From the sequence record MK295204: a stretch of DNA of 64,000 nt, one strand, 5' to 3'. Origin of the DNA: Shigella phage vB_SdyM_006. This document shows positions 1-64,000 of this stretch, one piece after another (positions within the stretch are counted from its first letter, which is position 1; the number at the start of each line of letters is the position of its first letter). Both the position numbers and the translations under genes were made by a program. The notes under the pieces are model-generated. The model saw nothing but the letters and a program-made list of their open reading frames with translations, was not told the origin of the DNA and searched no databases.

Positions 1-1244
1 CATTCCCTAATATGATCGGGTTTGATATCGCTGGTGTTCAGCCAATGAATGGACCAACTGGTCAGTACTTCTCATTACGTTCTATTTACGGTGAAGATCC
101 ACTGGCTAAAGATGCTAAAGAAGCATTCCATCCTATGTTTGCACCAGATGCAATGTACGGTGGTCGTGGTTCTCACGAAGTATTCGAAAAAATCGAAGCT
201 TCAAAATCATTAACCGAAGGTAAAGTTTACACATTTGAATTTGCCGAAACTGGTACTGCACATTTACAAGCTGTAGAAGCTGTTACTATTGCAGGTACAG
301 ATGTAGAAGTAGATGTTCTTAAGAATATTGAAGCTGGTAAATTAGTAGAAATCGCAGAAGCAATGGCAACAAGTATTGCGGAACTGCAACAAAGCTTTAA
401 TAAGTCTAAAGACAATCCATGGGATGAAATGACTTTCCGTATCGACAAACAAGTTGTTGAAGCGAAATCAAAACAACTTAAAGCAAGTTATTCTATCGAA
501 CTGGCACAAGATTTACGTGCAGTACATGGTATGGATGCTGATGCTGAGTTGAGTTCTATCCTGGCTACAGAAATTCTGTTAGAAATGAACCGTGAATTAG
601 TTAACTGGATTAACTATACTGCTCAACCTGGTAAAACTGGTATGACATTAACCATGGGTTCAAAAGCAGGTGTATTTGACTTCCAAGACCCAATCGATAC
701 ACGTGGTGCAAGATGGGCTGGTGAAAGCTTCAAATCTCTGTTATACCAAATCGATAAAGAAGCTGCAGAAATTGCACGTCAAACTGGTCGTGGTGCTGGT
801 AACTTCTTGATTGCTTCACGTAACGTTGTTAATATCTTAGCTTCTGTTGATGTTAACGTTACTCCAGCTGCTCAAGGTTTAGCACGTGGTCTGAATACAG
901 ATACAACTAAAGCAGTATTTGCCGGTGTTCTTGGTGGTAAATACAAAGTTTATATTGACCAATACGCTCGTCAAGATTACTTCACTGTTGGTTATAAAGG
1001 TGCTAACGAAATGGATGCAGGTATCTACTACTGTCCATACGTTGCATTAACACCATTACGTGGTAGCGATCCTAAGAACTTCCAACCAGTAATGGGCTTC
1101 AAAACTCGTTACGGTATTGGTATTAACCCATTTGCTGATTCTCGTTCACAAGCTCCAACAGACAGAATCACTTCTGGTATGCCTTCTTTAGATTCAATCG
1201 GTAAGAATGCTTACTTCCGCCGTGTGTGGGTTAAAGGTGCATAA
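1..1244 (+). CDS. 23: major capsid protein gp23, 3' portion (gene starts upstream of window)
   Basis: Frame is open from window edge; C-terminal region matches T4 gp23 as recalled; hairpin terminator follows. Confidence 0.9.
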   Translation, partial: FPNMIGFDIAGVQPMNGPTGQYFSLRSIYGEDPLAKDAKEAFHPMFAPDAMYGGRGSHEVFEKIEASKSLTEGKVYTFEFAETGTAHLQAVEAVTIAGTDVEVDVLKNIEAGKLVEIAEAMATSIAELQQSFNKSKDNPWDEMTFRIDKQVVEAKSKQLKASYSIELAQDLRAVHGMDADAELSSILATEILLEMNRELVNWINYTAQPGKTGMTLTMGSKAGVFDFQDPIDTRGARWAGESFKSLLYQIDKEAAEIARQTGRGAGNFLIASRNVVNILASVDVNVTPAAQGLARGLNTDTTKAVFAGVLGGKYKVYIDQYARQDYFTVGYKGANEMDAGIYYCPYVALTPLRGSDPKNFQPVMGFKTRYGIGINPFADSRSQAPTDRITSGMPSLDSIGKNAYFRRVWVKGA

Positions 1245-1257
1245 TCTTTAAGTTTAA

Positions 1258-1280
1258 AGCCCGGGAAACCGGGCTATTTT
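1258..1280 (+). terminator. intrinsic terminator after gene 23
   Basis: Stem AGCCCGG, loop GAAA, stem CCGGGCT, then ATTTT. Confidence 0.6.
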
Positions 1281-1362
1281 ATTAATATTTTATCGTAAAG
1301 TATTAATAAAATATTTTAAACTCTAACAACTAAAAAGATTTATACTTTAAGAGAGAAATAAA

Positions 1363-2613
1363 ATGACCAATAAGATTCAAAAATTATTGCGCGAATCAAG
1401 TACAACAGCCAGTTCATCTAATGGACGTCCTGATCTTGTTGGGTTAACACGCGCAACACATGATTTAATTTTTACAGATTTAATTGCAATACAGAATACA
1501 AATCAGCCAGAAGCGACTCTTTATGGTGTCAAATATTTAAATGACAATAAAGATATGAGTTTTATGACACCAGCTACATATTCTGGTGCTATAAAATCAA
1601 GAGAAAATATCGAAGAACTTGACCCATCTAAATCATATTCTAAAGATGATATGTTTAAATTTGAAGAAGTGGTTTATAAAGTCGTTAAAGATAATCCATT
1701 TACAGATTTGACGTCATTACCAAAAAATGAAGCTTTAGGCCAAGCAATTATAGATGGTTCTATTAGATTTATGTCTGAAGCGGCATTAACTGGGCATTTT
1801 GAAAAGAAAGACGTAGAAATAGCAGAAGCTTCTGTCAGATTAGATCGTTGGAATATTCCTGTAAGAACAAGAAAAATTAAAACAGAGCTCACAGTTGAAT
1901 TTGCTCAAGACTTAAATTCAAACCAGTTTGAAGCAGGTGCCGTAATTGATGACATGTTAGCTACTATTTTAGCTGAAGATGTTAATAAAGACGTTATCCA
2001 AAAAATTATGACTGTTTCTAGTCGATATAAGGTTAAAGGAATTTCTGATAAAGGAATGTTAGATTTAACCAAAACGGATGTTGCTCCTGAACAAGGACGT
2101 ACTTTATATCGTTATATTTGTGAAATGAATGCGTCTATCGAAAGAAATACAACTTATGATGGGACATATGTTTTAGCTAGTTCAAGATGTGCTGCTATTT
2201 TGTCTGCATCAGGTTGGATGGATATTAATCCTGATTATCCTTTAGCCGCTGGCACACTTAAAAATGGCTTACCTGTTTATTCTGACCCTTGGTCTCCTGT
2301 TGACTATGTAGTTGTAGGAACTAAACAAAACCTTGGTGAGCTAGAACATGTAGGTTCTTTATTCTATGCACCTTATATTGATTTTGATGGCGCAGGTGCT
2401 TATAAATTAGTTGTCGATCCAGATAGTTTACAACCTAAACTTGCTTTAATGGTCCGATATGGGTTATCAATTAATCCATATACAGTCATTGAAGTAGACG
2501 AAACACCTCAAAAAGAATCTATGTTAGTTCAAGGTGATGATTGGGACAATTTAGTTGGTAAGTCTAAAATGTCATATATTTTAGGTGTTCAATTACCTAA
2601 ACTTATAGAATAA
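1363..2613 (+). CDS. 24: head vertex protein gp24
   Basis: 416 aa paralog of gp23 directly downstream, as in T4; RBS GAGAG before ATG. Confidence 0.85.
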   Translation: MTNKIQKLLRESSTTASSSNGRPDLVGLTRATHDLIFTDLIAIQNTNQPEATLYGVKYLNDNKDMSFMTPATYSGAIKSRENIEELDPSKSYSKDDMFKFEEVVYKVVKDNPFTDLTSLPKNEALGQAIIDGSIRFMSEAALTGHFEKKDVEIAEASVRLDRWNIPVRTRKIKTELTVEFAQDLNSNQFEAGAVIDDMLATILAEDVNKDVIQKIMTVSSRYKVKGISDKGMLDLTKTDVAPEQGRTLYRYICEMNASIERNTTYDGTYVLASSRCAAILSASGWMDINPDYPLAAGTLKNGLPVYSDPWSPVDYVVVGTKQNLGELEHVGSLFYAPYIDFDGAGAYKLVVDPDSLQPKLALMVRYGLSINPYTVIEVDETPQKESMLVQGDDWDNLVGKSKMSYILGVQLPKLIE

Positions 2614-2641
2614 TTTATTTAATTTCCGGTAATTTATTACC

Positions 2642-2669
2642 TTTTTTGGGAACTTCGGTTCCCTTTTTA
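2642..2669. terminator. bidirectional intrinsic terminator between convergent genes
   Basis: TTTTTT, stem GGGAAC, loop TTCG, stem GTTCCC, TTTTT; between gp24 (+) and 2670..3233 (-). Confidence 0.65.
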
Positions 2670-3233
2670 TTAGAAAAAATCATCTAATGTAAACTCTTTA
2701 TATCCTATCATTTCTTTGAATTCGCACATCACTATTGGGTTATATAAATTATAAGTCTTTATCCCTAAATAACGTGCTAGATAAACAGCTGTTCTTGTCC
2801 CTCCAGAAACATTCCCATATTTATCCTCAGGTGCCCAAAATATAACTGAATCAACAGGATTTTCTAAAGTAGGTGTTAATATTTGCATACAATTTCTACA
2901 TTGAAGATGTTTAACAGTTTTAGAAACACTGTCTAATTTAGGATAAAATCTTCTTATAATATTAGCGGCTTTTTCTTGGATTTCGTCATTAAAGTCTGTA
3001 AATATATGAACACCATTCCCAGAATAGTGATTATTGAACCCCTGGTGAGGAATAATAACACATTTATTTTCAGATGAGTATTTCTTCATAAACAAATAAT
3101 CACTCCCAGGCGCTCCTCCTGATGTTCCTAGCACTCCTAAATTAGAAATATATTCTCCACCACTTATTAAAATATTAGATAAACGACTTGGTATTTTTCT
3201 TGACCCTATTAAAGCTACAGAATTTTTAACCAT
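2670..3233 (-). CDS. DprA/Smf-like SLOG (Rossmann-fold) protein
   Basis: Motifs IGSR, TSGGAPGSD and SGGTRTA resemble DprA/LOG-type nucleotide-binding fold; ATG with GAGGT RBS; a terminator hairpin sits immediately upstream. Confidence 0.5.
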   Translation of the reverse strand: MVKNSVALIGSRKIPSRLSNILISGGEYISNLGVLGTSGGAPGSDYLFMKKYSSENKCVIIPHQGFNNHYSGNGVHIFTDFNDEIQEKAANIIRRFYPKLDSVSKTVKHLQCRNCMQILTPTLENPVDSVIFWAPEDKYGNVSGGTRTAVYLARYLGIKTYNLYNPIVMCEFKEMIGYKEFTLDDFF

Positions 3234-3241
3234 GCTAACCT

Positions 3242-3262
3242 CAAAAAGGACCCGAAGGTCCT
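3242..3262 (-). terminator. intrinsic terminator directly upstream of the SLOG-like gene
   Basis: On minus strand: stem GGACC, loop TTCG, stem GGTCC, then TTTTT, then RBS and ATG at 3233. Confidence 0.55.
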
Positions 3263-3267
3263 TTAAT

Positions 3268-3423
3268 TTATTGTAAAGCTAAAATTAAACCCACAATAAT
3301 AAACCATAACACAAACCCAATCCATAATGGTGATAACACCCATAGCCAAGACCAAGCAATGACACCAACTAGTTTTAAAACAATAAACACAATACCTAGT
3401 ACACCCAAAAATCCAATTTTCAT
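3268..3423 (-). CDS. small hydrophobic membrane protein (51 aa), not in ORF track
   Basis: ATG 1 nt after stop of upstream gene; translation MKIGFLGVLGIVFIVLKLVGVIAWSWLWVLSPLWIGFVLWFIIVGLILALQ is almost entirely hydrophobic (about two TM helices). Confidence 0.35.
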   Translation of the reverse strand: MKIGFLGVLGIVFIVLKLVGVIAWSWLWVLSPLWIGFVLWFIIVGLILALQ

Positions 3424-3424
3424 A

Positions 3425-3670
3425 TTACCAACCTGTTATTTGTATTATATTAGAATCAAATTGGGTTCTTTTAACAGTTAACCCTTCGTTTTGTAATTTT
3501 GTAATAACTTTCTCTTGGACTCGGTATGAGATTTCACCTAGAGTCCAAGTTAAACTATCATACCCATGTTTAGATTTAAGCATTAATCGCTTTGCAATAT
3601 CATTAAACACCTGTTTAGATTCAAGCTCAACTAAGCTATCTTTAGAATCTTTTAATTTATCAATAAACAT
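3425..3670 (-). CDS. hypothetical protein (81 aa)
   Basis: ORF in leftward operon downstream of rnlB. Confidence 0.5.
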   Translation of the reverse strand: MFIDKLKDSKDSLVELESKQVFNDIAKRLMLKSKHGYDSLTWTLGEISYRVQEKVITKLQNEGLTVKRTQFDSNIIQITGW

Positions 3671-3677
3671 AATAAAC

Positions 3678-4682
3678 CTATTTTGTAATTAAATTGACCC
3701 AATCTTTTCGAATGAATTCTTGTATTTCTTTTTGAATAGATTTCTTGATTAATGCTGGGTCATCGTAATCAAGAATATCATGCCCGTCTTTTAACATATC
3801 TTTTAAAACATCCTGCATCATTAGACCTTGAACTTTGCCAAAATCTTTTGAAGATATTTCGCCAACATGGCTAATCACATTAGATAAACGTTGTGCAGTG
3901 ATATATGATGTAGAAAAATTAACCAGTTCTTGGTCGTCATTTGATAATTCTGGTGTAGGTCTAATTGTTTTTACTTTACCAGTTTCTTTGAACTTAGCAT
4001 TTTTACATTTAAAAATTACACGGCTTTTATTATTGAACTGTGTTGGAGTAATAGGTTTAAGAACATAACCTTCTGCAATATTTTCTGAACCTTCTTTTTG
4101 AGGACCAAATACGTGGGCATTTGCAGCCGGAATACCATGTTCTTTTACTATTGCATTAAATTCTGGGATTAAAGAATCAAATGAACGCTCTAAATTACTT
4201 AATTCATCAAAGTCACCAGTTAAAATAACAGGGCAGATTTTAAGATTTGTTTTAGAAGATAACATTCTTAAAAATAAAGCATCTACTAAATCACCATTAA
4301 TTAAAATATCAAATACCCAGAAATCTTTTTCTTCGTAATCTACTTCTCGTTGAATACCAGGGCCTGCATATTCGCCAAAGACTGTTAAAAGTTCTAAGTC
4401 AGGCATTGATTCTTTAACAGTATTAAACATGTCAAGAATGTTTTGTTTATAACGCTTTAAGATTAATTCGTATCCAAAAAATGCTTCAGATTCACCAATA
4501 AGATTAGTTCGTTTTGCACAAACAACATCTACACCATCACAAATAAAACTAAAATTAGTCCCATGTATTTTTTCTTGGGCAATCCAAGGAATACCTGGTG
4601 CTGTTTTTCCTTCAAAAAAGGCCTTTTCTACTAATTTAGTGTTATCAATATTTTCAATAGAATCATATTTAATAAATTGCAT
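3678..4682 (-). CDS. rnlB: RNA ligase 2
   Basis: 334 aa, same length as T4 Rnl2; nucleotidyltransferase motif EKIHGTN and co-linear similarity to T4 Rnl2. Confidence 0.9.
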   Translation of the reverse strand: MQFIKYDSIENIDNTKLVEKAFFEGKTAPGIPWIAQEKIHGTNFSFICDGVDVVCAKRTNLIGESEAFFGYELILKRYKQNILDMFNTVKESMPDLELLTVFGEYAGPGIQREVDYEEKDFWVFDILINGDLVDALFLRMLSSKTNLKICPVILTGDFDELSNLERSFDSLIPEFNAIVKEHGIPAANAHVFGPQKEGSENIAEGYVLKPITPTQFNNKSRVIFKCKNAKFKETGKVKTIRPTPELSNDDQELVNFSTSYITAQRLSNVISHVGEISSKDFGKVQGLMMQDVLKDMLKDGHDILDYDDPALIKKSIQKEIQEFIRKDWVNLITK

Positions 4683-5018
4683 TTATACCTCAAACAATCG
4701 TATTTTAAGACTAGTTGTATATTTGATTTCTAAATTATAAACTTTACCACTATAAACAACAAGAATTTTATTTGGGTTTTCTTCACACCACATTATATTA
4801 TCGTCATTAATAATGTTTAAAAATTCTAGCTCTGAATAACAAGCCCACGAGAATGATTTACTTAAAAACTCTTTTAAATCAAGCCAATCGGTTTCGTCAC
4901 AAATAGCAGGACTCATAACAGCAAGTTTGTGGGTATATGTTTCTTTATCACACCAACGAGTAAAAAACACTTCACGTTTTTCTTCTAAAGGAATAACACC
5001 AGCAGTATACCAAGACAT
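4683..5018 (-). CDS. hypothetical protein (111 aa)
   Basis: ORF; C-terminus resembles that of the next ORF. Confidence 0.5.
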   Translation of the reverse strand: MSWYTAGVIPLEEKREVFFTRWCDKETYTHKLAVMSPAICDETDWLDLKEFLSKSFSWACYSELEFLNIINDDNIMWCEENPNKILVVYSGKVYNLEIKYTTSLKIRLFEV

Positions 5019-5027
5019 AATAATTCC

Positions 5028-5312
5028 TTATTTGATTGGGATGATTCTAAATTTGTATTCACCGCCACGAGTAAATTTAACTTCTAACTGAGTTGATTCA
5101 CCAATGTAAAGAACCAAAATTGAATTTTTATTAGAACGTAACCAGTCTTGATATTCTTCAAAAGACTTGCGTAAAGATGGGATGCTATTTTTATATCGGC
5201 CTAAAATAGTCCATGAGAATTCACCACTGCCCATCCATTTAGTGGAACGGTCATATTTTAAAAGGTTTTCAATATCAATATTTAACCATGTTTTAAAGTT
5301 TTCTTTAATCAT
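5028..5312 (-). CDS. hypothetical protein (94 aa)
   Basis: ORF; C-terminal pattern ILVLYIGE..LEVKF resembles ILVVYSGK..LEIKY of 4683..5018. Confidence 0.5.
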   Translation of the reverse strand: MIKENFKTWLNIDIENLLKYDRSTKWMGSGEFSWTILGRYKNSIPSLRKSFEEYQDWLRSNKNSILVLYIGESTQLEVKFTRGGEYKFRIIPIK

Positions 5313-5500
5313 TTTCTTACCTTCATTCGTTTACGATAAACTACTTTTTCGCGAGTTTTAAATTCCTTCTGTTTTTGTTCAACTTCAATATAAACAGAAG
5401 CCATTTCTTTAGCTGTTCCACCCATTTTTCTGGCTATATCAACAAAGTGCATACCTTGTTGTTTAAGAAAGTGGATTTTTATTTTATCATGATTTGTCAT
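5309..5500 (-). CDS. small basic protein, possible helix-turn-helix
   Basis: Track ORF starts at TTG (5512); first ATG at 5500; Lys/Arg-rich C-terminus. Confidence 0.4.
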   Translation of the reverse strand: MTNHDKIKIHFLKQQGMHFVDIARKMGGTAKEMASVYIEVEQKQKEFKTREKVVYRKRMKVRK

Positions 5501-5660
5501 TATTTTCTTCAAAATCTTTACAGATATCCAAGAGTTTTTTGTTTAAAGCTTCAACAAATTCTGTAGCTGAATCAGGGTATTCGTTAAATAAATAACACAA
5601 ATACTCACTATGTATTTCATGGGCCACTTGAGAAACCATAGTCTTAAGTTCTTTATTCAT
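5487..5660 (-). CDS. hypothetical protein (57 aa from ATG with GAGG RBS)
   Basis: Track ORF extends to 5693 overlapping the macro gene; internal ATG at 5660 has RBS and removes the overlap. Confidence 0.4.
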   Translation of the reverse strand: MNKELKTMVSQVAHEIHSEYLCYLFNEYPDSATEFVEALNKKLLDICKDFEENNDKS

Positions 5661-5664
5661 ATAA

Positions 5665-6099
5665 TCACCTCTCAATAATGTGTATTCTATCATCTAAAAT
5701 ATCATTAAGCATAGGACCAATGACATCCCAATTTAAGCCACCATTAGAACACCCTGGTTTAGGCAGGAGAACTCTTTTAAAATTGTTATTAGATACTATC
5801 TCCATTAATTCTAATGCACTCTTACGTATCAGGTCTTTATCAGACTTGTTATACCAATCATGTTTAGTAGGAAATGATATTAAATTAATGTTATTATATT
5901 TCGTAAGAATTCTGCATACATGGCCGTATTGGATTAAGGATTTAGCCATGATTAAGTCTAAATTAGGAACCTTCAACGAAAAGAGACGGGCAATTCCGGC
6001 TCCCATAACAGCTCTTTTATTTTTCTTGATATTCATGTTTGTTGTAATGCAAATAGCATCACAAGGGATATCAAGAATATTTCCAGATACTATTTTCAT
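5665..6099 (-). CDS. macro-domain protein (ADP-ribose binding/hydrolase fold)
   Basis: 144 aa; N-terminal SGNILDIPCDAICITTN, glycine loop VMGAGIA, C-terminal PKPGCSNGG fit minimal macro domain. Confidence 0.75.
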   Translation of the reverse strand: MKIVSGNILDIPCDAICITTNMNIKKNKRAVMGAGIARLFSLKVPNLDLIMAKSLIQYGHVCRILTKYNNINLISFPTKHDWYNKSDKDLIRKSALELMEIVSNNNFKRVLLPKPGCSNGGLNWDVIGPMLNDILDDRIHIIER

Positions 6100-6518
6100 A
6101 AAGCTTCTTTTAAAACTTCTATAGCATGCTTAATTTCAAAAGGGATACCTTCTGATGGATGCTGGCGAATGTTATCGTCAATATGACTAAAATCCATGCC
6201 AATTACACGGACTTTATATTTTTGCTCACTATCAAATTCTGATATATTAGAACCCCAAGTGTTTGATGATGTAACTTCTTTAGTCTCAAAATAAGTACAT
6301 CCACAATGACAATATTCGTGCCAAAAATCACAGTCTTTATCAAATAAAGGGTGGTCTTCGCGAAGAGTTAAATATACCGCATAACTCCAATCCGGACGAC
6401 CATCATTAAATAAAGCTTTATAACTAGGTGGTAATCCTGTAAACCATGAAGTAACTTCAATAGCTTCGCCTTTCTTTTTATCTGCATGAACAGTGTATAC
6501 ATATTTTTGAATAGACAT
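6096..6518 (-). CDS. Cys/His-rich protein coupled to macro-domain gene
   Basis: Stop overlaps macro start (ATGA); contains CDFWHEYCHCGC cluster; no family recognised. Confidence 0.55.
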   Translation of the reverse strand: MSIQKYVYTVHADKKKGEAIEVTSWFTGLPPSYKALFNDGRPDWSYAVYLTLREDHPLFDKDCDFWHEYCHCGCTYFETKEVTSSNTWGSNISEFDSEQKYKVRVIGMDFSHIDDNIRQHPSEGIPFEIKHAIEVLKEAL

Positions 6519-6716
6519 TTATTTTACCTCAATAATAGTGAGTTCAGTATCTTCTGTCAAATCACAAAAGTCAAAAGCCAATGCAGCAATACCTGGGTAT
6601 TCTGATTCGTCAATAATACATTCAGTATTATTATTTTTGATGTCTAAGGCTAATTGATAATTAGACGTAGTAAATCCAAGTTCAAGTTCTTCGCACCATA
6701 CGGTATACTTTTTCAT
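6519..6716 (-). CDS. small protein, tandem paralog A (65 aa)
   Basis: Begins MKKYTVWCEE, ends TIIEVK; paralog of adjacent gene. Confidence 0.55.
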   Translation of the reverse strand: MKKYTVWCEELELGFTTSNYQLALDIKNNNTECIIDESEYPGIAALAFDFCDLTEDTELTIIEVK

Positions 6717-6911
6717 TTATTTTACCTCAATGAGTTCACAATCGTATAAACAACTACACAGTTCACAAAAAGAATAAGCCGATGCATATGAATCAGTGTC
6801 TATCCAAAACCCAAGATTATCAATAGCACCTTTACGAACTTCATAAGCAAGTTGATAATCAACTGTTTCAAATCCAATTTTCTTTTCTTCGCACCATACT
6901 ATATATTTCAT
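6717..6911 (-). CDS. small protein, tandem paralog B (64 aa)
   Basis: Begins MKYIVWCEE, ends ELIEVK; abuts paralog A. Confidence 0.55.
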   Translation of the reverse strand: MKYIVWCEEKKIGFETVDYQLAYEVRKGAIDNLGFWIDTDSYASAYSFCELCSCLYDCELIEVK

Positions 6912-7756
6912 GAGTATTCCTTGTCATAATAAGAATCTGGAGTAAAAATATTTAACATATTTGTAGAATTATCAATAGTAATAATATTTTCCTGTTCAAC
7001 TTCAGGTGTATAATATTTTAAAAACTCTTCTTTAACGTATTTTACTGGATCACTTTTATAATCGTCAGTAGAAATATCAAATAATTCAATTGTATACGTA
7101 TCAAGCCATTTTTCAGAACATGTTAATCGTCCACATAATAATCCATCATAAACGATAGCATATTCAATATGGCCCCATTTATATGAGCTATCAGCGTCGT
7201 GTCTGATTAGATAAAACTTAATATCAGAATTCTCACAATCATCACTAATATTGTCACGAACATCGTATTCATTGAGCTCGGTCAATTCACTTAAAGCATT
7301 AATAAACAGGTTTTTATATTGAGGGCCAGTTACTAACTTATCTTCTGTTAGTTCTTTCTCAATAAATTCTTTTAAAGTTAAAACTGGCAATTCATACTTA
7401 GGAAATAATGCAGTTTCAGTAATAGTGCCGATATTCAATTCGGCCAATTTCTTAATAACAGAATCTTCAGCTTTATCAGAATCAGTCCAAATATGAAGAA
7501 CTTTAAAATTATGATTATTCCAAATTTTTTGTGGGTCAACATCAATCACATCTTGGGTTTTAGACAAAAACATTAAAAGGTAATCAGAATCATTCCACCC
7601 TACTGGGTTTTCGTATTTTTGAATGACTAGATATTGGAAATCAGTCATTAATGCATTATATCTTTCTTTAGAAGCTAAAGAAGTAGAATCCATAGATGAA
7701 GAAAAAGCTTCAATAACACTAGCTGGGTTTTTAATTAACATTTTGAATAGTCCCAT
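6908..7756 (-). CDS. hypothetical protein (282 aa)
   Basis: ORF with ATG; ATGA overlap with downstream gene. Confidence 0.55.
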   Translation of the reverse strand: MGLFKMLIKNPASVIEAFSSSMDSTSLASKERYNALMTDFQYLVIQKYENPVGWNDSDYLLMFLSKTQDVIDVDPQKIWNNHNFKVLHIWTDSDKAEDSVIKKLAELNIGTITETALFPKYELPVLTLKEFIEKELTEDKLVTGPQYKNLFINALSELTELNEYDVRDNISDDCENSDIKFYLIRHDADSSYKWGHIEYAIVYDGLLCGRLTCSEKWLDTYTIELFDISTDDYKSDPVKYVKEEFLKYYTPEVEQENIITIDNSTNMLNIFTPDSYYDKEYS

Positions 7757-7977
7757 GTGATTTTAACACGATCATGATATATTACTCTATCATGGCTTTT
7801 TGAAACTGTAAATCCTTTTTCTTTAAGAATTTCAATCAACGCATCTTTAATGGCTTCATTTTCTGGAAGCTTTGCGTAATGCTCTGTACTATCATGCAAA
7901 GCCAGTTGGCAAATATCATTTAACACAATAGCTAAATTGTGTTCAACAACAGTATTTTTAAGATCAGATAAATTCAT
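7735..7977 (-). CDS. hypothetical protein (80 aa), first gene of leftward accessory operon
   Basis: ORF with ATG; candidate GTTTAC promoter upstream. Confidence 0.5.
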   Translation of the reverse strand: MNLSDLKNTVVEHNLAIVLNDICQLALHDSTEHYAKLPENEAIKDALIEILKEKGFTVSKSHDRVIYHDRVKITWDYSKC

Positions 7978-8010
7978 ATTATTCTCACAGTTGCGAATTG
8001 ATGATGTGTA

Positions 8011-8039
8011 TACTATATTATAAAATAGTGTTTGTAAAC
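8011..8039 (-). promoter_or_regulatory. candidate early promoter for leftward accessory operon
   Basis: Minus strand GTTTAC, 16 nt spacer, TATAGT. Confidence 0.35.
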
Positions 8040-8062
8040 ATCTAAAATAATTTAAAATAAAT

Positions 8063-8091
8063 GTTTACTTTTGCTGTCATTATGATATTAT
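8063..8091 (+). promoter_or_regulatory. T4-type early promoter, copy 1 of repeated promoter/5'UTR cassette
   Basis: GTTTAC (8063-8068), 17 nt, TATTAT (8086-8091); followed by conserved leader ending GGAGTATATTATG. Confidence 0.6.
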
Positions 8092-8133
8092 ATACATATT
8101 GAAACGAAACATGAAAAACAAATGGAGTATATT

Positions 8134-8478
8134 ATGAATAAGACACAAATCAATGCAGTTTTAAAAACTTTAGGTTATGGTAATTTACGTTATTCTAATG
8201 GTAAAACATACCGCAGAGGAAACTCTATGGTTAAAGGTTTTCATTTAATTTCTACTGGTGCATGTATGGTGACTTCACCAGAAACACAAAAATTTAGTGA
8301 TCTTGTTAATGAGTTAAAACAACATTTTGAATTACAATCATATTATGACAATTGCATGGCAATATTTGTGACAGGAAAATTAAAAATTGTTGTTTGTTTA
8401 ACAAATTTTAATACATACGGTGGCTTAAACCCAGATTATAAAACATGGTTTGCATCTGTTAATATTGAAAAGTTATAA
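8134..8478 (+). CDS. hypothetical protein (114 aa), rightward moron-like gene
   Basis: ATG at 8134 preceded by GGAG; opposite orientation to neighbours; own promoter and terminator. Confidence 0.55.
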   Translation: MNKTQINAVLKTLGYGNLRYSNGKTYRRGNSMVKGFHLISTGACMVTSPETQKFSDLVNELKQHFELQSYYDNCMAIFVTGKLKIVVCLTNFNTYGGLNPDYKTWFASVNIEKL

Positions 8479-8481
8479 AAC

Positions 8482-8509
8482 AAAAATGGGACCGTAAGGT
8501 CCCATTTTC
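8482..8509. terminator. bidirectional intrinsic terminator
   Basis: AAAAA, stem ATGGGACC, loop GTAA, stem GGTCCCAT, TTTT; between 8134..8478 (+) and gp54 (-). Confidence 0.6.
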
Positions 8510-9422
8510 AAATTAATCTTGTTACAGCTCCTATTCCTCCTCCAGCACCACCTAATCTTGTTAAATTTCTTAATGAAGAGCTTAAAGAGTTTTCTTCTGA
8601 AATTGTATCTATGGCACCAATTGCTTTTGATTCTAACCAATCAAGAGCTGCTTGCCTACCGACAGAACCTACCTGCATCACCCTGTATGCGAATGTAACA
8701 TCAAAAACAGCAATAGTATTATTATCTTCATATGAAAGTTCAGGAGCACCTACCGACATAGGAACACACCCTGTGAACATGGCAACAGTATGTGGAAGAC
8801 CGTTTCTATTGTGTAAATTAACCTGGATATCGGCTTCAACATCTATAGGTAAAGCACGTAGTCCTGTGATTGGGTCTTCAACTGAATTCACCCAATCTTG
8901 CATAGCTCGATAATTACTTGCTTCTGAATCCATCCTAAACGAAATTATCAACGGGTCATATTCTCTAGATAGAACTTTTATATTAGGTGAATTATGATTT
9001 TTATCCATCTCATAAGATAGTCTGTTTTCTGGTAATTTGACAGAATAAACCATTAACCCAGATGTTGGAAATGCCATATTAAAGAAATCTAATAGATAAG
9101 TCCCTACTTCAAATTCTCCTAATAATGATTGAACCACACGATTAGACATGGCTCCTAAAAGATATTTAGAAACACCAGATTTTCTCACTAGTTTTTGAGT
9201 ACCAGCAACAACTAGACTTGATACTGCACTAGTTACATCATTTTGAGATATTCCAAGAAAATCTGTATCTATAGGTAAATTGTTAAACAAAAAACCACCA
9301 AAATTATCTAAAAGCTCATTAGTTTTTGATGATGGGGCTGTGGCAAAAACAACACTAAACATGTTTGTTCTTTGGAAGTCAAGATTGACAGCTTGGCTTT
9401 TAAATTCTTCTAATGTATACAT
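8508..9422 (-). CDS. 54: baseplate tail-tube initiator gp54-like
   Basis: 304 aa; position and size fit T4 gene order 29-48-54. Confidence 0.65.
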   Translation of the reverse strand: MYTLEEFKSQAVNLDFQRTNMFSVVFATAPSSKTNELLDNFGGFLFNNLPIDTDFLGISQNDVTSAVSSLVVAGTQKLVRKSGVSKYLLGAMSNRVVQSLLGEFEVGTYLLDFFNMAFPTSGLMVYSVKLPENRLSYEMDKNHNSPNIKVLSREYDPLIISFRMDSEASNYRAMQDWVNSVEDPITGLRALPIDVEADIQVNLHNRNGLPHTVAMFTGCVPMSVGAPELSYEDNNTIAVFDVTFAYRVMQVGSVGRQAALDWLESKAIGAIDTISEENSLSSSLRNLTRLGGAGGGIGAVTRLI

Positions 9423-10465
9423 TATAACAATCCTTCTGCAAACAAAGTTCCACGATTTAGTGTTAAAATCTCTCTAAACGTTATTTCAAGAGTAAACGTA
9501 CTTGGTAAATTTGGGGCCATGGCTAGACCATTAAAATGTCCATTAGGAGATTTGTCAAATCTTATACTAGAAATCTGGGCTGGTCCAAATATATCAGTTC
9601 GGCCATCATAAGAAGATGTTTTACCAAAATTTCGTATAACCCATATTGTTGGGTTACTTACAACAAGAACATTAGTTAAAAAACTTGTAATATTTTCCAA
9701 TATTGTTCCTGAAGTATCAGCACCGTCTGGGGTATTAGGATTTATTAATGTTGTTTTATACCATTCATCAATAGCGGCTTTAATTTCTTTAGCAAATTTA
9801 GACACACCTGTTTCACCATAAGAGAAATAACTAAATATTTCGTAAATATACAAAATTTGTATAAGGTCTTGTGGAGTCCTTGGTGTTAAATGCCAGGTAA
9901 AAACTTTAGTTCTATTATCCGCTCCAGCATACATAGATCTAGCTGTAGTATAAATTTGTTCGCCTTTATCAGCCATAATTCCTTGTGTAATCGAATCTAA
10001 TGCACCAAAAACAGCCGTTGACGCAACATTACTCAAAGCACCTGTTACGCTACCACCACCTTTAGTTAATAAAGAATCTCCAACATCATTAAATCTATGA
10101 GAAATGTTATCTACGTCAGATTGACTTCTTGGCATTAATATATTAGCAACAGATTCTTGACTAAAGGTGGTTGTCCCACCTTTTTTAGAAAAATCAATAT
10201 TAATTGCGTCAACGGCATTTTGTTTTTTTCTAAAGTCTCTTAATGAGCCTGTATCGCGTGCATTATAATTATATGCAGTAAATAACAGCCCGTTTTTATA
10301 TAAGTCATTAAGTCTAAAATCTAAAGCATTATCTGTACCAGAGGCTCGTTCTGCTGGAAACTGAGCCACTAATGTTTTGGTTTGAGTATTTGTTGGATTA
10401 GAAGACCCAGCAGATATTTTTGTTCCTATTTTCTCTACTTCTTCATCCAGAACTTTTATTTTCAT
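9422..10465 (-). CDS. 48: baseplate tail-tube cap gp48-like
   Basis: 347 aa; synteny between gp29 and gp54. Confidence 0.65.
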   Translation of the reverse strand: MKIKVLDEEVEKIGTKISAGSSNPTNTQTKTLVAQFPAERASGTDNALDFRLNDLYKNGLLFTAYNYNARDTGSLRDFRKKQNAVDAINIDFSKKGGTTTFSQESVANILMPRSQSDVDNISHRFNDVGDSLLTKGGGSVTGALSNVASTAVFGALDSITQGIMADKGEQIYTTARSMYAGADNRTKVFTWHLTPRTPQDLIQILYIYEIFSYFSYGETGVSKFAKEIKAAIDEWYKTTLINPNTPDGADTSGTILENITSFLTNVLVVSNPTIWVIRNFGKTSSYDGRTDIFGPAQISSIRFDKSPNGHFNGLAMAPNLPSTFTLEITFREILTLNRGTLFAEGLL

Positions 10466-12186
10466 TAATTAACCTCTAAAGCTTTATACATGCCAGGAGC
10501 AGCATATCCTGTTACAGGATTTTGTTGAATAACAGTCTTATTATTAGCTACATTGTTTTGGACATTAGCTGTATTTGTGGTCGTTTGAGATGATGTTTCT
10601 GTTGTTTCTATATTATTGATATTTTCTGCACTTGTGTAAGCTTGAGATTCTTTAGGATCTTCAGGTTTAATAGATGGGATCTGCTCTAATAACAAATCTG
10701 ATCTATCTAATGCATCTATTCCTAATTTATAATAATCCGAATCGACTTCAACATCTTGGTTATCAACAATAGAACTTGCAAGTTCTCTTAATTCGCCAGC
10801 TATTTTAGTTAAAGCCTCTGGGTTATTTCTATGAGCTTCAGATAAGGCCATTAATTGATTTAATCTAGCTTCAGTTTTTACTTGTTCTTCTATATCGCCC
10901 ATTTCTGGTGCAGATTCATCTTGCTTTTTAGCTAAAGCAATAGCCCTATCAGCATCTTCTCTACTTATAACATTATTTTTTACATAAGTGTTTGCAGCTT
11001 CTTCTATAGACCCACCTGTAAATCTTGCTCTAGCTTTTATCATTGATAAATAGCCTTCATCATCACTTTTGGCGGTATTTCTAATGTCGTTACCACGAAC
11101 TTTAGCCATTAACTTAAGTTCATCTTCGTTAGGCATATAACCTGTATTTTTATTATATGCTTCTATAGTTGCAACTTCTAATTCGTCAGCCCAGTCGTCC
11201 TGCCCTATAGCTCGTAATAATGAAGATAACATTTTTCCTAATGCGTACTGTAAGCCTTGTAAAAGATTTTCTAAAACGTTTACCATACCTTTTACAATGG
11301 CTAATGCTAAATTACCAAAATCGCCTTCTTTCCAGAATTTTTTGACATCTTCTAGTGTAGCAAATATAGAACGCAATATCGGGGCTAGTGGTCCAAGTTT
11401 TTCTTCAAAATCGTCAAAGGCTTCATTAAATAATTTACCCCAATATTTAAAATGAATCATTATAAGGTCCATAGCTAATACTATAGCCAACATTATTGCT
11501 GCCCATTTGGCAGCAAACAACGCCGCTGTTACAGTGTATTTAAACAACATATCAGCTATTCTGTTTGTCATCCCATAAGCAGATTTGAACCCAGTTTTAA
11601 CATTTTTATTTAAAGAATTTAAAACTTTAGATAAAGAGTCTTTTTCTTTATTGTCATCTTTAGGTTCTTTCTTTTTCTTCTCTTCTTCTGGGACCGGTGC
11701 TCTATCGACGTCATCTCTTCTAATAACAAGGTCTTTAATAGCAGATTCTAGTTTATTATCTTCAACCGGAACAGGGAGTTTAGAAAAAGCTTCTTCGGTC
11801 TCAGAAACTTCTGGTTCTACAATTTCCTGTTTTTCTGGTTTAAATTTTTCTTTTAACATATTACTTAATTTAGATATGTTCGAAGAAAAAGAATTTGATA
11901 ATTTAGAATTACTTGTTGCTAAGTCTTTTAAGTTATTATTTGTTTCTTGACTAGAATCTATTAATAACTCAACACCAGCTTGAACATCTTCTACAGAAGA
12001 AACAACTTTAGAAGTCCCAGATTCTACGGTTTCTGCAACTAGCTCAATACCATTTGATAAGTCATCTAAAGAATCAGAAACATTAAGCATAGAGTTAGCA
12101 ACATTTTCTTGGCCTTTAGATTCTTTAGATATTTTATTTTTTTCTTCTATTACTTTATTTCTTCTAAACGAATCAGGTGTTTTCAT
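10465..12186 (-). CDS. 29: baseplate hub / tail length determinator gp29-like
   Basis: 573 aa (T4 gp29 about 590 aa); synteny. Confidence 0.65.
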   Translation of the reverse strand: MKTPDSFRRNKVIEEKNKISKESKGQENVANSMLNVSDSLDDLSNGIELVAETVESGTSKVVSSVEDVQAGVELLIDSSQETNNNLKDLATSNSKLSNSFSSNISKLSNMLKEKFKPEKQEIVEPEVSETEEAFSKLPVPVEDNKLESAIKDLVIRRDDVDRAPVPEEEKKKKEPKDDNKEKDSLSKVLNSLNKNVKTGFKSAYGMTNRIADMLFKYTVTAALFAAKWAAIMLAIVLAMDLIMIHFKYWGKLFNEAFDDFEEKLGPLAPILRSIFATLEDVKKFWKEGDFGNLALAIVKGMVNVLENLLQGLQYALGKMLSSLLRAIGQDDWADELEVATIEAYNKNTGYMPNEDELKLMAKVRGNDIRNTAKSDDEGYLSMIKARARFTGGSIEEAANTYVKNNVISREDADRAIALAKKQDESAPEMGDIEEQVKTEARLNQLMALSEAHRNNPEALTKIAGELRELASSIVDNQDVEVDSDYYKLGIDALDRSDLLLEQIPSIKPEDPKESQAYTSAENINNIETTETSSQTTTNTANVQNNVANNKTVIQQNPVTGYAAPGMYKALEVN

Positions 12187-12691
12187 TTTGGAATAATCCT
12201 AATATGTCGTCGCCATAAACAACTTTGTCTTCAAGGTTTATAGCAATACTTTTTCCAAGTTCATCAGCCCATTTATACACAAAAGCTGGCATACTACCAA
12301 AATCAACTTTTTCTAAACATAATGTTTCTAAAAGTTCTTTAGCTGAAGTGAATCTTTCTCCTGGTAATATGTCTCTAAATTTATATTCTTTTCCTTGATA
12401 AGTAAATTTAGGTGTTGGTAATAGATAAACATCATTTATTGAGTAAGTTTTATCTTTATATACGAATGTGTCTGTACATTTACCATTAAATTCGGCTAAA
12501 TGAAGCAAGACTAAATGAGCTTCTTTAAATGACAAATTTTTATCTACAGAATCAAGAACTATTTTTAAAGTATCTTCTGGAGATTTAGCTTCTTTGAATT
12601 TGTCATAATAATTAAGTCCGAGTTTAGGAATTGTTAATTCTTTTCCATTTATATTAATCTTCTTCAGTGGAAGAATTATCTTTAATTTCAT
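12173..12691 (-). CDS. 28: baseplate hub distal subunit gp28-like
   Basis: 172 aa; synteny. Confidence 0.6.
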   Translation of the reverse strand: MKLKIILPLKKININGKELTIPKLGLNYYDKFKEAKSPEDTLKIVLDSVDKNLSFKEAHLVLLHLAEFNGKCTDTFVYKDKTYSINDVYLLPTPKFTYQGKEYKFRDILPGERFTSAKELLETLCLEKVDFGSMPAFVYKWADELGKSIAINLEDKVVYGDDILGLFQNENT

Positions 12692-13799
12692 TTTTTACCT
12701 TAATATGATCTACTGGTTTAAGAATTTTACTATTACTGAACATGTAAATATGTGTAAAACTCTGATTATTAGACATTTCATGTATAACAGAATCTACATA
12801 AAAAGTACTTAAGAACTGATTCTTAGGGTCATAGAATTCTAATTTATTTCCAGGCGTTATATCAAAATCCCCATAAGTTGTACATTTTGCATAGGAATCA
12901 TATTGAGCCATTGTATTTAATTTAGTCGCTTCTTCATACCCATTTCTAAATAACTGATCTGAATACCCGCCATTTCTCGAAACTAAAATAGAATTTTCGC
13001 CATTTCCATTCACTATCCTAGTACAAGTTTTATCAATCATACTAAAAGAATATATAGTCGAGTTTTCGTATGGGTTTCTATTATGAGAATTTGTTTTTGT
13101 TATCCATTCAAAATCATATGCAAGTGGATATTCAAGTTGATCTGCAAATTGTCCAACCATTAACGGTTCTCCGACTACCATTTCCTTAACTTTTGAATTA
13201 ATGATTTGTTGGAAATCTGTGACGTGGATCCCATTAAAATCATCCCAAACCAAAGCAAACATATCAGATGCAACAGAAATACCAGTATCTCTAACATAGT
13301 CCATATATTCCTTAATTCCAAGAACCCATGGAACTAAAGGAACGTGAATATTCGTGCCAGTGATCGTAGGTTTCAATAAAGGGGTGTCGGTATATAAAAC
13401 ATTTATCATTTCTTCTATAGTCTCTGTGGCGTTCTTGAAGAACACTCGACTAAATTTAAGATTTTTATTTTTATACGGTGGAATCAATTGCATTGTAATA
13501 ATGTTATCGCCTTTTTGATCAACTGATACAGAAGAATATTTTACGGCATAAATTCTATTTTTAGTTATTGATGTATTTGCATTACCTACAGAAATTTGGA
13601 TTATTTGGTCTCCATCTAATTTAGTATGCATATTTTTATGATCGTAAATTTGTAACATCCCTTCGTTGGTCCCGTATAAATCATCTCTAATTGTCAACGA
13701 AGTAAAAGTTCCTGCTAATTCTATAAATCGGTTTTCTAACCAAGCATCATAACTTTGGTATAATTTTATCGATATATTAGGATAACCCACCTTTTGCAT
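12654..13799 (-). CDS. 27: baseplate hub subunit gp27-like
   Basis: 381 aa (T4 gp27 391 aa); synteny. Confidence 0.65.
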   Translation of the reverse strand: MQKVGYPNISIKLYQSYDAWLENRFIELAGTFTSLTIRDDLYGTNEGMLQIYDHKNMHTKLDGDQIIQISVGNANTSITKNRIYAVKYSSVSVDQKGDNIITMQLIPPYKNKNLKFSRVFFKNATETIEEMINVLYTDTPLLKPTITGTNIHVPLVPWVLGIKEYMDYVRDTGISVASDMFALVWDDFNGIHVTDFQQIINSKVKEMVVGEPLMVGQFADQLEYPLAYDFEWITKTNSHNRNPYENSTIYSFSMIDKTCTRIVNGNGENSILVSRNGGYSDQLFRNGYEEATKLNTMAQYDSYAKCTTYGDFDITPGNKLEFYDPKNQFLSTFYVDSVIHEMSNNQSFTHIYMFSNSKILKPVDHIKVKNEIKDNSSTEED

Positions 13800-14550
13800 G
13801 TTTTTTGTCCTTTAAATCTTTTTCTATTAATGCTAATGTGATTGTCCTGTTCATTGGGGTCATTTTCTCTATATCGTTTAGAGAATAGCCTTGTTTAACC
13901 ATGATATGATTAATTTTATAAAATGCTATAATTTCCTCTTCAGACAAAATTATTTTAAACAGGTCTAAAATGTTTCTATATACCATTTCGTGAGTATCAC
14001 AACAACTAAATTTAACAGGGATATAAATTGGATATATCTCTTTTATTATTTGTTCAAAATCATCTAGAGAAATAACAGACATAACAAGATTTTTATTCTC
14101 TTGGTCTAAATCTTCCCATATATAAGAACCATTATTGTCTTCAATTTTATATATACAGCTGTCAAATAATTTTTTTATATCAGTTGTCATTATATCTGTA
14201 AAATCAAAATGAATTTTTATTCCTGAAGTTTCTAGAACAGGTCTTTTAAGTCTTTTCAATTCTAAGTTTAAAAAGGTCTTCTTTTCTTTACCACATTTAG
14301 GGCATTTAAAACGTATAGGAAGAACAGATTTACCAATAGATGAAGTAAACCAAATTATAAATGCATAAGCTCTATATATTTTTGGCATATAAGGAAATGA
14401 CTCTTCTAATAATTCATCTAGTATTTGTTCTGCTTCTTCTTGATTTTTTTCTATTTCACTCCGTACAAATAATAATTGTAAATAATCATCATTAGTAAAC
14501 TGACGAATTCTGTATGTTTTTTCTGGTGTGACTATTCTTATTATGTTCAT
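13777..14550 (-). CDS. 51: baseplate hub assembly catalyst gp51-like
   Basis: 257 aa; first gene of leftward late operon; TATAAATA upstream. Confidence 0.6.
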   Translation of the reverse strand: MNIIRIVTPEKTYRIRQFTNDDYLQLLFVRSEIEKNQEEAEQILDELLEESFPYMPKIYRAYAFIIWFTSSIGKSVLPIRFKCPKCGKEKKTFLNLELKRLKRPVLETSGIKIHFDFTDIMTTDIKKLFDSCIYKIEDNNGSYIWEDLDQENKNLVMSVISLDDFEQIIKEIYPIYIPVKFSCCDTHEMVYRNILDLFKIILSEEEIIAFYKINHIMVKQGYSLNDIEKMTPMNRTITLALIEKDLKDKKHAKGGLS

Positions 14551-14566
14551 AGTGTCTCCTCTTATT

Positions 14567-14574
14567 TATTTATA
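14567..14574 (-). promoter_or_regulatory. late promoter TATAAATA for gp51 operon
   Basis: Exact TATAAATA on minus strand, 17 nt from gp51 ATG. Confidence 0.6.
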
Positions 14575-14578
14575 AATA
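14571..14578 (+). promoter_or_regulatory. late promoter TATAAATA for gp26-gp25
   Basis: Exact TATAAATA on plus strand, 18 nt before gp26 ATG; overlaps minus-strand copy. Confidence 0.6.
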
Positions 14579-14595
14579 GATAAAAAGGAGACACT

Positions 14596-15180
14596 ATGTT
14601 TGAAATAACATGTAACGACATAACATACAACGCTAGATATTTCACTCTAGACGAATACGAGGACGTTCTTAATAAAATAACTGATAATAATATTAAAGAC
14701 GCCATTAGTGGGCTCTTAATTGATTGTATAGACTCCTACGATACAAACTTGCCTAAACACTATGCAGAATGTATTTTTCTTAAATTATGGGCTCACAGTT
14801 TAGGTGGAGTAACTAAAGAACTAAATGATATTTTTGTTAATTTTAATTATATAGAAACACCTAAAGAAAAAGGATTTATTTACAAATTAGATGGATTGAG
14901 TCTCAAAATGAGATATCCAAAATTATTTGAAGACTCTGATAAATTAGAAATGGTCATAAATTGTATTGACTCAGTATTATTAGAAGACCAAACAGAAATT
15001 AAAGCTTCAGAGCTTTCTTCAGATGATTTAAACGTTTTATATTCATACTTGACGAAAGACGTAATTTTTTCGTTAAGAGACGAATTACTTAGACCTAAAC
15101 CGTATATCGCTTTTCCTGTTGATGACGAAATTAAAACAATAGAAGGGTTTAAAAATTTATTAGAGGTGATAGATGAGTAA
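14596..15180 (+). CDS. 26: baseplate hub subunit gp26-like
   Basis: 194 aa; AGGAG RBS; directly upstream of gp25. Confidence 0.65.
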   Translation: MFEITCNDITYNARYFTLDEYEDVLNKITDNNIKDAISGLLIDCIDSYDTNLPKHYAECIFLKLWAHSLGGVTKELNDIFVNFNYIETPKEKGFIYKLDGLSLKMRYPKLFEDSDKLEMVINCIDSVLLEDQTEIKASELSSDDLNVLYSYLTKDVIFSLRDELLRPKPYIAFPVDDEIKTIEGFKNLLEVIDE

Positions 15181-15559
15181 AATGAATGTTTTATATTCTG
15201 ACTTAGACCCTAAAATGGAAAAAGGCTGGGATAAAGACCTGCATAAAGTCGTAGGAGATAGGGCTGTCAAAAATTCTATTCTAGGAATAATTAGTACTAG
15301 GAAAGGGTCTAGACCCTTTGACCCAGAATTTGGGTGTAATATAACAGACCAATTATTCGAAAATATGAGTCCATTAATAGAAGACACTATAGAGCGATCT
15401 ATAGTTTCGGCTATTAAAAATTATGAGCCAAGAGTACAAAGATTAAAAGTTTCTGTTACTGCATTGTATGATTCAAATTCTATAGTTGTAGATATTATTT
15501 TTTCTATTGTAGATAATCCAGACACATTAGAACAGATAAAAGTTCAATTATCAAAATAG
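15173..15559 (+). CDS. 25: baseplate wedge protein gp25
   Basis: 128 aa; motif TRKGSRPFDPEFGC and overall co-linearity with T4 gp25. Confidence 0.9.
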   Translation: MSKMNVLYSDLDPKMEKGWDKDLHKVVGDRAVKNSILGIISTRKGSRPFDPEFGCNITDQLFENMSPLIEDTIERSIVSAIKNYEPRVQRLKVSVTALYDSNSIVVDIIFSIVDNPDTLEQIKVQLSK

Positions 15560-15760
15560 TTTACTATAGTTATTAATTTATTACTTAATAGTTATATATA
15601 ATATATAAAGAACTTAATAAAATAATAAAAATTCTGGAGCTGCGCTCCAGATTTCTTTAGAAATAGTAACATATAGTTATTAATTTATTACTTAATAGTT
15701 ATATAGAATATACTATACTTTTAATAAATTAATTTACTAGAGTTACTATTAATAGGCTAT
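15560..15760. repeat. AT-rich intergenic repeat region, copy 1
   Basis: Two copies of ATAGTTATTAATTTATTACTTAATAGTTATATA (from 15566 and 15673); about 85 bp near-identical to 52358..52441. Confidence 0.8.
15634..15650 (+). terminator. hairpin inside repeat region
   Basis: Stem CTGGAGC, loop TGC, stem GCTCCAG, then ATTTCTTT. Confidence 0.5.
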
Positions 15761-15798
15761 TATAATAAAATGGTTATAATGAATCATTTGGAGGAACT

Positions 15799-16209
15799 AT
15801 GAATTTAGAAGAATTACAAACAATGTTATCAGAAGATTTAAGAATTGATCCATTAAAACTTCAATATGAAGCTGCAAATAATCCAACATTATATGGAAAA
15901 TGGTTAAAAATTTATTCTGATATAAAGAAAGGAATTATTTCTTATGAAGCTAATAAGAAAAAACTTTTAAAACAAAGATTAGACCATTATACTGGACGTG
16001 GTGATGAAGTGTGTATGGACTTATATGAAAAATCAGAACTTAAAACTGTTATTGCAGCTGACCCAGAAATTTTGAAAACACAAACATCTGTGGAATATAG
16101 AACATTATTATTGGATTTTGCATCAAAAGCTTTAGATGCTATTAAAGCCCGTGGATTTAGTATTAAGCACATTCTAGAATGTAGACAATTTGAGGCAGGA
16201 ACAAAATGA
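15799..16209 (+). CDS. uvsY: recombination mediator UvsY
   Basis: 136 aa; KLQYEAANN and LLDFxSxALDAIKxRGFxIKHI match T4 UvsY. Confidence 0.9.
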   Translation: MNLEELQTMLSEDLRIDPLKLQYEAANNPTLYGKWLKIYSDIKKGIISYEANKKKLLKQRLDHYTGRGDEVCMDLYEKSELKTVIAADPEILKTQTSVEYRTLLLDFASKALDAIKARGFSIKHILECRQFEAGTK

Positions 16210-16577
16210 CAAGCATTGATGTATTGAATCAACAGATTGATTTAGCTTCTTCAATTGAAGGAATTACTGACAAAACTCCTGTAATAAAATCAATGAAACA
16301 CTATTTAAGAGATATAAATAATATTAAGCCAATGGCTGAAGGTATACTTAAAAGTAATAAATTACCTGATTATACATTATCTCAAATCATTGAAGAACTA
16401 AAAGGATGGGCTATGGACCATATTTGTGTAGTTTGTAAAAAGCCTATTGATGAGAGTTTAGTTATCTATAACGATAATAATGAACCTGTTCATCCGGGGC
16501 CTTGTTATAATTTTGCTAAAGAACAACCTGTAACAGAATCAGGTCATTCTTTAAATGAAGTAGAATTATTAATGTAA
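16206..16577 (+). CDS. hypothetical Cys-rich protein downstream of uvsY
   Basis: 123 aa; CVVCKK...HPGPCY suggests zinc ribbon. Confidence 0.5.
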   Translation: MTSIDVLNQQIDLASSIEGITDKTPVIKSMKHYLRDINNIKPMAEGILKSNKLPDYTLSQIIEELKGWAMDHICVVCKKPIDESLVIYNDNNEPVHPGPCYNFAKEQPVTESGHSLNEVELLM

Positions 16578-16583
16578 AAAATA

Positions 16584-16609
16584 AAAGACGAGGGTTACTC
16601 GTCTTTTTC
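16584..16609. terminator. bidirectional terminator
   Basis: Stem AAAGACGAG, loop GGTTAC, stem CTCGTCTTT, flanked by A- and T-runs. Confidence 0.55.
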
Positions 16610-16816
16610 TGTTTCTAAATCTTCTAATTCTAATCTCTTGCCTTCTAAGGCATCTCTTATAGAGATATCATCAGTATCTTTAATTTCTAATTCTTTTATA
16701 CGTTTAGAATAATATTTTTCTAATTCGTCTAAACCAGCCAATGTTTGACATTCTCTTATTTTGTTCATAAAAGTTTCGACACTAGCTTCGATTAAAATAT
16801 CTTTAAATTTTAACAT
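16595..16816 (-). CDS. UvsW.1-like small protein
   Basis: 73 aa directly downstream of uvsW. Confidence 0.5.
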   Translation of the reverse strand: MLKFKDILIEASVETFMNKIRECQTLAGLDELEKYYSKRIKELEIKDTDDISIRDALEGKRLELEDLETEKDE

Positions 16817-18315
16817 AATTTTACCTCTCTCATAGAATAATCAAATTGTTCACTTGCATACCTTTCTATACGTTCTAAAGCGTGTTTTAATGCATAATTT
16901 AAATGTACATATTTCTTTTTAGAATTTTTAGATTTAGGTTTTACACCCATGTCATCTACAATGTCCCAAAGAACACCTTCAGCTTTAGAACCATGTAATC
17001 TAAGAACACGTCCAATAGATTGTAATACGGTTACTTTTGATTTAATTGGGTGTGCAAATATAACATGGTGTAAATTTTTTATAGATACACCAGCACTGAA
17101 AACACCATAAGAAGCGACTACAACCATCCCTGAGCGTTTTTCTGCTAAGGCCTTTATAATATCTCTATCTTTGTCTTTAACTTCTCCTGCGATAAAGAAG
17201 ACGTTTTCTTCGCCATATATAGCCTTACATGCCTCGTATAGATCTTTACCATGGGCTATTCTATCAAACATAACAAACACATTTTCATTTTTAGATGCTA
17301 ATTTACATGCAAGTTTAGCTATCCATTCATTACGCTGTTTAGCTTTAATAATGATTTTAATTTCATCTTGATACGAAAATCCTTTAACTTTTTCTGTAAA
17401 CGCATCCGGGTATCTTAAAAACAAAGTATTAATTTTAAGTTTAGACACTTGTCCTGCTTCCATTAGTTCAGCCGTGGACACTGGTTTGTATATATCTCCA
17501 AATAATCCGATATATTGCATTACATTAGCTTTGCCATCTTTAACGGTTCCTGTTAGCCCGAATTTAAATTTACAGTTGTTTAATCCGTTAATAATAGTAC
17601 TAATACTTTTACCAGTCGCTAAATGACACTCATCATTCATTAACATTCCAAATTGACTAAACCATTCTTTTGGTTGCTTAATAGCTGTCTGCCAGGTTGA
17701 TACGTAAACCAAAGCATCAGAATCTTTAGCTGTACCGCCTTTTATTCCTAATAACATTTCTTTAGAAAATAGTCTATAGTCGACTAAGTCATCAATCATT
17801 TGTTTAACAAGAATAGTTGTTGGAACTAAAATTAAAACTTTACCTTGAAAGTTTTCTATATAATAACGTGCTAAGAGCGCCTGGATCAACGATTTACCAG
17901 CTGATGTAGGTAAATTCAATAAAGCTCTATTTTGTGTTAAGCCTTTAACTACAGAATCTTTTTGATACCAATGAGGCGTTATCTTAGATGACCCAGAATA
18001 TATTTCTTTAGAATCTATCCAATCAGAAACTTCTTTTTCAGTAATATCGCCATTATCATATATTTTAGGATCCGTTTCTACAGTATAGTCCATATTAGAA
18101 GCAAACTTTTTAACATAGTTCACAAGCCCGTATGGTAATAAGCCGTCATACCCTAAAATTCTAATCTTGCCGTCCCATTGACCATATTTAAATTTTGGAT
18201 TAAATTGGTACCCAGGAGTTTCGAAAGAGAAATAATCTCTTAATTCAAAGAACACAGAATCTTCACACTCGATTTTTACACTACTATAATCGTAAAACTT
18301 TAATTTAATATCCAT
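16810..18315 (-). CDS. uvsW: DNA/RNA helicase UvsW
   Basis: Strong co-linearity with T4 UvsW from MDIKLKFYDYS; helicase motifs LNLPTSAGKS and DECH; track ORF has 13-codon extension, start placed at MDIK. Confidence 0.9.
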   Translation of the reverse strand: MDIKLKFYDYSSVKIECEDSVFFELRDYFSFETPGYQFNPKFKYGQWDGKIRILGYDGLLPYGLVNYVKKFASNMDYTVETDPKIYDNGDITEKEVSDWIDSKEIYSGSSKITPHWYQKDSVVKGLTQNRALLNLPTSAGKSLIQALLARYYIENFQGKVLILVPTTILVKQMIDDLVDYRLFSKEMLLGIKGGTAKDSDALVYVSTWQTAIKQPKEWFSQFGMLMNDECHLATGKSISTIINGLNNCKFKFGLTGTVKDGKANVMQYIGLFGDIYKPVSTAELMEAGQVSKLKINTLFLRYPDAFTEKVKGFSYQDEIKIIIKAKQRNEWIAKLACKLASKNENVFVMFDRIAHGKDLYEACKAIYGEENVFFIAGEVKDKDRDIIKALAEKRSGMVVVASYGVFSAGVSIKNLHHVIFAHPIKSKVTVLQSIGRVLRLHGSKAEGVLWDIVDDMGVKPKSKNSKKKYVHLNYALKHALERIERYASEQFDYSMREVKLC

Positions 18316-18329
18316 TACTTTCACCTTGT

Positions 18330-18337
18330 TATAAATA
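18330..18337 (+). promoter_or_regulatory. late promoter TATAAATA for inh-like/hoc
   Basis: Exact TATAAATA 33 nt before ATG at 18371. Confidence 0.5.
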
Positions 18338-18343
18338 CATATA

Positions 18344-18351
18344 TATTTATA
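18344..18351 (-). promoter_or_regulatory. late promoter TATAAATA upstream of uvsW
   Basis: Exact TATAAATA on minus strand about 29 nt before uvsW ATG. Confidence 0.45.
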
Positions 18352-18370
18352 CAAAGCCTAAGAGGACATT

Positions 18371-19084
18371 ATGAAAATTGATCAACAATATATTGATTCT
18401 TTAACTGAAGAATATACTTCAGGCGAAATTGATAGAAAAACAGCTAAACAAAAATTAACAGATTATGCTAAAGAATCTTTTAATTTTGATTTAAACAAAC
18501 AAAAAAGTTTTGAGAATATGATTGTTCAGCTTAAAGAAATGATCGATAATTATGTAGAACCCGAATTAGAAGAACAAGATGGAATTTCTATTAAAGATCT
18601 AATTACCGCAGCTGACCAATTAGATGGTAAAAGTGTTTTTAATGATGCCAATGAAGAAGCATTAGAATTACTTTCAGATGTTTCTTATGATGGAATTAAA
18701 CCAGATTTGGTAATTAAAACACCCCAACCACAAATTACTAAAGAAGAAATTATTGATAAACCAGAAAAATCTTTAATAAGTAAGAATTTAGAAGTTAAAG
18801 AAGAAATTAAATCCCAAGAATATATGCCGGAATCGGCAAAATATGTTCTTCCTGATGGGTTCTCTCCAACTATTACATTAATTGGTAAAACTCCTGGATA
18901 TTATACTCTTCCATGGTGGATTTATCAATGGATTTTAGAAAATGAAGATTGGAAAGATAGGCCAGAAGAATGCCCCGAGTATTCAGCTATTAATATTTTA
19001 AAATCATTGATTTACTTTATTAATAGAGATGGACAGGTCAAAATTAGAGAAACAAGAAATTCAAGATTTTATACCCTAAAATAA
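18371..19084 (+). CDS. acidic protein at the inh position
   Basis: 237 aa (T4 Inh 226 aa); position immediately upstream of hoc; no sequence confirmation. Confidence 0.4.
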   Translation: MKIDQQYIDSLTEEYTSGEIDRKTAKQKLTDYAKESFNFDLNKQKSFENMIVQLKEMIDNYVEPELEEQDGISIKDLITAADQLDGKSVFNDANEEALELLSDVSYDGIKPDLVIKTPQPQITKEEIIDKPEKSLISKNLEVKEEIKSQEYMPESAKYVLPDGFSPTITLIGKTPGYYTLPWWIYQWILENEDWKDRPEECPEYSAINILKSLIYFINRDGQVKIRETRNSRFYTLK

Positions 19085-19093
19085 GGATTATAT

Positions 19094-19918
19094 ATGAGTA
19101 TAGTACTAAAATTAACACCAGAGAACCCTAAAATTACTATAGGAGAATCTCAAGAATTCACCATGACTACAGAGAATCAAACAGATGAGACTCTAAAATA
19201 TGAATGGTATATTAATGAAGACATATATGAAGCCACAAATAAAAATATGACATATACACCTGATAAATCAGGTGAATTTATTATAAAATGTAAAGTATCT
19301 TCTTTAGGATTAGAAGGGGAAACCGTTTTAGGCGAAGAATCCACCACTTTAACTGTAAATCTTAAAACTATAACCGATTTGACGACAAATATTACAGGCC
19401 CAAAAGAAGCAGAATATGGCGAAGAATTTGAACTTGTTGTAAATGCTGAAACTACAGCAGAATCTCCTAAATATACATATAAATGGTCTAGTGGTGAAAC
19501 TACAAAAAAAATAAAGGTAATTGAATCTGAAGAAGGTGAAAAAACTTTTACATGTACAGTAACATGTAAATCAACTAATTATGAACCCGCTACTTCAACA
19601 TCAGAACATAAAGTTTCTATATCAAAACCCGTAGTTCCTGAACCAGATCCGTCTTGTGAATCATGTAGATATATTCATCCTTTAGACCATAGAGAATCAG
19701 CATATTTATGGGTAGGATACTGGGTACTAGAAGAAATAGAAAAAGCCGTGGAAGAAGGAATTGATTGGAAGAAGCCAGATGATACTGATCTAAAATATAA
19801 ATGTGATTTGAAGACCCTCGCATTTATGTTAGAAAAATACCCTAATGTAGATGTACAAGAATCAAGAAATGGATATATCTTATCTAAAGACGATATTGAA
19901 AATGGGGTTATTTACTAA
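19094..19918 (+). CDS. hoc: outer capsid protein Hoc (two Ig-like domains plus capsid-binding C-terminus)
   Basis: C-terminus HPLDHRESAYLW...DVQESRNGYI matches T4 Hoc; two Ig-like repeats rather than three. Confidence 0.85.
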   Translation: MSIVLKLTPENPKITIGESQEFTMTTENQTDETLKYEWYINEDIYEATNKNMTYTPDKSGEFIIKCKVSSLGLEGETVLGEESTTLTVNLKTITDLTTNITGPKEAEYGEEFELVVNAETTAESPKYTYKWSSGETTKKIKVIESEEGEKTFTCTVTCKSTNYEPATSTSEHKVSISKPVVPEPDPSCESCRYIHPLDHRESAYLWVGYWVLEEIEKAVEEGIDWKKPDDTDLKYKCDLKTLAFMLEKYPNVDVQESRNGYILSKDDIENGVIY

Positions 19919-19920
19919 AC

Positions 19921-19947
19921 AAAAAAGGGACCAATTGGTCCCTTTTT
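19921..19947. terminator. bidirectional terminator after hoc
   Basis: AAAAAA, stem GGGACC, loop AATT, stem GGTCCC, TTTTT. Confidence 0.6.
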
Positions 19948-19951
19948 ATTT

Positions 19952-20221
19952 TTATTTTCTAAAGATCTTACCAAATTTGCTAATCACAAAATTCTCACCA
20001 ACTTTAATATCGATACGAATAGAAACATGTCCTATTGTATCAGTATTCAACATATCACTTAAAGACATTGAAGAATGTCTTTCGAAATCTTCAACAATAT
20101 TAAACCCATCATTATCACAATGAGTGTCAATAAATTCTTTAAGCTTTACTGAGCTTCCTTCAGATAAAATAGGGTCATTATAGAAACGACAAGATGATTC
20201 AAATAATTTTAAAGTAACCAT
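19952..20221 (-). CDS. hypothetical protein (89 aa)
   Basis: Track start is TTG at 20281; ATG at 20221 has AAGGAG RBS. Confidence 0.5.
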   Translation of the reverse strand: MVTLKLFESSCRFYNDPILSEGSSVKLKEFIDTHCDNDGFNIVEDFERHSSMSLSDMLNTDTIGHVSIRIDIKVGENFVISKFGKIFRK

Positions 20222-20281
20222 GATATTCTCCTTTGTTGTTGATGTAAGTATAGTAACACTACACAAAGGAGATGTAAACAA

Positions 20282-22345
20282 TTAAATAATAAATTTTTCT
20301 GGGACAAAAGTAAGATCAACAGCTGTTGATAATAATTCTAGCCCTTTTTGACTAATTTTACCAGTATTTTCTTTTAAGAATTCTTTAAACCCAATTTTTT
20401 CGATTTTTCCTTCAGATAAAAACTTATTTCCGTCAATAAGTTCGCTTTCATCTAGTAATTCTGGATCCACTACAGATGTTTCTACTAATATTGGTCTATT
20501 AAATTCTATATCACGAGCGTTTTCATAACCGTGGATAGAATGAATCTTAAGAGCTAAACCTCTAGGTAAAATCACCTCGCATTCACTAGAGTATTTTGAC
20601 ATATTACCAGGAATAATAACATTGACTTTATGTGCACCTTTAATAGTTATACCCATAGAAATGTTAATATCTGTTTTCTTAGTTGCTTTCTTACCATTAA
20701 CGGCTACACCAATATTTTTTGGTGTCATAACTGTTGATATAACATCATCGAATGTTTCGGATTCAAAAGTTACTGTAGTCGCGTTAGGTTTAATATTATC
20801 AAGAACATCATTTCGTTCCCCAAAAATAATTGGAGCTAATGAAGTCGAAATATAATTAGGAAAATATAATGTTTTATTTTTAGCAGCTTTTTCTACGTCG
20901 GCATAAGGTAATTTTTGTGCTCTATATAAAATAGTTCCTTTTTCTAACTTGGTTCCTTTTTTGAAGGCCCCATCTAAGACAGGAATTTTGTTTTCATACA
21001 CAGATTTTAAACTTTTATCTTTACCAAGCAAAAAGTCGTTCATTTCTTCATATCCACGTAAAGCATAATCTGTGATAACTTTTCGCTCTTCTTCTGTTAA
21101 ATCCATTTCTGTTTCGGTTCTAAATAACTCTTCTAAAGGAGTATAGAAAACATTTCTGTTTAAAGCAGAGATACAGCCTCTTAAAGCTCTAGTCTTAGCC
21201 ACATTATCGTCAGGTCCATATGTTTCTAAATCTTCGGCTATTTTTTTGTAAACATCCATAGCATTATTAGAAGTTTTGAGCGCATTGTTAATTATCAATA
21301 TATACGGTTTTGCTAATTTATATTTTTCTTCACTAGATAAATGATAAAAATTTTCAACACCATACCCAGATATGCGTTCTAAAGAATCTAATAAAAATCT
21401 AGCTTCTAGATCTGATTCTTCTTCACTCACGGCCGAATTTATTTTATCTAAAAACACAGATTTAGATTCATCAATTTTATTAAGGACATTTTTATGAACT
21501 AATGCAATTTTTGTAGAATCACTTTGGACAATAGGAGGATTATCTTGTAGTTCAATATATTTTCTTCTTCCTTCTTCAGAATAATTTTCTAAGTCTTCTG
21601 GTTTAGAAACACCATACATTGCTGATAATAATTCACGTCTAGAAACTTTAGTTTTTGAAATGACAGATCGTTCACTTCTTGTGTTTTCTTGTGCTGCAAT
21701 ACTTCCTGCAATGGCTTCTAATTTAGACACTTGCTTGCCAGTTTTGTCATTGATATACACATCACCTACTTTAGAATCGACTTTAGTATATAAGTCAGAA
21801 TCAATACCAGGAATCCCAGCGATGTCTTCTAAAGGTCTGTTTTTACGATATATTAAAACATAAGCATGTTTACCTGTAAATTGATACAAATCTTCTAAGA
21901 CAACAAATTTACCACCAGTACGTTGCATAGCCAGACGTTTGATTATTCTTTGTAATGTCTTTTCTTGGCCTTTCATTTTTTTAGCAGGGAATCTAAATAA
22001 AACTGCGTCCATTTTAAGTTTTTTAACTTGTTCGTATACAGTGTCAAAAATAGTATTCAATGCCCCAATAGGGTCTGAGCCTAAACCATTTCTTAATTCT
22101 GCTGCATTACCATTTTTAGACAAACTCATCAAAAACACTTGAACAAATTTATCACCTTGCTTTACTGCTTTTAATGCATCGCCTTTAGATAAATAAGACA
22201 CCATTCTAACTAAAAGATTGTCATTTCCAGGAACACTGACATTCCATAATTGAGGGACCTTAGCCCTTTTATTAAGATTAATAGCTTTATATTGAGCTAT
22301 TTCTGAATCAAAAACCTCATTTAAATTAATTTCATTTAATTCCAT
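20282..22345 (-). CDS. alt: ADP-ribosyltransferase Alt
   Basis: 687 aa (T4 Alt 682 aa); R-S-E type motifs YRAQ, YISTS, ECEVILPRG; late promoter upstream. Confidence 0.85.
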   Translation of the reverse strand: MELNEINLNEVFDSEIAQYKAINLNKRAKVPQLWNVSVPGNDNLLVRMVSYLSKGDALKAVKQGDKFVQVFLMSLSKNGNAAELRNGLGSDPIGALNTIFDTVYEQVKKLKMDAVLFRFPAKKMKGQEKTLQRIIKRLAMQRTGGKFVVLEDLYQFTGKHAYVLIYRKNRPLEDIAGIPGIDSDLYTKVDSKVGDVYINDKTGKQVSKLEAIAGSIAAQENTRSERSVISKTKVSRRELLSAMYGVSKPEDLENYSEEGRRKYIELQDNPPIVQSDSTKIALVHKNVLNKIDESKSVFLDKINSAVSEEESDLEARFLLDSLERISGYGVENFYHLSSEEKYKLAKPYILIINNALKTSNNAMDVYKKIAEDLETYGPDDNVAKTRALRGCISALNRNVFYTPLEELFRTETEMDLTEEERKVITDYALRGYEEMNDFLLGKDKSLKSVYENKIPVLDGAFKKGTKLEKGTILYRAQKLPYADVEKAAKNKTLYFPNYISTSLAPIIFGERNDVLDNIKPNATTVTFESETFDDVISTVMTPKNIGVAVNGKKATKKTDINISMGITIKGAHKVNVIIPGNMSKYSSECEVILPRGLALKIHSIHGYENARDIEFNRPILVETSVVDPELLDESELIDGNKFLSEGKIEKIGFKEFLKENTGKISQKGLELLSTAVDLTFVPEKFII

Positions 22346-22375
22346 TTTATCACCTTTATAATAAGAATATATTAC

Positions 22376-22383
22376 TATTTATA
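22376..22383 (-). promoter_or_regulatory. late promoter TATAAATA for alt
   Basis: Exact TATAAATA on minus strand about 30 nt before alt ATG. Confidence 0.55.
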
Positions 22384-22387
22384 CCAA

Positions 22388-22410
22388 AAAGGAGACCGAA
22401 GTCTCCTTGT
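22388..22410 (-). terminator. intrinsic terminator (UUCG tetraloop family)
   Basis: Minus strand AAGGAGAC-TTCG-GTCTCCTT then T-run; same hairpin at 27314..27336, near-copy at 26969..26992. Confidence 0.6.
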
Positions 22411-22425
22411 TTTTATATTATTTAT

Positions 22426-22635
22426 TTATTCACCAATTTCTTCTAAGAAATTCTCATAATCAGTTGGGAATCTTTTCCAAAACTTTTTAATTTTTTGTTC
22501 TTTATTCTTGCATTCTGCCAATGAAATCATTAAACCGTTATCAGAATCAGATTCAACTCGTGTTAATGTTAAACCTAATTCAGAAAGTGCTGTTAAGTGA
22601 TTTTGTGCCAATACATATAAATATAAATCAAACAT
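22426..22635 (-). CDS. hypothetical protein (69 aa)
   Basis: Track ORF starts at TTG; ATG at 22635 preceded by GGAGTATATT leader of cassette copy 2. Confidence 0.5.
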   Translation of the reverse strand: MFDLYLYVLAQNHLTALSELGLTLTRVESDSDNGLMISLAECKNKEQKIKKFWKRFPTDYENFLEEIGE

Positions 22636-22675
22636 AATATACTCCGTTGTTTCCGTGTGTTGTTTCAATATGTAT

Positions 22676-22704
22676 ATAATAACATGTCTACAGCAAAAGT
22701 AAAC
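22676..22704 (-). promoter_or_regulatory. T4-type early promoter, cassette copy 2
   Basis: Minus strand GTTTAC, 17 nt, TATTAT; leader near-identical to copies at 8063 and 22989. Confidence 0.6.
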
Positions 22705-22723
22705 ATGTTATTGTGGCTTTTTA

Positions 22724-22960
22724 TTAAATAATTCTAGCTATCAATGCAGAAGTATTAATACTAACAGTAAATTCCATTGGCGTTTCATCTTCTTCAGAAC
22801 TAATTACCATTGAATGGATTTCGGTAACACCAGATACGGATAAAACTCTATCTTCAATAATAGTTATATGTGAAGAATATTCAAAAGGACCATATGGGTC
22901 TCCATCTAATCTAGATGTATCTTTAAGCATTTTTAACAATTCAGCACTTGATAATTTCAT
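22724..22960 (-). CDS. hypothetical protein (78 aa)
   Basis: Track ORF extends through promoter; ATG at 22960 preceded by GGAGTATATA. Confidence 0.5.
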   Translation of the reverse strand: MKLSSAELLKMLKDTSRLDGDPYGPFEYSSHITIIEDRVLSVSGVTEIHSMVISSEEDETPMEFTVSINTSALIARII

Positions 22961-22988
22961 TATATACTCCATTTTCGTATGTTGTTTC

Positions 22989-23017
22989 AATATGTATATA
23001 ATAACATGTCTACAGCA
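22989..23017 (-). promoter_or_regulatory. T4-type early promoter, cassette copy 3
   Basis: Minus strand GTTTAC, 17 nt, TATTAT, directly after terminator hairpin. Confidence 0.6.
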
Positions 23018-23022
23018 AAAGT

Positions 23023-23038
23023 AAACAAAAAAGAGCCT
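23023..23038 (-). terminator. intrinsic terminator fused to early promoter
   Basis: Minus strand stem AGAGCC, loop GAAA, stem GGCTCT, TTTTTT, then GTTTAC. Confidence 0.55.
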
Positions 23039-23045
23039 TTCGGCT

Positions 23046-23249
23046 CTAAATAATTTTTGATAAATCATCTTGTATTGCTAAGATTTTATGAAAATCTGAT
23101 TCTCTTATAGGACAAGACTTATCTAACTTAAATGATATTAAAGAATTCATAAAGATAGATTCTATTTGTTCTTCTAAATCATCTATTAAAATATTCTTCT
23201 GGTGATTGTCCAAAGATTTCATAAAAGTCATTTGCCTCTTGTTTATCAA
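23046..23249 (-). CDS. hypothetical small protein, start uncertain
   Basis: ORF overlaps ligase 3' end by 71 nt as drawn; true start may be an internal ATG. Confidence 0.3.
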   Translation of the reverse strand: MINKRQMTFMKSLDNHQKNILIDDLEEQIESIFMNSLISFKLDKSCPIRESDFHKILAIQDDLSKII

Positions 23250-24651
23250 GACGTCTCATTTTAACACGTGGTAAAAATAAACTATATGTTTCTCGTCCAT
23301 CAACTTTTTGAGCTGCATTACATACACCCGAGATAATCATACCGACAAGTTTACCTTTCTTATGAAGATCCCATAATAAACGACGGTCTAATTCATGACG
23401 TTTATCGAGTGGAATCCAGATTTTTTCTTTTGAACCTTTTACCTTTTCGTAATCTTTATCCTTAAAACCAGAACCACAGTCAACTAAAATAGTCCCATCT
23501 CTAGACCTTAAATTGACACCACCTAATTTTTCAGGGTCTTTAGAATGTGGATACGCACCAATAATTTCTAAATCAAAATCTTTTTCTTCTTTAAATTTTA
23601 CTTGGTCACAAGTACGTCCATCAGACCAAACACCAAGTTTATTTTTTAGAATAATACCTTCTAACTTCATATCAACATATTTTCTGTAAATAACTTGGGC
23701 TTCTTCTAAAGTCTTAACTTCTTCTGATGGAATTAATTCTAAACGTCCTGCTTTTTTAGTAATTAATTCTAAATTTTTTAACCTTTCTTTGTAAGGTTTA
23801 TTAATTTCTGAATTATCAGTCTGTGTACCTTGTGTAACTTCATAGTTAATTAGATCCCAGACCTGGAATTTAACACAATCTGCTTCGGTTTTTGAAATGG
23901 TTCCTTGGATTGATTTATTTGCAATACCGTTACCTTCTTCTCTAGAAGCAACAATATTTTCTTCTTCGTCTTCATCAAAGAATAAATCTAGACCTTGTTT
24001 TGTTGATTTAGGAAAATAAACTAGTTCACCATCAAGAACAACGTTTCCTAATCCTTCAGTGATAGATACAATTTCTTCTTTTAGCAAATCTAGACCAAGA
24101 TATTCGCTACCAGAACGAGAATATAAATTAACTTCCCCGTCTACAACTTCGGCAAAACATCTAGCACCATCTGCTTTAAGCTGAGCTAATGCTGGGAATT
24201 TAATTTTAGATACATTAGCTTTACTAAAAGGCGCTGCTAAAAACTGCGGCTGCTTTGGTAATAAATTTTCCCATACTTTGTTTGGAATACTTCTTCCTAC
24301 ACCACATTCCAAGTCACGTTTGACAATGCGTTTAATTAATGCTGCATCTTTAGGGCATAAACTTTCTAATACATCTTTTAAAGCAGCAATTGCAGCATGT
24401 CCTGTTAAAACCCGTTCACCTAAAACATTTTCTAAAAAATCTAAAGCGTCACGAAGTGTTTTAGATTCGGTTTTAGGTTCATATTCTGGAATCTTTTTAA
24501 TATGGAATTTGACTCTTTGAGAATATGTTAATCTAAACACATCTTTTACTAATAAATTGTTTTTATATTTTAAAAGAATATTTTCTTTTTCTTTTAATGA
24601 ATCCGTAGAAGCTAGTTCTACAATAATATCGTATACCATACCTTTTTCCAT
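23179..24651 (-). CDS. 30: ATP-dependent DNA ligase gp30
   Basis: Active-site KADGAR (KxDG) and long co-linearity with T4 DNA ligase; start may be second ATG (24639). Confidence 0.9.
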   Translation of the reverse strand: MEKGMVYDIIVELASTDSLKEKENILLKYKNNLLVKDVFRLTYSQRVKFHIKKIPEYEPKTESKTLRDALDFLENVLGERVLTGHAAIAALKDVLESLCPKDAALIKRIVKRDLECGVGRSIPNKVWENLLPKQPQFLAAPFSKANVSKIKFPALAQLKADGARCFAEVVDGEVNLYSRSGSEYLGLDLLKEEIVSITEGLGNVVLDGELVYFPKSTKQGLDLFFDEDEEENIVASREEGNGIANKSIQGTISKTEADCVKFQVWDLINYEVTQGTQTDNSEINKPYKERLKNLELITKKAGRLELIPSEEVKTLEEAQVIYRKYVDMKLEGIILKNKLGVWSDGRTCDQVKFKEEKDFDLEIIGAYPHSKDPEKLGGVNLRSRDGTILVDCGSGFKDKDYEKVKGSKEKIWIPLDKRHELDRRLLWDLHKKGKLVGMIISGVCNAAQKVDGRETYSLFLPRVKMRRLDKQEANDFYEIFGQSPEEYFNR

Positions 24652-24660
24652 TTATAGTCC

Positions 24661-25296
24661 TTATTTTATACTATTTAATGATTCTTCTAAGTCTGGTAAA
24701 ATGGATTCAAAATCATACCAGTCTTTAACATTGATAATAGGACAATCTGGCAAATCACGTTGTCCACGTGGCATATGAATCAAAGGTAGTCTCGAAATAA
24801 CTTTATGACAATCTTCAAGATTATGAGCCAAATCATCAACAAAACATAAAAGATTTTTAGTGTGTTTAACTTTAACATCTAAATAATGAGGAGTTTTAGA
24901 TTCACCATAATTCACAAGTAAAATATCACTAAATGCATTAGGAAATAAAGAATTCAAATTATATAACCGATTAAACAATGCCTGGTTAGTAGTTCCTAAA
25001 GCTGTGATAGCAACAAATTCATACTTATGTTTAAGCCTATTAATGACTTCAATGGCATCAGTATATCCAGTTAGATACTTAATATATTTTGAGTTATTGT
25101 ATTCCGTCATTAATTTTAAGCCAAGTTCTTCATTACAACGGAACATTTCGCCTGGCGACATAAAAACATTTTCTGTGATAACTCTTAAAATATTTGATGT
25201 ATCAATACCATAATCTTGTGCAAAATAAGGAAGTCCAGATGCCCACTGGACTAAAATGCCATCAACGTCAGTTAAAATAACAGGTTTTACTTGCAT
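24661..25296 (-). CDS. HAD-like phosphatase-fold protein
   Basis: N-terminal LTDVDGIL resembles HAD motif I. Confidence 0.45.
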   Translation of the reverse strand: MQVKPVILTDVDGILVQWASGLPYFAQDYGIDTSNILRVITENVFMSPGEMFRCNEELGLKLMTEYNNSKYIKYLTGYTDAIEVINRLKHKYEFVAITALGTTNQALFNRLYNLNSLFPNAFSDILLVNYGESKTPHYLDVKVKHTKNLLCFVDDLAHNLEDCHKVISRLPLIHMPRGQRDLPDCPIINVKDWYDFESILPDLEESLNSIK

Positions 25297-25739
25297 TATG
25301 CATCCTCATATTTAATTGCCATAAGAGCCTTTTTAGTGAATTCGTAGATGTCAATATTTTTAACACCTTGGCTTAAAATAGATTCCACTGTTTTATCAAG
25401 AACTGGCTTAATAAAAGGTCCTTGAAGATTCATTGTTCCAGTTCTATCTTTAAATGCGATAACGAATTTACGATCGACCCAATTATTTTTGGGTTCAAGA
25501 TTTTCTATTTTTTCAAAATAACCATGTTCATCAACGTCAATAATAAACGCTACTGTAAAATCGTCTTCGGTTAAAGTTTCGTCACCACATTTAAGTTTTT
25601 TGACATGTCCACTTTCGTCAAGTTCAATAACTTTAAATGGGCTATTTGAGATAGCATTAGCAATACGTTCATTAGAATAATTTTCATCAACAAATCCGTC
25701 AATGTCAATTAATTTATACCAACCATTTAATTCAAACAT
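25296..25739 (-). CDS. hypothetical protein, tandem paralog (147 aa)
   Basis: SNSPFKVIELDESG resembles GKNPFKVLALGPGN of next gene. Confidence 0.5.
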   Translation of the reverse strand: MFELNGWYKLIDIDGFVDENYSNERIANAISNSPFKVIELDESGHVKKLKCGDETLTEDDFTVAFIIDVDEHGYFEKIENLEPKNNWVDRKFVIAFKDRTGTMNLQGPFIKPVLDKTVESILSQGVKNIDIYEFTKKALMAIKYEDA

Positions 25740-25746
25740 AGTATTC

Positions 25747-26199
25747 TCACTTAAAAGTAATAGATTGGGTGATTTCAGCAGTTTTATCTAAAGTATACAT
25801 TTCAACTTTACCAGTAGGATTTTTTGTTAAAAATGCTTCGATACTTTTATGTGCTGATTCTTCATCTAGAGGAACTGAAGAAGTTTCTACACCGTTTAAA
25901 ATTTGGACTAAAACTACACGGGCTGACGGGACTACAACTTCATTAAAATACTCCACTTCATATTTAGAAATCACCACTGTTAATTGAGAGTCAAAATCAG
26001 AAGGTGTGTATTCTTTTCCGTTAATTGAAATTAAAACAACATCACGATTGCCAGGCCCAAGAGCTAAAACTTTAAAAGGATTTTTCCCAATAAGGTTATA
26101 AATTTTTTCATTATATGCCGAGTACTCTTTAAACTCGTGTTCATTGATAAGTTGATAAGATTTACCGATTTCAAATTCAAAAGCTGTTTTAGTTTTCAT
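25747..26199 (-). CDS. hypothetical protein, tandem paralog (150 aa)
   Basis: See previous feature. Confidence 0.5.
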   Translation of the reverse strand: MKTKTAFEFEIGKSYQLINEHEFKEYSAYNEKIYNLIGKNPFKVLALGPGNRDVVLISINGKEYTPSDFDSQLTVVISKYEVEYFNEVVVPSARVVLVQILNGVETSSVPLDEESAHKSIEAFLTKNPTGKVEMYTLDKTAEITQSITFK

Positions 26200-26200
26200 A

Positions 26201-26521
26201 TTAGGACCTTATTTTTAAGATTGTTTTCATTGCAGCAACTAATGGTTTTTTATCCTCAACCCAGTCATCACAACATAAATTTTCATTATCGAAATTATTG
26301 TATCTAGAACCTAGACAATGTAAACCGATAAATGTATCATTTGATGTTTTTGTTACACTGATATCATGGTCTAACATTAAGACCCAAGCTTGATTAATAT
26401 TATTACATGGATCAAATTTTAAGCCATTAATATAAACAAATAACTTAAACCCTTGGTTTTCTACTGTGTATTCATACCCAAGACTTTTAGCTAGTTCAAT
26501 ATTAATATCAAGTTCAGTCAT
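26201..26521 (-). CDS. hypothetical protein (106 aa)
   Basis: ORF. Confidence 0.5.
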   Translation of the reverse strand: MTELDINIELAKSLGYEYTVENQGFKLFVYINGLKFDPCNNINQAWVLMLDHDISVTKTSNDTFIGLHCLGSRYNNFDNENLCCDDWVEDKKPLVAAMKTILKIRS

Positions 26522-26955
26522 AACCGTCTCCTTAAAGATGTCAATATACCACAGAATTCTTGGTTTGTTAATATAGTTTCGAACTTATTTTCGCATCCTA
26601 TAGTATGAACTAATGTTTTATCGCCTGTTGCTCTCAGAGCATCTCTGAATGATTTATTCTGATTAAACATATGAATATATGCTCTGACTAGTAAACGTTT
26701 GTAGGCTTCACTGTGACGATTAATAGGGCATCCATTATACCACATAGTGTCATTTTTCATTTTAGGACCAGCTAATTTGGCCTTTAATCCATGCAGTTTA
26801 AACACTTCAGATTGTTCTTTAGGGTCTTTAATTTTTAATCCTTGTAAAAATCCTTCTATACTGCCAAAGAGCTGATTGTCCATTTTAAAAGGATGCTCAG
26901 CAAAATTACTTAAAGCACATGAAGGCCAAGGGCCTCTAGAATGAATATCAATCAT
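26518..26955 (-). CDS. NADAR (YbiA-like) domain protein
   Basis: LSNF..PF, S.E.F.Q..K and MFNQN..FRDALRATGDKTLVH align with E. coli YbiA motifs FSNF..P, TSEHYFQAQKF and KFEQH..LRALLLATAPAKLVEH. Confidence 0.7.
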   Translation of the reverse strand: MIDIHSRGPWPSCALSNFAEHPFKMDNQLFGSIEGFLQGLKIKDPKEQSEVFKLHGLKAKLAGPKMKNDTMWYNGCPINRHSEAYKRLLVRAYIHMFNQNKSFRDALRATGDKTLVHTIGCENKFETILTNQEFCGILTSLRRRL

Positions 26956-26968
26956 ATATCCTCTAAAC

Positions 26969-26992
26969 CAAAAAAGGAGACCGGAGTCTCCT
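26969..26992 (-). terminator. intrinsic terminator (tetraloop family)
   Basis: Minus strand AGGAGAC-TCCG-GTCTCCT then TTTTTT. Confidence 0.55.
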
Positions 26993-26999
26993 TAATCAT

Positions 27000-27236
27000 T
27001 TATAGTGTCACCAAATCCAAGATACGCTCTATTTGGTCAATAATTGCTTTGCCAGAGTCATTATCGTAAACAAACTTTGTTAATGCTATATTTCTTATAG
27101 TAGTTGTTTTTGCTAATTCTTTAAGATCGTTATTAAAGAAATAAAGTGCGTCGGCTTCATTGTCGAAATACTTATTATAAACCTTTTTTTCTTTAACAAT
27201 TCTGTATACTAAATTATATTGAGTTGATGTTGACAT
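27000..27236 (-). CDS. hypothetical protein (78 aa)
   Basis: ATG with GGAGG RBS; early promoter upstream. Confidence 0.5.
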   Translation of the reverse strand: MSTSTQYNLVYRIVKEKKVYNKYFDNEADALYFFNNDLKELAKTTTIRNIALTKFVYDNDSGKAIIDQIERILDLVTL

Positions 27237-27264
27237 TTTAGACCTCCGTTATTAATTGTGATCT

Positions 27265-27294
27265 ATAATATCCTTTTTTAAAAGAGAAGTAAAC
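27265..27294 (-). promoter_or_regulatory. T4-type early promoter
   Basis: Minus strand GTTTAC, 18 nt, TATTAT, immediately after terminator. Confidence 0.5.
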
Positions 27295-27313
27295 ACTTAT
27301 TTTCAATAAAACC

Positions 27314-27336
27314 AAAAAAGGAGACCGAAGTCTCCT
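27314..27336 (-). terminator. intrinsic terminator (UUCG tetraloop family)
   Basis: Same hairpin as 22388..22410. Confidence 0.6.
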
Positions 27337-27342
27337 TAAATT

Positions 27343-27474
27343 TATTTCTTGTTTCCTAAATTAGCTAAAAACTTAGCTCGCCCATTTTCTTGTCGTTTAA
27401 CAAATCCAACCAGTTTGTCTAGGTCTTGGTTAATACGTTTATTTGTTTTTCGTTTGTAACCTTTACGTGCGGAC
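27343..27474 (-). CDS. small basic protein (43 aa), not in ORF track
   Basis: ATG at 27474; translation MSARKGYKRKTNKRINQDLDKLVGFVKRQENGRAKFLANLGNKK. Confidence 0.3.
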
Positions 27475-27485
27475 ATAGTAATTCC

Positions 27486-27731
27486 TTATTTCAATGTAAC
27501 AATATAATGACGAACAGCTTTACGTGCATTAGAACTTAAATGCTTAGCATATTTTAAATTATCATTTTCGATAAGCTCTTGGTGAAGATTTTTTTGTTCT
27601 GGATTTAAGTGTTTAAAACCTTCAAGAACTTTAAGTGCTTCAGCCAGAACATCGATTGATGCACCATAGTTTTCATGGCCATTTTGGAAAGAATTACGTT
27701 GGATATCTAAAATTGTTTTTACAAAAGTCAT
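27486..27731 (-). CDS. hypothetical protein at the rIII position
   Basis: 81 aa directly downstream of gp31 in transcription order (T4 rIII 82 aa); synteny only. Confidence 0.4.
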   Translation of the reverse strand: MTFVKTILDIQRNSFQNGHENYGASIDVLAEALKVLEGFKHLNPEQKNLHQELIENDNLKYAKHLSSNARKAVRHYIVTLK

Positions 27732-27804
27732 AGATGCCTCAAAAATGCGAGGTTAATATTTAGTGGTCATAATGACCACCGGTTTAGAACACATGTTCAT
27801 ATAG

Positions 27805-28122
27805 TTATTTATACACTGCTGCAATAGATTTATAATGAGCAGTAATAAATTTTATTGGGAATTCACTAGCTTTTTTATCATTAAAAACAGTTTCTGGATG
27901 AGGAACATTACGCATGTTACCTGTAGGTAAAGGGACCTTATCACCGATCTCAAAATAACCTTGAGGAACACAATCACCAATGGCATAAATTTCACCATAT
28001 TGTGGTAATTCACCTTGTTGACGAACACCAATAACAATACCTGAAGCCGAAACTTCTTCGGTCCCAGCTGATTCTGCTTTTGCTGCTATAATAACGCTTT
28101 CACCTAATGCTTTAATATCCAT
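27805..28122 (-). CDS. 31: co-chaperonin gp31 (GroES-like)
   Basis: 105 aa; RNVPHP and C-terminal HYK resemble T4 gp31. Confidence 0.8.
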   Translation of the reverse strand: MDIKALGESVIIAAKAESAGTEEVSASGIVIGVRQQGELPQYGEIYAIGDCVPQGYFEIGDKVPLPTGNMRNVPHPETVFNDKKASEFPIKFITAHYKSIAAVYK

Positions 28123-28451
28123 TAAACCAACCTTAAAATGTCTTCATACTTCATAGAATTAACAGAAATAATTGATTCTGTTGTAATAGAACGCCATGCA
28201 TTAATCTCTGTATCAAATACTCGGATATATGATGGTGTTTTTGTTTCTTTTTCTGTTAAAGGTTTAGAACTATCTTGTTTAGGATGATGTTCTTCAGGAA
28301 TAATATCATAATCTAGTGTACAGCGAATAACTCTAATAGAACCATCTTTTTTAGTAAAAACAATTTCATTTTTACCATTATGTAGTAAGGTTTTAATTAA
28401 AGCAGTTAATTTAGCTTTTCTTTCTTCTGTAAGTTTCATTTTACACCACAA
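28122..28451 (-). CDS. hypothetical protein (109 aa)
   Basis: ORF between cd and gene 31. Confidence 0.45.
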   Translation of the reverse strand: MWCKMKLTEERKAKLTALIKTLLHNGKNEIVFTKKDGSIRVIRCTLDYDIIPEEHHPKQDSSKPLTEKETKTPSYIRVFDTEINAWRSITTESIISVNSMKYEDILRLV

Positions 28452-28987
28452 TAGTTAGTTATAGTAGACCAATCAATATGATTGAGATTAGAACGCTCAT
28501 ATTTAATAACTTCAATTCCAGAATCTAATAAAATCTGGTCCCATCCAGGAACATTGCGATCATATGTTTCTGCATAAACAAGTTTTTTAATACCAGATTG
28601 AGCAATCGCTTTAGCACAATCAGGACATGGCGATAATGTTACATACATTGTTCCGCCATCAATAGAAATACCATTACGAGCAGCAAAAATAATTGCATTT
28701 AATTCTGCATGGATTTCATGTTTAGAAGACCATGCATTATGTTGCTCACGGAATTCCATATTTAATCCTGTAATAGTTTTAGGACGAGGACCTGGAACAA
28801 TAATAGGTTTAGTCCAACCTTTTTCTGCTGCATGGTCGCAGCAATTGACGCCACCAGTAGGAGAACCATTATAACCAGTAGAAATGATTCTTCCACCTTT
28901 TTCAATAACAGCACCAACTTTCCAAGAAACACATTTAGATTCTTGAGAAATGATATAAGCAAGTTGGAGATATGTCGAAGCTTTCAT
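28436..28987 (-). CDS. cd: dCMP deaminase
   Basis: Zinc-binding deaminase motifs HAELNAI and PCPDCA. Confidence 0.9.
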   Translation of the reverse strand: MKASTYLQLAYIISQESKCVSWKVGAVIEKGGRIISTGYNGSPTGGVNCCDHAAEKGWTKPIIVPGPRPKTITGLNMEFREQHNAWSSKHEIHAELNAIIFAARNGISIDGGTMYVTLSPCPDCAKAIAQSGIKKLVYAETYDRNVPGWDQILLDSGIEVIKYERSNLNHIDWSTITNYCGVK

Positions 28988-29273
28988 TAGAACGATCCTC
29001 TATGTATTCTAAACATTTAGACGGAGTTTGAACCTGTACATCATAAGTATGGCTCTCATAATTGAATTCTGCTTTAACAACATATTTTAAAGCATGTTCT
29101 GGGTCCATTAATTGAATTAATGTATGGATTGTTGATTTCAAATTTAATTGAAGTTTCCAATCGCATATCTCAAATAAATTATTTTTATGCCATTGTTCAA
29201 TATACAAACGAAGAAACTCATCCAAATTTTCTGGAGATGCATGATTTAATTCTTTTACAACTTTAATACTCAT
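28935..29273 (-). CDS. hypothetical protein (112 aa)
   Basis: ORF. Confidence 0.45.
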   Translation of the reverse strand: MSIKVVKELNHASPENLDEFLRLYIEQWHKNNLFEICDWKLQLNLKSTIHTLIQLMDPEHALKYVVKAEFNYESHTYDVQVQTPSKCLEYIEDRSNESFDISPTCLYHFSRI

Positions 29274-29275
29274 TA

Positions 29276-29614
29276 TTATTCCTTAAGCATATACATATAA
29301 ACTAAATAGGTTGTGTTTCTAGTTTTTACAATAGCTACTCTATCATCTAACATTTTAAAGCTCTTTACAGTAGATGTACTAACATAAGTTTCATCTTTAA
29401 ATCGATTAGAAATATCACTGTAAATAAGTCCAGAAATACCAAATCTGGCTTCTAAATTAACTTCAAGAATATGCTCTAATTTATCAGACATTCGATGTCC
29501 GATAACAGCTAGAATAGCATCGCATGCACAAGCATTTCGAATAGAAGATAATTCAGATTCTTGGTTTTGCCCTATTTTATCTTCAATTGCGTTAATCAAT
29601 TTTTCTGTTTTCAT
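29276..29614 (-). CDS. hypothetical protein (112 aa)
   Basis: ORF directly downstream of DAHP synthase gene. Confidence 0.5.
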   Translation of the reverse strand: MKTEKLINAIEDKIGQNQESELSSIRNACACDAILAVIGHRMSDKLEHILEVNLEARFGISGLIYSDISNRFKDETYVSTSTVKSFKMLDDRVAIVKTRNTTYLVYMYMLKE

Positions 29615-30585
29615 TATAAGTCCACAATTAATTGTGCAGTGTCAAAGATATCAATACAAGGATCTGTAATTGATACACCCCATAAAAGATTATCGGAAAT
29701 CTTTTGATTACCTTCTATTAAATTACTTTCAATCATAAGCCCAAAAGTATTTTTAGCTTTAATTGCTTCTTTAGCTACATTAATTTGGTTTTTAAAATTA
29801 CCTTCACAATTAGCGTGTGAGCAGTCAACCATAACTGGAATCTCTAAAGACTCAATATATTCTTTAGAATAATTAGTTTTATATTCTTTACCGATTTTAC
29901 CACCACGTAAAATAATATGCGTATTTAGATTTCCACTTGCATAGATTTTACTAATCACGCCATCCATATTAATACCTAAATACGAATGTGGAAAAGCTGA
30001 ACTCTTCATAGCATCTAATGCTACTTGAATATCACCTGATGTTGAATTTTTAAATCCAACGGCCATAGGCAGCCCAGAAGCTATTTCACGATGAGTCTGT
30101 GATTCTGTTGTTCTAGCGCCGATAGCAGTCCAACTAAAAATACCAGATAGATACTTAATAGTAAATGGGTCTAAGACCTCTGTCGCCAAAGGAAGCCCAA
30201 GATTCAATAGTTCTATGCATAAGTGACGAGCAATTCTTAACCCTTCATCCATGTTAAACGAACCATTTAATTCAGGGTCATTAACAAGTCCTTTCCAACC
30301 TACGGTTGTACGTGGCTTTTCAAAATAGACCCGCATTACTAAAAGACATTTATCACCAATATGGTTTTGTAATCTTTTTAAATACTGCCCGTAAATGACC
30401 GCTTGTGCTGGGTCATGAATAGAACAAGGCCCAACAACGATCAGTTTTTTAGAACTCACGCCAGAAATAATATCTTTAACTTCTTGGCGATGATTTTCCA
30501 CTTGTTGCTTTAATTCATCAGAAATTGGCAACTCATCATGTAGCTCTTGTGGTGTGCTAATAGTTTTAACGTGCATGGATATCAT
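29614..30585 (-). CDS. DAHP synthase (type I alpha, AroG-like)
   Basis: LIVVGPCSIHD, MRVYFEKPRTTVGWKGLVNDP, IGARTTESQTHREIASGL match E. coli AroG nearly residue for residue; ATG with GAGG RBS. Confidence 0.85.
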   Translation of the reverse strand: MISMHVKTISTPQELHDELPISDELKQQVENHRQEVKDIISGVSSKKLIVVGPCSIHDPAQAVIYGQYLKRLQNHIGDKCLLVMRVYFEKPRTTVGWKGLVNDPELNGSFNMDEGLRIARHLCIELLNLGLPLATEVLDPFTIKYLSGIFSWTAIGARTTESQTHREIASGLPMAVGFKNSTSGDIQVALDAMKSSAFPHSYLGINMDGVISKIYASGNLNTHIILRGGKIGKEYKTNYSKEYIESLEIPVMVDCSHANCEGNFKNQINVAKEAIKAKNTFGLMIESNLIEGNQKISDNLLWGVSITDPCIDIFDTAQLIVDL

Positions 30586-30901
30586 ATTCCTCTGAATGGA
30601 TTAAATGAGTATCATCTTCGATTTTTAACCATAACGTTAATTTAAAAATACCTAAACGACAACTGATATCCCATTCAACATCTGATTTAAATAGTGTTTT
30701 GAAAATACGATTGACCTGATAAACAATAGCTTCATCAGTAGAAGCATAATCAGAACACATGGAAATTACGCCTTGAGCCATATCTGATATTGATAATTGC
30801 TTAGGAACTTTGTATACATTACACATAAAGAATTCTCCAAGTATATCCACCTTCTGGATATTCACCAATAATAAAATATTGAATACCTTTTGGCGATTCA
30901 A
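30566..30901 (-). CDS. hypothetical protein (111 aa)
   Basis: ORF. Confidence 0.45.
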   Translation of the reverse strand: MNRQKVFNILLLVNIQKVDILGEFFMCNVYKVPKQLSISDMAQGVISMCSDYASTDEAIVYQVNRIFKTLFKSDVEWDISCRLGIFKLTLWLKIEDDTHLIHSEEYDIHAR

Positions 30902-31030
30902 CTGTTACTAAAACTTCATTAATAAACCCAGAATTAATAGTATTGTGTGAGTTTAAAGTTACAGTTGAATCAACTATTTTTTCTGAGAGAGCTTTTGCAA
31001 ACTCTCTAACTTTATTTTTAAACATTATAA

Positions 31031-31222
31031 TTAACCTAAGTTTAAAACAACTTTTTTAATTTCGCAATCAGGGCCGAAACGAGTATCTATTGCATCTTTA
31101 GCTTCTTTGAATGATTTGTACAAACACAAATGTTCTTCTCGTTTTCGTGTAAAGATTCCTTGCGAAATAGAAATACCTTGAATCATAAAAGTATTTTTAC
31201 GAAAAATTGCAAATAATTCCAT
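31031..31222 (-). CDS. hypothetical protein (63 aa)
   Basis: ORF. Confidence 0.4.
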   Translation of the reverse strand: MELFAIFRKNTFMIQGISISQGIFTRKREEHLCLYKSFKEAKDAIDTRFGPDCEIKKVVLNLG

Positions 31223-32220
31223 TAAAAGTCACCTCTATTAACTTGCCAGCACTCAAGTCCAAGAACTCGCCACATATCAACTACTTGTTGACGGTCATCT
31301 AAAACATAAAGAACATTATACCTATTTGCAATGTGTTTGTAAAACAATTCTTTCTTAACAATAGAATCTTTTCTATGATCTTTATGACTACGCATAATAA
31401 GCTTAGAATATTTTACGCCGTGTTTGTTAAGCCATTTTTCGGTCCCAATACGATGCTCTTTTTCTTCACCTTCTTCGCGTCCAGATGTTAATAATATCTC
31501 AACACCTAAATCATGCATCATATTAATATGATTAATAACATTTTGACGAGGTGTATCTTTCCATAATTTATACAGGTCATGTGGGCTACGATGATTGTTG
31601 TCAGCAATAGTTCCATCAATATCAACAATAATAGCTTTAGGCAAATCTAAAGTCTTAGACCAATCAGGAACACCATGCAAGTAATGTTGCATTTTTTCAT
31701 AAAACGAATAAATTACTGCTGGAGGAACTGCTGATTCTCCACGGTACAAGTTTCGTTTATATAGTGTTTCTAAGTCTTCATCAAAATAAACCCAATCAAG
31801 CTGGTATTTAAAGGTTTTAGCAATATCTTTCCATTTATCTCGTGTTTTTGGATTTAAGTTTGTGTCTGACACAATAACAATGCGATGACCAGATTTATTA
31901 AGCCATTCAACTGCGAGCAATTGCTGTTTATCTGTAACTTCTCGCTCACGTTGTTTTGATGGCTTATATTCATTACGCTTGCAATTAAATAGTTCACAGC
32001 GTAAATCATCACGATTAACATTTAGAACAATACCTGGATTAGCAGATACCATTTCTTCAGCCCAAGTAGATTTACCAGAACCTGGTGCACCAACTGTCAT
32101 AATAATTTGTTTTACAAATTCTTCTTTTGGTTTTGGAATATCATAACCCATGTACTTAAGAACCTGTTCATTTTCAATATTAACCCAAGTAATATCATCA
32201 CTTTGCATTGGTACAAACAT
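31222..32220 (-). CDS. pseT: polynucleotide 5'-kinase / 3'-phosphatase
   Basis: P-loop GAPGSGKST, phosphatase DIDGT, C-terminal WRVLGLECWQV match T4 Pnk; true start probably internal. Confidence 0.9.
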   Translation of the reverse strand: MFVPMQSDDITWVNIENEQVLKYMGYDIPKPKEEFVKQIIMTVGAPGSGKSTWAEEMVSANPGIVLNVNRDDLRCELFNCKRNEYKPSKQREREVTDKQQLLAVEWLNKSGHRIVIVSDTNLNPKTRDKWKDIAKTFKYQLDWVYFDEDLETLYKRNLYRGESAVPPAVIYSFYEKMQHYLHGVPDWSKTLDLPKAIIVDIDGTIADNNHRSPHDLYKLWKDTPRQNVINHINMMHDLGVEILLTSGREEGEEKEHRIGTEKWLNKHGVKYSKLIMRSHKDHRKDSIVKKELFYKHIANRYNVLYVLDDRQQVVDMWRVLGLECWQVNRGDF

Positions 32221-32395
32221 AATAATCCTTATTCTTTAATCAAAGAATTCATAAATTCGATAAAAGCTTCACGTGCATCATTGAGTTGCTCAGCCGTTTT
32301 ATTATATTCGTCGTAATCAGTCACATGTCTAAGAGATGTTCCTAATTGTTCGAATTGGCTAAACAACCCATATAAAATATGAAACTCTAGAGGAG

Positions 32396-33109
32396 TCATT
32401 TTAATTCCTGCTCAATTTTGTCAATGATTGCATAAATTTCATGTTTAACTGGAGTAACGGTTTTACCTGATTTTTTAAACAACTTAGAAGCTTCTTCAGG
32501 ATTTGTTTTATACAATTTTTTAGCTTCTTCTTTGATGATAGTGGCTTCTTCAACTGCAGACATAAGTTCTTTAAGCTTTTTACGAAGATCTTCGATATCA
32601 TTATTACATGGAACAAAATCTTTTTCTAAAATCATAAAACGATGCCATTGAGTAACAGAAATTGGGTCAGTTAATTTAAAATCTGATATTTCTGTTTTAC
32701 CAGGAATAATGATATCATTATCAGTCTCAGCAACTTTGACTACAACATGAGTCACTTTGTCATCTTCAATAGTTGGAATAAACCGAGGTCTTAAATCAGG
32801 ATTTGCCTTTTTAGTAGAATGCAAAGAAGCAAATCGTTTAAACCGAGTATCTGTAATACTATGGACAAACGAAGCATCATTAAGCATATATACGTTCTGG
32901 TCATCTTCAAGAATGTGCACATCACCTGGGAGATGTAACATATATCCTGACGATGAAGCAGGGCTAGAATTGAAACCTGGTAAATGATTAACTTCAGAAT
33001 AATCGATCTTAAAAAGACCATCAGATCTTCGTGTTGCATTGACAGTAATAGGGAACACAATACCTGCCATGCTTGCAAAACCATTATGGCTTGTTAATTT
33101 AATTTTCAT
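32396..33109 (-). CDS. hypothetical protein (237 aa)
   Basis: N-terminal GIVFPITVNAT resembles next ORF. Confidence 0.5.
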   Translation of the reverse strand: MKIKLTSHNGFASMAGIVFPITVNATRRSDGLFKIDYSEVNHLPGFNSSPASSSGYMLHLPGDVHILEDDQNVYMLNDASFVHSITDTRFKRFASLHSTKKANPDLRPRFIPTIEDDKVTHVVVKVAETDNDIIIPGKTEISDFKLTDPISVTQWHRFMILEKDFVPCNNDIEDLRKKLKELMSAVEEATIIKEEAKKLYKTNPEEASKLFKKSGKTVTPVKHEIYAIIDKIEQELK

Positions 33110-33111
33110 AA

Positions 33112-33333
33112 TTATTCCTCTATAACTGAAAACTCACGTGGTGTAAAATAATAAGAATCTGTTGATGCGGATTTGTCAAATCCTTTTAATTTAATGAACT
33201 GAGATTGGGCAACGTTGATACAAGCGCTGTTATCACAATCAGGTGTAGCATAGACTTCAATAGGAAACTGAATACCTTCTAAAGAAGTAAACCTGCCATC
33301 ACATAATATTTTTACTTTTATCATAATTTTCAC
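33112..33333 (-). CDS. hypothetical protein (73 aa), paralogous N-terminal domain
   Basis: GIQFPIEVYAT shared with 32396..33109. Confidence 0.45.
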   Translation of the reverse strand: MKIMIKVKILCDGRFTSLEGIQFPIEVYATPDCDNSACINVAQSQFIKLKGFDKSASTDSYYFTPREFSVIEE

Positions 33334-33607
33334 ACTTAGGTTCGTTTAAGTCAACACGGTAATAACATACCATAGTTTTCATTTGTTGTAAATATCTTTT
33401 TACATCTTCAAGCCAAATTCTTAAATCTTGAGAGTCTTTATAAGATAAAGCAACTTGTGGGCCGTCTTTATTAATGACTTTCCATTTTACATCTAATGGC
33501 TGAACAGGAGCTGGCCATTGTGGATGGATTTTAGGCACTTCCTGTGGTGCAGGAACAACGCTATTGCACCCGGTTAATAACATAATAGGAATTATCAGAT
33601 GTTTCAT
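33299..33607 (-). CDS. outer-membrane spanin (o-spanin) lipoprotein
   Basis: Signal peptide with lipobox LLTGC, Pro-rich periplasmic segment; follows i-spanin as in T4. Confidence 0.7.
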   Translation of the reverse strand: MKHLIIPIMLLTGCNSVVPAPQEVPKIHPQWPAPVQPLDVKWKVINKDGPQVALSYKDSQDLRIWLEDVKRYLQQMKTMVCYYRVDLNEPKCENYDKSKNIM

Positions 33608-33963
33608 TTCGTTTCCTCTACAACACTATCAGTGAACTTTTTAAACGAATTATTAATAAGTTTAGACACTAGTCCAGGTTTAGATTCAACGATATGTTCA
33701 CGAGCTGCATCTTTTTTTAGTTTATAAGTTATGCTATTGGTTTCCGTCTGAATAGAACTAAACTTATCGTTTAAAGCGTTGTATTGCTTTATTTGATTAT
33801 TAAGTTTTTCTTTATAATCATCAAATTCTGTATTAAGCTTTTGTAGTGCTTTTTCTGTTTGATCTAGTTTTGTTGCATTTTCTGTGTATAAATGGAATAA
33901 TACCCCATTACTCAAAATAAGAACAAGACCAATAACTAAATAAATTTTTGTGTTCATTGACAC
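33604..33963 (-). CDS. inner-membrane spanin (i-spanin)
   Basis: N-terminal TM helix IYLVIGLVLILSNGVLF then coiled-coil-like periplasmic domain. Confidence 0.65.
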   Translation of the reverse strand: MSMNTKIYLVIGLVLILSNGVLFHLYTENATKLDQTEKALQKLNTEFDDYKEKLNNQIKQYNALNDKFSSIQTETNSITYKLKKDAAREHIVESKPGLVSKLINNSFKKFTDSVVEETK

Positions 33964-34454
33964 ACCTTAAAAATTGTGTTAATGATGTCGTCAGAAGATA
34001 ATCCTCTGAATAGAATATGATTTCTTGATGTTGAAGAACTACAGGAAAAAGAAGGGATTAAAGAAGCCATATCATCGTATGTTAGTTCTTTATGCATAAT
34101 ACCAAGTTGGTGTTTTTCATAAATCGGGTCAACGATAATATAGCATTTATGGCCATTGATATGAACATTAGGCTGTGAAATATTAATAAAGACCTCTGCA
34201 TCAGTGTTAGCTAAATAACTTTCTAAAAATGACTTCATTTCTTGAACAGCTTCAGGTAATTTTTCGCGTCGTTCTTCAGAAACACGATTATTATATTCTT
34301 TTTGTTTGAGTGATTTAGATTTATTACGACCTAAAGCTGCTCTTAAATCAGACAAATAGCCTACGCGTTTAGAGCCTTTCCAAACAGATAACCCATCATG
34401 ACGGTCTCCAAAAGAAGCCACTACCATATCATTTGTAATTAGTTGTAAATCCAT
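33954..34454 (-). CDS. hypothetical protein at the alc position
   Basis: 166 aa (T4 Alc 167 aa) between rnlA and spanins; synteny and size only. Confidence 0.4.
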   Translation of the reverse strand: MDLQLITNDMVVASFGDRHDGLSVWKGSKRVGYLSDLRAALGRNKSKSLKQKEYNNRVSEERREKLPEAVQEMKSFLESYLANTDAEVFINISQPNVHINGHKCYIIVDPIYEKHQLGIMHKELTYDDMASLIPSFSCSSSTSRNHILFRGLSSDDIINTIFKVCQ

Positions 34455-34511
34455 GTTAACCTCTCATTTTCAAATTTGTCTTACTATATTATAAAAATGA
34501 GAGGTTGTAAA

Positions 34512-35630
34512 CTACTTTTTATATACTTCTGGGATAAAAAATGTGTAGTATTTAACAAATAGATCGTTTAAACATGATAATAATACGTCATAGTCAAATC
34601 CATTATACATTTTCATATAGGCAGAAAACACTTGTGGCACGCCTGCTTTATTGAATTCTGTCTGACCATTGATTGCGTAGTCTTTTCGATCTTTTCCAAG
34701 ATTTGCTTCATAAACCATTTTAACAGATTCAACTTGGTCATGAATAGCTTGAGTATAGACTTCTTCAAAGGCTTTAATTTTTTCTAAAGATTCTTGGTCA
34801 TTTGCAAATAATGATTTCAAATCGTCAGAGGTTCCTTCTACAATTGCTTTAAAAAGGTCTTCATTTGAAGTAATAGAATCTTTTGTTCTGTGTAAAGAAA
34901 CATAAGCATAACTTTTTACTTTAAATTTAGTCCCATCAGACATCTGAGCAACAACGCCTTCAATACCTTGTGATTCATAAACACGCTCTACCCAACCTTC
35001 TTCAGGTTCGTATCTAGTAACCAAAATTGGTCTTAATTCTTTAATTGCTTTTAAAGAGTCATAATCAATATATTCGCCGGTTTCATTATGACGAGCATTT
35101 AACAAGATTAAAGCTGGCTCAGAGTATTTAAGAACAATACGATTTGTTGGTGCAACATATTCAAAATTAAAAGTGTACTCAGGGTTATCTTTAATCACTT
35201 TCCTAACTTCAGAATACATTTCACTATTGATTAGTTTACATGCCTCTAGAGCCTGTTCTGAGCTAATAGAACCTTTAGATTTTAGATAAACGAACCCGTC
35301 AACAAGATAAGAACTAATTAATGAGCCGTCAGCTTTATCCATGAGATATTCTACTTTAGAAAGATCTAAATCCATTGTCATAGGATTTTCGTTTAAATTA
35401 AAAAACTTTTCCATAGGTCTAGAAAGAACTTTGACTGGATTATTATCTTTATCAAGTTCAAACATAATACCACGACATTCTAAAGCATCTGGCAATAACC
35501 AATCTGAATATGAAGCATAATTATAATTAAAAATCCTTCCTTTTTTATCTATACTCAAATTTACGTCATTATAGAAAAACTTTGTTCTATCATACTCGCA
35601 TAAAGCCATCAAATTGTCAAATAGTTTCAT
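34512..35630 (-). CDS. rnlA: RNA ligase 1
   Basis: FNYNYASYSDWLLPDALECRGIMFE, RPMEKFFNLNENP, KADGSL match T4 Rnl1. Confidence 0.9.
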   Translation of the reverse strand: MKLFDNLMALCEYDRTKFFYNDVNLSIDKKGRIFNYNYASYSDWLLPDALECRGIMFELDKDNNPVKVLSRPMEKFFNLNENPMTMDLDLSKVEYLMDKADGSLISSYLVDGFVYLKSKGSISSEQALEACKLINSEMYSEVRKVIKDNPEYTFNFEYVAPTNRIVLKYSEPALILLNARHNETGEYIDYDSLKAIKELRPILVTRYEPEEGWVERVYESQGIEGVVAQMSDGTKFKVKSYAYVSLHRTKDSITSNEDLFKAIVEGTSDDLKSLFANDQESLEKIKAFEEVYTQAIHDQVESVKMVYEANLGKDRKDYAINGQTEFNKAGVPQVFSAYMKMYNGFDYDVLLSCLNDLFVKYYTFFIPEVYKK

Positions 35631-36037
35631 TCTTTTTCCTTATGTTGTGTATTCCAATCAGGGTTAAACATTTTAATAAAAATTGGCTCTTCAAGGTCCA
35701 TAGTACTTATTTCCATTTGCCCTAAATCATTTTTAGCCACTAAGTCAAAACACTGACGATAATAAAATATTACAGATTTACCTTGATTTAAAGAATCATA
35801 GATATTTTTAGATTTAGTGGAATCTGAAGTCCAAGTTTGCCTGTTCATGGAAGTTCTGTAATAATTTATCCTCTTTCTAAGATTTTTAGTTTTACCAATG
35901 TAAACTAATTGTCCATCAACTTCTATAGCGTATATTACATTTCTTTTTGTTTTAAGCTCTTTTGGAATAGGTGATATTTCATTATTGTCTAAATTGAGCT
36001 CTAAATATTTTACAAATCCGAATTGTTTAAATGACAT
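35627..36037 (-). CDS. denA: endonuclease II (GIY-YIG)
   Basis: 136 aa, same length as T4 DenA; VIYAIEVDGQLVYIGKT; position between rnlA and nrdB. Confidence 0.8.
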   Translation of the reverse strand: MSFKQFGFVKYLELNLDNNEISPIPKELKTKRNVIYAIEVDGQLVYIGKTKNLRKRINYYRTSMNRQTWTSDSTKSKNIYDSLNQGKSVIFYYRQCFDLVAKNDLGQMEISTMDLEEPIFIKMFNPDWNTQHKEKE

Positions 36038-36044
36038 AAAAATA

Positions 36045-36060
36045 AAGGGCCGAAGCCCTT
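36045..36060 (-). terminator. intrinsic terminator after nrdB
   Basis: Minus strand AAGGGC-TTCG-GCCCTT then TATTTTT. Confidence 0.5.
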
Positions 36061-36064
36061 CTCC

Positions 36065-37237
36065 TTATAAGTATTTCTTAAATCCATCTAAAACTTCTGG
36101 ATTAATATCTTCATCAATTTGAGAAATTAAATAAGAATCGATTTCAACTTCTTGAGGTGCTGATTGAACACCTTCAGAATTTAGATATTTAGACATCCAG
36201 ACTAAAGGATTTTTAAGACCTTTATATGGACTATTTAATCCAGCATGACGCATTCGGATATCAGTAATATAGTCTACATAGCCTTTAAGATTTGTATGGT
36301 TTAAACCTGAGACAGTCCCAAATTTAAACAGATCATCTACCCAATCTTTTTCTTGTTGATTTACTTCTAAGAATAATGTAGTAGCTTCTTCTTCAAGTTC
36401 ATCTGCGATTTTTTTCCAGTGTTCGCCTTCTTTACCAGATTGCCATTGACGAATCATATATTGAGTGCCTTTAAGATGTAATTGTTCATCACGGGCAATC
36501 AACTTCATGATTTTGGTATTGCCTTCAAGAACACCTTTGTTTTCGAAGAAATTAAATGTACACGCAAAAGATACATAAAACCGAATAGCTTCTAAAGCAT
36601 TAATGGCATGCATACATAGATATAGTTTACGCATGGCATCATCTAAATCTTTTTCATATCGATTCCAAGCGCCAATTAATTGGAATCCTGTTGGGTCTCG
36701 TTGTTCTTCTTCCTCAATAATGTCTTTAATATTTTCGTATTCTCTGATAGCCTTAATTAAAGAATCATAATATTTTGTGATTGATTCTGCACGAGCCATA
36801 ATAGCATCATCAAGAACAATTTCGTCAAATTCTTTTGATGGGTCTTCATAAAGATTACGCATAATATGAGTATAAGACCTAGAATGAATTGTTTCGCTAA
36901 ATGACCATGTTTGAATCCATGTTTCTAATGAGACATCAGAACAAATAGACAATAAAGCTTCTGATGGACCACGTCCTTGAATAGAATCAAGAAGTGTTTG
37001 ATATTTTAAGTTATTAGTAAAAATTCTTTTTTCGTGTTCAAGTAATTTGTCGTACTGTGATTTGTCTGTCATTAAATTAACTTCTTCTGGCCGCCAAAAA
37101 AAGCTTAAAGCTTTTTCAGTCAAATCTTCAAAGACTCGATGTTTTACTGTTTCGTAACGTGCAATACCTGTTGATTCACCAAAGAACATTGGCTGAGACA
37201 TGATGTCGATTTGTTCTTTATTAAAAATAGTTGCCAT
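36065..37237 (-). CDS. nrdB: ribonucleotide reductase beta subunit (class Ia), uninterrupted
   Basis: Co-linear with T4 NrdB (FFWRPEEVNL, SYTHIMRNLY, EAIRFYVSFACTFNF); single continuous ORF. Confidence 0.95.
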   Translation of the reverse strand: MATIFNKEQIDIMSQPMFFGESTGIARYETVKHRVFEDLTEKALSFFWRPEEVNLMTDKSQYDKLLEHEKRIFTNNLKYQTLLDSIQGRGPSEALLSICSDVSLETWIQTWSFSETIHSRSYTHIMRNLYEDPSKEFDEIVLDDAIMARAESITKYYDSLIKAIREYENIKDIIEEEEQRDPTGFQLIGAWNRYEKDLDDAMRKLYLCMHAINALEAIRFYVSFACTFNFFENKGVLEGNTKIMKLIARDEQLHLKGTQYMIRQWQSGKEGEHWKKIADELEEEATTLFLEVNQQEKDWVDDLFKFGTVSGLNHTNLKGYVDYITDIRMRHAGLNSPYKGLKNPLVWMSKYLNSEGVQSAPQEVEIDSYLISQIDEDINPEVLDGFKKYL

Positions 37238-37377
37238 TTTAATCCTTAATTTTTCTTTTTACAAGGGTCCCATCTTTTACTGCTTTGTCATAAGCAATTT
37301 TAATTAATCGTAGACGTTCCACTTTAGAATTTCTAATTTTGTTAAAATCTATCTCGGACGAATCCGAGATAGTTGTA

Positions 37378-39618
37378 TTATAACTTACAGCTTTCGCAAT
37401 CTGACTGTCCTTGATCTTCATCTTGATTATTACCATCATTAGTATTATGATAATACATAGTTTTTCCACCTAATGACCAGAAGTATAACATATCATCCAT
37501 GATTACGCTCATTGGTACCTTAGATTTTTCATAAATACTTGGAGTGTAATAAGTATTAACAGAAATACTTTGGTCTACAAACTTCTGCATAATAGCAGCT
37601 TGAGTTAAATAACCTTTCATTCCGCGTTTACTTAGGTCCCAGGCATAATCATAAAGATCTTCATTAAACTCAATATTAGGAACAACTTGATTAAACGACC
37701 CGTCTTTAGAAGCTTTAGCTGTTACAGATTTTCTTGGTGGTTCAATACCATTTGTGCTATTAGAAACTTGAGAAGACGATTCACACGGCATTAATGCAGA
37801 TAAAGTACTGTTTCTGATACCATATTTCTTAAGGTCTTTTCTTAAAGATTCCCAATCACAAACATATTCCGGTTTAACAATTTTATCTAAATTTTTATTA
37901 TACCAATCAATAGGTAATAAGCCTTGAGAATACTTAGTTTCGTGATAAAGTTCGCATGGACCTTTTTCTTTAGCTAAATCAACAGAAGCTCTGATTAATG
38001 CATATTGTAGTCGTTCAAATAACTCATGAGTAAACTGTTGTGCATTATCATAATTTAAGAACTGAGAAGCTAACGCCGCTGCATAGTTAGTTACACCCAT
38101 TCCTAATGCTCTACGTTTTTTAGCAATTAAAGCTTTTTCAACAGGATAATCTTGATAATCTAATAAAGCATCTAATGCTCGGACACCGACACGTGCAATT
38201 TTATTAATTTGTTCTTGGTCTTGATAATCAAAAGAATCTAGAACAAATGCACTTAATGTACATAAAGCTATTTCGCCATCAGGTTTGCCTACATCACTTG
38301 TTGGCAATGTAATTTCAGCACATAAATTACTTAATCTGATAGGTGATGTTCTTCTGATAAAAGAACCTTGTCTATTAACATTATCGACAAAGAACGGATA
38401 AATTCTTGCAGTGTTAGCTCGTTCAGTTAATAGAATAGAAAATACTTCTGAAGCCTTAATTCGTTTTTTACGAATATTAGGGTCTTTTTCTGCTGCTTCA
38501 TATAAATTACGGAATTTCTCTTCATCAGAAAAATATGAATCATACATTCCTTGGACTTCATGTGGGCTGAACAGAGTAATATAATCGTTATTAATTAAAC
38601 GTTCAATCATAAGGTTATTAATTTGAATTCCATAGTCAAGATGTCGAATACGGTTTTCTTCAATGCCTTTATTATTTTTTAGAACAAGCAATTTTTCTAA
38701 TTCAAGATGCCAAATTGGATAATATAATGTAGCAGACCCACCACGAATACCACCTTGAGAACAACTTTTTACAGAAGCCAAATGAGTTTTCCAGAAAGGA
38801 ATAACGCCAGTGTGTCTTACTTCGCCTGAACCAATTTTAGAACCTTCAGCACGATACATACCAGCATTAATGCCAATCCCAGCTCGTTTAGAAATATATT
38901 TGATAATTGAACGGTTTGTTTCATTAATAGAATCTAATGAGTCACCACTATCAATAACAACACAAGAGCTAAATTGACGAGTAGGTGTTCGTACACCAGC
39001 TAAAATAGGTGTAGGTAATGATAATTGTTTATCCGAGACTACGTCATAGAATTCAATGACCTGGTTTAATCGATTATTAGTTTCTTCTTGGAATAAGCAC
39101 ATCCCAATTAGCATAAATGCATATTGAGGAGTCTCGTAAATAATTCCAGTCGAACGGTCTTTAACTAAGTATTTACTTATTAATTGCATTGTCCCTGCAT
39201 AAGTAAATTTAAAATCTTTATCATGATTGATATGATTTTCTAATTCTTCAATTTCTTGTGCTGTATATTTACTTAAAATCTCAGAATCATATAATCCCAG
39301 GTTTACATTACGAGAAATTAATTCAATAAATGGAATAGGATTAGATTGTCCATATACTTTTTTACGTAATGCAATATGCTCTAAATTAGAAGCCACATAC
39401 TGATAATCTGGGGTTTCTTTTGAAATATTAGAAGCAGCAACTTTAATAATTGTTCGTTGAATCTGCTCTGTGGTCATATTATCTGTAAACATTGGTCTAG
39501 AGATTTCCATTACTTCATATGGGTCCACTGATGTATTTCTGCATGCAATCTCTAGTACATTAATAATTTTAGATTCGTCAAAATCTTGAGTTACACCTGA
39601 TGATTTAATTACTTTCAT
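37378..39618 (-). CDS. nrdA: ribonucleotide reductase alpha subunit (class Ia)
   Basis: 746 aa, ATP-cone N-terminus, C-terminal CESC; upstream of nrdB as in T4. Confidence 0.9.
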   Translation of the reverse strand: MKVIKSSGVTQDFDESKIINVLEIACRNTSVDPYEVMEISRPMFTDNMTTEQIQRTIIKVAASNISKETPDYQYVASNLEHIALRKKVYGQSNPIPFIELISRNVNLGLYDSEILSKYTAQEIEELENHINHDKDFKFTYAGTMQLISKYLVKDRSTGIIYETPQYAFMLIGMCLFQEETNNRLNQVIEFYDVVSDKQLSLPTPILAGVRTPTRQFSSCVVIDSGDSLDSINETNRSIIKYISKRAGIGINAGMYRAEGSKIGSGEVRHTGVIPFWKTHLASVKSCSQGGIRGGSATLYYPIWHLELEKLLVLKNNKGIEENRIRHLDYGIQINNLMIERLINNDYITLFSPHEVQGMYDSYFSDEEKFRNLYEAAEKDPNIRKKRIKASEVFSILLTERANTARIYPFFVDNVNRQGSFIRRTSPIRLSNLCAEITLPTSDVGKPDGEIALCTLSAFVLDSFDYQDQEQINKIARVGVRALDALLDYQDYPVEKALIAKKRRALGMGVTNYAAALASQFLNYDNAQQFTHELFERLQYALIRASVDLAKEKGPCELYHETKYSQGLLPIDWYNKNLDKIVKPEYVCDWESLRKDLKKYGIRNSTLSALMPCESSSQVSNSTNGIEPPRKSVTAKASKDGSFNQVVPNIEFNEDLYDYAWDLSKRGMKGYLTQAAIMQKFVDQSISVNTYYTPSIYEKSKVPMSVIMDDMLYFWSLGGKTMYYHNTNDGNNQDEDQGQSDCESCKL

Positions 39619-39629
39619 TTTATTCCTTT

Positions 39630-40196
39630 CTAGATATAATATTGATCTATTTTTCTAATATGGCTTTTAATAAACGAACTTAATATGGATGACAATTTTA
39701 TAGAATTTTCTACATTGTAACACCCCATAATCTTTTTATCACAAGATGCTAAAGAAAACATATAAACAGGTTCTTTGTTTTCATCATTTAAATAATTAAC
39801 AATAGATACAGCAGAAGAAAAATGGTTATTGTTTTTATCATCTGTTAAAAAATCTTTGATACATATTTCTGTCTTAGATTCTGCATGGTATTTCCAACTA
39901 TCTAGATATTTCACAAGTTTATTAAGCTTAGTTTTATAATGGGATAAAATTTTATCTGCACATATTTTATTAGGGGTTTTACCGTATGAATAAAAACTTG
40001 GTGTGTGTAAAATAATATGTCTAGTCCCGAAATTAAATCCTATAGATGCCACTAAATTTATAGGTCTATTTTTATTTCTTATCTTTTTGTATTCTAAAGA
40101 AACAGATTCTGATAAAACAATCCATTCGGATTCGTTAATTTCATAAAAAGCATTATTTGATATTTCTGTGGAAATATCAGTTTTATTAATATACAT
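39630..40196 (-). CDS. hypothetical protein (about 188 aa)
   Basis: Track start is TTG at 40241; ATG at 40196 avoids overlap with upstream gene. Confidence 0.45.
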   Translation of the reverse strand: MYINKTDISTEISNNAFYEINESEWIVLSESVSLEYKKIRNKNRPINLVASIGFNFGTRHIILHTPSFYSYGKTPNKICADKILSHYKTKLNKLVKYLDSWKYHAESKTEICIKDFLTDDKNNNHFSSAVSIVNYLNDENKEPVYMFSLASCDKKIMGCYNVENSIKLSSILSSFIKSHIRKIDQYYI

Positions 40197-40203
40197 AAAA
40201 GTC

Positions 40204-40488
40204 TCACAAATATATTTTATCATTAAACAGTTTATTAACAACTTCGGCTATTATATCACCATGGCATGGCTTAGGATAACATGTGCAACCAAGTCTAGAG
40301 CCTCTTAAAACTTCAAGATGATGTTTATTTATTTCGCCAGTTTTTATTTTATTAAGAAAATATGGGATAAACCTTTTGATGTTTTCTTCTCTAGTTCCAT
40401 CTTTAAAAGGATTACCCCACATTGTCCCTCTTTGAATATTAATATCAAAGTCAGAGTTATATTTATTAACGACTCTACAATGTTTCAT
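40204..40488 (-). CDS. DUF4326-like small protein
   Basis: WGNPF near N-terminus and LGCTCYPKPCHGDI near C-terminus fit the DUF4326 pattern as recalled. Confidence 0.5.
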   Translation of the reverse strand: MKHCRVVNKYNSDFDINIQRGTMWGNPFKDGTREENIKRFIPYFLNKIKTGEINKHHLEVLRGSRLGCTCYPKPCHGDIIAEVVNKLFNDKIYL

Positions 40489-40649
40489 TAACTATACATT
40501 AAAGGAAGAATTACAACAAACAATAATAGCATAATTAATAATAATTCCATTATATCTCCTTAAACCAAGGTTGGGTTTCTTCATACAAAAATCCGGCCAT
40601 TAAACAAATAACAGGAAACCAAATAATAAAAGCTATTAAATATTCCATG

Positions 40650-40997
40650 TTAGTCCTTTGGCTTCATGAATTCTAATAAAGCTTCTTTAAGTTCGCTAAT
40701 ATTAAGCCAGGCATTAAATTCTGATTTATATTCTCTAAAGTCTATAATATATTCTAAAGGAACAATAGAACCCAATTTTAGTTCATGTGTATAATCAAAC
40801 AGTAACGTTGAACCAGAATAACAACTAATTTTTAAATTTTCGTATTCGTTATAATTAAATTCAATTGTCTTATCAAATGGGTCTACATCATACAATAATT
40901 CGCATTTATACAATTCGGAACAAAGGGATTCTACAGAATCCCAAATTCCTAAAGTGTGCTCATAATCATCATAGACCGCTTGGACTAAAAAATTCAT
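40650..40997 (-). CDS. hypothetical protein (115 aa)
   Basis: ORF. Confidence 0.45.
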   Translation of the reverse strand: MNFLVQAVYDDYEHTLGIWDSVESLCSELYKCELLYDVDPFDKTIEFNYNEYENLKISCYSGSTLLFDYTHELKLGSIVPLEYIIDFREYKSEFNAWLNISELKEALLEFMKPKD

Positions 40998-41005
40998 AAT
41001 ATTTC

Positions 41006-41857
41006 CTATACACTGAAAGGGTATTTAATAGCAGGGTGATATTGATAATCTTGTACTTCAAAATCATCTACAGTGACCCAGGTTTCAATATCTTCTAATG
41101 ATCTGATATTATCATTAATAATAAGTTTAGGTGCATTAAACGGCGTCCTAGACACATGCTCTGGGACTAAAGATAATTGGTCTTCATAGATATGGGCATT
41201 TGTTATCTTATGAAACACTTTACCAGGTTTATTTGCTGTAATCTGGGCCATTAAATGTAAAAGCACATAACACTGAATCATATTAAAATTTAAACCTAAT
41301 GGGACATCACATGATCTTTGGTATGAAGTTAAATATAAAGTCCCATTAACGAGAGAAAAATTATGGGTATGCATACAAGGACGTAAACAACCTAAGTCAA
41401 ATTCTCCTGGATTCCAGAACGTTAGGATTTCTCCACGATCATCAGTTCCTTCACTTAAATTATCATAGATTTTTCTGAGTTGGTCAATAGTGCTATTAGG
41501 TCCTTGCCATTGTCGTCCTTGAACACCATAAACACGGCCCATATCGTCTTCACCTTTGCGATGAGGGTTATTTAGCCATGCTTGATTTTCATTAGCGTTT
41601 GCATTCCATGTATTACAACCAATTTCACGAAATTGCGCTGCATTGTCGTAACCACGAAGATATCCTAACAGTTCAGCAATAGCAGCTTTATAAAAGCTTT
41701 TACGAGTTGTATCAATTGGGAATTCAGAATATTCTAGGTCGGCATTAATAATAACACGACAAAATTTTCCAGTTCGTTTATTATATACGTCTTGGCCTTC
41801 ATTATAAATCTTTTTTAATAATTGTTGATACTGATTCTTTTCTAAGATCTTTTCCAT
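41006..41857 (-). CDS. td: thymidylate synthase family protein, uninterrupted
   Basis: [29 protein letters not shown] align with ThyA; active-site region reads LRPCMH not the usual PCH; position between frd and nrdA. Confidence 0.8.
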
Positions 41858-42147
41858 TTATTATCACTCACGTACACCAATTGTTTAAAAGATAGTTTAA
41901 GCTGTTCTATAGATACTTTAGAATCCGCTGTAACGAATTCTAATTCACCCATTCCTAGCATTTTACCATCAACCCAAAGTTCAATACATGTCATGTCCCA
42001 CCAATTTTTTCTAGAATTCAAGAAATCTCTAACTTGTTCTAAGTTAGAGAAAACTCCTGCGTTTCTAGAGGATTCACACATATTATGGTCAACAACAATA
42101 AGTATCTTCGACATTTTTATCCACCAAAACAAAATAAATTTGCTCAC
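41842..42147 (-). CDS. hypothetical protein
   Basis: ORF; start uncertain. Confidence 0.4.
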
Positions 42148-42496
42148 CTTGTTTAATAAAATATCCGTAGATTTTTACTTCAGTATCTTTAACTTTAACA
42201 TACCCTTCAGAAACGGCTTTTGTTATGTCAAATAGTGTAGTACGAATATAAACCAAGCCATCTTTAGTTCTAATAGATGTACATGATGAATTTATATTTG
42301 AGCCAAGTTCTTTTATATCACAAGAAATCTCATAAATACCATGGTGTAATTCTCGTTCTTGACAATTTCTATAATTAGATTTAAAAGTTTTTAAAGAAAT
42401 AGAATCTAAAAAGAATGTTCTTGAAGGAGGCGCTTTAACTAATTTCCATGAGCACATTGGTTGTACAAACTTTTTATACAATTTAATTTCAGCCAT
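42089..42496 (-). CDS. hypothetical protein, tandem paralog (135 aa)
   Basis: Shares W.LV.APK, HG.YE, ISEG with next ORF. Confidence 0.5.
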   Translation of the reverse strand: MAEIKLYKKFVQPMCSWKLVKAPPSRTFFLDSISLKTFKSNYRNCQERELHHGIYEISCDIKELGSNINSSCTSIRTKDGLVYIRTTLFDITKAVSEGYVKVKDTEVKIYGYFIKQGEQIYFVLVDKNVEDTYCC

Positions 42497-42890
42497 TATT
42501 CAAGTCCTCATTTATTAAAGGATAAAGACAAATAATACGGCCATTTTTTCTAAAGATACCTTTAACTGTAATTAAGTTATTTTCAATTTTAGTATGTCCT
42601 TCAGAAATAGATTTAAAAAGACGACATAAACATGTGTCCATTTTAACAGCTCGTTTATCTGTGATATCTGAATTTGTCAAATATAAATCGTGTCCATTAC
42701 CGCCATATTCTCTATCAATTTTATAATTTTTTAATTCGTAGACACCATGCGGCATAACATCAACATGTTCTTTTCGTATTAAAGATTTATACCCATCGAT
42801 AGTAAGGTCTTTAAAGAATAAGAAATGTTCTTTAGGTGCTTCTACAAGAACCCAATTATTTTGTTCTTCAAATCTGTGAATTAGTTGCAT
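42489..42890 (-). CDS. hypothetical protein, tandem paralog (133 aa)
   Basis: See previous feature. Confidence 0.5.
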   Translation of the reverse strand: MQLIHRFEEQNNWVLVEAPKEHFLFFKDLTIDGYKSLIRKEHVDVMPHGVYELKNYKIDREYGGNGHDLYLTNSDITDKRAVKMDTCLCRLFKSISEGHTKIENNLITVKGIFRKNGRIICLYPLINEDLNNG

Positions 42891-43510
42891 ACTCGTTCCA
42901 GTATAGTTTCTTCGATATAATTTTTAATATCGATATCGTTAAAATAATCAGTAACATATAAATGAGATTCTACTAACTTAAATTTAGCGTATCCACTCAA
43001 ATATTGCCCAATAGATTTATCTAAAAATGTATCTGCAGGATTTGTATCTGCATGTAAAACAGAAGTCCAAATAATCCTATCACAAAATTCAAATGAAGCT
43101 TCGATTAAACGTTTACCACCTATAATAGAAACTAAGTTCTTAGGGTTCTTGTTGTTAAATGTTGGAGCAACTTCGGCTTCTTTACAGATTTGTTCTAATT
43201 CATAAGGACCCCATGGTCCTACTATTTCTTTATCAGCAGGTTTTCCGTCTAATGAAAGTAGTTCACCTCTAGGGTCATCAACAAGAACAATAGAAATTCG
43301 GTCTTTCAATTTAGGCATAGACATAAATGTTTTAGGGCCCATGATAACATACGAATCAATTTGAGACGTAACAGGAACCATTCTAGGAGCTATAGTTCTT
43401 GATCTGAAGTTATCCATATCTTTTTTAATACGTGGCCAAGGAAGGGTTCCTTTGAATCCTATTCCGTATCCTTTCTGGTCGTATTGAGTTGCAAAAACGG
43501 TCTGAATCAT
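42881..43510 (-). CDS. frd: dihydrofolate reductase
   Basis: GFKGTLPW and VIMGPKTF resemble DHFR motifs; adjacent to td. Confidence 0.75.
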   Translation of the reverse strand: MIQTVFATQYDQKGYGIGFKGTLPWPRIKKDMDNFRSRTIAPRMVPVTSQIDSYVIMGPKTFMSMPKLKDRISIVLVDDPRGELLSLDGKPADKEIVGPWGPYELEQICKEAEVAPTFNNKNPKNLVSIIGGKRLIEASFEFCDRIIWTSVLHADTNPADTFLDKSIGQYLSGYAKFKLVESHLYVTDYFNDIDIKNYIEETILERVCN

Positions 43511-43544
43511 AGAATCTCCAAAGGGACTTTCGTCCTTTAATTTA

Positions 43545-43895
43545 TTAAGCTAGCCAAAAATCTTTATTCGTACCAAAAATATTAATTGTGACCTTATCAG
43601 CAGTCTCATCATATTTTTTATTAACTAAAACTAGGTCATCAATCTTGTGACATACACGAAGTTTCTTATAAAAATAATTTAATATTTCATAAAGTTCTTT
43701 TGTTTCTTCACGCGGTTCGTTAGACATACAATAACAACGAATAGCAGATAAATCATATCCAAATTCTTCTGGGCCCATAAGTTTTGCATTAATTTCTGCA
43801 GGGTCAACATCTTTATAACAACACATAGGGTAGACAGTCCCATCCATGTCACGAAATTTGAAGCCGTAATCTGCCAGTGTTTTTAAAGTTTTCAT
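43545..43895 (-). CDS. hypothetical protein (116 aa)
   Basis: ORF. Confidence 0.45.
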   Translation of the reverse strand: MKTLKTLADYGFKFRDMDGTVYPMCCYKDVDPAEINAKLMGPEEFGYDLSAIRCYCMSNEPREETKELYEILNYFYKKLRVCHKIDDLVLVNKKYDETADKVTINIFGTNKDFWLA

Positions 43896-43902
43896 ATTGT
43901 TC

Positions 43903-44406
43903 TCACATTTTTACCAAAGTTTCTTTTAAAAATTCATATGCACTGATGAAGTCTTTTTCTTCAGTATATCCAAGTTCAGGTATTTCAATAGAAGGGTCTT
44001 TAAATCTAGCTTCAAGAGTTTTTATCATTTTCTTGACACCTTTTTTATCTAAAAATACCGCTTTACCTGGTGTATATAAATTCGCAGAATACACTTTATG
44101 CTTAGTGGGCCCATCTACAATCTTACCTTCATCTAAAGGTTCTAAAAACTGTATTGTAAATTGAGTAAACAAATAAGGTGTAATAACCCATGGAACAAAT
44201 ACACCATCAACACAGAGTCGATAACAAGATTGATTAATTCGTTTAAGCCCAAATTCAACATCCCATTTACTAAAATCATTATTTGTAATATAATTAGCAA
44301 TTTGAGTATTTTGAACTCCATTTTTAGCATTAATGAATTTATTAAAATCTTCTTTAGATTTAAATTTGTACCGACATACGTTTTTAAGGTTTTTAGGCTG
44401 TTTCAT
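43903..44406 (-). CDS. hypothetical protein (167 aa)
   Basis: ATG with GAGG RBS; early promoter upstream. Confidence 0.5.
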   Translation of the reverse strand: MKQPKNLKNVCRYKFKSKEDFNKFINAKNGVQNTQIANYITNNDFSKWDVEFGLKRINQSCYRLCVDGVFVPWVITPYLFTQFTIQFLEPLDEGKIVDGPTKHKVYSANLYTPGKAVFLDKKGVKKMIKTLEARFKDPSIEIPELGYTEEKDFISAYEFLKETLVKM

Positions 44407-44434
44407 AATCTACCTCATTTGTTTTGATGTGTCC

Positions 44435-44463
44435 ATAATATCACGCTAAAAATCTTTGTAAAC
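44435..44463 (-). promoter_or_regulatory. T4-type early promoter
   Basis: Minus strand GTTTAC, 17 nt, TATTAT, just after gp32 terminator. Confidence 0.55.
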
Positions 44464-44482
44464 ATTTATTTTCTATAAAACC

Positions 44483-44508
44483 AAAAAAGGAACCCGAAGG
44501 TTCCTTTT
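44483..44508 (-). terminator. intrinsic terminator after gene 32
   Basis: Minus strand AGGAACC-TTCG-GGTTCCT then TTTTTT. Confidence 0.6.
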
Positions 44509-44517
44509 ATTAAGAAA

Positions 44518-45414
44518 TTAGATGAGTTCGTTTAAAATATCATCAACTGACTGGTCAGTCATTGAGCTTTCACCCAAATCAACTGGTTCGTTAAATGAAG
44601 ACATTTGACTAGAAAAATCATCTTGAGCAGATAAATTATCTAATTCGGCATCAATATCAGCAGAAGCATTTGATGCAGAACCTGCAACCATTCCAACACC
44701 CATAACTTGTTTAAACTTAGTTTCTAACTCAGCATAAGGTTTAAACTGGTCTTTAGCAACGATAGCTTGTAAATCTACACATTGATCAATAATTGATTTT
44801 TGAACAGCTTCATCATCAATATTAGGAATTTCTGATTGTGCATAGAACTTACAGTCATCATAATTAGGGAAATTACTTACTTTTTTAACTTTAAGAGCAA
44901 AGTTAGCACCTTCAAAAGGACAGAAAATATTTACTGGTGTCTCACCCATTTCGATATCAACGTTTGCCATAGAATCAATCTTATCCATGATTTTTTGACC
45001 GAAACGATATTTAAATACTTTACCTTCATTTTCAGGAGCACTTGGGTCTTTAACAACTAAAATATTAGCCCAATAAGAATGTTTACGTTTAATCAGTTTA
45101 TATTCTTCTGGATTAGTATTGTATGAGTCTTTTTCTGTTAAATATTTACACACTGGGCATGAATCATAATCGCCGTGTGTAGAACTACAATTATTGATAT
45201 ACCATTTACCATTTTTCTTAAAACCATGATTTGTTAGTTTAACAAATGGAGTAGCATTATCATCTTTAGCTGGTAAAAAACGAATTACTGCGTTACCATT
45301 ACCTGCGGCATCAGTTTTTAATTTCCATTCGTTTTTATCTTCGTTTTGAAAACCACCACCTTTTAAGCCAGCTAATTGTTCTTGAAGTTCTGTTACTGAT
45401 TTACGTTTAAACAT
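44518..45414 (-). CDS. 32: single-stranded DNA-binding protein gp32
   Basis: [51 protein letters not shown] match T4 gp32. Confidence 0.95.
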
Positions 45415-45455
45415 ACTTTTACCTTTATATTATTTACAGTTTTACTTTATTTACT

Positions 45456-46109
45456 TTAATATTTACATGCATTGATTGTTTCAACAAAAACTTTCTTTGC
45501 CGTTTCACTATCTATTTCTAGAAGTTTTTTATATGAACTTAATTTAGTTGAATATGTAGACCAAACTAAGTCAGTCGAACATTGGTCATGTTTATTTATA
45601 ATACCTAAAAACGAATCAAGTAAAATAAAAGTTTCATAACCAATGATATTAGATTGGAGAAGTTTGAATATATAAGATGTTTGTGTTTTAGTATTATATT
45701 CAAATATATCTTTAAGCGAACTTACATTTATCTTTTTAGAGAAGTAATAAATGTTTTTAAGGTCTTCTTTATAAACATCAGAAAGACCTTGTAATTTACC
45801 AATATATTCTCTATAAAATACCAAGGCGTCGGCGTCGGATATTTCACCTATCCAAGCATCTTGGTTAGCTACTAAATTAGAAATAAAAATATAAACAAGT
45901 TCATTAAGTTTATATTTATCAGAAAGTTTTTCAAAAAAATATTTATCACGACGTTTATTATAAGCCGCATCCGATATACGCATTGTCCAGTTATACTTAA
46001 TTACATCGTATTTACCGTTCATATGATTTTTTAACATCAAATATAATTGGTACACACTTTTACCGGTAATATATCTATTTGAATTATGTGGAATACGGAC
46101 TTTAATCAT
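45456..46109 (-). CDS. 59: helicase loader gp59
   Basis: 217 aa, co-linear with T4 gp59 (GKSVYQLYLMLKNHMNGKYDVIKYNW, ISNLVANQDAWIG). Confidence 0.95.
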   Translation of the reverse strand: MIKVRIPHNSNRYITGKSVYQLYLMLKNHMNGKYDVIKYNWTMRISDAAYNKRRDKYFFEKLSDKYKLNELVYIFISNLVANQDAWIGEISDADALVFYREYIGKLQGLSDVYKEDLKNIYYFSKKINVSSLKDIFEYNTKTQTSYIFKLLQSNIIGYETFILLDSFLGIINKHDQCSTDLVWSTYSTKLSSYKKLLEIDSETAKKVFVETINACKY

Positions 46110-46113
46110 AATA

Positions 46114-46383
46114 TTAAAATAAGAAATCTAATGTATTCATTGTAAAAGATTTACGAACAGATGGACGAAGCTCGTTGTTTTCTAAAGCTTCTTTAGTAAT
46201 TTTATCAACTATAGCACCTGGTAAATACTTATTACATAAATTGTATGGAATAGAATTTTCTTCTAACCAATTTGTAGAAGCTTCTAAATAAGAAGCTCCT
46301 TCTTTAACTTTTTGTTCAATTAAAGCTCCAACTAATGTTGGGTCTTCTATATCAATATTATTGGTTTGGGAACAAAGAGTCAT
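46114..46383 (-). CDS. 33: late transcription co-activator gp33-like
   Basis: 89 aa between 59 and dsbA; synteny only. Confidence 0.5.
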   Translation of the reverse strand: MTLCSQTNNIDIEDPTLVGALIEQKVKEGASYLEASTNWLEENSIPYNLCNKYLPGAIVDKITKEALENNELRPSVRKSFTMNTLDFLF

Positions 46384-46627
46384 ATAAATCTAATGCCTCG
46401 TCAGTTTCTGCTTCGAATCGTTCACGAGTTTGTTTATGGTAAATTGCAAATACACGATTCCACATTTTAGAATCAACACCTAATTCGTCTTTGGCTTGGT
46501 TTTTAATGTCTTTAATTTTTTCGGCGTATCCTTCCATAATAGTTTTTTGGTCAGATGCATCTTTAATCATTGCTGCTAATTTTTCACCATGGACTGCTTC
46601 ATCAAATTCAATTTTTTCTTTAGACAT
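46358..46627 (-). CDS. dsbA: dsDNA-binding protein DsbA-like
   Basis: 89 aa (T4 DsbA 89 aa) between rnh and 33; synteny. Confidence 0.5.
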   Translation of the reverse strand: MSKEKIEFDEAVHGEKLAAMIKDASDQKTIMEGYAEKIKDIKNQAKDELGVDSKMWNRVFAIYHKQTRERFEAETDEALDLYDSLFPNQ

Positions 46628-46635
46628 AATTACCT

Positions 46636-47553
46636 CTAAAACATGTTAATATCTTTAGTTAATTTAACTAAACCGGATTTTATAAAATATGGATAAATTT
46701 TACTTCTTCCAGGAACTTTAAAATTATCAAACTCATCAATAATTTTTGTTTTAATATCTTCTGGAATACAAGTCATATCTATCATAATCTTGTTTTCATT
46801 AAAGCGTTTAAGTTCTTCTTCAGAAAGATGTTTTTCTGGACCATCGTCTAAACAATCTTGAATTAACTTAGACGAAATACTTGGTGCACGTTCACCTTCT
46901 AAACGAGTAAACCAGTAGTCTGAACGGCATTTTACACCAGCTACAGCATCTTTTCTATCACCTTTAAGAAGTTTAGTCATTAAAAACTCTGGGATAGGTT
47001 CTTTTGATTTAACCATCTTTTTAAGTTGTGGTGCCCATTGTTCAACATTATTATGTATATGCAATTGTTTATAGTCACCATCTGAAGAAATAATCATTAT
47101 TTTTCTGTCTAAACATTCTCTAAGAGTAAGAACGCCGATAATATCATCAGCTTCAACTCGTGGAATGTCAATAGAATAATAAGGCATATTATCTTTAAAT
47201 TCGGCTTTAATTATTTCCATTGCTGAAAAATAACCTTCCCAATCAAAAGAAGTATTATCTTCACGGGCGGCTGCACGTGTTTTCTTGTAATAATACCCGT
47301 AGTCTCGACGCCAATAGCCGTTATTAGCATTATCAAAAGCTAGCACTGTAATTGGATATTTGTCATTAAATTTTTTAAGATTGTACCTGATACTGTTTAA
47401 GATAATATGGCGTAACATCCCGATTTTAATAGGAACATTTTGGAATTCTTGTAAGGCTGAAGCTAATGCAATTTGAGACATATCAAAAAACTTAATTCCA
47501 GGTTTTTCGTCTTCTTCGTCTTCAAAAAATGCGCTTAAATTAACTTGATTCAT
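46636..47553 (-). CDS. rnh: RNase H (FEN-family 5'-3' exonuclease)
   Basis: FDMSQIAL, YWRRDYGYYYKK, IISSDGDYKQLH co-linear with T4 RNase H; track start is GTG at 47610, ATG at 47553. Confidence 0.9.
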   Translation of the reverse strand: MNQVNLSAFFEDEEDEKPGIKFFDMSQIALASALQEFQNVPIKIGMLRHIILNSIRYNLKKFNDKYPITVLAFDNANNGYWRRDYGYYYKKTRAAAREDNTSFDWEGYFSAMEIIKAEFKDNMPYYSIDIPRVEADDIIGVLTLRECLDRKIMIISSDGDYKQLHIHNNVEQWAPQLKKMVKSKEPIPEFLMTKLLKGDRKDAVAGVKCRSDYWFTRLEGERAPSISSKLIQDCLDDGPEKHLSEEELKRFNENKIMIDMTCIPEDIKTKIIDEFDNFKVPGRSKIYPYFIKSGLVKLTKDINMF

Positions 47554-47591
47554 AAATCCTCTAATAAATATAGTAAAGAAAGGAGCCATAT

Positions 47592-50500
47592 ATGACTTTA
47601 AATAAATCACTTAAAGCAACGTACGGACTTGATGCCTCTAATGAAAAAGTTATAAATGTCGGATTAGCTGACAAAAATACTTTAACAGATGGCGTTAATG
47701 TCGAATTTTTAATTCAAGAAAACACAATCCAAGCATACGACAAAAATCGTGGATATGAAAAAGGCTTTGCTGTTATATTTGAAAATAGAATTTATGTTTC
47801 AAATCAAAAAATAGAATCTCCAGCTGGAGATTTTGAGCCTCATAAATGGTTTTCTTTACGTGTAGACCCTAAATGGGACACGGTATTTGAAACCGTAGCA
47901 TCAGGTCAAATTATAACATCAGGACAGTTTATTGCAGCTAATACGTCAATAAACGATTTATATTTTAAATTGCCTAGAAAACCACAACCAGGTGATACAA
48001 TTTGTATCAAAGAGGTCTCTGGTAATTCAGGCTATAAGTTCCTTAAAATAGGTAAAACCGATAATAATATTTTATGGAACGGAACTAATGTTGAAGAATT
48101 ATATCTAACACGTCCGTATTCGCAAACTTATTTTATATTTTCTGGGAACGTTTGGAATGTATTTCAAATAGAGCACGAAGATATTGGTAGAATAATATCT
48201 ACTTCACCATTAAAGCAACAAGTTTCTTCTGGAGAGAGATTATATAGATTATCCAATACTGGTCCTATCAATATCATGTTACCTAAATATGCTATGCATG
48301 GTGATGTTATTGAGATGTTTGATATTGATGGATTAACTTCAATAAATCACTTAACTCTTTACACGTCTGAAGGGTCTGGGCATGCTATAGGAACTTTAGG
48401 ACAATCTAAATTAGAAATAAGAACTATTGGTAACGGGCGATTAGTATTTGATAGTTCTAATAATCTATGGAGATTATGGGACGGCGATATAAGAACTCGT
48501 TTAAAAACTATCAAAGAAGATCGTAAACTATTACCTAATGAACAGGTTCTTGTCTATGGGATGAATAATACAGTTAAAGAAACCGTCACTCTAACGTTAC
48601 CTAGAAATATTGCTGTCGGTGACACAGTTGAGATTTCTTTAGGTTATATGAGAAAAGGCCAGACAGTTATCATAAAGACTGAGGGCGATGATATTATTGG
48701 GACTGATAAAACATTATTACAATTCCCTAAACGATCTCAGTATCCGCCTGAAATGACCTGGGTTGAAGTAAAAGAACTTGTGTTTAATGGTACTGATGAT
48801 TATTTACCTTATTTAAAATTTGCGTATGTAGAAACATTATCTGATTTAGGGTGGGCAGTTCAACATTATCGTCCTAATGTTGAGCGTGTAGATTTTAAAA
48901 ATCCAGAAAGAATCGGATTGATAGCATTAGCTACTCAAGATCAAGCAAACAAAGATCATGAAAACAACCCAGAAAAAGAATTGGCTGTAACACCATTTAC
49001 TTTGGCAAATAGAGTTGCTACAGAAGAACGACGTGGTATTGCTAAAACAGCAAAAACTTCTATGGTCAATCAAAACTCAAATGGAAAATTTGAAGATGAC
49101 ACAATTGTCACACCTAAAAAATTAAACGAACGAACAGCTACAGAAGAACGACGTGGCCTAGCCGAAATTGCTACTCAAGAAGAAACAAATACAGGTAAAG
49201 ATGATACGACTATTGTTTCTCCATTAAAACTCGAGAACAGGAAAGCCTCAGAAACTTTATCTGGTATTGCTAAAATAGTCCCATCTAAAGGAACGCCAGG
49301 AACACAGCGTGATAAACAAGGAACTGGTGTTTATAATTACACGGATAATAAGACTATTGTTTCTCCTTCAGCTATACATGAGCTTTTAAGTACAGAAAAT
49401 TCTCATGGTGTTGTTTATTTAGCTTCTGAAACTGAAGTTATTGAAGCACCAGATATGGACCCTAAATTTCCTGTTGCTGTAACTCCGGTTCAATTACATA
49501 AGAAAACTGCTACAGAAGATAGAATAGGTTTCTCTCAAATCGCTACACAAGAAGAAACTGATGAAGGAACTGATAATTTTAAATTTATAACACCTAAAAA
49601 ATTAAATGATCGAAGATCAACAGAAACTTTAGAAGGTATCTCAAGATACGCTACTTATGAAGAGTTTAAAAAAGGTGATTCAAATTTAATATCCGAGCCT
49701 AATAAAATAAAACAGTTTTTACAAGAAGCAAGAATAAAAGTTGTTCCTGAATCTGGAATAGTTTTTACTGGTAATATTTGGGACACATGTAATTTTGATA
49801 TCAAACCTTCAACTGAAGTTGATAGAGGGACATTAAAATTATCAACTCAAGGCCAAGCTAATACTGGTGAAGATGATACAACAGCAATTACACCTAAAAA
49901 ATTACATAATAAAAAATCAACTGAATTGGTTGAAGGTATAATCCAACTTTCTAATTACGCTGAAACAATAGCAGGTGATGTTAATAATAAAGCAATATCT
50001 CCTCAGAATTTTGTTTTAGCTGTTCAAACAGAAAATAATGGATTAGAAGCCTCTACTTCTTTACGTGGATTTGTTAGACTGTTAGATGGTGCTAGTATTT
50101 GGCAAGGAACAGATGAATCTGGTAGTGACCCGGATAATGAAGACTTTTTGCATAATGGATATGCAGTATCTCCACGAGAATTAAATAAAGCTTTAAGTCA
50201 TTATCTTCCTATCAAAGGAAAAGCAGTTAACTCTACTTTATTTGATGACTTAAAAACTTCTGATTTTATTAGAAGAAACATAGACCAAGAAATTGATGGG
50301 GATATGACTTTTAATAACCCAGTTATTCTTAAAGATACATTAGTTTCTACAAGTTCTGGTAAATTTGAATCACTAGAAAGTAAAACGGTTTCTGTCGGTG
50401 ACGGTACTAAAGGTTCAATAAACTTTTTGTCTGCTACACCATGGAAAATTGATGTACAAGATGATTTCAAAATTAACAATGTAAAAATTGATAAAGATGA

Positions 50501-51248
50501 AGTTATCCATTCTAAAGGATTAGAAACAATTTCTCATGTTGACACTTCAGAATATAGATTAAATGGTAAAACATTTATTTCTGGACAAGGTACTATCAAT
50601 GTAGGTGATGCTGAATCTCAAATTAGATTCCAATCCAAAAATCCTAATGATGTTAGAATTTCTGGCTCTACAATTATTGTTAATACCAATTTAGAAGAAA
50701 AAGGTAATAAGCACTTTATTAATCGTAAACAAGATACCGTTGACGGAGATATTGAATTTACTAAACCAGTTAAAATCAATATCCAAGAAAATATGGTTGA
50801 AGTTTCCGAAGGTATATTTGTTGCCAAAATAACTTCTAAACAAGAATATGAGAAATATCCAGGTATTGCAGTTCCTAAAATAGACCAAGAAACACAAAAA
50901 GTTATTGATTATACTTATGTTAAAGGACCTGGTACACTTACTCAATATGGTGATACTAAATCTTATACATACAGAATCTGGGCTCCACAAGCTTTAGGTC
51001 AAGAAGATAATCATAACAACTATTCATTATGGATGCAGGTTTATAATCCAGTTAAAGGAGAATTTGATGCATGGGGTAGAATATACACATCTCAAAATCC
51101 ACCAACTGCTGCTGAAATAGGAGCTGTGTCTTCATCTGGTTCTACTTTCGAAACACTTAAAGTTAATCAATGGTTACAAGTTGGACCTGTAAGAATGGTT
51201 CCAGACCCAGTAACTAAAACTGTAAGGTATATATGGATCGATGAGTAA
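47592..51248 (+). CDS. 34: long tail fibre proximal subunit gp34
   Basis: 1218 aa; N-terminus matches T4 gp34 pattern (GLDA..K.INV.LAD...TDGVNV..LIQENT.Q.YD..RGY). Confidence 0.9.
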   Translation: MTLNKSLKATYGLDASNEKVINVGLADKNTLTDGVNVEFLIQENTIQAYDKNRGYEKGFAVIFENRIYVSNQKIESPAGDFEPHKWFSLRVDPKWDTVFETVASGQIITSGQFIAANTSINDLYFKLPRKPQPGDTICIKEVSGNSGYKFLKIGKTDNNILWNGTNVEELYLTRPYSQTYFIFSGNVWNVFQIEHEDIGRIISTSPLKQQVSSGERLYRLSNTGPINIMLPKYAMHGDVIEMFDIDGLTSINHLTLYTSEGSGHAIGTLGQSKLEIRTIGNGRLVFDSSNNLWRLWDGDIRTRLKTIKEDRKLLPNEQVLVYGMNNTVKETVTLTLPRNIAVGDTVEISLGYMRKGQTVIIKTEGDDIIGTDKTLLQFPKRSQYPPEMTWVEVKELVFNGTDDYLPYLKFAYVETLSDLGWAVQHYRPNVERVDFKNPERIGLIALATQDQANKDHENNPEKELAVTPFTLANRVATEERRGIAKTAKTSMVNQNSNGKFEDDTIVTPKKLNERTATEERRGLAEIATQEETNTGKDDTTIVSPLKLENRKASETLSGIAKIVPSKGTPGTQRDKQGTGVYNYTDNKTIVSPSAIHELLSTENSHGVVYLASETEVIEAPDMDPKFPVAVTPVQLHKKTATEDRIGFSQIATQEETDEGTDNFKFITPKKLNDRRSTETLEGISRYATYEEFKKGDSNLISEPNKIKQFLQEARIKVVPESGIVFTGNIWDTCNFDIKPSTEVDRGTLKLSTQGQANTGEDDTTAITPKKLHNKKSTELVEGIIQLSNYAETIAGDVNNKAISPQNFVLAVQTENNGLEASTSLRGFVRLLDGASIWQGTDESGSDPDNEDFLHNGYAVSPRELNKALSHYLPIKGKAVNSTLFDDLKTSDFIRRNIDQEIDGDMTFNNPVILKDTLVSTSSGKFESLESKTVSVGDGTKGSINFLSATPWKIDVQDDFKINNVKIDKDEVIHSKGLETISHVDTSEYRLNGKTFISGQGTINVGDAESQIRFQSKNPNDVRISGSTIIVNTNLEEKGNKHFINRKQDTVDGDIEFTKPVKINIQENMVEVSEGIFVAKITSKQEYEKYPGIAVPKIDQETQKVIDYTYVKGPGTLTQYGDTKSYTYRIWAPQALGQEDNHNNYSLWMQVYNPVKGEFDAWGRIYTSQNPPTAAEIGAVSSSGSTFETLKVNQWLQVGPVRMVPDPVTKTVRYIWIDE

Positions 51249-52359
51249 TATAATGGTTGAATTCGGCCAAGATTATGTAGGTGCTCAAACGTTTGCAGAG
51301 AACAATGCACTTACATATAAGTTAACTATTAAGGCTAGTAATAAAAACACACAGGGTGAATCCTGTGTGTTAATTAACGATAATCAAATAACAACTGAAT
51401 GCGATACTGGTATTAATGTTTGGGTCATTAATAATATAGGTAAACTTGATAATACTATGTGTTTTGATGTATCAACAGAATCTGGTATAACAGCATTTAT
51501 AACATTTTTGAAAGAACAAACTTCTGGAATAATTTGTTTAGCTTCATCTAACGAATTAGATTCAACTCAAGTCTTAGCTGATTATATGAAATCTATAGGT
51601 TCTGCTTCATGGAATAATTTTATGATTTCTAAAATCAAAACAGTGTCTTATGCAGCAGTCTATCGTCCAGAATTAAAATCCATTGTTCTGGAATCTATAC
51701 AATATTCTGATGGAATTAAAGAAGATGAATTACTTGAGTTAGAAACCATTTTTGATTCTAATAATTCTATAGGAATAACAGGATTTCCTGGTTCAATCGT
51801 ATATGATTATAAAGAATACACGTCAATTGAACAAGATTATAAAAAATGGCCTACTAATCTTTTAAATAACAAGCTTTCTGATTATGGTCTTAAACCTGGC
51901 GATTGGGTTTCTTTGAGTGCTTCTATATTTGGAGATAAAGAATTAAAAGATGACGGTGGATGGACTAGAATAGATTGTAGATGGGTATTTGGTAATGCAT
52001 GGAAACAATCATTTTATTTAGAAAGTACATTGAAAGGGAATTATCCTGTTCAGTCTATGGTTAATCCTGGTATCTGGGAATCTAAAACAGTTTATTCTCA
52101 AATACCAGAAGGTGTAGATGGATTTGTTATAATAGCTTCAAGATATAATTCAGACTTAGGCCATTCTGCTGTAAAAAATGTTGCATTCGGAAGAGCTGCA
52201 GAACCTATAATAGAAAAATCTGATAGACAAATAGGTATAAATGGTATTAGAAATTCTTTTGTAAAAGAGGAAGAACAAAAAGTAGGATCGTTATTAAGTT
52301 TGTTAAATCTTAAAGACAAATCCGACACAGTTTCTTCTATAAACTTTAAAGAAATATAG
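51241..52359 (+). CDS. 35: long tail fibre hinge protein gp35
   Basis: 372 aa (T4 gp35 372 aa); follows gp34. Confidence 0.7.
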   Translation: MSNIMVEFGQDYVGAQTFAENNALTYKLTIKASNKNTQGESCVLINDNQITTECDTGINVWVINNIGKLDNTMCFDVSTESGITAFITFLKEQTSGIICLASSNELDSTQVLADYMKSIGSASWNNFMISKIKTVSYAAVYRPELKSIVLESIQYSDGIKEDELLELETIFDSNNSIGITGFPGSIVYDYKEYTSIEQDYKKWPTNLLNNKLSDYGLKPGDWVSLSASIFGDKELKDDGGWTRIDCRWVFGNAWKQSFYLESTLKGNYPVQSMVNPGIWESKTVYSQIPEGVDGFVIIASRYNSDLGHSAVKNVAFGRAAEPIIEKSDRQIGINGIRNSFVKEEEQKVGSLLSLLNLKDKSDTVSSINFKEI

Positions 52360-52525
52360 TAACATATAGTTATTAATTTATTACTTAATAGTTATATAGA
52401 ATATACTAGACTTTTAATAAATTAATTTACTAGAGTTACTAATTTATTACTTAATAGTTATATATAATATAAAGAACTTAATAAAAATAATAAATTCTGG
52501 GAGCTTTGCTCCCAGTTTTCTTTAG
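52358..52525. repeat. AT-rich intergenic repeat region, copy 2 (rearranged)
   Basis: 52358..52441 near-identical to 15663..15748; 52441..52515 similar to 15574..15650, including hairpin. Confidence 0.8.
52497..52515 (+). terminator. hairpin inside repeat, compensatory variant of 15634..15650
   Basis: Stem CTGGGAGC, loop TTT, stem GCTCCCAG, then TTTTCTTT. Confidence 0.5.
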
Positions 52526-52547
52526 AAAATGCTCTTTTATAAATAGT

Positions 52548-52555
52548 ATAAAGAA
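52548..52555 (+). promoter_or_regulatory. late promoter TATAAATA for gene 36
   Basis: Exact TATAAATA 11 nt before gp36 ATG. Confidence 0.5.
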
Positions 52556-52565
52556 AGGAGATTAT

Positions 52566-53030
52566 ATGGCAGATCTTAAAAGAGGAAGTACTGCTGGAGG
52601 AGAATTAATCCTTACACAAGGTAATTTTCCATTAATTCCAGTAGGAAATTCCTTATATTTTAATAAGCATAAAGTCTATACCGAACACGATAAGCCTACA
52701 GCAGAAGAAGTTGATTCTGTTTCGGCATCTAAAGGTGGAGAATTTAAAGAAAGAGTAATTTTTAAAGAATTACAGGTAGGGAAACAAGACCCTTTAATTA
52801 TTAAAGACCATTCTATAGCTGGGACTGAAATAATTCTTAAACAATTAGAAATTAAAAACTTAGAAAAATCATTACTAGTTCTTAATCCTGATAATCCAGA
52901 ATTACTTCAAGTTCAATCAATGAAAACAGATAGATTGGTTTTAGACACAATATCAACTCAACCTAATCATGCAGTTAGATATGACCAAGTGGTTCTTGTT
53001 GGAGATATTATAGATTTTGGAGAATTCTAA
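52566..53030 (+). CDS. 36: long tail fibre distal connector gp36
   Basis: MADLKRGSTAGGELILTQGNFPL matches T4 gp36 N-terminus; track ORF has 20-codon extension; AGGAG RBS. Confidence 0.85.
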   Translation: MADLKRGSTAGGELILTQGNFPLIPVGNSLYFNKHKVYTEHDKPTAEEVDSVSASKGGEFKERVIFKELQVGKQDPLIIKDHSIAGTEIILKQLEIKNLEKSLLVLNPDNPELLQVQSMKTDRLVLDTISTQPNHAVRYDQVVLVGDIIDFGEF

Positions 53031-55123
53031 TGGCAAAAATTCCAAGAATACAATTTAAAAGAACTAAAACACCAGGAACAAAGCCTTCAAAAGATATTTT
53101 AGCTGAAGGTGAATTAGCAATTAACTTAGCTGATAGAACTCTTTTTACAAAATCCGGAGATGATATTATTGATCTTGGCTTTGCTAAAGGCGGCACAGTT
53201 AATGGAGATATTAATCAAGAAGCTGGAAATTTTACAACCAATGGGTCAATGACTGCTAAAACATACATTGATATAAAAAATAGCTTAAATGACAAAAAAA
53301 TATTTAGGCTTTCTTATGAAGGAGATCGTGGCGCTTTATTGTCTGTTAATGAAGGCGACAATAAATGGAAAACTATACTTGTTCCATTAGACGAAGATGG
53401 GACTAAAACTATAGCTACTCGTGAACACGTAGGAAAAATGGTTTCTACTAATGATGGAGAAACCAAATTAAGGGCTCCAAACCAGACTAACTTATTGATT
53501 GCAAAAGACAATAAAGAACTTGTTTGGTACGATGGATCCACTAATAATAGAATGGTTAATTTTGGTGCAGGTGGTTTAGATTTAGCCCACAAAGGTAGTG
53601 ATATTGTCGGAGTTAGTTTATACAAAAAAGATGGCAATCAGGTTCGAATAGAAACCCATGCCCATTCATCGGCCCTTATGTTAGCTTTTGCATATAAAGA
53701 TTCTGCAGGAAATAATTCATATGTAATCAATATGCCAAAAGAAAATGGTATATTAGCTACACAAGGATGGACAGATGCCAAATACTATAAAAGGAATGAC
53801 AGCCCATCGTTCAAAGAATACGTTAATGTTTTTCATAATACCACAGGGTCTTATACTCAATTAGGATATGGTAATGCAGGTGCTACATGGTCAGTTAACA
53901 CAGGCGGCAATTGGTATATATTAAAACATCCCCTAGCTAATGGTACAGTTGCTTCTCAAGAATGGAGTCAAGCTACGCATTACAATAAATCAGAATCTGA
54001 TAATAGATATGTTAAAATTGGTATAGGTGGTGGTTACCCACTACATAATTATAATGCAGGTGGCCATGGCTATTCTACTTGGAATGAAAAAGGTGTACGT
54101 CAAGCTTATATAGGATTCGCAAATGATGGTTCTACAGAATTTACCATTAGTAACGAAAAAGGATCTAATAGTACTATTAACCTTAAAGCGGGTAATGTTT
54201 TAGTTAATGGTGTAACTATCGCCTCTCAAAACTGGGTAATTTCTAATTTTTATAAAAAAACAGAAACATATAATAAATCTGAAATTGATGGCAAAGTTAA
54301 TGGACGATTAACACAGGCCCAAGGTGATGCTAGATATTATACTAAAACCGATTCTGACGGTCGTTACTTACGAATGAATATCACCAACAAAACTAGTATG
54401 CCGGTATTCTATAGAACAGCAAACTATGGAGATGATGCAAACCAACGTGATTTAAATTACGCAGGATTTTATAGAACTAACGGATTAAACAGCTTACCGA
54501 GTCTCATAATTCATGTTCCTCATAGTAGTGGGCTAGCTCATGGAAGAGGTATAGGATTTGACTACGGTTCAGCCGGATATGGGATTTATACTTATGCATA
54601 TGATGCGAATGGAAAATATCAAGGTCAAAAATCTATCGCATTGAGCGAGTATCACTATTCAAAAACTGTATCAGATGATAGATATTACCAGAAGTCTCAA
54701 ACATATTCTAGAGCAGAAGTTGATTCTAGAGTAAACGGAAGATTAACTCAAGCCACGGCGGATGGAAGATACGCGTATAAAGGTGGTGCTAATGCTCAAA
54801 ACTTTGGTGCTAACATAGTTGATGCTGCTGACGTTAATATTCGTTCAGATTTAACTGTAAAATCAAATTTAGTTAAAATAAATAATGCTATACAAACTGT
54901 TAAAACATTAACAGGGTATACATATGATTTAAAATTAAACGATAATACATATAAACAATCTGCAGGTATAATAGCACAAGATGTACAAAAAGTTCTACCA
55001 GCATTAGTTACAGAGGACTCTTTAGGATTATTATCTGTTAATTATAATGGTTTAACTGCAGTTCTTGTTAATGCTATAAATGAATTATCTGAAAGATTAG
55101 AAAGATTAGAACGAGGTGTATAA
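53030..55123 (+). CDS. 37: long tail fibre distal subunit gp37 with C-terminal intramolecular chaperone domain
   Basis: N-terminus IQFKR.K..GT.P....LAEGELAINL.DRT.FTK matches T4 gp37; C-terminus has SDLTVKSNLVKI and GIIAQDVQKVLPALV pattern. Confidence 0.85.
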   Translation: MAKIPRIQFKRTKTPGTKPSKDILAEGELAINLADRTLFTKSGDDIIDLGFAKGGTVNGDINQEAGNFTTNGSMTAKTYIDIKNSLNDKKIFRLSYEGDRGALLSVNEGDNKWKTILVPLDEDGTKTIATREHVGKMVSTNDGETKLRAPNQTNLLIAKDNKELVWYDGSTNNRMVNFGAGGLDLAHKGSDIVGVSLYKKDGNQVRIETHAHSSALMLAFAYKDSAGNNSYVINMPKENGILATQGWTDAKYYKRNDSPSFKEYVNVFHNTTGSYTQLGYGNAGATWSVNTGGNWYILKHPLANGTVASQEWSQATHYNKSESDNRYVKIGIGGGYPLHNYNAGGHGYSTWNEKGVRQAYIGFANDGSTEFTISNEKGSNSTINLKAGNVLVNGVTIASQNWVISNFYKKTETYNKSEIDGKVNGRLTQAQGDARYYTKTDSDGRYLRMNITNKTSMPVFYRTANYGDDANQRDLNYAGFYRTNGLNSLPSLIIHVPHSSGLAHGRGIGFDYGSAGYGIYTYAYDANGKYQGQKSIALSEYHYSKTVSDDRYYQKSQTYSRAEVDSRVNGRLTQATADGRYAYKGGANAQNFGANIVDAADVNIRSDLTVKSNLVKINNAIQTVKTLTGYTYDLKLNDNTYKQSAGIIAQDVQKVLPALVTEDSLGLLSVNYNGLTAVLVNAINELSERLERLERGV

Positions 55124-55716
55124 TGGCAGTAACAGGACCACGAGTCGGTAGTTCTGCTAAAGCAGAAACCGGCCTAGCTAGTATGAAGGCCGCCGGCGCT
55201 AAATTAGGTTTAAGTGTCCCTTTTAAAATGTCACAAATGATTGGTAAAAGTGTAGCAGTTAAATGTATTATGGGTTCAGCACAGAAGCCAGTGTTTAATC
55301 AACAAATCTATTTTGTCTATGCATCAAAAGGGGTACTACAAAGTCCGAGAATACCAAGTACATTGAACATTGGTGATATACCTGAATCTAACCCGCCATT
55401 GAACACTACTTATAAAATTGAAGATGTGGAAGTTATCTCTATATACCGTTCTGATGATGTGGCTAAAACTAAAAATGAATATGGTTTTGGTATTCAAACA
55501 AAAGATTATAAACAACCGTGTAATGAGATAGAAGTTGAAATTAAAGGATATAAAGCTAAATTGAAATTAGTGTGGCGTGTTGGGGGTTATGCAAAGCCAA
55601 CATTTTATGTAAGCACTCGTGATGTTGGTAATAACAACTGGCAAGACGTTAGAGATGTTTATGATTTCTTACAAGCTGGCAAAGAATACGAATTTATTAT
55701 TAAAAAGGTGAGTTAA
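55123..55716 (+). CDS. hypothetical protein at the gene-38 position
   Basis: 197 aa between gp37 and holin t; no glycine-rich motifs; position only. Confidence 0.4.
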   Translation: MAVTGPRVGSSAKAETGLASMKAAGAKLGLSVPFKMSQMIGKSVAVKCIMGSAQKPVFNQQIYFVYASKGVLQSPRIPSTLNIGDIPESNPPLNTTYKIEDVEVISIYRSDDVAKTKNEYGFGIQTKDYKQPCNEIEVEIKGYKAKLKLVWRVGGYAKPTFYVSTRDVGNNNWQDVRDVYDFLQAGKEYEFIIKKVS

Positions 55717-55757
55717 CAATATTTTGCGCATAATTTAATTAGTTTAAGAGAACAACT

Positions 55758-56381
55758 ATGGATAAAGGCTTTTTTCTAAGCCTGCTTGATACATTGTTTA
55801 AAGACGCCGATGGAAAATTAATCCTTTGGCGTCTTCTTTCTATAGGAGTACTTGGGATTGGATGTTTTTTATATGTCGCTAGAAATGAATTTTTGGAATT
55901 ATATAAAAACACTAGATATGAGGCTTATCAACAAGTTCAAAAACAAGAAAGAGAACTTAAATTTGAAAAAGCTGTTGTAGACCAATTGCAAATAGTCCAT
56001 GTATCATCTGAAGCAGAGTTCAGTGGAATAACTGAATTTAGACCTGTAGGATTAAATTATTTTTTTGATTTAATTGCTTATGAAGGGAAACTTCCTGAGG
56101 AATTAAACTCAAAAAATTTAGGAGGCTGGCCTGTAGATAAAACTGCAGAAGAATATATCAATCATATGAATGGACATTATTATACATCAACAGAACATTT
56201 TAGATTACCAACAAGGACTAAAATAGAAAATAAATGGTTGTTTTCTTGTCCTTATTATAATTTAAATAATAATTATGCCGGGAGTATATTTATGATGTGG
56301 CCTGAAAAACCTGAGATAAATGAAGATAGACTTAATATTATATGTTCTCAGGCTTCCAGGACCATAGGTAGGACTAAATAA
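55758..56381 (+). CDS. t: holin T
   Basis: LDTLFKD, QLQIVHVSSEAEFSGITEFRP, LNYFFDLIAYEGKLP, SCPYYNL match T4 holin. Confidence 0.95.
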   Translation: MDKGFFLSLLDTLFKDADGKLILWRLLSIGVLGIGCFLYVARNEFLELYKNTRYEAYQQVQKQERELKFEKAVVDQLQIVHVSSEAEFSGITEFRPVGLNYFFDLIAYEGKLPEELNSKNLGGWPVDKTAEEYINHMNGHYYTSTEHFRLPTRTKIENKWLFSCPYYNLNNNYAGSIFMMWPEKPEINEDRLNIICSQASRTIGRTK

Positions 56382-56383
56382 AA

Positions 56384-56779
56384 TTACGAATATAATCTAT
56401 CATATTGTTGTTTATGTTGTGACTGAAAGGATTCTACACAACATTTACAATATGGAAATAACTTGTCTTCAGAATTATTCGATTCTGAAAATGAACTAAT
56501 CATTAATTGTTTACCACATCCTTTACAAACTTTTGTTGATTTAACAAATGTGTCTGGGCATGGCTCTACTAATAATTTTGATAAAACCGATTTACCTAAT
56601 GTAACCACTACTAAATCCGATTGTAAATAATTGTTTTTACAATCACCCCAATCAACATAAATAGTACGTCGCCCTCTATCTTTAACTACACCAATTTTAT
56701 TAATAGGGTTTTGTTTATCGCCTATATAGTATTTTGATGACGGACTAATATAAACTAAATCGCCAGTTTTAATGTGCAT
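56384..56779 (-). CDS. hypothetical protein with C-terminal Cys cluster
   Basis: 131 aa; CKGCGK ... CKCC suggests zinc ribbon. Confidence 0.45.
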   Translation of the reverse strand: MHIKTGDLVYISPSSKYYIGDKQNPINKIGVVKDRGRRTIYVDWGDCKNNYLQSDLVVVTLGKSVLSKLLVEPCPDTFVKSTKVCKGCGKQLMISSFSESNNSEDKLFPYCKCCVESFQSQHKQQYDRLYS

Positions 56780-56781
56780 AA

Positions 56782-57036
56782 TTAATCCTTATGATGTTTG
56801 CTTGTAGCGGTTTTAATAATTGTGTTGTTATTAACAAAATCTTCAGCTTCTTGTTCAGAAACAATTTTGATAACTAATGTGTCTTCGCCATTTTCTAAAC
56901 GTTCTTCTAAAGGGCATATCGAATCCACATAATCTTTAATAGATTTGATATAATTATTGTCTGTTACTACTCGCTGAGTCCCAGAAGCAAACATATCCAC
57001 TTTACCATTTCTTTTATAAGATGCAATAGAATACAT
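56782..57036 (-). CDS. hypothetical protein (84 aa)
   Basis: ORF. Confidence 0.45.
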   Translation of the reverse strand: MYSIASYKRNGKVDMFASGTQRVVTDNNYIKSIKDYVDSICPLEERLENGEDTLVIKIVSEQEAEDFVNNNTIIKTATSKHHKD

Positions 57037-57395
57037 TATAAGTGACCTTCTTCTTGATTTAAGTTAATTTTATATTCAAATACGTGAGCGTAATAACCGT
57101 TATGAATATTAACAAGTTCTAAATAATACCCACCTGTGATTTCAAAACAGATACTATTAAAATAATTAGAATTGTCATCGCCAATAGAAAAGTCTGTTAG
57201 CCCAATAAAGCAAACATCTTCCGGAAGATCTTCAAATTCAACTGAGGTAAAGCCATCATCAGATTTTTGATAAAATTTATAATACGCTGATTCACAACAG
57301 TGTTGAGAAGACACATCGTATCCAACAAAATTATCATTTTGATCAATAAAATTTGTTGTAGTAGACCACTCTTTTACACATTTCTTTTTAATCAT
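57036..57395 (-). CDS. hypothetical protein (119 aa)
   Basis: ORF. Confidence 0.45.
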   Translation of the reverse strand: MIKKKCVKEWSTTTNFIDQNDNFVGYDVSSQHCCESAYYKFYQKSDDGFTSVEFEDLPEDVCFIGLTDFSIGDDNSNYFNSICFEITGGYYLELVNIHNGYYAHVFEYKINLNQEEGHL

Positions 57396-57739
57396 TTTTT
57401 AAGTTCCAATTCTTCTTTAGAAAACCAACGAATCATACCGTATTTGTCAACACACGCATAAGATAAACTATCACTATCATCAATCTCGTGAACAGTAAGT
57501 TCTTCGCCAATAGAAACATCAGATTCACAACCTACTAGATTCTTAGTAAATACAACCTTATCACCAACAGAGAATCCTTCATATAGATTCCAGTCTTCTA
57601 GTTTAAATTTACCTTTTAGTCCAGGACTTAATTCAATTTCTAAAGGATAATCACCACCTGAAACACCTACAAGAGTTCCTTTAATATTACCATTTATGAC
57701 AGTAGCACCAATATTGATACCATTACCAACTTTAAACAT
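57392..57739 (-). CDS. hypothetical protein (115 aa)
   Basis: ORF. Confidence 0.45.
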   Translation of the reverse strand: MFKVGNGINIGATVINGNIKGTLVGVSGGDYPLEIELSPGLKGKFKLEDWNLYEGFSVGDKVVFTKNLVGCESDVSIGEELTVHEIDDSDSLSYACVDKYGMIRWFSKEELELKK

Positions 57740-57740
57740 A

Positions 57741-58013
57741 TTAACCTCTATTTAAATGCATTTCAATAATAGAATAAGTCGATTTATGGCCCATATTAAA
57801 TTCTTCAATTAATTGTTTTTTCTCGTCTTCAGTTAATGACTTAATTAAAGACTTTAAGTTACTTCTATTAAATAACTTTCCGTTATTACGAATACCTAAC
57901 TCATTAATGAACGCTATGAAAAGATTTTCATCTTCAATTATATCTTCACTTTCGAATTTGATAAGAATTGAGATAACAGCAAAAATTTCAGATAAAGTTT
58001 CCAATTTGTTCAT
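57741..58013 (-). CDS. asiA: anti-sigma-70 factor AsiA
   Basis: 90 aa, same length as T4 AsiA; SILIKF, DIIE, FIAFINE, LIEEFN match. Confidence 0.85.
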   Translation of the reverse strand: MNKLETLSEIFAVISILIKFESEDIIEDENLFIAFINELGIRNNGKLFNRSNLKSLIKSLTEDEKKQLIEEFNMGHKSTYSIIEMHLNRG

Positions 58014-58236
58014 TTTGTACCTTGCTATGTGTATTAAAAATAGGTAAATATGTTACTAATTCAGCAGATGGCATTACAATATCCCATTCGGATAAAATAT
58101 CCATCATTCCTGATAAATATGGTTTTCCATCACAATATAAATGGCAACCATCTGGACTATATACTTCGTTTCCTGTTATTCTTGACTTAACTCGGAATCC
58201 TTTCCGAGCTTTATCCATTGCACTAAAGAAATTCAT
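57988..58236 (-). CDS. hypothetical protein (82 aa) between motA and asiA
   Basis: ATG with GAGG RBS. Confidence 0.5.
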   Translation of the reverse strand: MNFFSAMDKARKGFRVKSRITGNEVYSPDGCHLYCDGKPYLSGMMDILSEWDIVMPSAELVTYLPIFNTHSKVQNEQIGNFI

Positions 58237-58242
58237 TTAACC

Positions 58243-58848
58243 TCACTTAGAAGCTTCTATGATATTAGTCATATTTTCTTCTGTTAATTTAATATCTACA
58301 TAATAATTATTGCCTTTAAATTTAATTTCAGCGCCAATTGCTTTATATTTTTCTAATAACTGTTCTGATAATTTGTAACCAAATACACGGATTTCACCTT
58401 TATGTCTGATTTCGAATTGACGAATTCCATTAGTACGTTTTTCTAAACGTAATTCTAAATTACTTCTGTTTTCGAAAATTCCTTTGATAGCAAAAGGAGA
58501 TAATTCTTTCATTTTATCAGCAATATCTATCATTTCTTGAGTGATACCACGTGGTTTACGTGTTGACTTAATTTTAGAAGGATTTTCTTCTGCATAGATA
58601 TCAGCAGCTTTAAGAACAACCTCTGTACCTTGTTCAGTTGTAACTAACCCATCACCAGATTTTTCAATAAAACCTTTCTTAATAAGAACACCAATATTTG
58701 AATTGATTGATGCAGCTGAAATTTCTGGAAGTGCTTCACGAATATCCTTAGCTTGTAAGAAATTAGTTTTAGCAACAACTAAAAGAATAGCACCAGTTTT
58801 TTCGTTTAATTCTGAGTTTGCTTTTAAAACATAAGATAATTTAGACAT
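58243..58848 (-). CDS. motA: middle-transcription activator MotA
   Basis: NSNIGVLIKKGFIEKSGDGL matches T4 MotA; track ORF runs through its promoter; ATG at 58848 has GGAG RBS. Confidence 0.85.
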   Translation of the reverse strand: MSKLSYVLKANSELNEKTGAILLVVAKTNFLQAKDIREALPEISAASINSNIGVLIKKGFIEKSGDGLVTTEQGTEVVLKAADIYAEENPSKIKSTRKPRGITQEMIDIADKMKELSPFAIKGIFENRSNLELRLEKRTNGIRQFEIRHKGEIRVFGYKLSEQLLEKYKAIGAEIKFKGNNYYVDIKLTEENMTNIIEASK

Positions 58849-58892
58849 AATAGACTCCGATGATAAATTGTTCATTTCGTTTTGATGATAAG

Positions 58893-58922
58893 ATAATACT
58901 ATATCTAAAAAGCTTTGTAAAC
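58893..58922 (-). promoter_or_regulatory. T4-type early promoter for motA
   Basis: Minus strand GTTTAC, 18 nt, TATTAT, directly after terminator. Confidence 0.55.
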
Positions 58923-58942
58923 AGTTATTTTCAATAAAATGC

Positions 58943-58966
58943 AAAAAGGAGCACAAGGCTCCTTAA
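58943..58966 (-). terminator. intrinsic terminator
   Basis: Minus strand AAGGAGCC-TTGT-GCTCCTT then TTTT; near-identical hairpin at 59901..59920. Confidence 0.55.
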
Positions 58967-58974
58967 ATATAAGA

Positions 58975-59412
58975 TTAATAACTGATTTTTAATCTATCAC
59001 AAATTTCTTTTAGATGATTAATTCTATGTTCAGGTAGATTTTTGTCTAAAATAACTAAACCATATTCATCAGGATGATAATCACCTAAGAATTTGATTTG
59101 ATGGTTTATTATAGCAAACTGGTTGATATTAGCATCAAATCTATCAATAGTTTCTTTTAAACCACTTTTAGCAACTAAAATGTCATTATTGTCTCTTTTA
59201 AATAATGTAATCCATTTATCTACAAAAGACTTATCTTCATGTGCTTTTTCTGTATAACCTTTAGACATCATTAATTTACGAAACCTTTCCATATTTAATG
59301 GACGCACCCAATAATCAATATCTCTTGGTGGTGTTTTGTAATAATAATCTCTAGCGGTCCCGCCAATGATATGATAATTAATATTATTATCACTTAATAT
59401 TTTAGAAATCAT
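58975..59412 (-). CDS. minimal nucleotidyltransferase-fold protein (CCA-adding/poly(A) polymerase head-domain-like)
   Basis: 145 aa; HIIGGTARDYYYKTPPRDIDYWV fits GG.RD...D.D signature of Pol-beta superfamily class II head domain. Confidence 0.5.
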   Translation of the reverse strand: MISKILSDNNINYHIIGGTARDYYYKTPPRDIDYWVRPLNMERFRKLMMSKGYTEKAHEDKSFVDKWITLFKRDNNDILVAKSGLKETIDRFDANINQFAIINHQIKFLGDYHPDEYGLVILDKNLPEHRINHLKEICDRLKISY

Positions 59413-59600
59413 TCTTTAATAGCCCATCCTTCTTTATACATTGTTCTTACATAAAATAGTTCAGTAAAATCAAATCCATCTTCTGACATGATAAATGGCC
59501 CTTCCATGTAAAAATATTCTTCATCAGAAAAATACTTATGGGTTATTTTATACCCTTTGTGCATAAGAAGTAAAGCTTCACCACGAGATAAATTATACAT
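59409..59600 (-). CDS. hypothetical protein (63 aa)
   Basis: ATGA overlap with nucleotidyltransferase gene. Confidence 0.45.
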   Translation of the reverse strand: MYNLSRGEALLLMHKGYKITHKYFSDEEYFYMEGPFIMSEDGFDFTELFYVRTMYKEGWAIKE

Positions 59601-59838
59601 ATTGACCTTCTGTTAAAGAATTCAAGTATACATCCCAGAATGAATCAAATATTGATTTGATAGATGAATCTGGACCAATCACACATGACGCAGAACAAAA
59701 ATCTTCAAAATCAATAGTCGGCATGGTTTTACCAGCAGCTGTTATATAAATTGATGCCAAAGGCCATTCTGGATTTTTAGCTGTTAATAAAGAAACCATC
59801 GCAATAAACTGTTCAAATAATCTAATTTTCTTGTTCAT
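59593..59838 (-). CDS. hypothetical protein (81 aa)
   Basis: Track ORF extends to 59910; ATG at 59838 has GAAGGA RBS. Confidence 0.45.
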   Translation of the reverse strand: MNKKIRLFEQFIAMVSLLTAKNPEWPLASIYITAAGKTMPTIDFEDFCSASCVIGPDSSIKSIFDSFWDVYLNSLTEGQYV

Positions 59839-59866
59839 TTCTATTCCTTCTATAAAGTGTGTACTT

Positions 59867-59896
59867 ATAATATCATGATAACATTTGTATGTAAAC
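59867..59896 (-). promoter_or_regulatory. T4-type early promoter
   Basis: Minus strand GTTTAC, 18 nt, TATTAT, directly after gp52 terminator. Confidence 0.5.
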
Positions 59897-59900
59897 AAAA

Positions 59901-59920
59901 AAAGGAGCACAAGGCTCCTT
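59901..59920 (-). terminator. intrinsic terminator after gene 52
   Basis: Same hairpin as 58943..58966, then TTTTTTT. Confidence 0.55.
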
Positions 59921-59923
59921 AAA

Positions 59924-61279
59924 TTACGCTAAAATATTATCAATATCTTTTTTGTACTCAACATCAGGTGTTGTAGACTTCCAATACTGATATTCTTTTT
60001 TATGTTCTTTTGCAGAATCTTCTAGTTTTTTAATTTCGTCTTTTGTCATGTGATATAAATTCATAGAAATCAATTTATCAGCAAAAGGCTTAAGGTCTTG
60101 GAATTGTTCAATTGATTCTAATGCAGCTTTTTTACTTTTACCAGATAGTTCAATAGTGCCATCAAGGACTTTTTTAATAAAAACAACTTTGGCTTTTGCG
60201 TATTCGTACCCATATTCTGATTCAGAAATTTTTAGGTCAATTCGTTTTTGATAAAACGGCTTTCTTACTTCAACAAAATATTTAATTAGCTCAGATGCTG
60301 TTTTAAAATCATCCCTAATTCTACCTTGGTCATCAATAACTGTAAAAAACTGACCTATTTTTTGAGACAACCCAAACTCTTTAATAATTTGTTCATGTCG
60401 TTCTTTAGGGTCTGTTTTAAGGTCAAAATCTTTTTTCAATGTAATCTTAAACCCAAATTTAACTTGACCTGTTTTTTCGTCTTTACCAGAAAGGTCATCA
60501 TATTCTGCTATTTTACCTTGATTAACCAAATTATCTAAAACTTTTACCGTATAGTCTTCTCGTTCCCATTTATATGGAATTTCTGTAATTGTTAGTTGTG
60601 TTTTACCTTTAAGTTCATATGTTCCTTGTAGTTCAACACCAGCTTCAGTAGGAATAATTTTACCATTAAACTGTGGGTATTGAACTTCAGGTTCTTTATC
60701 TAACTTACCTTCAATTGCTAATTTAGTGCATTCAACAACAGATTTTAAAGAATGTGGAAGAATATTTGTTGCATAACCAGTTGCAATACCTTTTACGCCA
60801 TTTAAAAGAACAGTAGGAATAATAGGCAAATAAAATTTAGGAGGAACATGTTCAATATCTTTGTGCTCTGGAGAAATCTCAATATCTTTATATAAATCAA
60901 AGAAATTCTGAGAGATTCTACAGAAAACATAACGAGCTGCACCACCTTTTTGGATTAATCTTGAACCAAAAGCACCTTGCCCATCTAAAAAAGGAACATT
61001 ATTATTCCAATCATTTGCCATTAATTTACCAGCTTCGGCAGCAGAGCCTTCACCATGATGATAACCAATTTCAGCTACACCACCAGACAAACCAGCTAAT
61101 TTATGGAATTTCTTTCTATCACCTTTAGCTTTTTCTAAAGCACGGTAAATTATAAATCGCTGAACAGGTTTAAATCCATCAACTAGATTAGGAATAGCAC
61201 GTTCTTCAACTGTATAAAGTGCATACTCTTTAGCTTCTATGTCAATAATACTTTTTAATGAACGGATATTTAATTCCAT
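59924..61279 (-). CDS. 52: DNA topoisomerase II medium subunit gp52
   Basis: 451 aa (T4 gp52 about 441 aa); GyrA-like N-terminus (AIPNLVDGFKPVQRFIIY, active-site-Tyr region ARYVFCRIS); AGGAG RBS. Confidence 0.8.
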   Translation of the reverse strand: MELNIRSLKSIIDIEAKEYALYTVEERAIPNLVDGFKPVQRFIIYRALEKAKGDRKKFHKLAGLSGGVAEIGYHHGEGSAAEAGKLMANDWNNNVPFLDGQGAFGSRLIQKGGAARYVFCRISQNFFDLYKDIEISPEHKDIEHVPPKFYLPIIPTVLLNGVKGIATGYATNILPHSLKSVVECTKLAIEGKLDKEPEVQYPQFNGKIIPTEAGVELQGTYELKGKTQLTITEIPYKWEREDYTVKVLDNLVNQGKIAEYDDLSGKDEKTGQVKFGFKITLKKDFDLKTDPKERHEQIIKEFGLSQKIGQFFTVIDDQGRIRDDFKTASELIKYFVEVRKPFYQKRIDLKISESEYGYEYAKAKVVFIKKVLDGTIELSGKSKKAALESIEQFQDLKPFADKLISMNLYHMTKDEIKKLEDSAKEHKKEYQYWKSTTPDVEYKKDIDNILA

Positions 61280-61296
61280 TATTACTCCTAATACAA

Positions 61297-61314
61297 AAAG
61301 GCCTTTCGGCCTTT
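61297..61314 (-). terminator. intrinsic terminator
   Basis: Minus strand AAAGGCC-GAAA-GGCCTTT then TTGTAT. Confidence 0.5.
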
Positions 61315-61333
61315 AAAGTTAAATATTTTTTGA

Positions 61334-61822
61334 TTAATTATATTTAAAAGAAAACCCTTCTTTAATTCGAGTTTTAACTTCATACATATTATTATAAATA
61401 TCGGTTTCTGTTTTAGCTAATTTACCAAACAAAGTTCCTTGTTTACCAATCTTATTTGTTAAATATTTAGCGTCTTGCATAGATACATAATAAATTTCAA
61501 TAGTCGATGCATCTAAATGACGTTTTAACTTAGCAGATGGACGATATTTAGGATTAGTAATTTTATTAATTACACTGTATAATCCACATGAAGTTTTATA
61601 TTTGTCACTGACTCGAATACGGCCTAAAGAATACATATTAAGCCCTTCACCAGAGAATTTATCTACAAAGAAATAAAAACCCGGCTTATACATCCCAGAA
61701 TCATCTTCACCGTTAATAATAATATCGATATTATAATGACCACGTTGTTTTTCTAAAGTTGCAACTAAAGAAGAAAATCCAGAAATAGCCTTTTTATTAA
61801 AAATCATAATAACCTCTTTCAC
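61334..61822 (-). CDS. hypothetical protein (162 aa)
   Basis: ORF. Confidence 0.5.
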   Translation of the reverse strand: MKEVIMIFNKKAISGFSSLVATLEKQRGHYNIDIIINGEDDSGMYKPGFYFFVDKFSGEGLNMYSLGRIRVSDKYKTSCGLYSVINKITNPKYRPSAKLKRHLDASTIEIYYVSMQDAKYLTNKIGKQGTLFGKLAKTETDIYNNMYEVKTRIKEGFSFKYN

Positions 61823-61846
61823 ATTAATTGATATGACATATTATAC

Positions 61847-62467
61847 TTAAAAATTTTTGGATGTAAACACTTTAAAACAAAAATTTTTATCATGATTAAT
61901 TCTTCCGGTCAAATAATATCCGTCGAATTTAGATTTCTGAATACTACCATTCTTTGTGGATAAAGCATACTGATCTGATAAAATATAAGGAATAAGTCTG
62001 AATGTGTTCTGAGAGACTTTTTCTGTTTTGAATATAATTATAACATCGGCTACGCCGAATTTCAAGAACGGTCCTAGGTTTATCCCTGTCACACCAGGAC
62101 AATCTCCGTCTATACCAGAATTAACAACGACCCATTTAGAGCCAGATTGATGTGTTTTAACTTCAATTCTTAAACCAGAATAGACTGGATGTGCTATAAC
62201 ATCATAAGCATACGTATACGGGTCATTTATATCTTCTTGACCATGATTAATAAATCCATTAACATGTTCTCTTACATATTCTTCTGCTAGTATAGCAACC
62301 ATACATTTTTCAAAGCATTGATGGATTGTTTGATCTGGGTTTGATTCTAATGAATATTTAGTTGTAGATTTTATTTTTTCTTTAACTTCTTCAGATACAT
62401 CACTTAAAGACATGATTCTAGGTTTTAATTCGGTAAGCCTTTGCCAGCCAGGATTTGTTTCTACCAT
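61847..62467 (-). CDS. hypothetical protein (206 aa), possible PD-(D/E)xK-like motif
   Basis: AYDVIAHPV...LRIEVKT has D ... E.K spacing; weak. Confidence 0.4.
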   Translation of the reverse strand: MVETNPGWQRLTELKPRIMSLSDVSEEVKEKIKSTTKYSLESNPDQTIHQCFEKCMVAILAEEYVREHVNGFINHGQEDINDPYTYAYDVIAHPVYSGLRIEVKTHQSGSKWVVVNSGIDGDCPGVTGINLGPFLKFGVADVIIIFKTEKVSQNTFRLIPYILSDQYALSTKNGSIQKSKFDGYYLTGRINHDKNFCFKVFTSKNF

Positions 62468-62484
62468 TTTATCTCCATACGAAA

Positions 62485-62502
62485 AATGGGCCGAAGCCCA
62501 TT
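62485..62502 (-). terminator. intrinsic terminator
   Basis: Minus strand AATGGGC-TTCG-GCCCATT then TTTT. Confidence 0.5.
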
Positions 62503-62519
62503 ATTTAATAATTTAATGT

Positions 62520-62720
62520 TTATTTAGATAATTCTTTAATATCTTTATGATATCCTGCTTTAACTTCTCGTAATGCAGATAAACCACAAGAAGGTTCTCT
62601 ACCAGAAATAACACAACTATTAATTTGGGCTTCAACCTGAAGTAATTTGCCAAATAAGTATTCACGTTCTACAGCACAGCCATATTTAGCTTTTCCAAAT
62701 CTTCTTTCTATAGATTTCAT
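62520..62720 (-). CDS. hypothetical protein (66 aa)
   Basis: ORF. Confidence 0.45.
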   Translation of the reverse strand: MKSIERRFGKAKYGCAVEREYLFGKLLQVEAQINSCVISGREPSCGLSALREVKAGYHKDIKELSK

Positions 62721-62783
62721 TTAAGTACTCCCACTAAGAATTAAGTATGAGAGTACTATACTATTAAAACTACAGTTTGTAAA

Positions 62784-64000
62784 CTATCTAAATCGTTTTT
62801 TGAATGTTTCAGTAACATCTTCAAGAACAGTATAACCACATGTTCTCATTTTAGCATCATTATAGTCAACAGGAATAGAAACTACATCACGTGGATGAAC
62901 CTTAACTGACACAATACGTCGATTACCGACAGCACCAATATATGATTCAGAACATACATGAAGACCAGAAGAACACGTTACATTGTCGTCTTCATCAACG
63001 GTATTTCTTGGAACTTCAACACGTTTTCCTGGTGAATTATCAAAAGTACCACTAAAACAATCTTTATAATCGTTACGGACATATTTCCATGCAATAAAAT
63101 GACCATCTTCTGTGATTTCAATATCCGTTGCCATTAAGAAATCATATAAACGTGCTACCGCTTTACGACTAGGATTCAACATTAAATTTTCTAAGAATGG
63201 TAGCAAGAATTCGAAATCTTTACCTTCTTTCATCATCTCGATAATTTTACGAGTTAATCCAGAATCAACAACAAGGTCTTTGTAATATAATGTAGAGCCT
63301 TCAATTTTGATATGGCCTTTTGTGTATGATTTAATAGCACGGCGTGTATTAATTAAATCCAAAGCCTTTTTAACGTGAGTCTGTTCTTTTTGGACATCGC
63401 CTTCAGAAATAGCAGACATTGCTTTTGATAATTGATTTAAAGCCGTAGTAAAGTTATCATGGTCTTTACCTGCATTATATGTTTTAGTCCCAACAGTAAT
63501 AGAAATAAATTTACTATTAGCATTCCATACTAAATTTTCTAATTCAGGCTCTTGCTTAACAACTTCAGGCTTAGATTCAGGTTCTTGTTTAATAGGTTTA
63601 GCTCTAAGAGTTTTAACATGTGTAGTGATATCTGATCTTTGATTATCATGATTAGGTGCATAAACAATACGGCTTAATTCTAAATCTGCAACTTTTAAAA
63701 TACCAGGAACAAATAAATCATTTTCTCCTGAGAAATTGTCTCGATTTTTAGGGTTATTGATACACAACGTGTGGCATTTTAATACAGGAGATTTTAATGC
63801 TGGGTCAATAAGAACATCATCAGCAAAAATCCAAGAATAAGTCTCATTTTTTGAAGGAACAAATTCTTGTTCTTTTAATACACGTGTAATTGTATCTGAA
63901 GAAACATTAAAGTGACGAGCAATCAAAGCTTTAGTTTTTCCTTCAGAAAACAGACGATAAACCGTCTGTTTTTGTTGTTCGTTTAAAATTTTAACAGCCA
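62784..64000 (-). CDS. helix-turn-helix domain protein, N-terminus beyond window
   Basis: Track start at 63926 is TTG; frame stays open to window edge; N-terminal TVYRLFSEGKTKALIARHFNVSSDTITRVL looks like an HTH. Confidence 0.5.
   Translation of the reverse strand, partial: AVKILNEQQKQTVYRLFSEGKTKALIARHFNVSSDTITRVLKEQEFVPSKNETYSWIFADDVLIDPALKSPVLKCHTLCINNPKNRDNFSGENDLFVPGILKVADLELSRIVYAPNHDNQRSDITTHVKTLRAKPIKQEPESKPEVVKQEPELENLVWNANSKFISITVGTKTYNAGKDHDNFTTALNQLSKAMSAISEGDVQKEQTHVKKALDLINTRRAIKSYTKGHIKIEGSTLYYKDLVVDSGLTRKIIEMMKEGKDFEFLLPFLENLMLNPSRKAVARLYDFLMATDIEITEDGHFIAWKYVRNDYKDCFSGTFDNSPGKRVEVPRNTVDEDDNVTCSSGLHVCSESYIGAVGNRRIVSVKVHPRDVVSIPVDYNDAKMRTCGYTVLEDVTETFKKRFR

Follow-up and report, generated by a model that had tools for sequence, protein, structure and literature searches.

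A phage type I-alpha DAHP synthase with a remodelled effector site in the cd-pseT interval and its possible role in prephenate supply

The enzyme and its locus

The window, by which we mean the entire 64,000-nucleotide stretch of Shigella phage vB_SdyM_006 (MK295204) analysed here, carries a gene for a DAHP synthase (DAHPS) on its minus strand. It lies between pseT (polynucleotide kinase/phosphatase; 31222..32220, minus strand) at the upstream edge of the interval and cd (dCMP deaminase; 28436..28987, minus strand) at the downstream edge, as an earlier note on this DNA had proposed: profiles, a structural model and the flanking genes agree on a type I-alpha DAHPS at this position. The longest open reading frame encodes 323 aa (29614..30585, minus strand) and is assigned by profile, PHROG, residue and model evidence. 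Translation more likely begins at the second ATG, at 30576, which would give a coding sequence of 320 aa (MHVKTIS...; 29614..30576, minus strand), because a Shine-Dalgarno-like GAGGA motif (30588..30592, minus strand, thus read from 30592 to 30588) is spaced 11 nt from this ATG and 2 nt from the first one at 30585, and because the start of a Providencia phage homologue aligns with the second position. The motif was read from the sequence, its function is presumed, and it sits within the 3′ end of the ORF upstream of DAHPS. The 320-aa version is also the GenBank start of this DAHPS, the one annotated in the phages SJ_PmiM and Pm5461, and that of an identical protein (P0001). Scans of the DAHPS surroundings for promoters, terminators, T4 late motifs and MotA motifs returned nothing over background. 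One sigma-70-like match (11/12) was seen within the 3′ end of pseT.

On the downstream side, the DAHPS stop codon TAA (29614-29616) shares bases with the ATG of a 112-aa ORF (29276..29614, minus strand; PHROG 25745/2063) in the arrangement TAATG. The idea that this small resident gene of the pseT-cd interval could be a partner of DAHPS is rejected on phyletic grounds: it is missing beside DAHPS in Mosigvirus, Kanagawavirus and Marfavirus, and it adjoins cd in JD18, a phage without DAHPS. Its occurrence does not follow that of DAHPS, as that of a dedicated partner would.

That the ORF encodes an intact type I-alpha DAHPS is confirmed by sequence matches far beyond chance: PF00793 at 6e-67 (225.7 bits; cut-off 25.5), TIGR00034 (aroFGH) at 389.6 bits (cut-off 173.2), NF009395 at 405 (cut-off 343) and PHROG 5045 (phospho-2-dehydro-3-deoxyheptonate aldolase) over the full length at 3.1e-158 and 527 bits. 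The AF2 model (pLDDT 93.6) predicts a (beta/alpha)8 barrel of the I-alpha type, and Foldseek aligns it at TM 0.91-0.94 to the type I-alpha structures 3TQK, 1KFL, 1N8F and 1HFB. The metal ligands of AroG, Cys61, His268, Glu302 and Asp326 (AroG numbering), correspond to C54, H257, E286 and D308 of the 323-aa ORF and are invariant across the phage homologues aligned. The residues checked that bind PEP and erythrose-4-phosphate (E4P), namely R92, K97-P-R-T100, G163-A-R165, K186 and R234 (AroG numbering), are identical, and no metal- or PEP-binding residue is lost. Among the catalytic residues checked, only position 304 differs from AroG (His in AroG, Asn in AroF). The earlier description of a core matching almost residue for residue therefore fits the catalytic residues checked but not the protein overall, which is 46% identical to AroG and 48% to AroF. 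Taken together, the alignments predict a catalytically competent type I-alpha enzyme.

The window is 98.9% identical to the Proteus Bragavirus SJ_PmiM. In comparison with Pm5461, the dN/dS of DAHPS is 0.11 (dS 0.79), and the gene is under purifying selection; with a GC3 of 23%, its composition is fully phage-like. A homologue is found in 212 phage records, and in T4-like phages it always sits between pseT and cd. What had been noted as an unusual insertion is a conserved accessory gene at a fixed locus in many genera, and annotations of it already exist in about 200 genomes of T4-like phages.

An AroF-like clade with an altered effector region

The earlier note had called the enzyme AroG-type. 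It is instead AroF-like: the AroG-specific model NF006723 scores 326 and does not reach its cut-off of 568, the nearest sequences in the PDB and in the tree are of the AroF kind, and position 211 (AroG numbering) is Gly as in AroF, where AroG has Ser. Its best PDB and database neighbours, the Tyr-sensitive AroF of E. coli (PDB 6AGM) and AroF-like enzymes of Pasteurellaceae, are 48-53% identical to it and have the same fold, metal ligands, KPRT motif and PEP/E4P residues, in addition to Gly211. The phage enzyme differs from this group by an N terminus shorter by 11-14 residues, a C terminus shorter by about 10, three internal deletions, and I, K and P in place of the effector contacts P150, Q151 and S180; it is also phage-encoded, with a phage codon composition. 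Against AroG, too, it is shorter at both ends, as noted earlier, by about 10 residues each, with internal deletions making up the remaining length difference.

In a neighbour-joining tree, the DAHPS sequences of T4-like phages form one clade beside AroF-like bacteria. They have 48-52 residues ahead of the Cys61 equivalent, compared with 59-65 in bacteria, and their N termini are 10-15 residues shorter than those of their bacterial neighbours. The clade is marked by the substitutions P150I, Q151K, S180P, A202S and F209Y (AroG numbering), as seen in an alignment of T4-like-phage sequences that took in three metagenomic rows. Apart from P0023, with R at 151, and the outlying metagenomic P0025, with Pro retained at 150, this remodelled effector region is strictly conserved within the phage clade, whereas all bacterial neighbours in the alignment retain P-Q-S at 150/151/180.

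What could these changes mean for the regulation of the enzyme? In AroG and AroF, Q151/Q152 and S180/S181 touch the main chain of the bound inhibitor, P150L and S180F lead to feedback resistance, and changes at the P150, Q151 and S180 positions abolish Phe/Tyr inhibition in engineered alleles (PMC9529685). The phage clade is naturally changed at three positions that are altered in such alleles (P150L, S180F, Q151 variants), although its residues I, K and P differ from those tested. The feedback site for aromatic amino acids, comprising P150, Q151, S180 and the N-terminal segment of the adjoining subunit, is thus not retained. A loss of Phe/Tyr/Trp feedback is plausible because the short N terminus is joined by replacements of P150, Q151 and S180 across the whole clade, which gives the earlier suspicion of deregulation a stronger basis than the N terminus alone. 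The conservation of the remodelled region could also point to a new ligand instead of simple deregulation.

Association with U32 and chorismate mutase

In SJ_PmiM, a gene for a U32 protein (SJ_07; PF01136 at 6.8e-11, 42.3 against a cut-off of 22.4) is followed by a chorismate mutase gene (PF01817 at 2.7e-12) and then by the thymidylate-synthase-like 5-hydroxy-dCMP (5hodCMP) synthase, with UDP-arabinose genes adjoining. From the near-identical genomes we infer the same U32/chorismate mutase cluster for the present phage, outside the 64-kb window. DAHPS is present in 212 records and U32 in 221; the union is 242, so that 191 of the 212 carry both, a co-occurrence that partly reflects shared ancestry. 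DAHPS, U32 and chorismate mutase occur together in all 7 Proteus records. Where U32 is missing from a T4-like genome examined (T4, T2, T6 and JD18), DAHPS is missing too. Chorismate mutase abuts U32 in 14 of 16 T4-like loci, while DAHPS lies 60-100 kb away from the U32 cluster in these phages. Prephenate dehydratase and prephenate dehydrogenase are both absent from the phages with chorismate mutase.

There are exceptions in both directions. DAHPS is missing from RB69 and mar005P1, which do have U32, and the U32 junction of RB69 and JS09 lacks chorismate mutase; neither enzyme is therefore obligatory. RB69 gp49 and its JS09 homologue, which occupy the place of chorismate mutase, were considered as candidates for this enzyme and rejected, as they gave no Pfam match and no BLAST or tblastn similarity. 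Conversely, 21 records have a DAHPS homologue without U32; they comprise 4 Acinetobacter phages, Aeromonas HJ05, Pseudomonas Y13, contigs from faeces and incomplete genomes.

Beyond the T4-like phages, the same genes meet in unrelated viral contigs, whose U32 proteins are 41-58% identical; most of those inspected have PolIII-alpha replicases, and some exceed 190 kb. Chorismate mutase directly follows U32 in six of them (L065, L068, L069, L070, L073, L079). In six more, DAHPS is the neighbour: as a bare type I-beta enzyme directly after U32 (L026, L047), or as a DAHPS-chorismate mutase fusion about 0.6 kb from it (L054, L058, L059, L061). Three of the fusions (L054, L059, L061) combine DAHP_synth_1 and CM_2 within one protein and share the two-domain make-up of bacterial bifunctional type I-beta DAHPS/chorismate mutases (NF009239 type), in contrast to the window enzyme, which is type I-alpha and unfused. 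As read from their sequences, the fusions are independent evidence that phages pair DAHPS and chorismate mutase near U32. An IMG/VR search for loci related to the type I-beta DAHPS of L026 found no relatives. These neighbourhoods, those of the T4-like phages and the co-occurrence in 191 of 212 records link U32 genetically to the synthesis of prephenate.

The phage U32 protein is a remote homologue of RlhA, TrhP, UbiU and UbiV: pairwise BLAST and phmmer against the four E. coli proteins gave nothing significant and only profile methods matched (hhalign 96%, E 3.7e-9). C169 and C176 of RlhA have their counterparts in C204 and C210 of the phage protein, and the phage family has 10 invariant Cys. 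The bacterial proteins act on 23S rRNA (RlhA, ho5C2501), tRNA (TrhP, ho5U34) and in anaerobic ubiquinone synthesis (UbiU/UbiV), and have in common with the phage module a U32 Fe-S protein and a dependence, putative in the phage, on the aro pathway to prephenate. The formation of 5-hydroxycytidine by RlhA depends on Fe-S clusters and prephenate (PMC5727448), and prephenate is the oxygen donor in U32-dependent anaerobic hydroxylation (PMC10990095). RlhA hydroxylates C5 of cytosine, the chemistry that 5-hydroxycytosine requires, and the bacterial U32 route parallels an O2-dependent enzyme with the same product (PMC5727448, PMC6599085, PMC10990095). The phage situation differs in that bacterial prephenate comes from housekeeping genes, while the virus carries its own entry and branch-point enzymes; the phage U32 protein also has an extra C-terminal CX4CX3CX2C, and its putative substrate is a deoxynucleotide or DNA.

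5-Hydroxycytosine is predicted for Bragaviruses and their relatives, in common with RB69, whose cluster for arabinosyl-5-hydroxycytosine spans gp45-gp55 (PMC13326640). There, the thymidylate-synthase-like enzyme alone makes 5hodCMP aerobically, gp48 of RB69 uses O2, and the U32 homologue gp50 is without an established role, guessed by the authors to be a 'sugar or heterocycle reductase' (PMC13326640). The published pathway contains no DAHPS, chorismate mutase or prephenate and leaves gp50 unexplained, and RB69 itself has neither of the two enzymes. Our literature search found no functional study of a phage DAHPS and no paper tying prephenate or U32 to phage hydroxycytosine, within a coverage that did not extend to He et al. 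(HY126) and the LC53/92A1 study.

Prephenate supply weighed against other roles

We lean, by slightly more than even confidence, towards the view that a feedback-insensitive DAHPS and a chorismate mutase supply prephenate for U32-dependent hydroxylation in the phage. DAHPS would condense PEP and E4P to DAHP and, most likely, raise the shikimate flux of the host regardless of Phe, Tyr and Trp levels. Host enzymes would carry this flux to chorismate, which the phage chorismate mutase would convert onward; the wanted product would be prephenate and not amino acids or folate. By analogy with RlhA, TrhP and UbiU/V, the U32 Fe-S enzyme of the 5-hydroxycytosine/arabinose DNA-hypermodification cluster would then take the oxygen for a hydroxylation from prephenate, independently of O2 and plausibly at C5 of cytosine, and so back up the O2/flavin-dependent 5hodCMP synthase in anoxic hosts. 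The proposal builds on the identity of the enzyme, its intact active site and fold, purifying selection, the altered effector site, co-occurrence, gene neighbourhoods and fusions, from which we infer feedback insensitivity, the supply of prephenate and the U32 reaction. Whether the scheme extends further, such that T4-like and other large phages run their own prephenate line (a feedback-blind DAHPS with or without chorismate mutase, sometimes fused) into an O2-free U32 5-hydroxylation of cytosine or another base, we judge to fall a little short of an even chance.

But could this simply be an auxiliary metabolic gene of the general kind, whose deregulated product increases aromatic amino acids, or cofactors derived from chorismate in general, so that phage proteins can be made once host gene expression is shut off? 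This is the reading given in genome papers (PMC11845039), and it agrees with the intact enzyme, the altered feedback site and the 21 records with DAHPS and no U32. We nevertheless consider it unlikely: it leaves unexplained why DAHPS occurs only in U32/5-hydroxycytosine lineages among the T4-like genomes examined, why chorismate mutase comes without prephenate dehydratase or dehydrogenase, and why non-orthologous DAHPS types and fusions lie beside U32 in unrelated contigs. Folate had been the earlier suggestion, with extra chorismate feeding pABA and folate for phage DHFR, thymidylate synthase and dCMP-modifying enzymes. The window does hold frd (42881..43510) and td (41006..41857), as the note had observed, and the 5hodCMP synthase is a member of the folate-dependent thymidylate-synthase family. 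That enzyme is, however, reported to use flavin and O2 (PMC13326640). Folate would be needed catalytically and not stoichiometrically, frd and td are accompanied by no DAHPS in T4, T2, T6 and JD18, and the chorismate mutase in the same phage genome would compete for chorismate and draw it towards prephenate; the folate reading is thus disfavoured and very improbable.

Two further readings look to the sugar side. DAHPS-bearing phages overlap with arabinosylating ones, and a direct role in UDP-arabinose synthesis was initially suspected; it was rejected, since the RB69 and NAR 2026 papers give a full route from Ru5P to UDP-Araf without DAHPS, and RB69 lacks the gene. An indirect role, in which consumption of E4P pulls transketolase and transaldolase towards pentose phosphates and on through ribulose-5-P and arabinose-5-P to UDP-arabinose and nucleotides, would suit the co-occurrence of DAHPS with arabinose-5-P isomerase and UDP-arabinose genes, as well as L026, where genes for a SIS isomerase and a sugar kinase share a block with the type I-beta DAHPS. 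It is improbable: it has no role for chorismate mutase, the gene most tightly attached to U32, the DAHPS-chorismate mutase fusions point to a product of the aromatic branch, and RB69 arabinosylates without DAHPS. Finally, the enzyme might join PEP to arabinose-5-phosphate or another sugar phosphate, like KDO8P synthase, to make a new DNA-decorating sugar. KDO8P synthase belongs to the same family, and the phages encode arabinose-5-P isomerase, whose step precedes it in bacteria, but KPRT and the other E4P/PEP ligands checked are of the DAHPS type, KDO8PS models score far lower for the phage type I-beta enzyme (63 against 237 bits), and arabinose is the sole sugar reported on these DNAs. We give this reading hardly any credence.

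Seen by itself, the DAHPS gene is nothing out of the ordinary, an accessory gene with existing annotations; its interest lies in its context. The putatively feedback-altered enzyme is a natural variant of possible use in metabolic engineering, and Mosigvirus, Marfavirus, Bragavirus and Winklervirus, which include candidates for phage therapy, carry the module. If the prephenate proposal is true, it would account for three unexplained phage genes, those of DAHPS, of chorismate mutase and of the U32 'peptidase' (RB69 gp50), which is very highly conserved. Viral DNA would join RNA and quinones among the molecules to which prephenate, in a recently discovered role, donates oxygen. DNA hypermodification would gain its first hydroxylation that depends on prephenate, an anaerobic twin of the flavin/O2-dependent 5hodCMP synthase. 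A further prediction would be that the 5-hydroxycytosine-arabinose modification protecting the DNA of gut phages is maintained without oxygen.

The DAHP synthase gene and its interval

The window is Bragavirus DNA, from a T4-like phage of Proteus: over the 3.9 kb that surround the DAHP synthase (DAHPS) gene, identity is 98.9% to Proteus phage SJ_PmiM (MW367898.1, in which window position w falls at 91245 - w) and 98.5% to phiP4-3. A database protein identical over the 320-aa DAHPS (P0001, 100%) carries the NCBI source name 'Shigella phage vB_SdyM_006'; the close genomes in the phage collection are all Proteus phages. The longest DAHPS ORF (29614-30585, minus strand, 323 aa) lies between pseT (31222-32220, minus) and cd (28436-28987, minus). 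Three small ORFs precede it and two ORFs of 112 aa follow, the whole group tightly packed on the minus strand, and its stop overlaps the start of the next ORF (TAATG). It has two in-frame ATGs, and a GAGGA at 30592-30588 precedes them by 2 nt and 11 nt, respectively. Because of this spacing, and because the second ATG is the start used in GenBank records and the position at which a Providencia phage homologue begins, translation likely starts at 30576, giving a 320-aa product.

The top sigma-70-like match of the region (31343-31315, minus strand; TTTACA-17-TATAAT, 11/12) sits within the pseT 3' end, about 100 nt upstream of the string of small ORFs, DAHPS and cd, and may be an early promoter; the total count of such matches in the region is not above shuffled expectation. 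The second 112-aa ORF (28935-29273, minus) shares 53 nt with the start of cd, into which it appears to have been extended, since its 94-aa homologue in Pm5461 ends at the cd start.

That the ORF encodes a DAHP synthase, as an earlier note had read from the sequence alone, is confirmed by profiles, active-site residues and a fold model. It matches Pfam DAHP_synth_1 (6e-67), TIGR00034 aroFGH (389.6 bits, cut-off 173.2) and NF009395 (405 bits, cut-off 343), and falls below the cut-offs of the AroG (326/568) and AroH (345/463) equivalog models. The closest solved structure is E. coli AroF (6AGM, 8e-93), and aligned identity is 47.5% to AroF, 45.7% to AroG and 41.3% to AroH. All four metal ligands (C61, H268, E302 and D326, AroG numbering) and all substrate residues checked (R92, E96, K97-P-R-T100, G163-A-R165, K186, R234 and S267), as known from AroG structures, are identical. 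The AlphaFold model, based on 30 homologues (pLDDT 93.6), superposes on solved type I-alpha enzymes with TM 0.91-0.94, and the phage protein is very probably an active DAHPS. Judged by a dN/dS of 0.11 at dS 0.79 against the Pm5461 orthologue and a GC3 of 23%, the gene is an old, selected phage resident and no recent capture.

The gene in itself is known and annotated. In a tblastn search of 50,697 phage records, 212 gave a homologue. The majority are T4-like phages with Escherichia, Klebsiella, Shigella, Proteus, Serratia, Enterobacter, Providencia, Edwardsiella or Erwinia as hosts; most of the homologues already carry a DAHP synthase annotation, and a family exists for them (PHROG 5045). They have been noted in passing as putative aromatic-amino-acid auxiliary genes (PMC11845039, PMC8022965), and we found no functional work on them in the searchable literature. 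The gene always occupies the pseT-cd interval in Bragavirus, Mosigvirus, Kanagawavirus, Marfavirus, Winklervirus, one Providencia phage and one metagenomic T4-like contig. Mosigvirus is cleanly polymorphic for the gene's presence, and in mar005P1 cd.2 is followed directly by cd. Homing or intron endonuclease genes inserted in the interval in the relatives PM2 and WFbE185 (records H4 and H119) show it to be a hot spot of gene gain and loss.

The first 112-aa ORF (29276-29614, minus) had been proposed as a partner of DAHPS, and the wider distribution contradicts this. Its homologues lie downstream of DAHPS in Pm5461, PSTCR6 and CBH8, but in JS09, PEi26 and PWKp16 DAHPS directly adjoins cd, and in Klebsiella phage JD18 the family stands beside cd in a genome without DAHPS. 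Among Klebsiella records, 128 give weak tblastn matches to the family and 25 have DAHPS. On this distribution, the ORF is a resident of the interval and no dedicated partner.

A remodelled effector site

In a neighbour-joining distance tree of about 30 sequences, with no bootstrap, so that clades are a matter of topology, all T4-like phage enzymes and their metagenomic relatives form one clade beside AroF-like enzymes; the nearest bacterial sequences are from Pasteurellaceae (about 50-53% identity). Clade members all have 48-52 residues ahead of the catalytic Cys, versus 59-65 in the bacterial neighbours. All T4-like phage sequences and metagenomic P0003 and P0005 carry I-K at positions 150-151; metagenomic P0023 has R at 151, and P0025, just outside the clade, keeps Pro at 150. 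P180, S202 and Y209 are common to the T4-like sequences and all four metagenomic proteins. Q151 and S180 are retained in every bacterial neighbour and in the E. coli isoenzymes AroF, AroG and AroH, and P150 in all of these but AroH (Gly). In AroG/AroF, Q151/Q152 and S180/S181 bind the inhibitor main chain, P150L and S180F are feedback-resistant and A202T is partially so (PMC9529685).

Since the changes fall at known effector-contact and feedback-resistance sites, it is reasonable to infer that the phage enzyme has escaped control by Phe, Tyr and Trp, and outright feedback insensitivity is fairly probable. The earlier note had suggested deregulation from terminal truncation; the substitutions at 150, 151 and 180 support the same inference on better evidence. 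Within the phage clade the remodelled stretch (EVLDPFTIKYL...ASGLPM) does not itself vary, so it possibly serves a different ligand.

Divergent DAHPS homologues without U32 also occur outside the T4-like DAHPS/U32 group, in Aeromonas phage HJ05 (79 kb; locus L013, 3342-4505) and Pseudomonas phage Y13 (record H304). The HJ05 enzyme has A, H and P in place of P150, Q151 and S180, and a long N-terminal extension.

Pairing with U32 and chorismate mutase

Outside the 64-kb window, the near-identical SJ_PmiM genome carries a cluster of an NTP-transferase/kinase like RB69 gp52:53, a HAD phosphatase, a kinase-like protein, a Peptidase_U32 protein (SJ_07; 6.8e-11, above the Pfam cut-off), a type II chorismate mutase (SJ_09; 2.7e-12) and a thymidylate-synthase homologue (SJ_10). 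Clusters of this type have been assigned arabinosylated 5-hydroxycytosine as product, with Bragaviruses among the predicted producers; the thymidylate-synthase homologue, RB69 gp48, is a 5-hydroxy-dCMP synthase that depends on O2 and flavin, and for the U32 homologue gp50 there is only a guess, 'sugar or heterocycle reductase' (PMC13326640). That paper makes no mention of DAHPS, chorismate mutase, shikimate or prephenate.

Profile comparison places the phage U32 in the family as a remote yet genuine member: against RlhA/TrhP/UbiU/UbiV, hhalign reports 96% probability (E 3.7e-9, 207 columns), C204 and C210 align with the signature cysteines, and ten Cys are invariant in 18 phage homologues down to 50% identity. 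Besides the U32 cysteines, it has a C-terminal CX4CX3CX2C motif. The protein (SJ_PmiM 3485-4651, locus L016) is 82-89% identical across genera where DAHPS is about 58%, and at least 80% identical in all 221 phage records carrying it, a degree of conservation that is unusually high for a protein without assigned function. Bacterial U32 Fe-S proteins are O2-independent, prephenate-dependent hydroxylases: RlhA, which depends on the prephenate pathway, makes 5-hydroxycytidine in 23S rRNA (PMC5727448), TrhP is likewise prephenate-dependent in forming tRNA ho5U (PMC6599085), and prephenate donates the oxygen in the anaerobic, UbiU/V-dependent hydroxylation steps of ubiquinone synthesis (PMC10990095).

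Co-occurrence was assessed with a chimeric DAHPS+U32 query against each protein alone. The chimera matched 434 places in 242 records; DAHPS alone was found in 212 and U32 alone in 221, so that 191 hold both. The enterobacterial T4-like DAHPS clade counts 197 records at the DNA level, and of the few that lack U32 at least one is a partial genome, a record of 59 kb. Each of the seven Proteus records carries the full set of DAHPS, U32 and chorismate mutase, and the T4-like genomes examined without U32 (T4, T2, T6, JD18) also lack DAHPS. Serratia phage LC53, for which arabinosyl-5-hydroxycytosine is reported, carries DAHPS. Chorismate mutase directly adjoins U32 in 14 of 16 T4-like loci, with inverted order in one (L029), whose sample also yields a pseT-DAHPS-cd contig.

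Independent lineages were sought in IMG/VR and metagenomes through U32 homologues 41-58% identical; most of the contigs inspected carry PolIII-alpha replicases, and some reach 190-290 kb. In L026 and L047 a bare type I-beta DAHPS core (GSCSVES, KPRT and DPSH motifs, no regulatory domain) directly follows U32. In four others, N-terminal DAHP_synth_1 and C-terminal CM_2 are fused in a single protein about 0.6 kb from U32 (L054 6329-7390, L058 3-968, L059 6312-7376, L061 6399-7430), with SIS and sugar-kinase genes also close by. In six (L065, L068, L069, L070, L073, L079) a full-length CM_2 protein directly follows U32. A non-orthologous DAHPS type and three gene architectures thus converge on the same pairing with U32, for which phylogenetic inertia is an insufficient explanation.

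The supply genes are nonetheless accessory, since DAHPS is missing from RB69 and mar005P1, which have U32, and there is no chorismate mutase at the Mosigvirus U32 junction. Conversely, 21 records have a DAHPS homologue but no U32, including four Acinetobacter phages. As Acinetobacter is an obligate aerobe, the absence of U32 there would fit an anaerobic role for it, yet leaves the DAHPS of these phages unexplained. In three large-phage loci (L025, L031, L032), a divergent U32 lies directly beside genes for PolIII-alpha replicase, dCMP deaminase, thymidylate kinase, a UDG-like protein and radical-SAM proteins, which suggests that U32-dependent modification of nucleotides or DNA extends well past the T4-like phages.

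A proposed prephenate supply and its rivals

We propose that DAHPS, the entry enzyme controlling flux, and chorismate mutase, the branch-point enzyme, would together lead to prephenate, itself the wanted product and used by U32. The roughly 91 kb of SJ_PmiM examined, where most ORFs are unannotated, show no annotated prephenate dehydratase or dehydrogenase, and none is flagged in the viral loci. Prephenate as the wanted end product is the simplest reading. Four other roles could be served by the same enzyme: a generic boost to aromatics, an erythrose-4-phosphate sink for pentose supply, folate supply, as the earlier note had it, or a reaction on an altered substrate. Against each of them the weightiest point is the chorismate mutase evidence. 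The earlier mechanism holds in part: the loss of feedback stands as reasonable, the folate role is disfavoured, and the 112-aa ORF is no dedicated partner. On balance, the gene context leads us to favour DAHPS as the supplier of prephenate for U32.

By analogy with its bacterial relatives, U32 may give access to the 5-hydroxyl without O2, alongside the O2/flavin enzyme; that it makes 5-hydroxycytosine anaerobically is a more tentative proposal. Such a pair would mirror the O2-independent and O2-dependent routes of the hosts, TrhP versus TrhO and UbiU/V versus UbiI/H/F. With about 51,000 cytosines computed for a 164-kb genome at about 31% G+C, and an assumed burst size of 100-200, 5-10 million hydroxylations would be needed per cell. 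The demand for prephenate is possibly large, and a supply blind to Phe/Tyr/Trp feedback would make sense. The gene context, with U32 and chorismate mutase, points to a more interesting and testable role for the phage DAHPS than the mechanism first suggested.

Follow-up and report, generated by a model that had tools for sequence, protein, structure and literature searches.

Gene content of the td-nrdAB region

The window analyzed here (the whole stretch of 64,000 nucleotides from sequence record MK295204) comes from a Bragavirus, a T4-like Proteus phage with ~98% identity to the published phage SJ_PmiM (MW367898). The span 36065-41857 is 97.9% identical to SJ_PmiM at 100% coverage, and the value is 98.5% for 33565-44357. 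The following genes were located in this region:

41006-41857, minus strand: td, 283 aa, a single ORF for a thymidylate synthase
40650-40997, minus strand: ORF of 115 aa, phrog_22133 (PHROG label: unknown function), no Pfam or NCBIfam match
40204-40488, minus strand: ORF of 94 aa with DUF4326 (PF14216, E 1.1e-20; phrog_464)
39630-40241, minus strand: ORF of 203 aa, a variable cassette, phrog_29380 (PHROG label: unknown function), no Pfam match and no recognizable endonuclease
37378-39618, minus strand: nrdA, 746 aa, a single ORF for the large subunit of class Ia ribonucleotide reductase
37239-37469, minus strand: small ORF with DUF5486 (PF17588, E 3.2e-9) in the spacer separating nrdA and nrdB
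36065-37237, minus strand: nrdB, 390 aa, a single ORF for the small subunit of class Ia ribonucleotide reductase
35627-36037, minus strand: denA, 136 aa, endonuclease II containing a GIY-YIG domain (PF01541; phrog_1111 over 4-138/139)

The listed GTG start of the DUF5486 ORF overlaps nrdA, and the true start is probably located further downstream. The ORFs neighboring td and the nrd genes match DUF4326, DUF5486 or PHROG families labelled as of unknown function. No homing endonuclease was found in the whole window when 10 GIY-YIG and HNH homing endonucleases were used in tblastn searches (best E 0.12). This result, together with the domain matches, bears out the original prediction that no homing endonuclease gene is adjacent to td or nrdB. 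The GIY-YIG gene adjoining nrdB was considered for such a role and rejected: it is denA, encoding the host-DNA nuclease endonuclease II, is called endonuclease II in SJ_PmiM and in phage phiP4-3, and occupies the same position as denA in T4.

Unoccupied intron sites in td and nrdB

Phage T4 carries group I introns in td and nrdB, as the original prediction stated, and both were recovered in the T4 locus used as a positive control for the Rfam search (E ~1e-6). The same search detected no group I intron (RF00028) in window positions 33500-46300 with E of at most 1. In the window, td and nrdB are present as intron-less alleles, and nrdA is not interrupted either. The description of td and nrdB as single continuous ORFs was confirmed by full-length profile matches, by alignments running unbroken over the T4 junctions and by the negative Rfam result. 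Three unoccupied sites could be placed:

41314-41315, minus strand: YQR/SCDV (CAA AGA/TCA), occupied in phiP4-3 by a 1055-nt intron that includes an ORF for a GIY-YIG endonuclease
41293-41294, minus strand: equivalent of the T4 td intron insertion site (PLG/LNFN), placed by alignment; the T4 junction reads GTTTTCTTGGGT, intron, CTACCGTTTAAT
36561-36562, minus strand: equivalent of the T4 nrdB intron site, inside the Cys226 codon (T/GT); the T4 junction reads TTTTGCGT, 598-nt intron, GTACCTTT

Td aligns over the T4 td junction without a break. NrdB does the same over the T4 nrdB exon junction (SFA-C-TFNF), where the window reads TCTTTTGCGTGTACATTT unbroken. Relatives of T4 are usually devoid of introns, those of T4 itself being the exception (PMC2988022), and the state of the window is thus no anomaly.

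The sister phage phiP4-3 (MG696114) has td flanks 97% identical to those of the window, and its spliced Td matches the window Td at 280/283 residues. Its td gene is interrupted after Arg181 by 1055 nt with homology to the T4 td intron and I-TevI. The T4 site is 21 nt further downstream, and two synonymous exon changes are found beside the insertion; the corresponding site of the window is empty. A free-standing HNH-type homing endonuclease gene is present in the nrdA-nrdB spacer of phiP4-3, at the position of mobE in T4, on a 629-nt segment that takes the place of window 37240-37376. An unrelated 261-nt segment is found in phiP4-3 instead of window 39629-40193, the region of the 203-aa ORF.

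The intron-less state could in principle be secondary, in a lineage that once had td and/or nrdB introns and deleted them precisely, as opposed to one that was never invaded. Cycles of gain and loss of introns and homing endonucleases do occur in phage populations (PMC2988022, PMC3984707), and the td intron is present in a sister phage at 97% identity. However, phiP4-3 (GenBank and RefSeq copies) was the only Bragavirus of the collection with this intron, and the nrdB intron was found in none of the Bragaviruses examined. In addition, the four intron-less td alleles examined (window, SJ_PmiM, PM2 and Pm5461) all read CAA AGA/TCA at the site, with CAG CGT/TCA in the intron-bearing allele only. 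This split is consistent with phiP4-3 having gained the intron recently, accompanied by co-conversion, and a secondary loss in the lineage of the window is considered unlikely.

Family and active site of Td

Td matches PF00303 over 1-266/266 (E 2.5e-71) and passes the cutoffs of the NCBIfam equivalog NF002498, the 283-aa thymidylate synthase model (473.9 bits, cutoff 427, span 2-283/283), and of TIGR03284 (154.6 bits, cutoff 108.35). It was also assigned to phrog_160, thymidylate synthase. An AF2 model (pTM 0.84) gave thymidylate synthases as all of its top 50 PDB fold matches (TM ~0.8). Its pLDDT fell below 50 in three stretches (83-91, 99-113 and 150-160), the third of which is the loop directly before the catalytic Cys. 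No solved structure was found within the 283-aa subfamily, the best PDB sequence match being 3v8h (9e-44, in two stretches).

Sequence relationships place Td in a 283-aa gammaproteobacterial ThyA subfamily (NF002498 / PRK01827.1-4), not in the lineage of T4 Td. Members such as Proteus mirabilis ThyA are of equal length to Td, are 72-74% identical to it and also score over the equivalog cutoff. They share with Td the stretch GCLRPCMH, an insertion after W80 (ENxAWLNNPxRKGEDD) and the replacements R127G, W83N and V262F (E. coli numbering here and below). The window Td differs from them in being phage-encoded, with its gene between frd and nrdA in a T4-type genome, in a slightly dissimilar N-terminus and in having Asn at Q151, where most members have Thr. 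P. mirabilis ThyA (72% identity) was present on at least 1000 contigs, and its gene lies in a ptsP-lgt-thyA-ppdA/B-ygdB-recC locus, which is also the locus of E. coli thyA; by position, the host gene is orthologous to E. coli thyA, and its product is a housekeeping enzyme. Td homologs are encoded in 879 phage records at E<1e-40, of which ~700 show at least 60% identity, and the phages include ~105-118 kb Salmonella and Escherichia phages as well as many Vibrio phages.

Two features of td were central to the analysis of the active site:

41369-41386, minus strand: LRPCMH, L158-R159-P160-C161-M162-H163, aligned with E. coli L143-A144-P145-C146-H147-A148
41282-41284, minus strand: codon of Asn192 (E. 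coli Asn177); Asn also in host ThyA and SPO1 gp29, replaced by Asp in both T4 gp42 and SJ_PmiM's other TS homolog

The original prediction saw an atypical active-site context in Td, which reads LRPCMH where ThyA was said to have PCH. The motif is indeed present, but PCH is true of E. coli-type ThyA only and not of the whole family. LRPCMH was found in 119/120 of the best Td homologs, the host's thyA ortholog included, and is not an atypical motif. In this census, L143 and C146 were conserved in 120/120, H147 was replaced by Met in 119/120 and A148 by His in 120/120.

Td retains R21, E58, W80, Y94, R126, L143, C146, Q165, R166, S167, D169, N177, H207 and Y209. Its departures from E. coli (H147M, A148H, R127G, W83N, E82A, I79T and V262F) are each common to 100-120/120 family members; three of the residues lost, H147, R127 and W83, are part of the E. 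coli paradigm. The catalytic nucleophile Cys146 and the preceding Pro145 are present as P160-C161. Binding of the dUMP phosphate involves R21, R126', R166 and S167, which are present as R28, R141, R181 and S182 and are invariant in the alignments. The fourth phosphate-binding Arg (R127') is absent, with Gly142 in Td and G, A, T or S in 120/120 subfamily members including host ThyA. The equivalent residue of the Lactobacillus casei enzyme, R179, tolerates substitution best among the four arginines, and R179T and R179K structures were among the fold matches of the Td model. His147 is not found directly after the catalytic Cys, where Td has Met162 with His one position on. The same holds for 119-120/120 subfamily members, and the presence of Met in housekeeping ThyA indicates that His147 is no family-wide requirement. 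E62, W84, Y110, D184, H222 and Y224 of Td (E58, W80, Y94, D169, H207 and Y209) are invariant, and the C-terminal tail is kept, KYPFSV aligning with E. coli KAPVAI. The Met after the catalytic Cys, the shifted His and the replacements of R127 and W83 are subfamily traits, with no sign of new chemistry. Td is expected to be a conventional folate-dependent thymidylate synthase, which would methylate dUMP to dTMP via Cys161 (E. coli Cys146).

The hint that Td may serve in modified pyrimidine synthesis was also considered. Td would then be a diverged TS-family enzyme making 5-hydroxymethyl-dUMP, or 5-methyl-, 5-hydroxymethyl- or 5-hydroxy-dCMP, for phage DNA. TS homologs of phages are known to make modified pyrimidine nucleotides (PMC13326640), and H147M, R127G and W83N do depart from E. 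coli ThyA. The Td of Morganella phage MP1, of the same family, carries N177D, which shows that the scaffold is able to drift, although this has not happened in the window Td. However, the same substitutions are found in the host housekeeping ThyA and in 100-120/120 family members, and the cutoff of a curated thymidylate synthase equivalog is passed. Asn177 sets specificity for uracil versus cytosine, and the bulky hydrophobic Leu143 is thought to exclude water, giving a methyl rather than a hydroxymethyl product (PMC13326640). In an alignment with ThyA and with dCMP and dUMP hydroxymethylases, Td was in the thymidylate synthase state at both positions (Asn177 and Leu143, the latter being Leu158 of Td).

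The L143/N177 states are L/N in Td and E. coli ThyA, D/N in SPO1 gp29, D/D in T4 gp42 and E/D in the second TS homolog of SJ_PmiM. T4 gp42, SPO1 gp29 and the 5-hydroxy-dCMP synthase of the RB69 gp48 type share with Td the PF00303 fold superfamily, the catalytic Cys, R126, R166, S167 and H207. The pyrimidine hydroxymethylases and hydroxylases nonetheless differ in being acidic at L143, in having Asp at N177 where dCMP is the substrate and in lacking the thymidylate synthase tail (missing from T4 gp42 and the SJ_PmiM homolog), and Td has none of these characters. A dCMP hydroxymethylase of the gp42 type or a 5-hydroxy-dCMP synthase of the RB69 gp48 type would need Asp177 with Asp/Glu143, positions at which Td has Asn and Leu. 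A dUMP hydroxymethylase would need an acidic residue at 143, a retained Asn177 and a divergent C-terminus, and Td differs by its Leu and by the tail typical of thymidylate synthases. The single reference for this comparison was SPO1 gp29, in which L143 is replaced by Asp and the C-terminus is long and unrelated. Finally, the role is already filled in the near-identical SJ_PmiM by its second TS homolog (L143E, N177D), which is located outside the window region and is encoded with a dCTPase inside an RB69-like modification cluster. Any modified cytosine would most likely come from this second TS homolog of Bragaviruses, and a role of Td itself in making modified pyrimidines is very improbable.

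NrdAB and comparison with other T4-type loci

NrdA contains ATP-cone (PF03477), all-alpha (PF00317) and barrel (PF02867) domains, the last matched over 1-523/523. NrdB matched the NF006576 equivalog (472 bits, cutoff 346, span 4-375/376), is 57-60% identical to both T4 NrdB exons and carries the iron-ligand and tyrosyl-radical motifs DSIQ, SETIHSRSYTHI, ALEAIRFY and RDEQLHL. Together, the two proteins are predicted to make up a ribonucleotide reductase of class Ia. NrdB exceeds the 376-position profile by 14 aa, yet a frame-preserving interruption of the genes by an intein or another in-frame insertion is wholly improbable and effectively refuted by the collinear full-length alignments. Profile matches run end to end with no intein-sized gap, the additional NrdB residues lie in a short variable loop (~175-200) when aligned with T4 and no endonuclease or Hint-type domain was detected in profile and tblastn searches.

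Gene continuity, family membership, residue states and the empty sites are direct observations, and enzymatic activity is inferred. We are highly confident in the joint explanation that the region is a standard T4-type nucleotide-precursor block (frd, td, nrdA, nrdB, denA) with a conventional Td, class Ia NrdAB, intron-less td and nrdB alleles and empty mobile-element sites. The td-nrdAB finding is an ordinary one, LRPCMH being standard for a large ThyA subfamily that includes the host enzyme. The original prediction was thus supported in part, correct in its descriptive half and not in its interpretive half.

A close known counterpart is SJ_PmiM, where td, nrdA and nrdB are collinear with the window at 98% identity, intron-less and separated from it by point differences only (Td 99.3% identical); their existing annotations are thymidylate synthase and aerobic NDP reductase subunits. 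Bragaviruses PM2 and Pm5461 have collinear, intron-less and likewise annotated td, nrdA and nrdB genes at ~86% identity to the window. T4 Td belongs to the same enzyme family as the window Td, is encoded in the same slot between frd and nrdA and has all catalytic residues in common with it. It is, however, of an E. coli-like lineage with PCH (E. coli ThyA is 50% identical to T4 Td and 37% identical to the window Td), and its gene contains a 1016-nt group I intron encoding I-TevI, whereas the window td is of a different ThyA lineage and is uninterrupted.

Gene content and continuity of the nrdB-nrdA-td region

The interval 36065-41857, which holds nrdB, nrdA and td on the minus strand, is 97.9% identical over 100% coverage to Proteus phage SJ_PmiM (MW367898); its identity to phiP4-3 (MG696114), also a Proteus phage, is 96.9%. 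The wider stretch 33565-44357 is 98.5% identical to SJ_PmiM. Both phages belong to the genus Bragavirus of the Straboviridae (T4-like phages). All genes of the region lie on the minus strand in the same order as in T4, and the region is an ordinary nucleotide-metabolism block, already annotated in published genomes that are 98% identical.

Features of the region around nrdB, nrdA and td
44518-45414, minus strand, gp32
42881-43510, minus strand, frd
42089-42496 and 42489-42890, minus strand, two small paralogous ORFs of the frd-td interval (135 and 133 aa)
41006-41857, minus strand, td
between td and nrdA, minus strand, three small ORFs
37378-39618, minus strand, nrdA
between nrdA and nrdB, spacer of 137 nt
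36065-37237, minus strand, nrdB
35627-36037, minus strand, denA
beyond denA in gene order, minus strand, RNA ligase

The 135- and 133-aa ORFs between frd and td are adjacent tandem paralogs (29% identity, E 4e-12), and a 94-aa DUF4326 gene runs into the start of the 203-aa ORF phrog_29380 (39630-40488, minus strand).

The td and nrdB genes had been described as uninterrupted, and our analysis bears this out. Each of td, nrdA and nrdB is a single ORF that matches its family profiles end to end. In profile searches, Td covered positions 1-266 of the 266 in PF00303 and 2-283 of the 283 in NF002498, NrdB covered 4-375 of the 376 in NF006576, and NrdA showed the ATP-cone, all-alpha and barrel domains, the last matched over 1-523 of 523. 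Using the T4 locus as the reference for intron sites, we located both introns that T4 had been said to carry: one of 1016 nt in td, splitting the gene after ...FLG, and one of 598 nt in nrdB, splitting a Cys codon. The window sequence is unbroken at the equivalents of both sites. Rfam at the gathering threshold gave no match in the whole window or in the phiP4-3 locus, a weak negative, as the two T4 introns (td, 36.9 bits; nrdB, 35.7 bits) themselves fall short of gathering (50). Rfam was then rerun at an E-value threshold with the T4 locus as a positive control; the control gave two Intron_gpI matches (~1e-6), and the corresponding 12.8 kb of window sequence gave none at E<=1. The td and nrdB introns are unevenly distributed among T-even phages (older work cited in PMC2988022), and the state free of intron and endonuclease is the common one, not an unusual one.

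The original statement that no homing endonuclease gene adjoins these genes was also confirmed. The flanking ORFs belong to DUF4326 or DUF5486 or fall in PHROGs that have no assigned function, and tblastn with a set of ten homing endonucleases (GIY-YIG and HNH types, taken from T4, phiP4-3 and SJ_PmiM) gave no match anywhere in the 64 kb. The GIY-YIG protein adjoining nrdB is endonuclease II (denA), as in T4, and was ruled out as a neighbouring homing endonuclease by its full-length membership of the endonuclease II family and its T4 position. ORF203 (39630-40241) was rejected as a hidden homing endonuclease, as it matches no Pfam or NCBIfam family, falls in a PHROG with no assigned function and is unlike the 10 endonuclease queries.

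Family and active-site residues of Td

The LRPCMH motif of Td had been called atypical, which holds only against E. coli ThyA. Among the best 120 of thousands of relatives in a search of 5.8 billion proteins, 119 carry LRPCMH, including the ThyA of Proteus mirabilis, which is 72% identical to Td and was found on at least 1000 contigs. The P. mirabilis gene lies in the locus rppH-ptsP-lgt-thyA-ppdA/B-ygdB-recC, as does E. coli thyA, and is therefore its positional ortholog and probably the host's housekeeping enzyme. Td scores 473.9 bits (cutoff 427) against NCBIfam NF002498, a curated equivalog model for a 283-residue thymidylate synthase. The ThyA of Haemophilus or Vibrio may belong to the same subfamily. 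In phages, tblastn found Td homologs in 879 records at E<1e-40 (~700 at >=60% identity), among them numerous Vibrio phages as well as Salmonella and Escherichia phages of ~105-118 kb. LRPCMH is a family trait once the host ThyA, not that of E. coli, serves as the reference. It is unfit as a flag for base-modifying thymidylate synthase (TS) homologs, for which the informative features are L143, N177 (E. coli ThyA numbering) and the C-terminal tail.

The td slot of T4 (frd-nrdA interval, 5409-7285 of the T4 locus) holds a different ThyA lineage from that at 41006-41857 of the window, T4 Td being 50% and the window Td 37% identical to E. coli ThyA. The window Td is 72-74% identical to 283-aa gammaproteobacterial ThyAs, and the gene looks to have been replaced in place relative to the T4 lineage. 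A recent capture from Proteus is unsupported, since Td is no closer to the ThyA of Proteus (72%) than to marine gammaproteobacterial ThyAs (73%). Morganella and Providencia T4-like phages carry the same td type as the window.

We aligned Td with E. coli ThyA, P. mirabilis ThyA, spliced T4 Td, T4 gp42 (the dCMP hydroxymethylase reference), SPO1 gp29 (the dUMP hydroxymethylase reference), a second TS homolog encoded by SJ_PmiM, and the Td of Morganella phage MP1. Td retains R21, E58, W80, Y94, R126, L143, P145, C146, Q165, R166, S167, D169, F176, N177, H207 and Y209. Relative to E. coli ThyA it has seven changes (H147M, A148H, R127G, W83N, E82A, I79T and V262F), each of them common to 100-120 of the 120 family members. 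According to a 2026 study of phage TS homologs (PMC13326640), two positions determine the chemistry: N177 confers uracil specificity and Asp at this position cytosine specificity, and L143, acidic in hydroxymethylases, is thought to keep water out.

Residues at positions 143 and 177 (E. coli ThyA numbering)
Window Td: Leu, Asn
E. coli ThyA: Leu, Asn
SPO1 gp29: Asp, Asn
T4 gp42: Asp, Asp
SJ_PmiM second TS homolog: Glu, Asp

With Leu and Asn at these positions, and with the thymidylate synthase C-terminal tail kept in Td and lacking from gp42 and the second homolog, the alignment places Td in the thymidylate synthase state. The top 50 PDB matches of its AlphaFold model (pTM 0.84) are all thymidylate synthases; one of the low-confidence loops of the model (residues 150-160) immediately precedes the catalytic Cys, and we therefore base no detailed structural claim on it. 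That Td itself performs new chemistry, as its divergence from E. coli ThyA had hinted, is thus very improbable. Td is a conventional thymidylate synthase, its activity being deduced from these features, of a well-populated ThyA subfamily distinct from the T4 Td lineage.

Possible source of a modified base

The suggestion of a modified pyrimidine may still be right for the phage, but td is not the enzyme. SJ_PmiM encodes a second TS homolog with L143E and N177D (5275-5964 of the SJ_PmiM locus), just downstream of the DNA polymerase gene and in a modification-type cluster (660-6887), which is why the hunch may hold with td not responsible. The region that the window covers does not include this cluster. 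Neighbours of the second homolog have NTP-transferase/kinase, phosphoheptose-isomerase-like, dNMP-kinase-like, U32-like and chorismate-mutase-like domains, and a gp56-type dCTPase is found further on (15763-16287). T4 gp42 and gp56 had no tblastn match in the 64-kb window. The SJ_PmiM cluster resembles the RB69-type cluster for arabinosylated 5-hydroxycytosine. PMC13326640 (NAR 2026) lists Bragaviruses among the genera for which this pathway is predicted, and arabinosylation-related genes in phiP4-3 and Pm5461 were noted in an earlier survey (PMC8056088). If the phage DNA is modified, the source would be another TS homolog, encoded beyond the window in the RB69-type 5-hydroxy-dCMP synthase cluster that the literature assigns to Bragaviruses and that is seen in SJ_PmiM. 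The U32-like and chorismate-mutase-like genes of this cluster go without explanation in the PMC13326640 text consulted.

The td ortholog of Morganella phage vB_MmoM_MP1 (3001-3840 of the MP1 locus) has LRSCVH, N177D (NFD for NFN) and C168A, with L143 kept. Asp at N177 together with Leu at L143 predicts dCMP-specific methyl transfer, and the product is a possible 5-methyl-dCMP synthase. According to PMC8056088, MP1 has neither a TS-gene homolog of the gp42 type nor known enzymes for non-canonical bases.

Intron and endonuclease polymorphism among Bragaviruses

The phiP4-3 sequence departs from collinearity with the window at three places. The window's nrdA-nrdB spacer (37240-37376, 137 nt, with a DUF5486 mini-ORF) corresponds in phiP4-3 to 629 nt with an HNH-type endonuclease gene (phrog_655; 3676-4304 of the phiP4-3 locus), in the same position as mobE in T4. 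Beside the spacer, identity between the two phages is 95.2% in nrdA and 99.3% on the nrdB side; the lower nrdA value could reflect a co-conversion tract. ORF203 is absent from phiP4-3, where an unrelated 261-nt segment stands instead, making it a swappable cassette.

The td gene of phiP4-3 is split by a 1055-nt insertion after the Arg181 codon (YQR|SCDV; 7941-8995 of its locus, minus strand); the matching empty site of the window is 41314|41315, minus strand. With the insertion excised, the 283-aa Td reading frame is restored, and 280 of its 283 residues match the window Td. The insertion starts with TAACAAG, ends with CAAAG and is preceded by T, so that U ends exon 1 and G ends the insert, and it codes for a 251-aa GIY-YIG endonuclease. 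Homology to the T4 td intron and I-TevI extends over three segments (71-91% identity), and RF00028 gave no match to the insertion even at E<=1. The insertion is probably a group I intron, an assignment resting on the homology to the T4 td intron, the U and G at the splice ends and the restored ORF.

The insertion site reads CAA AGA|TCA in all four intron-less Bragavirus alleles and CAG CGT|TCA in phiP4-3 only. Both exon changes of phiP4-3 are synonymous, and the phiP4-3 sequence supplies the U at -1 needed by a group I 5' splice site. We lean slightly towards a reading in which the window td is the empty recipient of a mobile intron whose address has changed: a T4-type td intron with its I-TevI homolog would have entered a non-T4 ThyA lineage after the essential Arg, its exon-pairing sequence altered to fit and the two synonymous exon changes accompanying it. 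If so, Bragavirus td alleles would form a natural intron-plus/intron-minus pair for studying intron and endonuclease retargeting, and CAA AGA, the variant present in the window, would be a target that is either naive or resistant. For homing experiments, the genus offers natural pairs at both loci, intron-plus/intron-minus at td and endonuclease-plus/minus at nrdA-nrdB. What is mildly new here, the intron-site polymorphism of the genus and the N177D variant of the Morganella phage, lies outside the window.

A literature search found no description of the phiP4-3 td insertion. Relative to the T4 td intron site, its insertion point is shifted 21 nt upstream. I-TevI and I-BmoI nick their substrates at identical positions, and I-BmoI needs G at -2 (PMC3161791). 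From the shared nick positions and this G we infer that the phiP4-3 site is of the Bacillus mojavensis thyA type, and the insertion point looks like the position of the B. mojavensis thyA intron, that of the I-BmoI type.

What the first reader, a model, noticed from the sequence alone, without database searches (positions are those of the whole stretch)
39630..40488. DUF4326-like small protein with upstream partner between nrdA and td
The 94-aa protein has the WGNPF and GCTCYPKPCHGD signature I associate with DUF4326, whose function is not established; I recall, uncertainly, a proposed distant relationship to NADAR-type folds. It sits with a 188-aa unknown in an otherwise conserved nrdA-td interval, which suggests an acquired two-gene insert.
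Basis: inference. Interest (0 to 1): 0.55.

Follow-up and report, generated by a model that had tools for sequence, protein, structure and literature searches.

The report
T4 nrdA.1 homologue plus orphan gene
The small DUF4326 protein is the ordinary, widely conserved phage T4 gene nrdA.1, whose biochemical function is still untested. Only its 188-residue neighbour is a lineage-specific insert, and that neighbour has no detectable relatives or assignable function.

Summary
Both ORFs are real, lie at the stated coordinates on the minus strand, and belong to a Proteus T4-like phage (Bragavirus, 99% identical to SJ_PmiM).

**The 94-aa protein**
- It is a full-length DUF4326 domain (Pfam E=1e-20) and the orthologue of T4 NrdA.1 (67% identity).
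- About 2000 phage records encode it. In 32 of 39 surveyed loci where it precedes nrdA, its stop overlaps or abuts the nrdA start.
- It is therefore conserved at this position, not acquired.

**The 188-aa ORF**
- It is the true insert. It occurs only in a few Proteus phages, found nothing but its own cluster among 1.84 billion representative proteins, is under purifying selection (dN/dS 0.26), and has low GC.
- In the near-identical phage phiP4-3 an unrelated 95-aa ORF replaces it exactly.
- Its function is unknown; the structure model is poor.

**NADAR link**
- This fits the published computational placement in the rhodanese-phosphatase superfamily.

**Likely role (inferred):** a cysteine-dependent enzyme acting on a ribose-phosphate group of a nucleotide, an ADP-ribose derivative or a nucleic-acid end.

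Interest is low.

The parts
40204..40488 (-). DUF4326 gene, 94 aa; orthologue of phage T4 nrdA.1
   Evidence: Pfam PF14216 E=1.1e-20, full length. phrog_464 E=1.6e-41. 67% identity to T4 NrdA.1 NP_049846.1. AF2 model pLDDT 93.9. Invariant residues in a 40-sequence alignment: V6 V7 N8 I18 R20 G25 N26 L66 C68 C70 P72 C75 H76 G77 D78.
39630..40196 (-). ORF188: lineage-specific orphan gene inserted between nrdA.1 and nrdA
   Evidence: phrog_29380, function unknown. Present in only 3 Proteus phages (5 records) in the phage collection. Two 90%-identity clusters among 5.8 billion proteins. Found only its own cluster among 1.84 billion representatives. dN/dS 0.255 against PM2. GC 24-26%. Replaced by a 95-aa ORF in phiP4-3.
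37378..39618 (-). nrdA (class Ia ribonucleotide reductase large subunit), the usual immediate downstream neighbour of nrdA.1
   Evidence: ORF translation. Annotation of the 99%-identical SJ_PmiM. Its first ~400 nt next to the cassette are only 78-91% identical to phiP4-3, against 98-100% for most of the rest of the compared region.
40488..40550 (-). 20-codon hydrophobic mini-ORF (MELLLIMLLLFVVILPLMYS); its stop overlaps the DUF4326 start (TAATG)
   Evidence: Read directly from the sequence. Not annotated in SJ_PmiM. Whether it is translated is unknown.
40550..40648 (-). 32-codon hydrophobic mini-ORF (MEYLIAFIIWFPVICLMAGFLYEETQPWFKEI); its stop overlaps the next ATG
   Evidence: Sequence. Annotated as hypothetical SJ_76 in SJ_PmiM and in the equivalent position in PM2.
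40650..40997 (-). 115-aa ORF of unknown function between td and the mini-ORFs; not related to T4 nrdA.2
   Evidence: phrog_22133 E=4.9e-60, function unknown. No similarity to T4 NrdA.2.
41006..41857 (-). td (thymidylate synthase), the upstream boundary of the interval
   Evidence: ORF translation; annotation.

Best explanation
The interval is part of the tightly packed, same-strand T4-type nucleotide-metabolism gene string: frd - td - small ORFs - nrdA.1 - (insert) - nrdA - nrdB.

Shown:
- The 94-aa gene is the orthologue of T4 nrdA.1, a stand-alone DUF4326 domain inherited vertically in Straboviridae. In most relatives its stop overlaps or abuts the nrdA start.
- The 188-aa gene is a real, purifying-selected, low-GC orphan gene. 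It occupies a variable slot opened between nrdA.1 and nrdA in Proteus Bragaviruses. The slot is exchanged as a cassette running from the ORF's ATG to the nrdA ribosome-binding site, with an unrelated 95-aa ORF in phiP4-3 and an 81-aa ORF in another T4-like contig.

Inferred mechanism for NrdA.1 (about 0.4 on its own):
- It is a small alpha/beta enzyme of the RapZ-C/DUF488/DUF4326 branch of the rhodanese-phosphatase superfamily.
- A nearly invariant C-x-C-x4-C-H loop between a central beta-strand and a helix forms an anion-binding, cysteine-nucleophile pocket.
- That pocket would act on a phosphate attached to ribose, in a nucleotide, an ADP-ribose breakdown product or a nucleic-acid end.
- It would serve phage nucleotide or DNA metabolism, or counter-defence.

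For ORF188 the best guess is a host-specific accessory protein, independent of NrdA.1, with unknown biochemistry.
For: Identity and orthology:
-.

Synteny survey of 80 IMG/VR loci:
- 39 loci have DUF4326 directly before nrdA. Of these, 32 have an overlap or a gap of at most 2 nt, 4 have a 66-nt gap, and only 3 have an inserted ORF.
- 6 loci have nrdA-nrdB-DUF4326.
- 9 loci have td upstream of DUF4326 (directly adjacent in some) with no nrdA within 6 kb.
- 2 loci have nrdD-DUF4326-nrdG.

Cassette swap:
-.

ORF188 is a real gene and an orphan:
-.

Fold and clade:
- The AF2 model (pLDDT 93.9) has strand 65-68 ending at C68 and a helix starting at H76.
- 7 of 40 family members give collinear sub-threshold hits to Pfam DUF488-N3a, best E=0.003.
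- The C-x-C-x4-C-H motif is kept in 73 of 74 distinct sequences.

Literature:
- Burroughs & Aravind 2023, NAR Genom Bioinform 5:lqad029, is cited in 10.1101/2025.01.14.632903. Its 'RapZ-C-DUF488-DUF4326 clade' is quoted from my memory of the abstract, because the paper was not readable here.
Against: - Direct sequence tests against E. coli RapZ-C and YeaO (DUF488) are not significant.
- The canonical phosphatase C-x5-R signature is absent; the residue after H76 is glycine, not arginine.
- Three Cys plus one His could instead form a structural zinc site.
- No biochemical or genetic data exist for any DUF4326 protein in the literature searched.
- Genomic contexts outside T4-like phages are heterogeneous: replication modules, tRNA or RNA-repair genes, DNA methylase.
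- ORF188 has no usable structure (pLDDT 50.8) and no family match.
Confidence: 0.6

Rival explanations
1. One reading: the DUF4326 gene and the 188-aa ORF were acquired together as a two-gene functional module inserted into a conserved nrdA-td interval.
For: The two genes are adjacent (7-nt gap), on the same strand, with no terminator between them. Both have lower GC than nrdA and td.
Against: DUF4326 is present without ORF188 in almost all of 1996 phage records. It is the T4 nrdA.1 orthologue at the ancestral position. phiP4-3 keeps a 98-99% identical DUF4326 gene beside a different ORF.
Confidence: 0.03
2. DUF4326/NrdA.1 is a divergent NADAR-type N-glycosidase or ADP-ribose hydrolase.
Against: hhalign of the DUF4326 profile against a 25-sequence NADAR profile gives probability 0.3% over 13 columns. 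No NADAR Pfam hit appears in 40 members at E<=10. The invariant Cys/His loop has no counterpart among the invariant NADAR columns. Fusion to NADAR argues for a complementary activity, not the same one.
Confidence: 0.07
3. NrdA.1 is a dedicated accessory factor of phage ribonucleotide reductase. It could be a cysteine redox partner, a metal or assembly factor, or a regulator, rather than an enzyme of ADP-ribose or nucleic-acid-end chemistry.
For: Its stop overlaps or abuts the nrdA start in 32 of 39 loci. It stays next to nrdB after rearrangement in Slopekvirus-type phages. Independently, it sits between nrdD and nrdG of the class III reductase in jumbo phages. It has three invariant cysteines.
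Against: In Aeromonas phage UP87 the gene stays between td and denA, while the class I reductase genes lie about 70 kb away. 23 of 80 loci have no RNR or td gene within 6 kb. Ackermannviridae, T5-like, Otagovirus and Eneladusvirus contexts lack an adjacent RNR. T4 already encodes its own thioredoxin, NrdC (established knowledge).
Confidence: 0.15
4. ORF188 is a selfish mobile gene (a free-standing homing endonuclease of an unrecognised type), not a gene that benefits the phage.
For: It shows presence/absence polymorphism with exact gene-boundary junctions. It lies in a region rich in homing endonucleases: a mobE-like gene and the I-TevI intron in phiP4-3 and T4. There is a divergent tract in the adjacent nrdA 5' end of the kind co-conversion would leave.
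Against: No GIY-YIG, HNH, LAGLIDADG or other nuclease family match at E<=1. The slot holds a different ORF in phiP4-3 rather than being empty. The predicted topology is a beta-sheet plus long helices.
Confidence: 0.1
5. ORF188 is not a functional gene but a chance open frame in AT-rich spacer DNA.
For: Very low GC (24-26%), no homologues outside one phage genus, and a poor AF2 model.
Against: The frame stays intact at 188 codons in sequences about 80% identical, with dN/dS 0.255 (dS 0.41, dN 0.10) and mostly conservative replacements. It is tightly packed between genes, with a GAG-type ribosome-binding site and an ATG conserved at the cassette edge.
Confidence: 0.03

Closest known systems
Phage T4 NrdA.1 (NP_049846.1), Pfam DUF4326 (PF14216)
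   Same: 67% identity over 89 residues. Same position between td and nrdA. Same invariant motifs: VVNKY, RG-x-WGN, C-x-C-x4-CHGD. This is the same gene.
   Different: 94 aa here against 108 aa as annotated in T4 (a longer N-terminal call there). Here an extra 188-aa gene separates it from nrdA, whereas in T4 the two genes overlap by 10 nt.
RapZ C-terminal domain (PDB 5o5s, 5o5q; Pfam PF22740)
   Different: The similarity is not statistically significant by sequence: Smith-Waterman z=0.1, and the HMM ranks real RapZ-C among shuffles. RapZ-C has C-x5-R (CTGGKHR), whereas DUF4326 has a longer C-x-C-x4-C-H-G loop without the Arg. RapZ-C is fused to a kinase-like N-domain and acts as an RNA adaptor.
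DUF488, active N3a subclade (Pfam PF22751; PF04343)
   Same: 7 of 40 DUF4326 members give collinear sub-threshold hits covering helix, strand, Cys loop and helix; best E=0.003 at 18 bits.
   Different: All scores are below the 27-bit cut-off. The window protein itself gives no hit. E. coli YeaO (DUF488) lacks the cysteines and shows no significant hhalign match.
NADAR / YbiA (PF08719; PDB 8bau, 2b3w, 8bat)
   Different: No profile similarity and different invariant residues. NADAR is about 150 aa, against an 82-position DUF4326 core.
Cys-based protein-tyrosine / dual-specificity phosphatases and PTEN
   Different: The C-x5-R-[ST] signature and the general-acid loop are absent. The domain is about half the size.

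Membership tests
Pfam DUF4326 (PF14216) / T4 NrdA.1 orthologous group | Full-length profile match above the curated cut-off | tested here: met
   74.5 bits against a cut-off of 25; E=1.1e-20; profile positions 1-82 of 82. All 40 aligned relatives also match.
Pfam DUF4326 (PF14216) / T4 NrdA.1 orthologous group | Orthology to T4 nrdA.1: high identity and conserved position in the td-nrdA region | tested here: met
   67% identity, E=5e-42. T4, T2 and RB6 annotation places nrdA.1 directly before nrdA. 39 of 80 surveyed loci have the same order.
Pfam DUF4326 (PF14216) / T4 NrdA.1 orthologous group | Family signature residues (N8, R20, G25-N26, C68, C70, C75-H76-G77-D78) | tested here: met
   All are invariant in the 40-sequence alignment and present in the window protein. 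The C-x-C-x4-C-H motif is present in 73 of 74 distinct sequences.
[quoted passage not shown] | Significant structural similarity to RapZ-C or another superfamily member | tested here: inconclusive
[quoted passage not shown] | Sequence-profile link to DUF488 or RapZ-C | tested here: inconclusive
   Sub-threshold DUF488-N3a hits in 7 of 40 members (best E=0.003). hhalign and HMM tests against single RapZ and YeaO sequences are not significant.
[quoted passage not shown] | Conserved cysteine at the end of a central strand, followed by a loop and a helix N-terminus (active-site architecture) | tested here: met
   The AF2 model has strand 65-68 (ending at C68), loop 69-75 and a helix starting at 76, with pLDDT above 90. 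The residues are invariant.
[quoted passage not shown] | Catalytic activity on phosphate, thio or sugar-phosphate substrates | not testable with these tools
   No experimental data were found.
Canonical Cys phosphatases (PTP/DSP) | C-x5-R-[ST] P-loop signature | tested here: not met
   The loop reads C68-T-C70-Y-P-K-P-C75-H76-G77-D78. There is no Arg at +6 from either C68 or C70.
NADAR (PF08719) | Profile match or profile-profile similarity to NADAR | tested here: not met
   0 of 40 members hit PF08719 at E<=10. hhalign probability is 0.1-0.3%.
NADAR (PF08719) | NADAR fold | tested here: inconclusive
Macro domain | Macro fold | tested here: not met
Two-gene module (DUF4326 + ORF188) | Co-occurrence of the two genes across genomes | tested here: not met
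   DUF4326 is in 1996 phage records. ORF188 is in 5 records, representing 3 phages. phiP4-3 has DUF4326 without ORF188.
Free-standing homing endonucleases (GIY-YIG, HNH and others), for ORF188 | Recognisable nuclease domain | tested here: not met
   No Pfam, NCBIfam or PADLOC match at E<=1. The only PHROG match is an unknown-function family.

The most novel reading that the evidence does not exclude
DUF4326/NrdA.1 may be functionally tied to deoxynucleotide synthesis. It could be a cysteine-based accessory enzyme or factor recruited independently next to class Ia (nrdA/nrdB) and class III (nrdD/nrdG) ribonucleotide reductase genes in unrelated phage families. That would give a function to an orphan family present in about 4% of sequenced phage genomes. 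Separately, ORF188 could be a new Proteus-specific host-takeover or anti-defence protein with a previously unseen fold.
Probability: 0.15. Interest if true: 0.6.

Novelty: already known. Interest (0 to 1): 0.25.

Why it matters
There is little consequence for this window. The region is a standard T4-type nucleotide-metabolism cluster, with one conserved hypothetical gene and one orphan insert.

The wider point is that nrdA.1/DUF4326 has only computational function predictions, although about 2000 phage genome records encode it, including the model phage T4. The tight coupling to reductase genes documented here, the nearly invariant C-x-C-x4-C-H loop and the RapZ-C-like model give concrete handles for a simple T4 knockout and enzyme-assay study.

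The exact cassette swap at the nrdA.1/nrdA junction is a clean small example of ORF-level mosaicism in T4-like phages.

Tried and rejected
- **NADAR homology.** I tested it with hhalign against YbiA alone and against a 25-sequence NADAR profile, and with Pfam scans of 40 family members. All were negative.
- **Sequence searches of solved structures.** Both proteins were searched as single sequences and as profiles. Only chance-level hits came back.
- **Foldseek against PDB for the DUF4326 model.** Nothing below E=2. The AlphaFold-database library was not available.
- **Direct tests of DUF4326 against E. coli RapZ-C and YeaO.** These used hhalign, Smith-Waterman with 1000 shuffles, and an HMM against 2000 shuffles. 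None was significant. The 'GCT...H...IAE' resemblance therefore remains a by-eye observation.
- **Defence or anti-defence labels.** PADLOC and NCBIfam gave none for any of the three small proteins.
- **Promoters and terminators.** The scans showed no more sites than shuffled sequence, and no T4 late-promoter motif occurs in the interval.
- **Literature.** No experimental paper on nrdA.1, DUF4326 or DUF488 function was found. Burroughs & Aravind 2023 could not be opened.

Full report
**What is there**

The window is a T4-like Proteus phage. Region 39000-41900 is 99.2% identical to Proteus phage SJ_PmiM (Bragavirus, Straboviridae) and about 84% identical to phages PM2 and Pm5461.

All genes in the region are on the minus strand and tightly packed:

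| Coordinates | Feature |
|---|---|
| 42881-43510 | frd |
| 42089-42890 | two paralogous small ORFs |
| 41842-42147 | a 101-aa ORF |
| 41006-41857 | td |
| 40650-40997 | a 115-aa ORF |
| 40550-40648 | hydrophobic mini-ORF, 32 codons |
| 40488-40550 | hydrophobic mini-ORF, 20 codons |
| 40204-40488 | the 94-aa ORF |
| 39630-40196 | the 188-aa ORF |
| 37378-39618 | nrdA |
| 36065-37237 | nrdB |

The mini-ORFs are chained by TAATG stop/start overlaps. The one slip is that the 188-aa ORF is downstream of the DUF4326 gene in the direction of transcription, not upstream.

**The 94-aa protein is T4 NrdA.1**

- It matches Pfam DUF4326 over the whole model (E=1.1e-20, 74.5 bits against a cut-off of 25) and phrog_464.
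- It is 67% identical (E=5e-42) to T4 NrdA.1, NP_049846.1. In T4, T2 and RB6 that gene lies directly before nrdA and overlaps it by 10 nt.
- tblastn finds it in 1996 of 50,697 phage records. These are mostly T4-like phages of enterobacteria, Vibrio, Aeromonas and Acinetobacter, but also Ackermannviridae, T5-like phages, jumbo phages and Bacillus phages.

I surveyed the 80 best IMG/VR loci:

| Arrangement | Loci |
|---|---|
| DUF4326 directly before nrdA | 39 |
| nrdA-nrdB-DUF4326 (Slopekvirus type) | 6 |
| td upstream of DUF4326, no nrdA within 6 kb | 9 |
| nrdD-DUF4326-nrdG (jumbo phages) | 2 |
| None of these genes within 6 kb | 23 |
| Other, with RNR or td within 6 kb | 1 |

Of the 39 loci in the first row, 32 have an overlap or a gap of at most 2 nt, 4 have a 66-nt gap, and only 3 have an inserted ORF.

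The DUF4326 gene is therefore a conserved resident of this position, not an acquisition.

**The 188-aa ORF is the real insert**

- It is found only in SJ_PmiM, Pm5461, PM2 and vB_SdyM_006-type phages. This holds for 5 phage records and two 90%-identity clusters among 5.8 billion proteins. An exhaustive phmmer search of 1.84 billion representatives found only its own cluster.
- It is a genuine gene. The 188-codon frame is intact at about 80% identity, replacements are mostly conservative, and dN/dS against PM2 is 0.255.
- Its GC content (24-26%) is below that of nrdA and td (30-38%).
- Phage phiP4-3 is 98-100% identical to the window across most of this region. It carries an unrelated 95-aa ORF in exactly this slot. 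Homology breaks at the ORF's ATG on one side and at the nrdA ribosome-binding site on the other.
- The adjacent 400 nt of nrdA drop to 78-91% identity, as expected if a recombination tract brought the cassette in.
- A third T4-like contig has an 81-aa ORF in the same slot.
- ORF188 has no match in Pfam, NCBIfam or PADLOC and none to any solved structure; its only PHROG match is a function-unknown family. Its AF2 model is poor (pLDDT 50.8).
- The two genes are not a module. DUF4326 occurs almost everywhere without ORF188.

**Which fold is DUF4326?**

With a 40-sequence alignment the AF2 model is confident (pLDDT 93.9). It is a small alpha/beta domain in which strand 65-68 ends at C68. A loop (T-C70-Y-P-K-P-C75) then leads into a helix that starts at H76. 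The C-x-C-x4-C-H motif is kept in 73 of 74 distinct family sequences taken from the loci.

No solved structure matches convincingly:
- Foldseek against PDB finds nothing.

At the sequence level the NADAR idea fails. hhalign probability is 0.1-0.3%, and no NADAR Pfam hit appears in any of 40 members at E<=10. By contrast, 7 of 40 members give collinear sub-threshold hits to Pfam DUF488-N3a, best E=0.003.

By eye, RapZ-C shares 'GCT...H' followed by '..IAE..', and an Arg...N-P-[HF] loop. However, direct tests against single RapZ and YeaO sequences are not significant.

These results agree with the published computational view. [quoted passage not shown] From my memory of the abstract, Burroughs & Aravind 2023 define a 'RapZ-C-DUF488-DUF4326' clade. 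The paper's existence is confirmed by a citation, but I could not read it. NADAR is thus a fusion partner, not a relative. The canonical phosphatase C-x5-R signature is absent.

**How it probably works**

Shown:
- Orthology to T4 NrdA.1, and conservation at this position.
- Stop/start overlap or abutment with nrdA in most relatives.
- A nearly invariant Cys/His loop at a strand-to-helix junction.

Inferred:
- The loop forms an anion-binding pocket with a cysteine nucleophile.
- That pocket acts on a ribose-linked phosphate of a nucleotide, an ADP-ribose derivative or a nucleic-acid end.
- The gene is expressed with the early nucleotide-metabolism genes.

I put this mechanism at about 0.4.

The main rival (0.15) is a dedicated ribonucleotide-reductase accessory role.
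- For: the gene lies next to class Ia reductase genes in T4-like phages and, independently, between the class III genes in jumbo phages.
- Against: in Aeromonas phage UP87 the gene stays between td and denA, while a different class I reductase pair lies about 70 kb away.
- Against: many other lineages place it in replication, RNA-repair or DNA-modification neighbourhoods.

A structural zinc site formed by C68, C70, C75 and H76 cannot be excluded.

**Verdict**

This is a known, widespread but biochemically uncharacterised phage family (T4 nrdA.1) plus a genus-restricted orphan gene in a variable slot. It is not surprising to a T4 specialist, so interest is low. The recurrent reductase linkage and the defined catalytic-looking loop do make a direct experimental test straightforward.

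Noticed in passing
window 40488-40648 (minus strand): Two very hydrophobic mini-ORFs, 32 codons (MEYLIAFIIWFPVICLMAGFLYEETQPWFKEI) and 20 codons (MELLLIMLLLFVVILPLMYS). They are chained to each other and to the DUF4326 start by TAATG stop/start overlaps. The 32-codon one is annotated in SJ_PmiM and PM2; the 20-codon one is not.
   Followed up: partly
window 42089-42496 and 42489-42890 (minus strand): Two adjacent ORFs of 135 and 133 aa both match phrog_1928 (E about 1e-30). They look like a tandem duplication of an unknown-function gene between td and frd.
   Followed up: no
window 37239-37377 and 41320, compared with L003 (phiP4-3): The near-identical phage phiP4-3 carries a mobE-like homing endonuclease gene between nrdA and nrdB, and an I-TevI-containing intron in td. 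The window lacks both, so three separate insertion/replacement polymorphisms lie within 5 kb.
   Followed up: partly
window 39200-39600 (5' end of nrdA): Identity to phiP4-3 falls to 78-91% in the first ~400 nt of nrdA, next to the swapped cassette, while most of the compared region is 98-100% identical. This is consistent with a recombination tract.
   Followed up: yes
L012 (Bacillus phage Sophrita gp122), L014 (phage VEcB gp157), phrog_24867: DUF4326 proteins are labelled 'ribonucleotide reductase NrdA-like' in RefSeq and PHROGs. This looks like propagation of the gene name nrdA.1 rather than any similarity to NrdA.
   Followed up: partly
L003:3901-4188 (phiP4-3) and the vB_SdyM_006 protein AZV01358.1: The DUF4326 gene is annotated as a truncated 72-aa protein in these records, although the full 94-codon frame is intact. 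The neighbouring 95-aa ORF phiP43_036 is labelled 'putative major virion structural protein', and no family match supports that label.
   Followed up: partly
L104-L106 (Aeromonas phage UP87, OP380597.1): The gene order is frd-td-DUF4326-denA-rnlA, with no T4-type nrdA/nrdB at that locus. A shorter class I reductase pair sits at 64-67 kb and nrdD at 41.7 kb. The reductase genes therefore seem to have been replaced or relocated while nrdA.1 stayed in place.
   Followed up: partly
L019:5736-5939 and L019:6360-6605: In this T4-like contig the small ORFs on either side of the DUF4326 gene (67 aa and 81 aa) begin alike (MNIRIVNNRYGTREVLFEKM / MNLRFKRQTGEVIFEML). They may be paralogues, one of them filling the nrdA.1/nrdA slot.
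   Followed up: no
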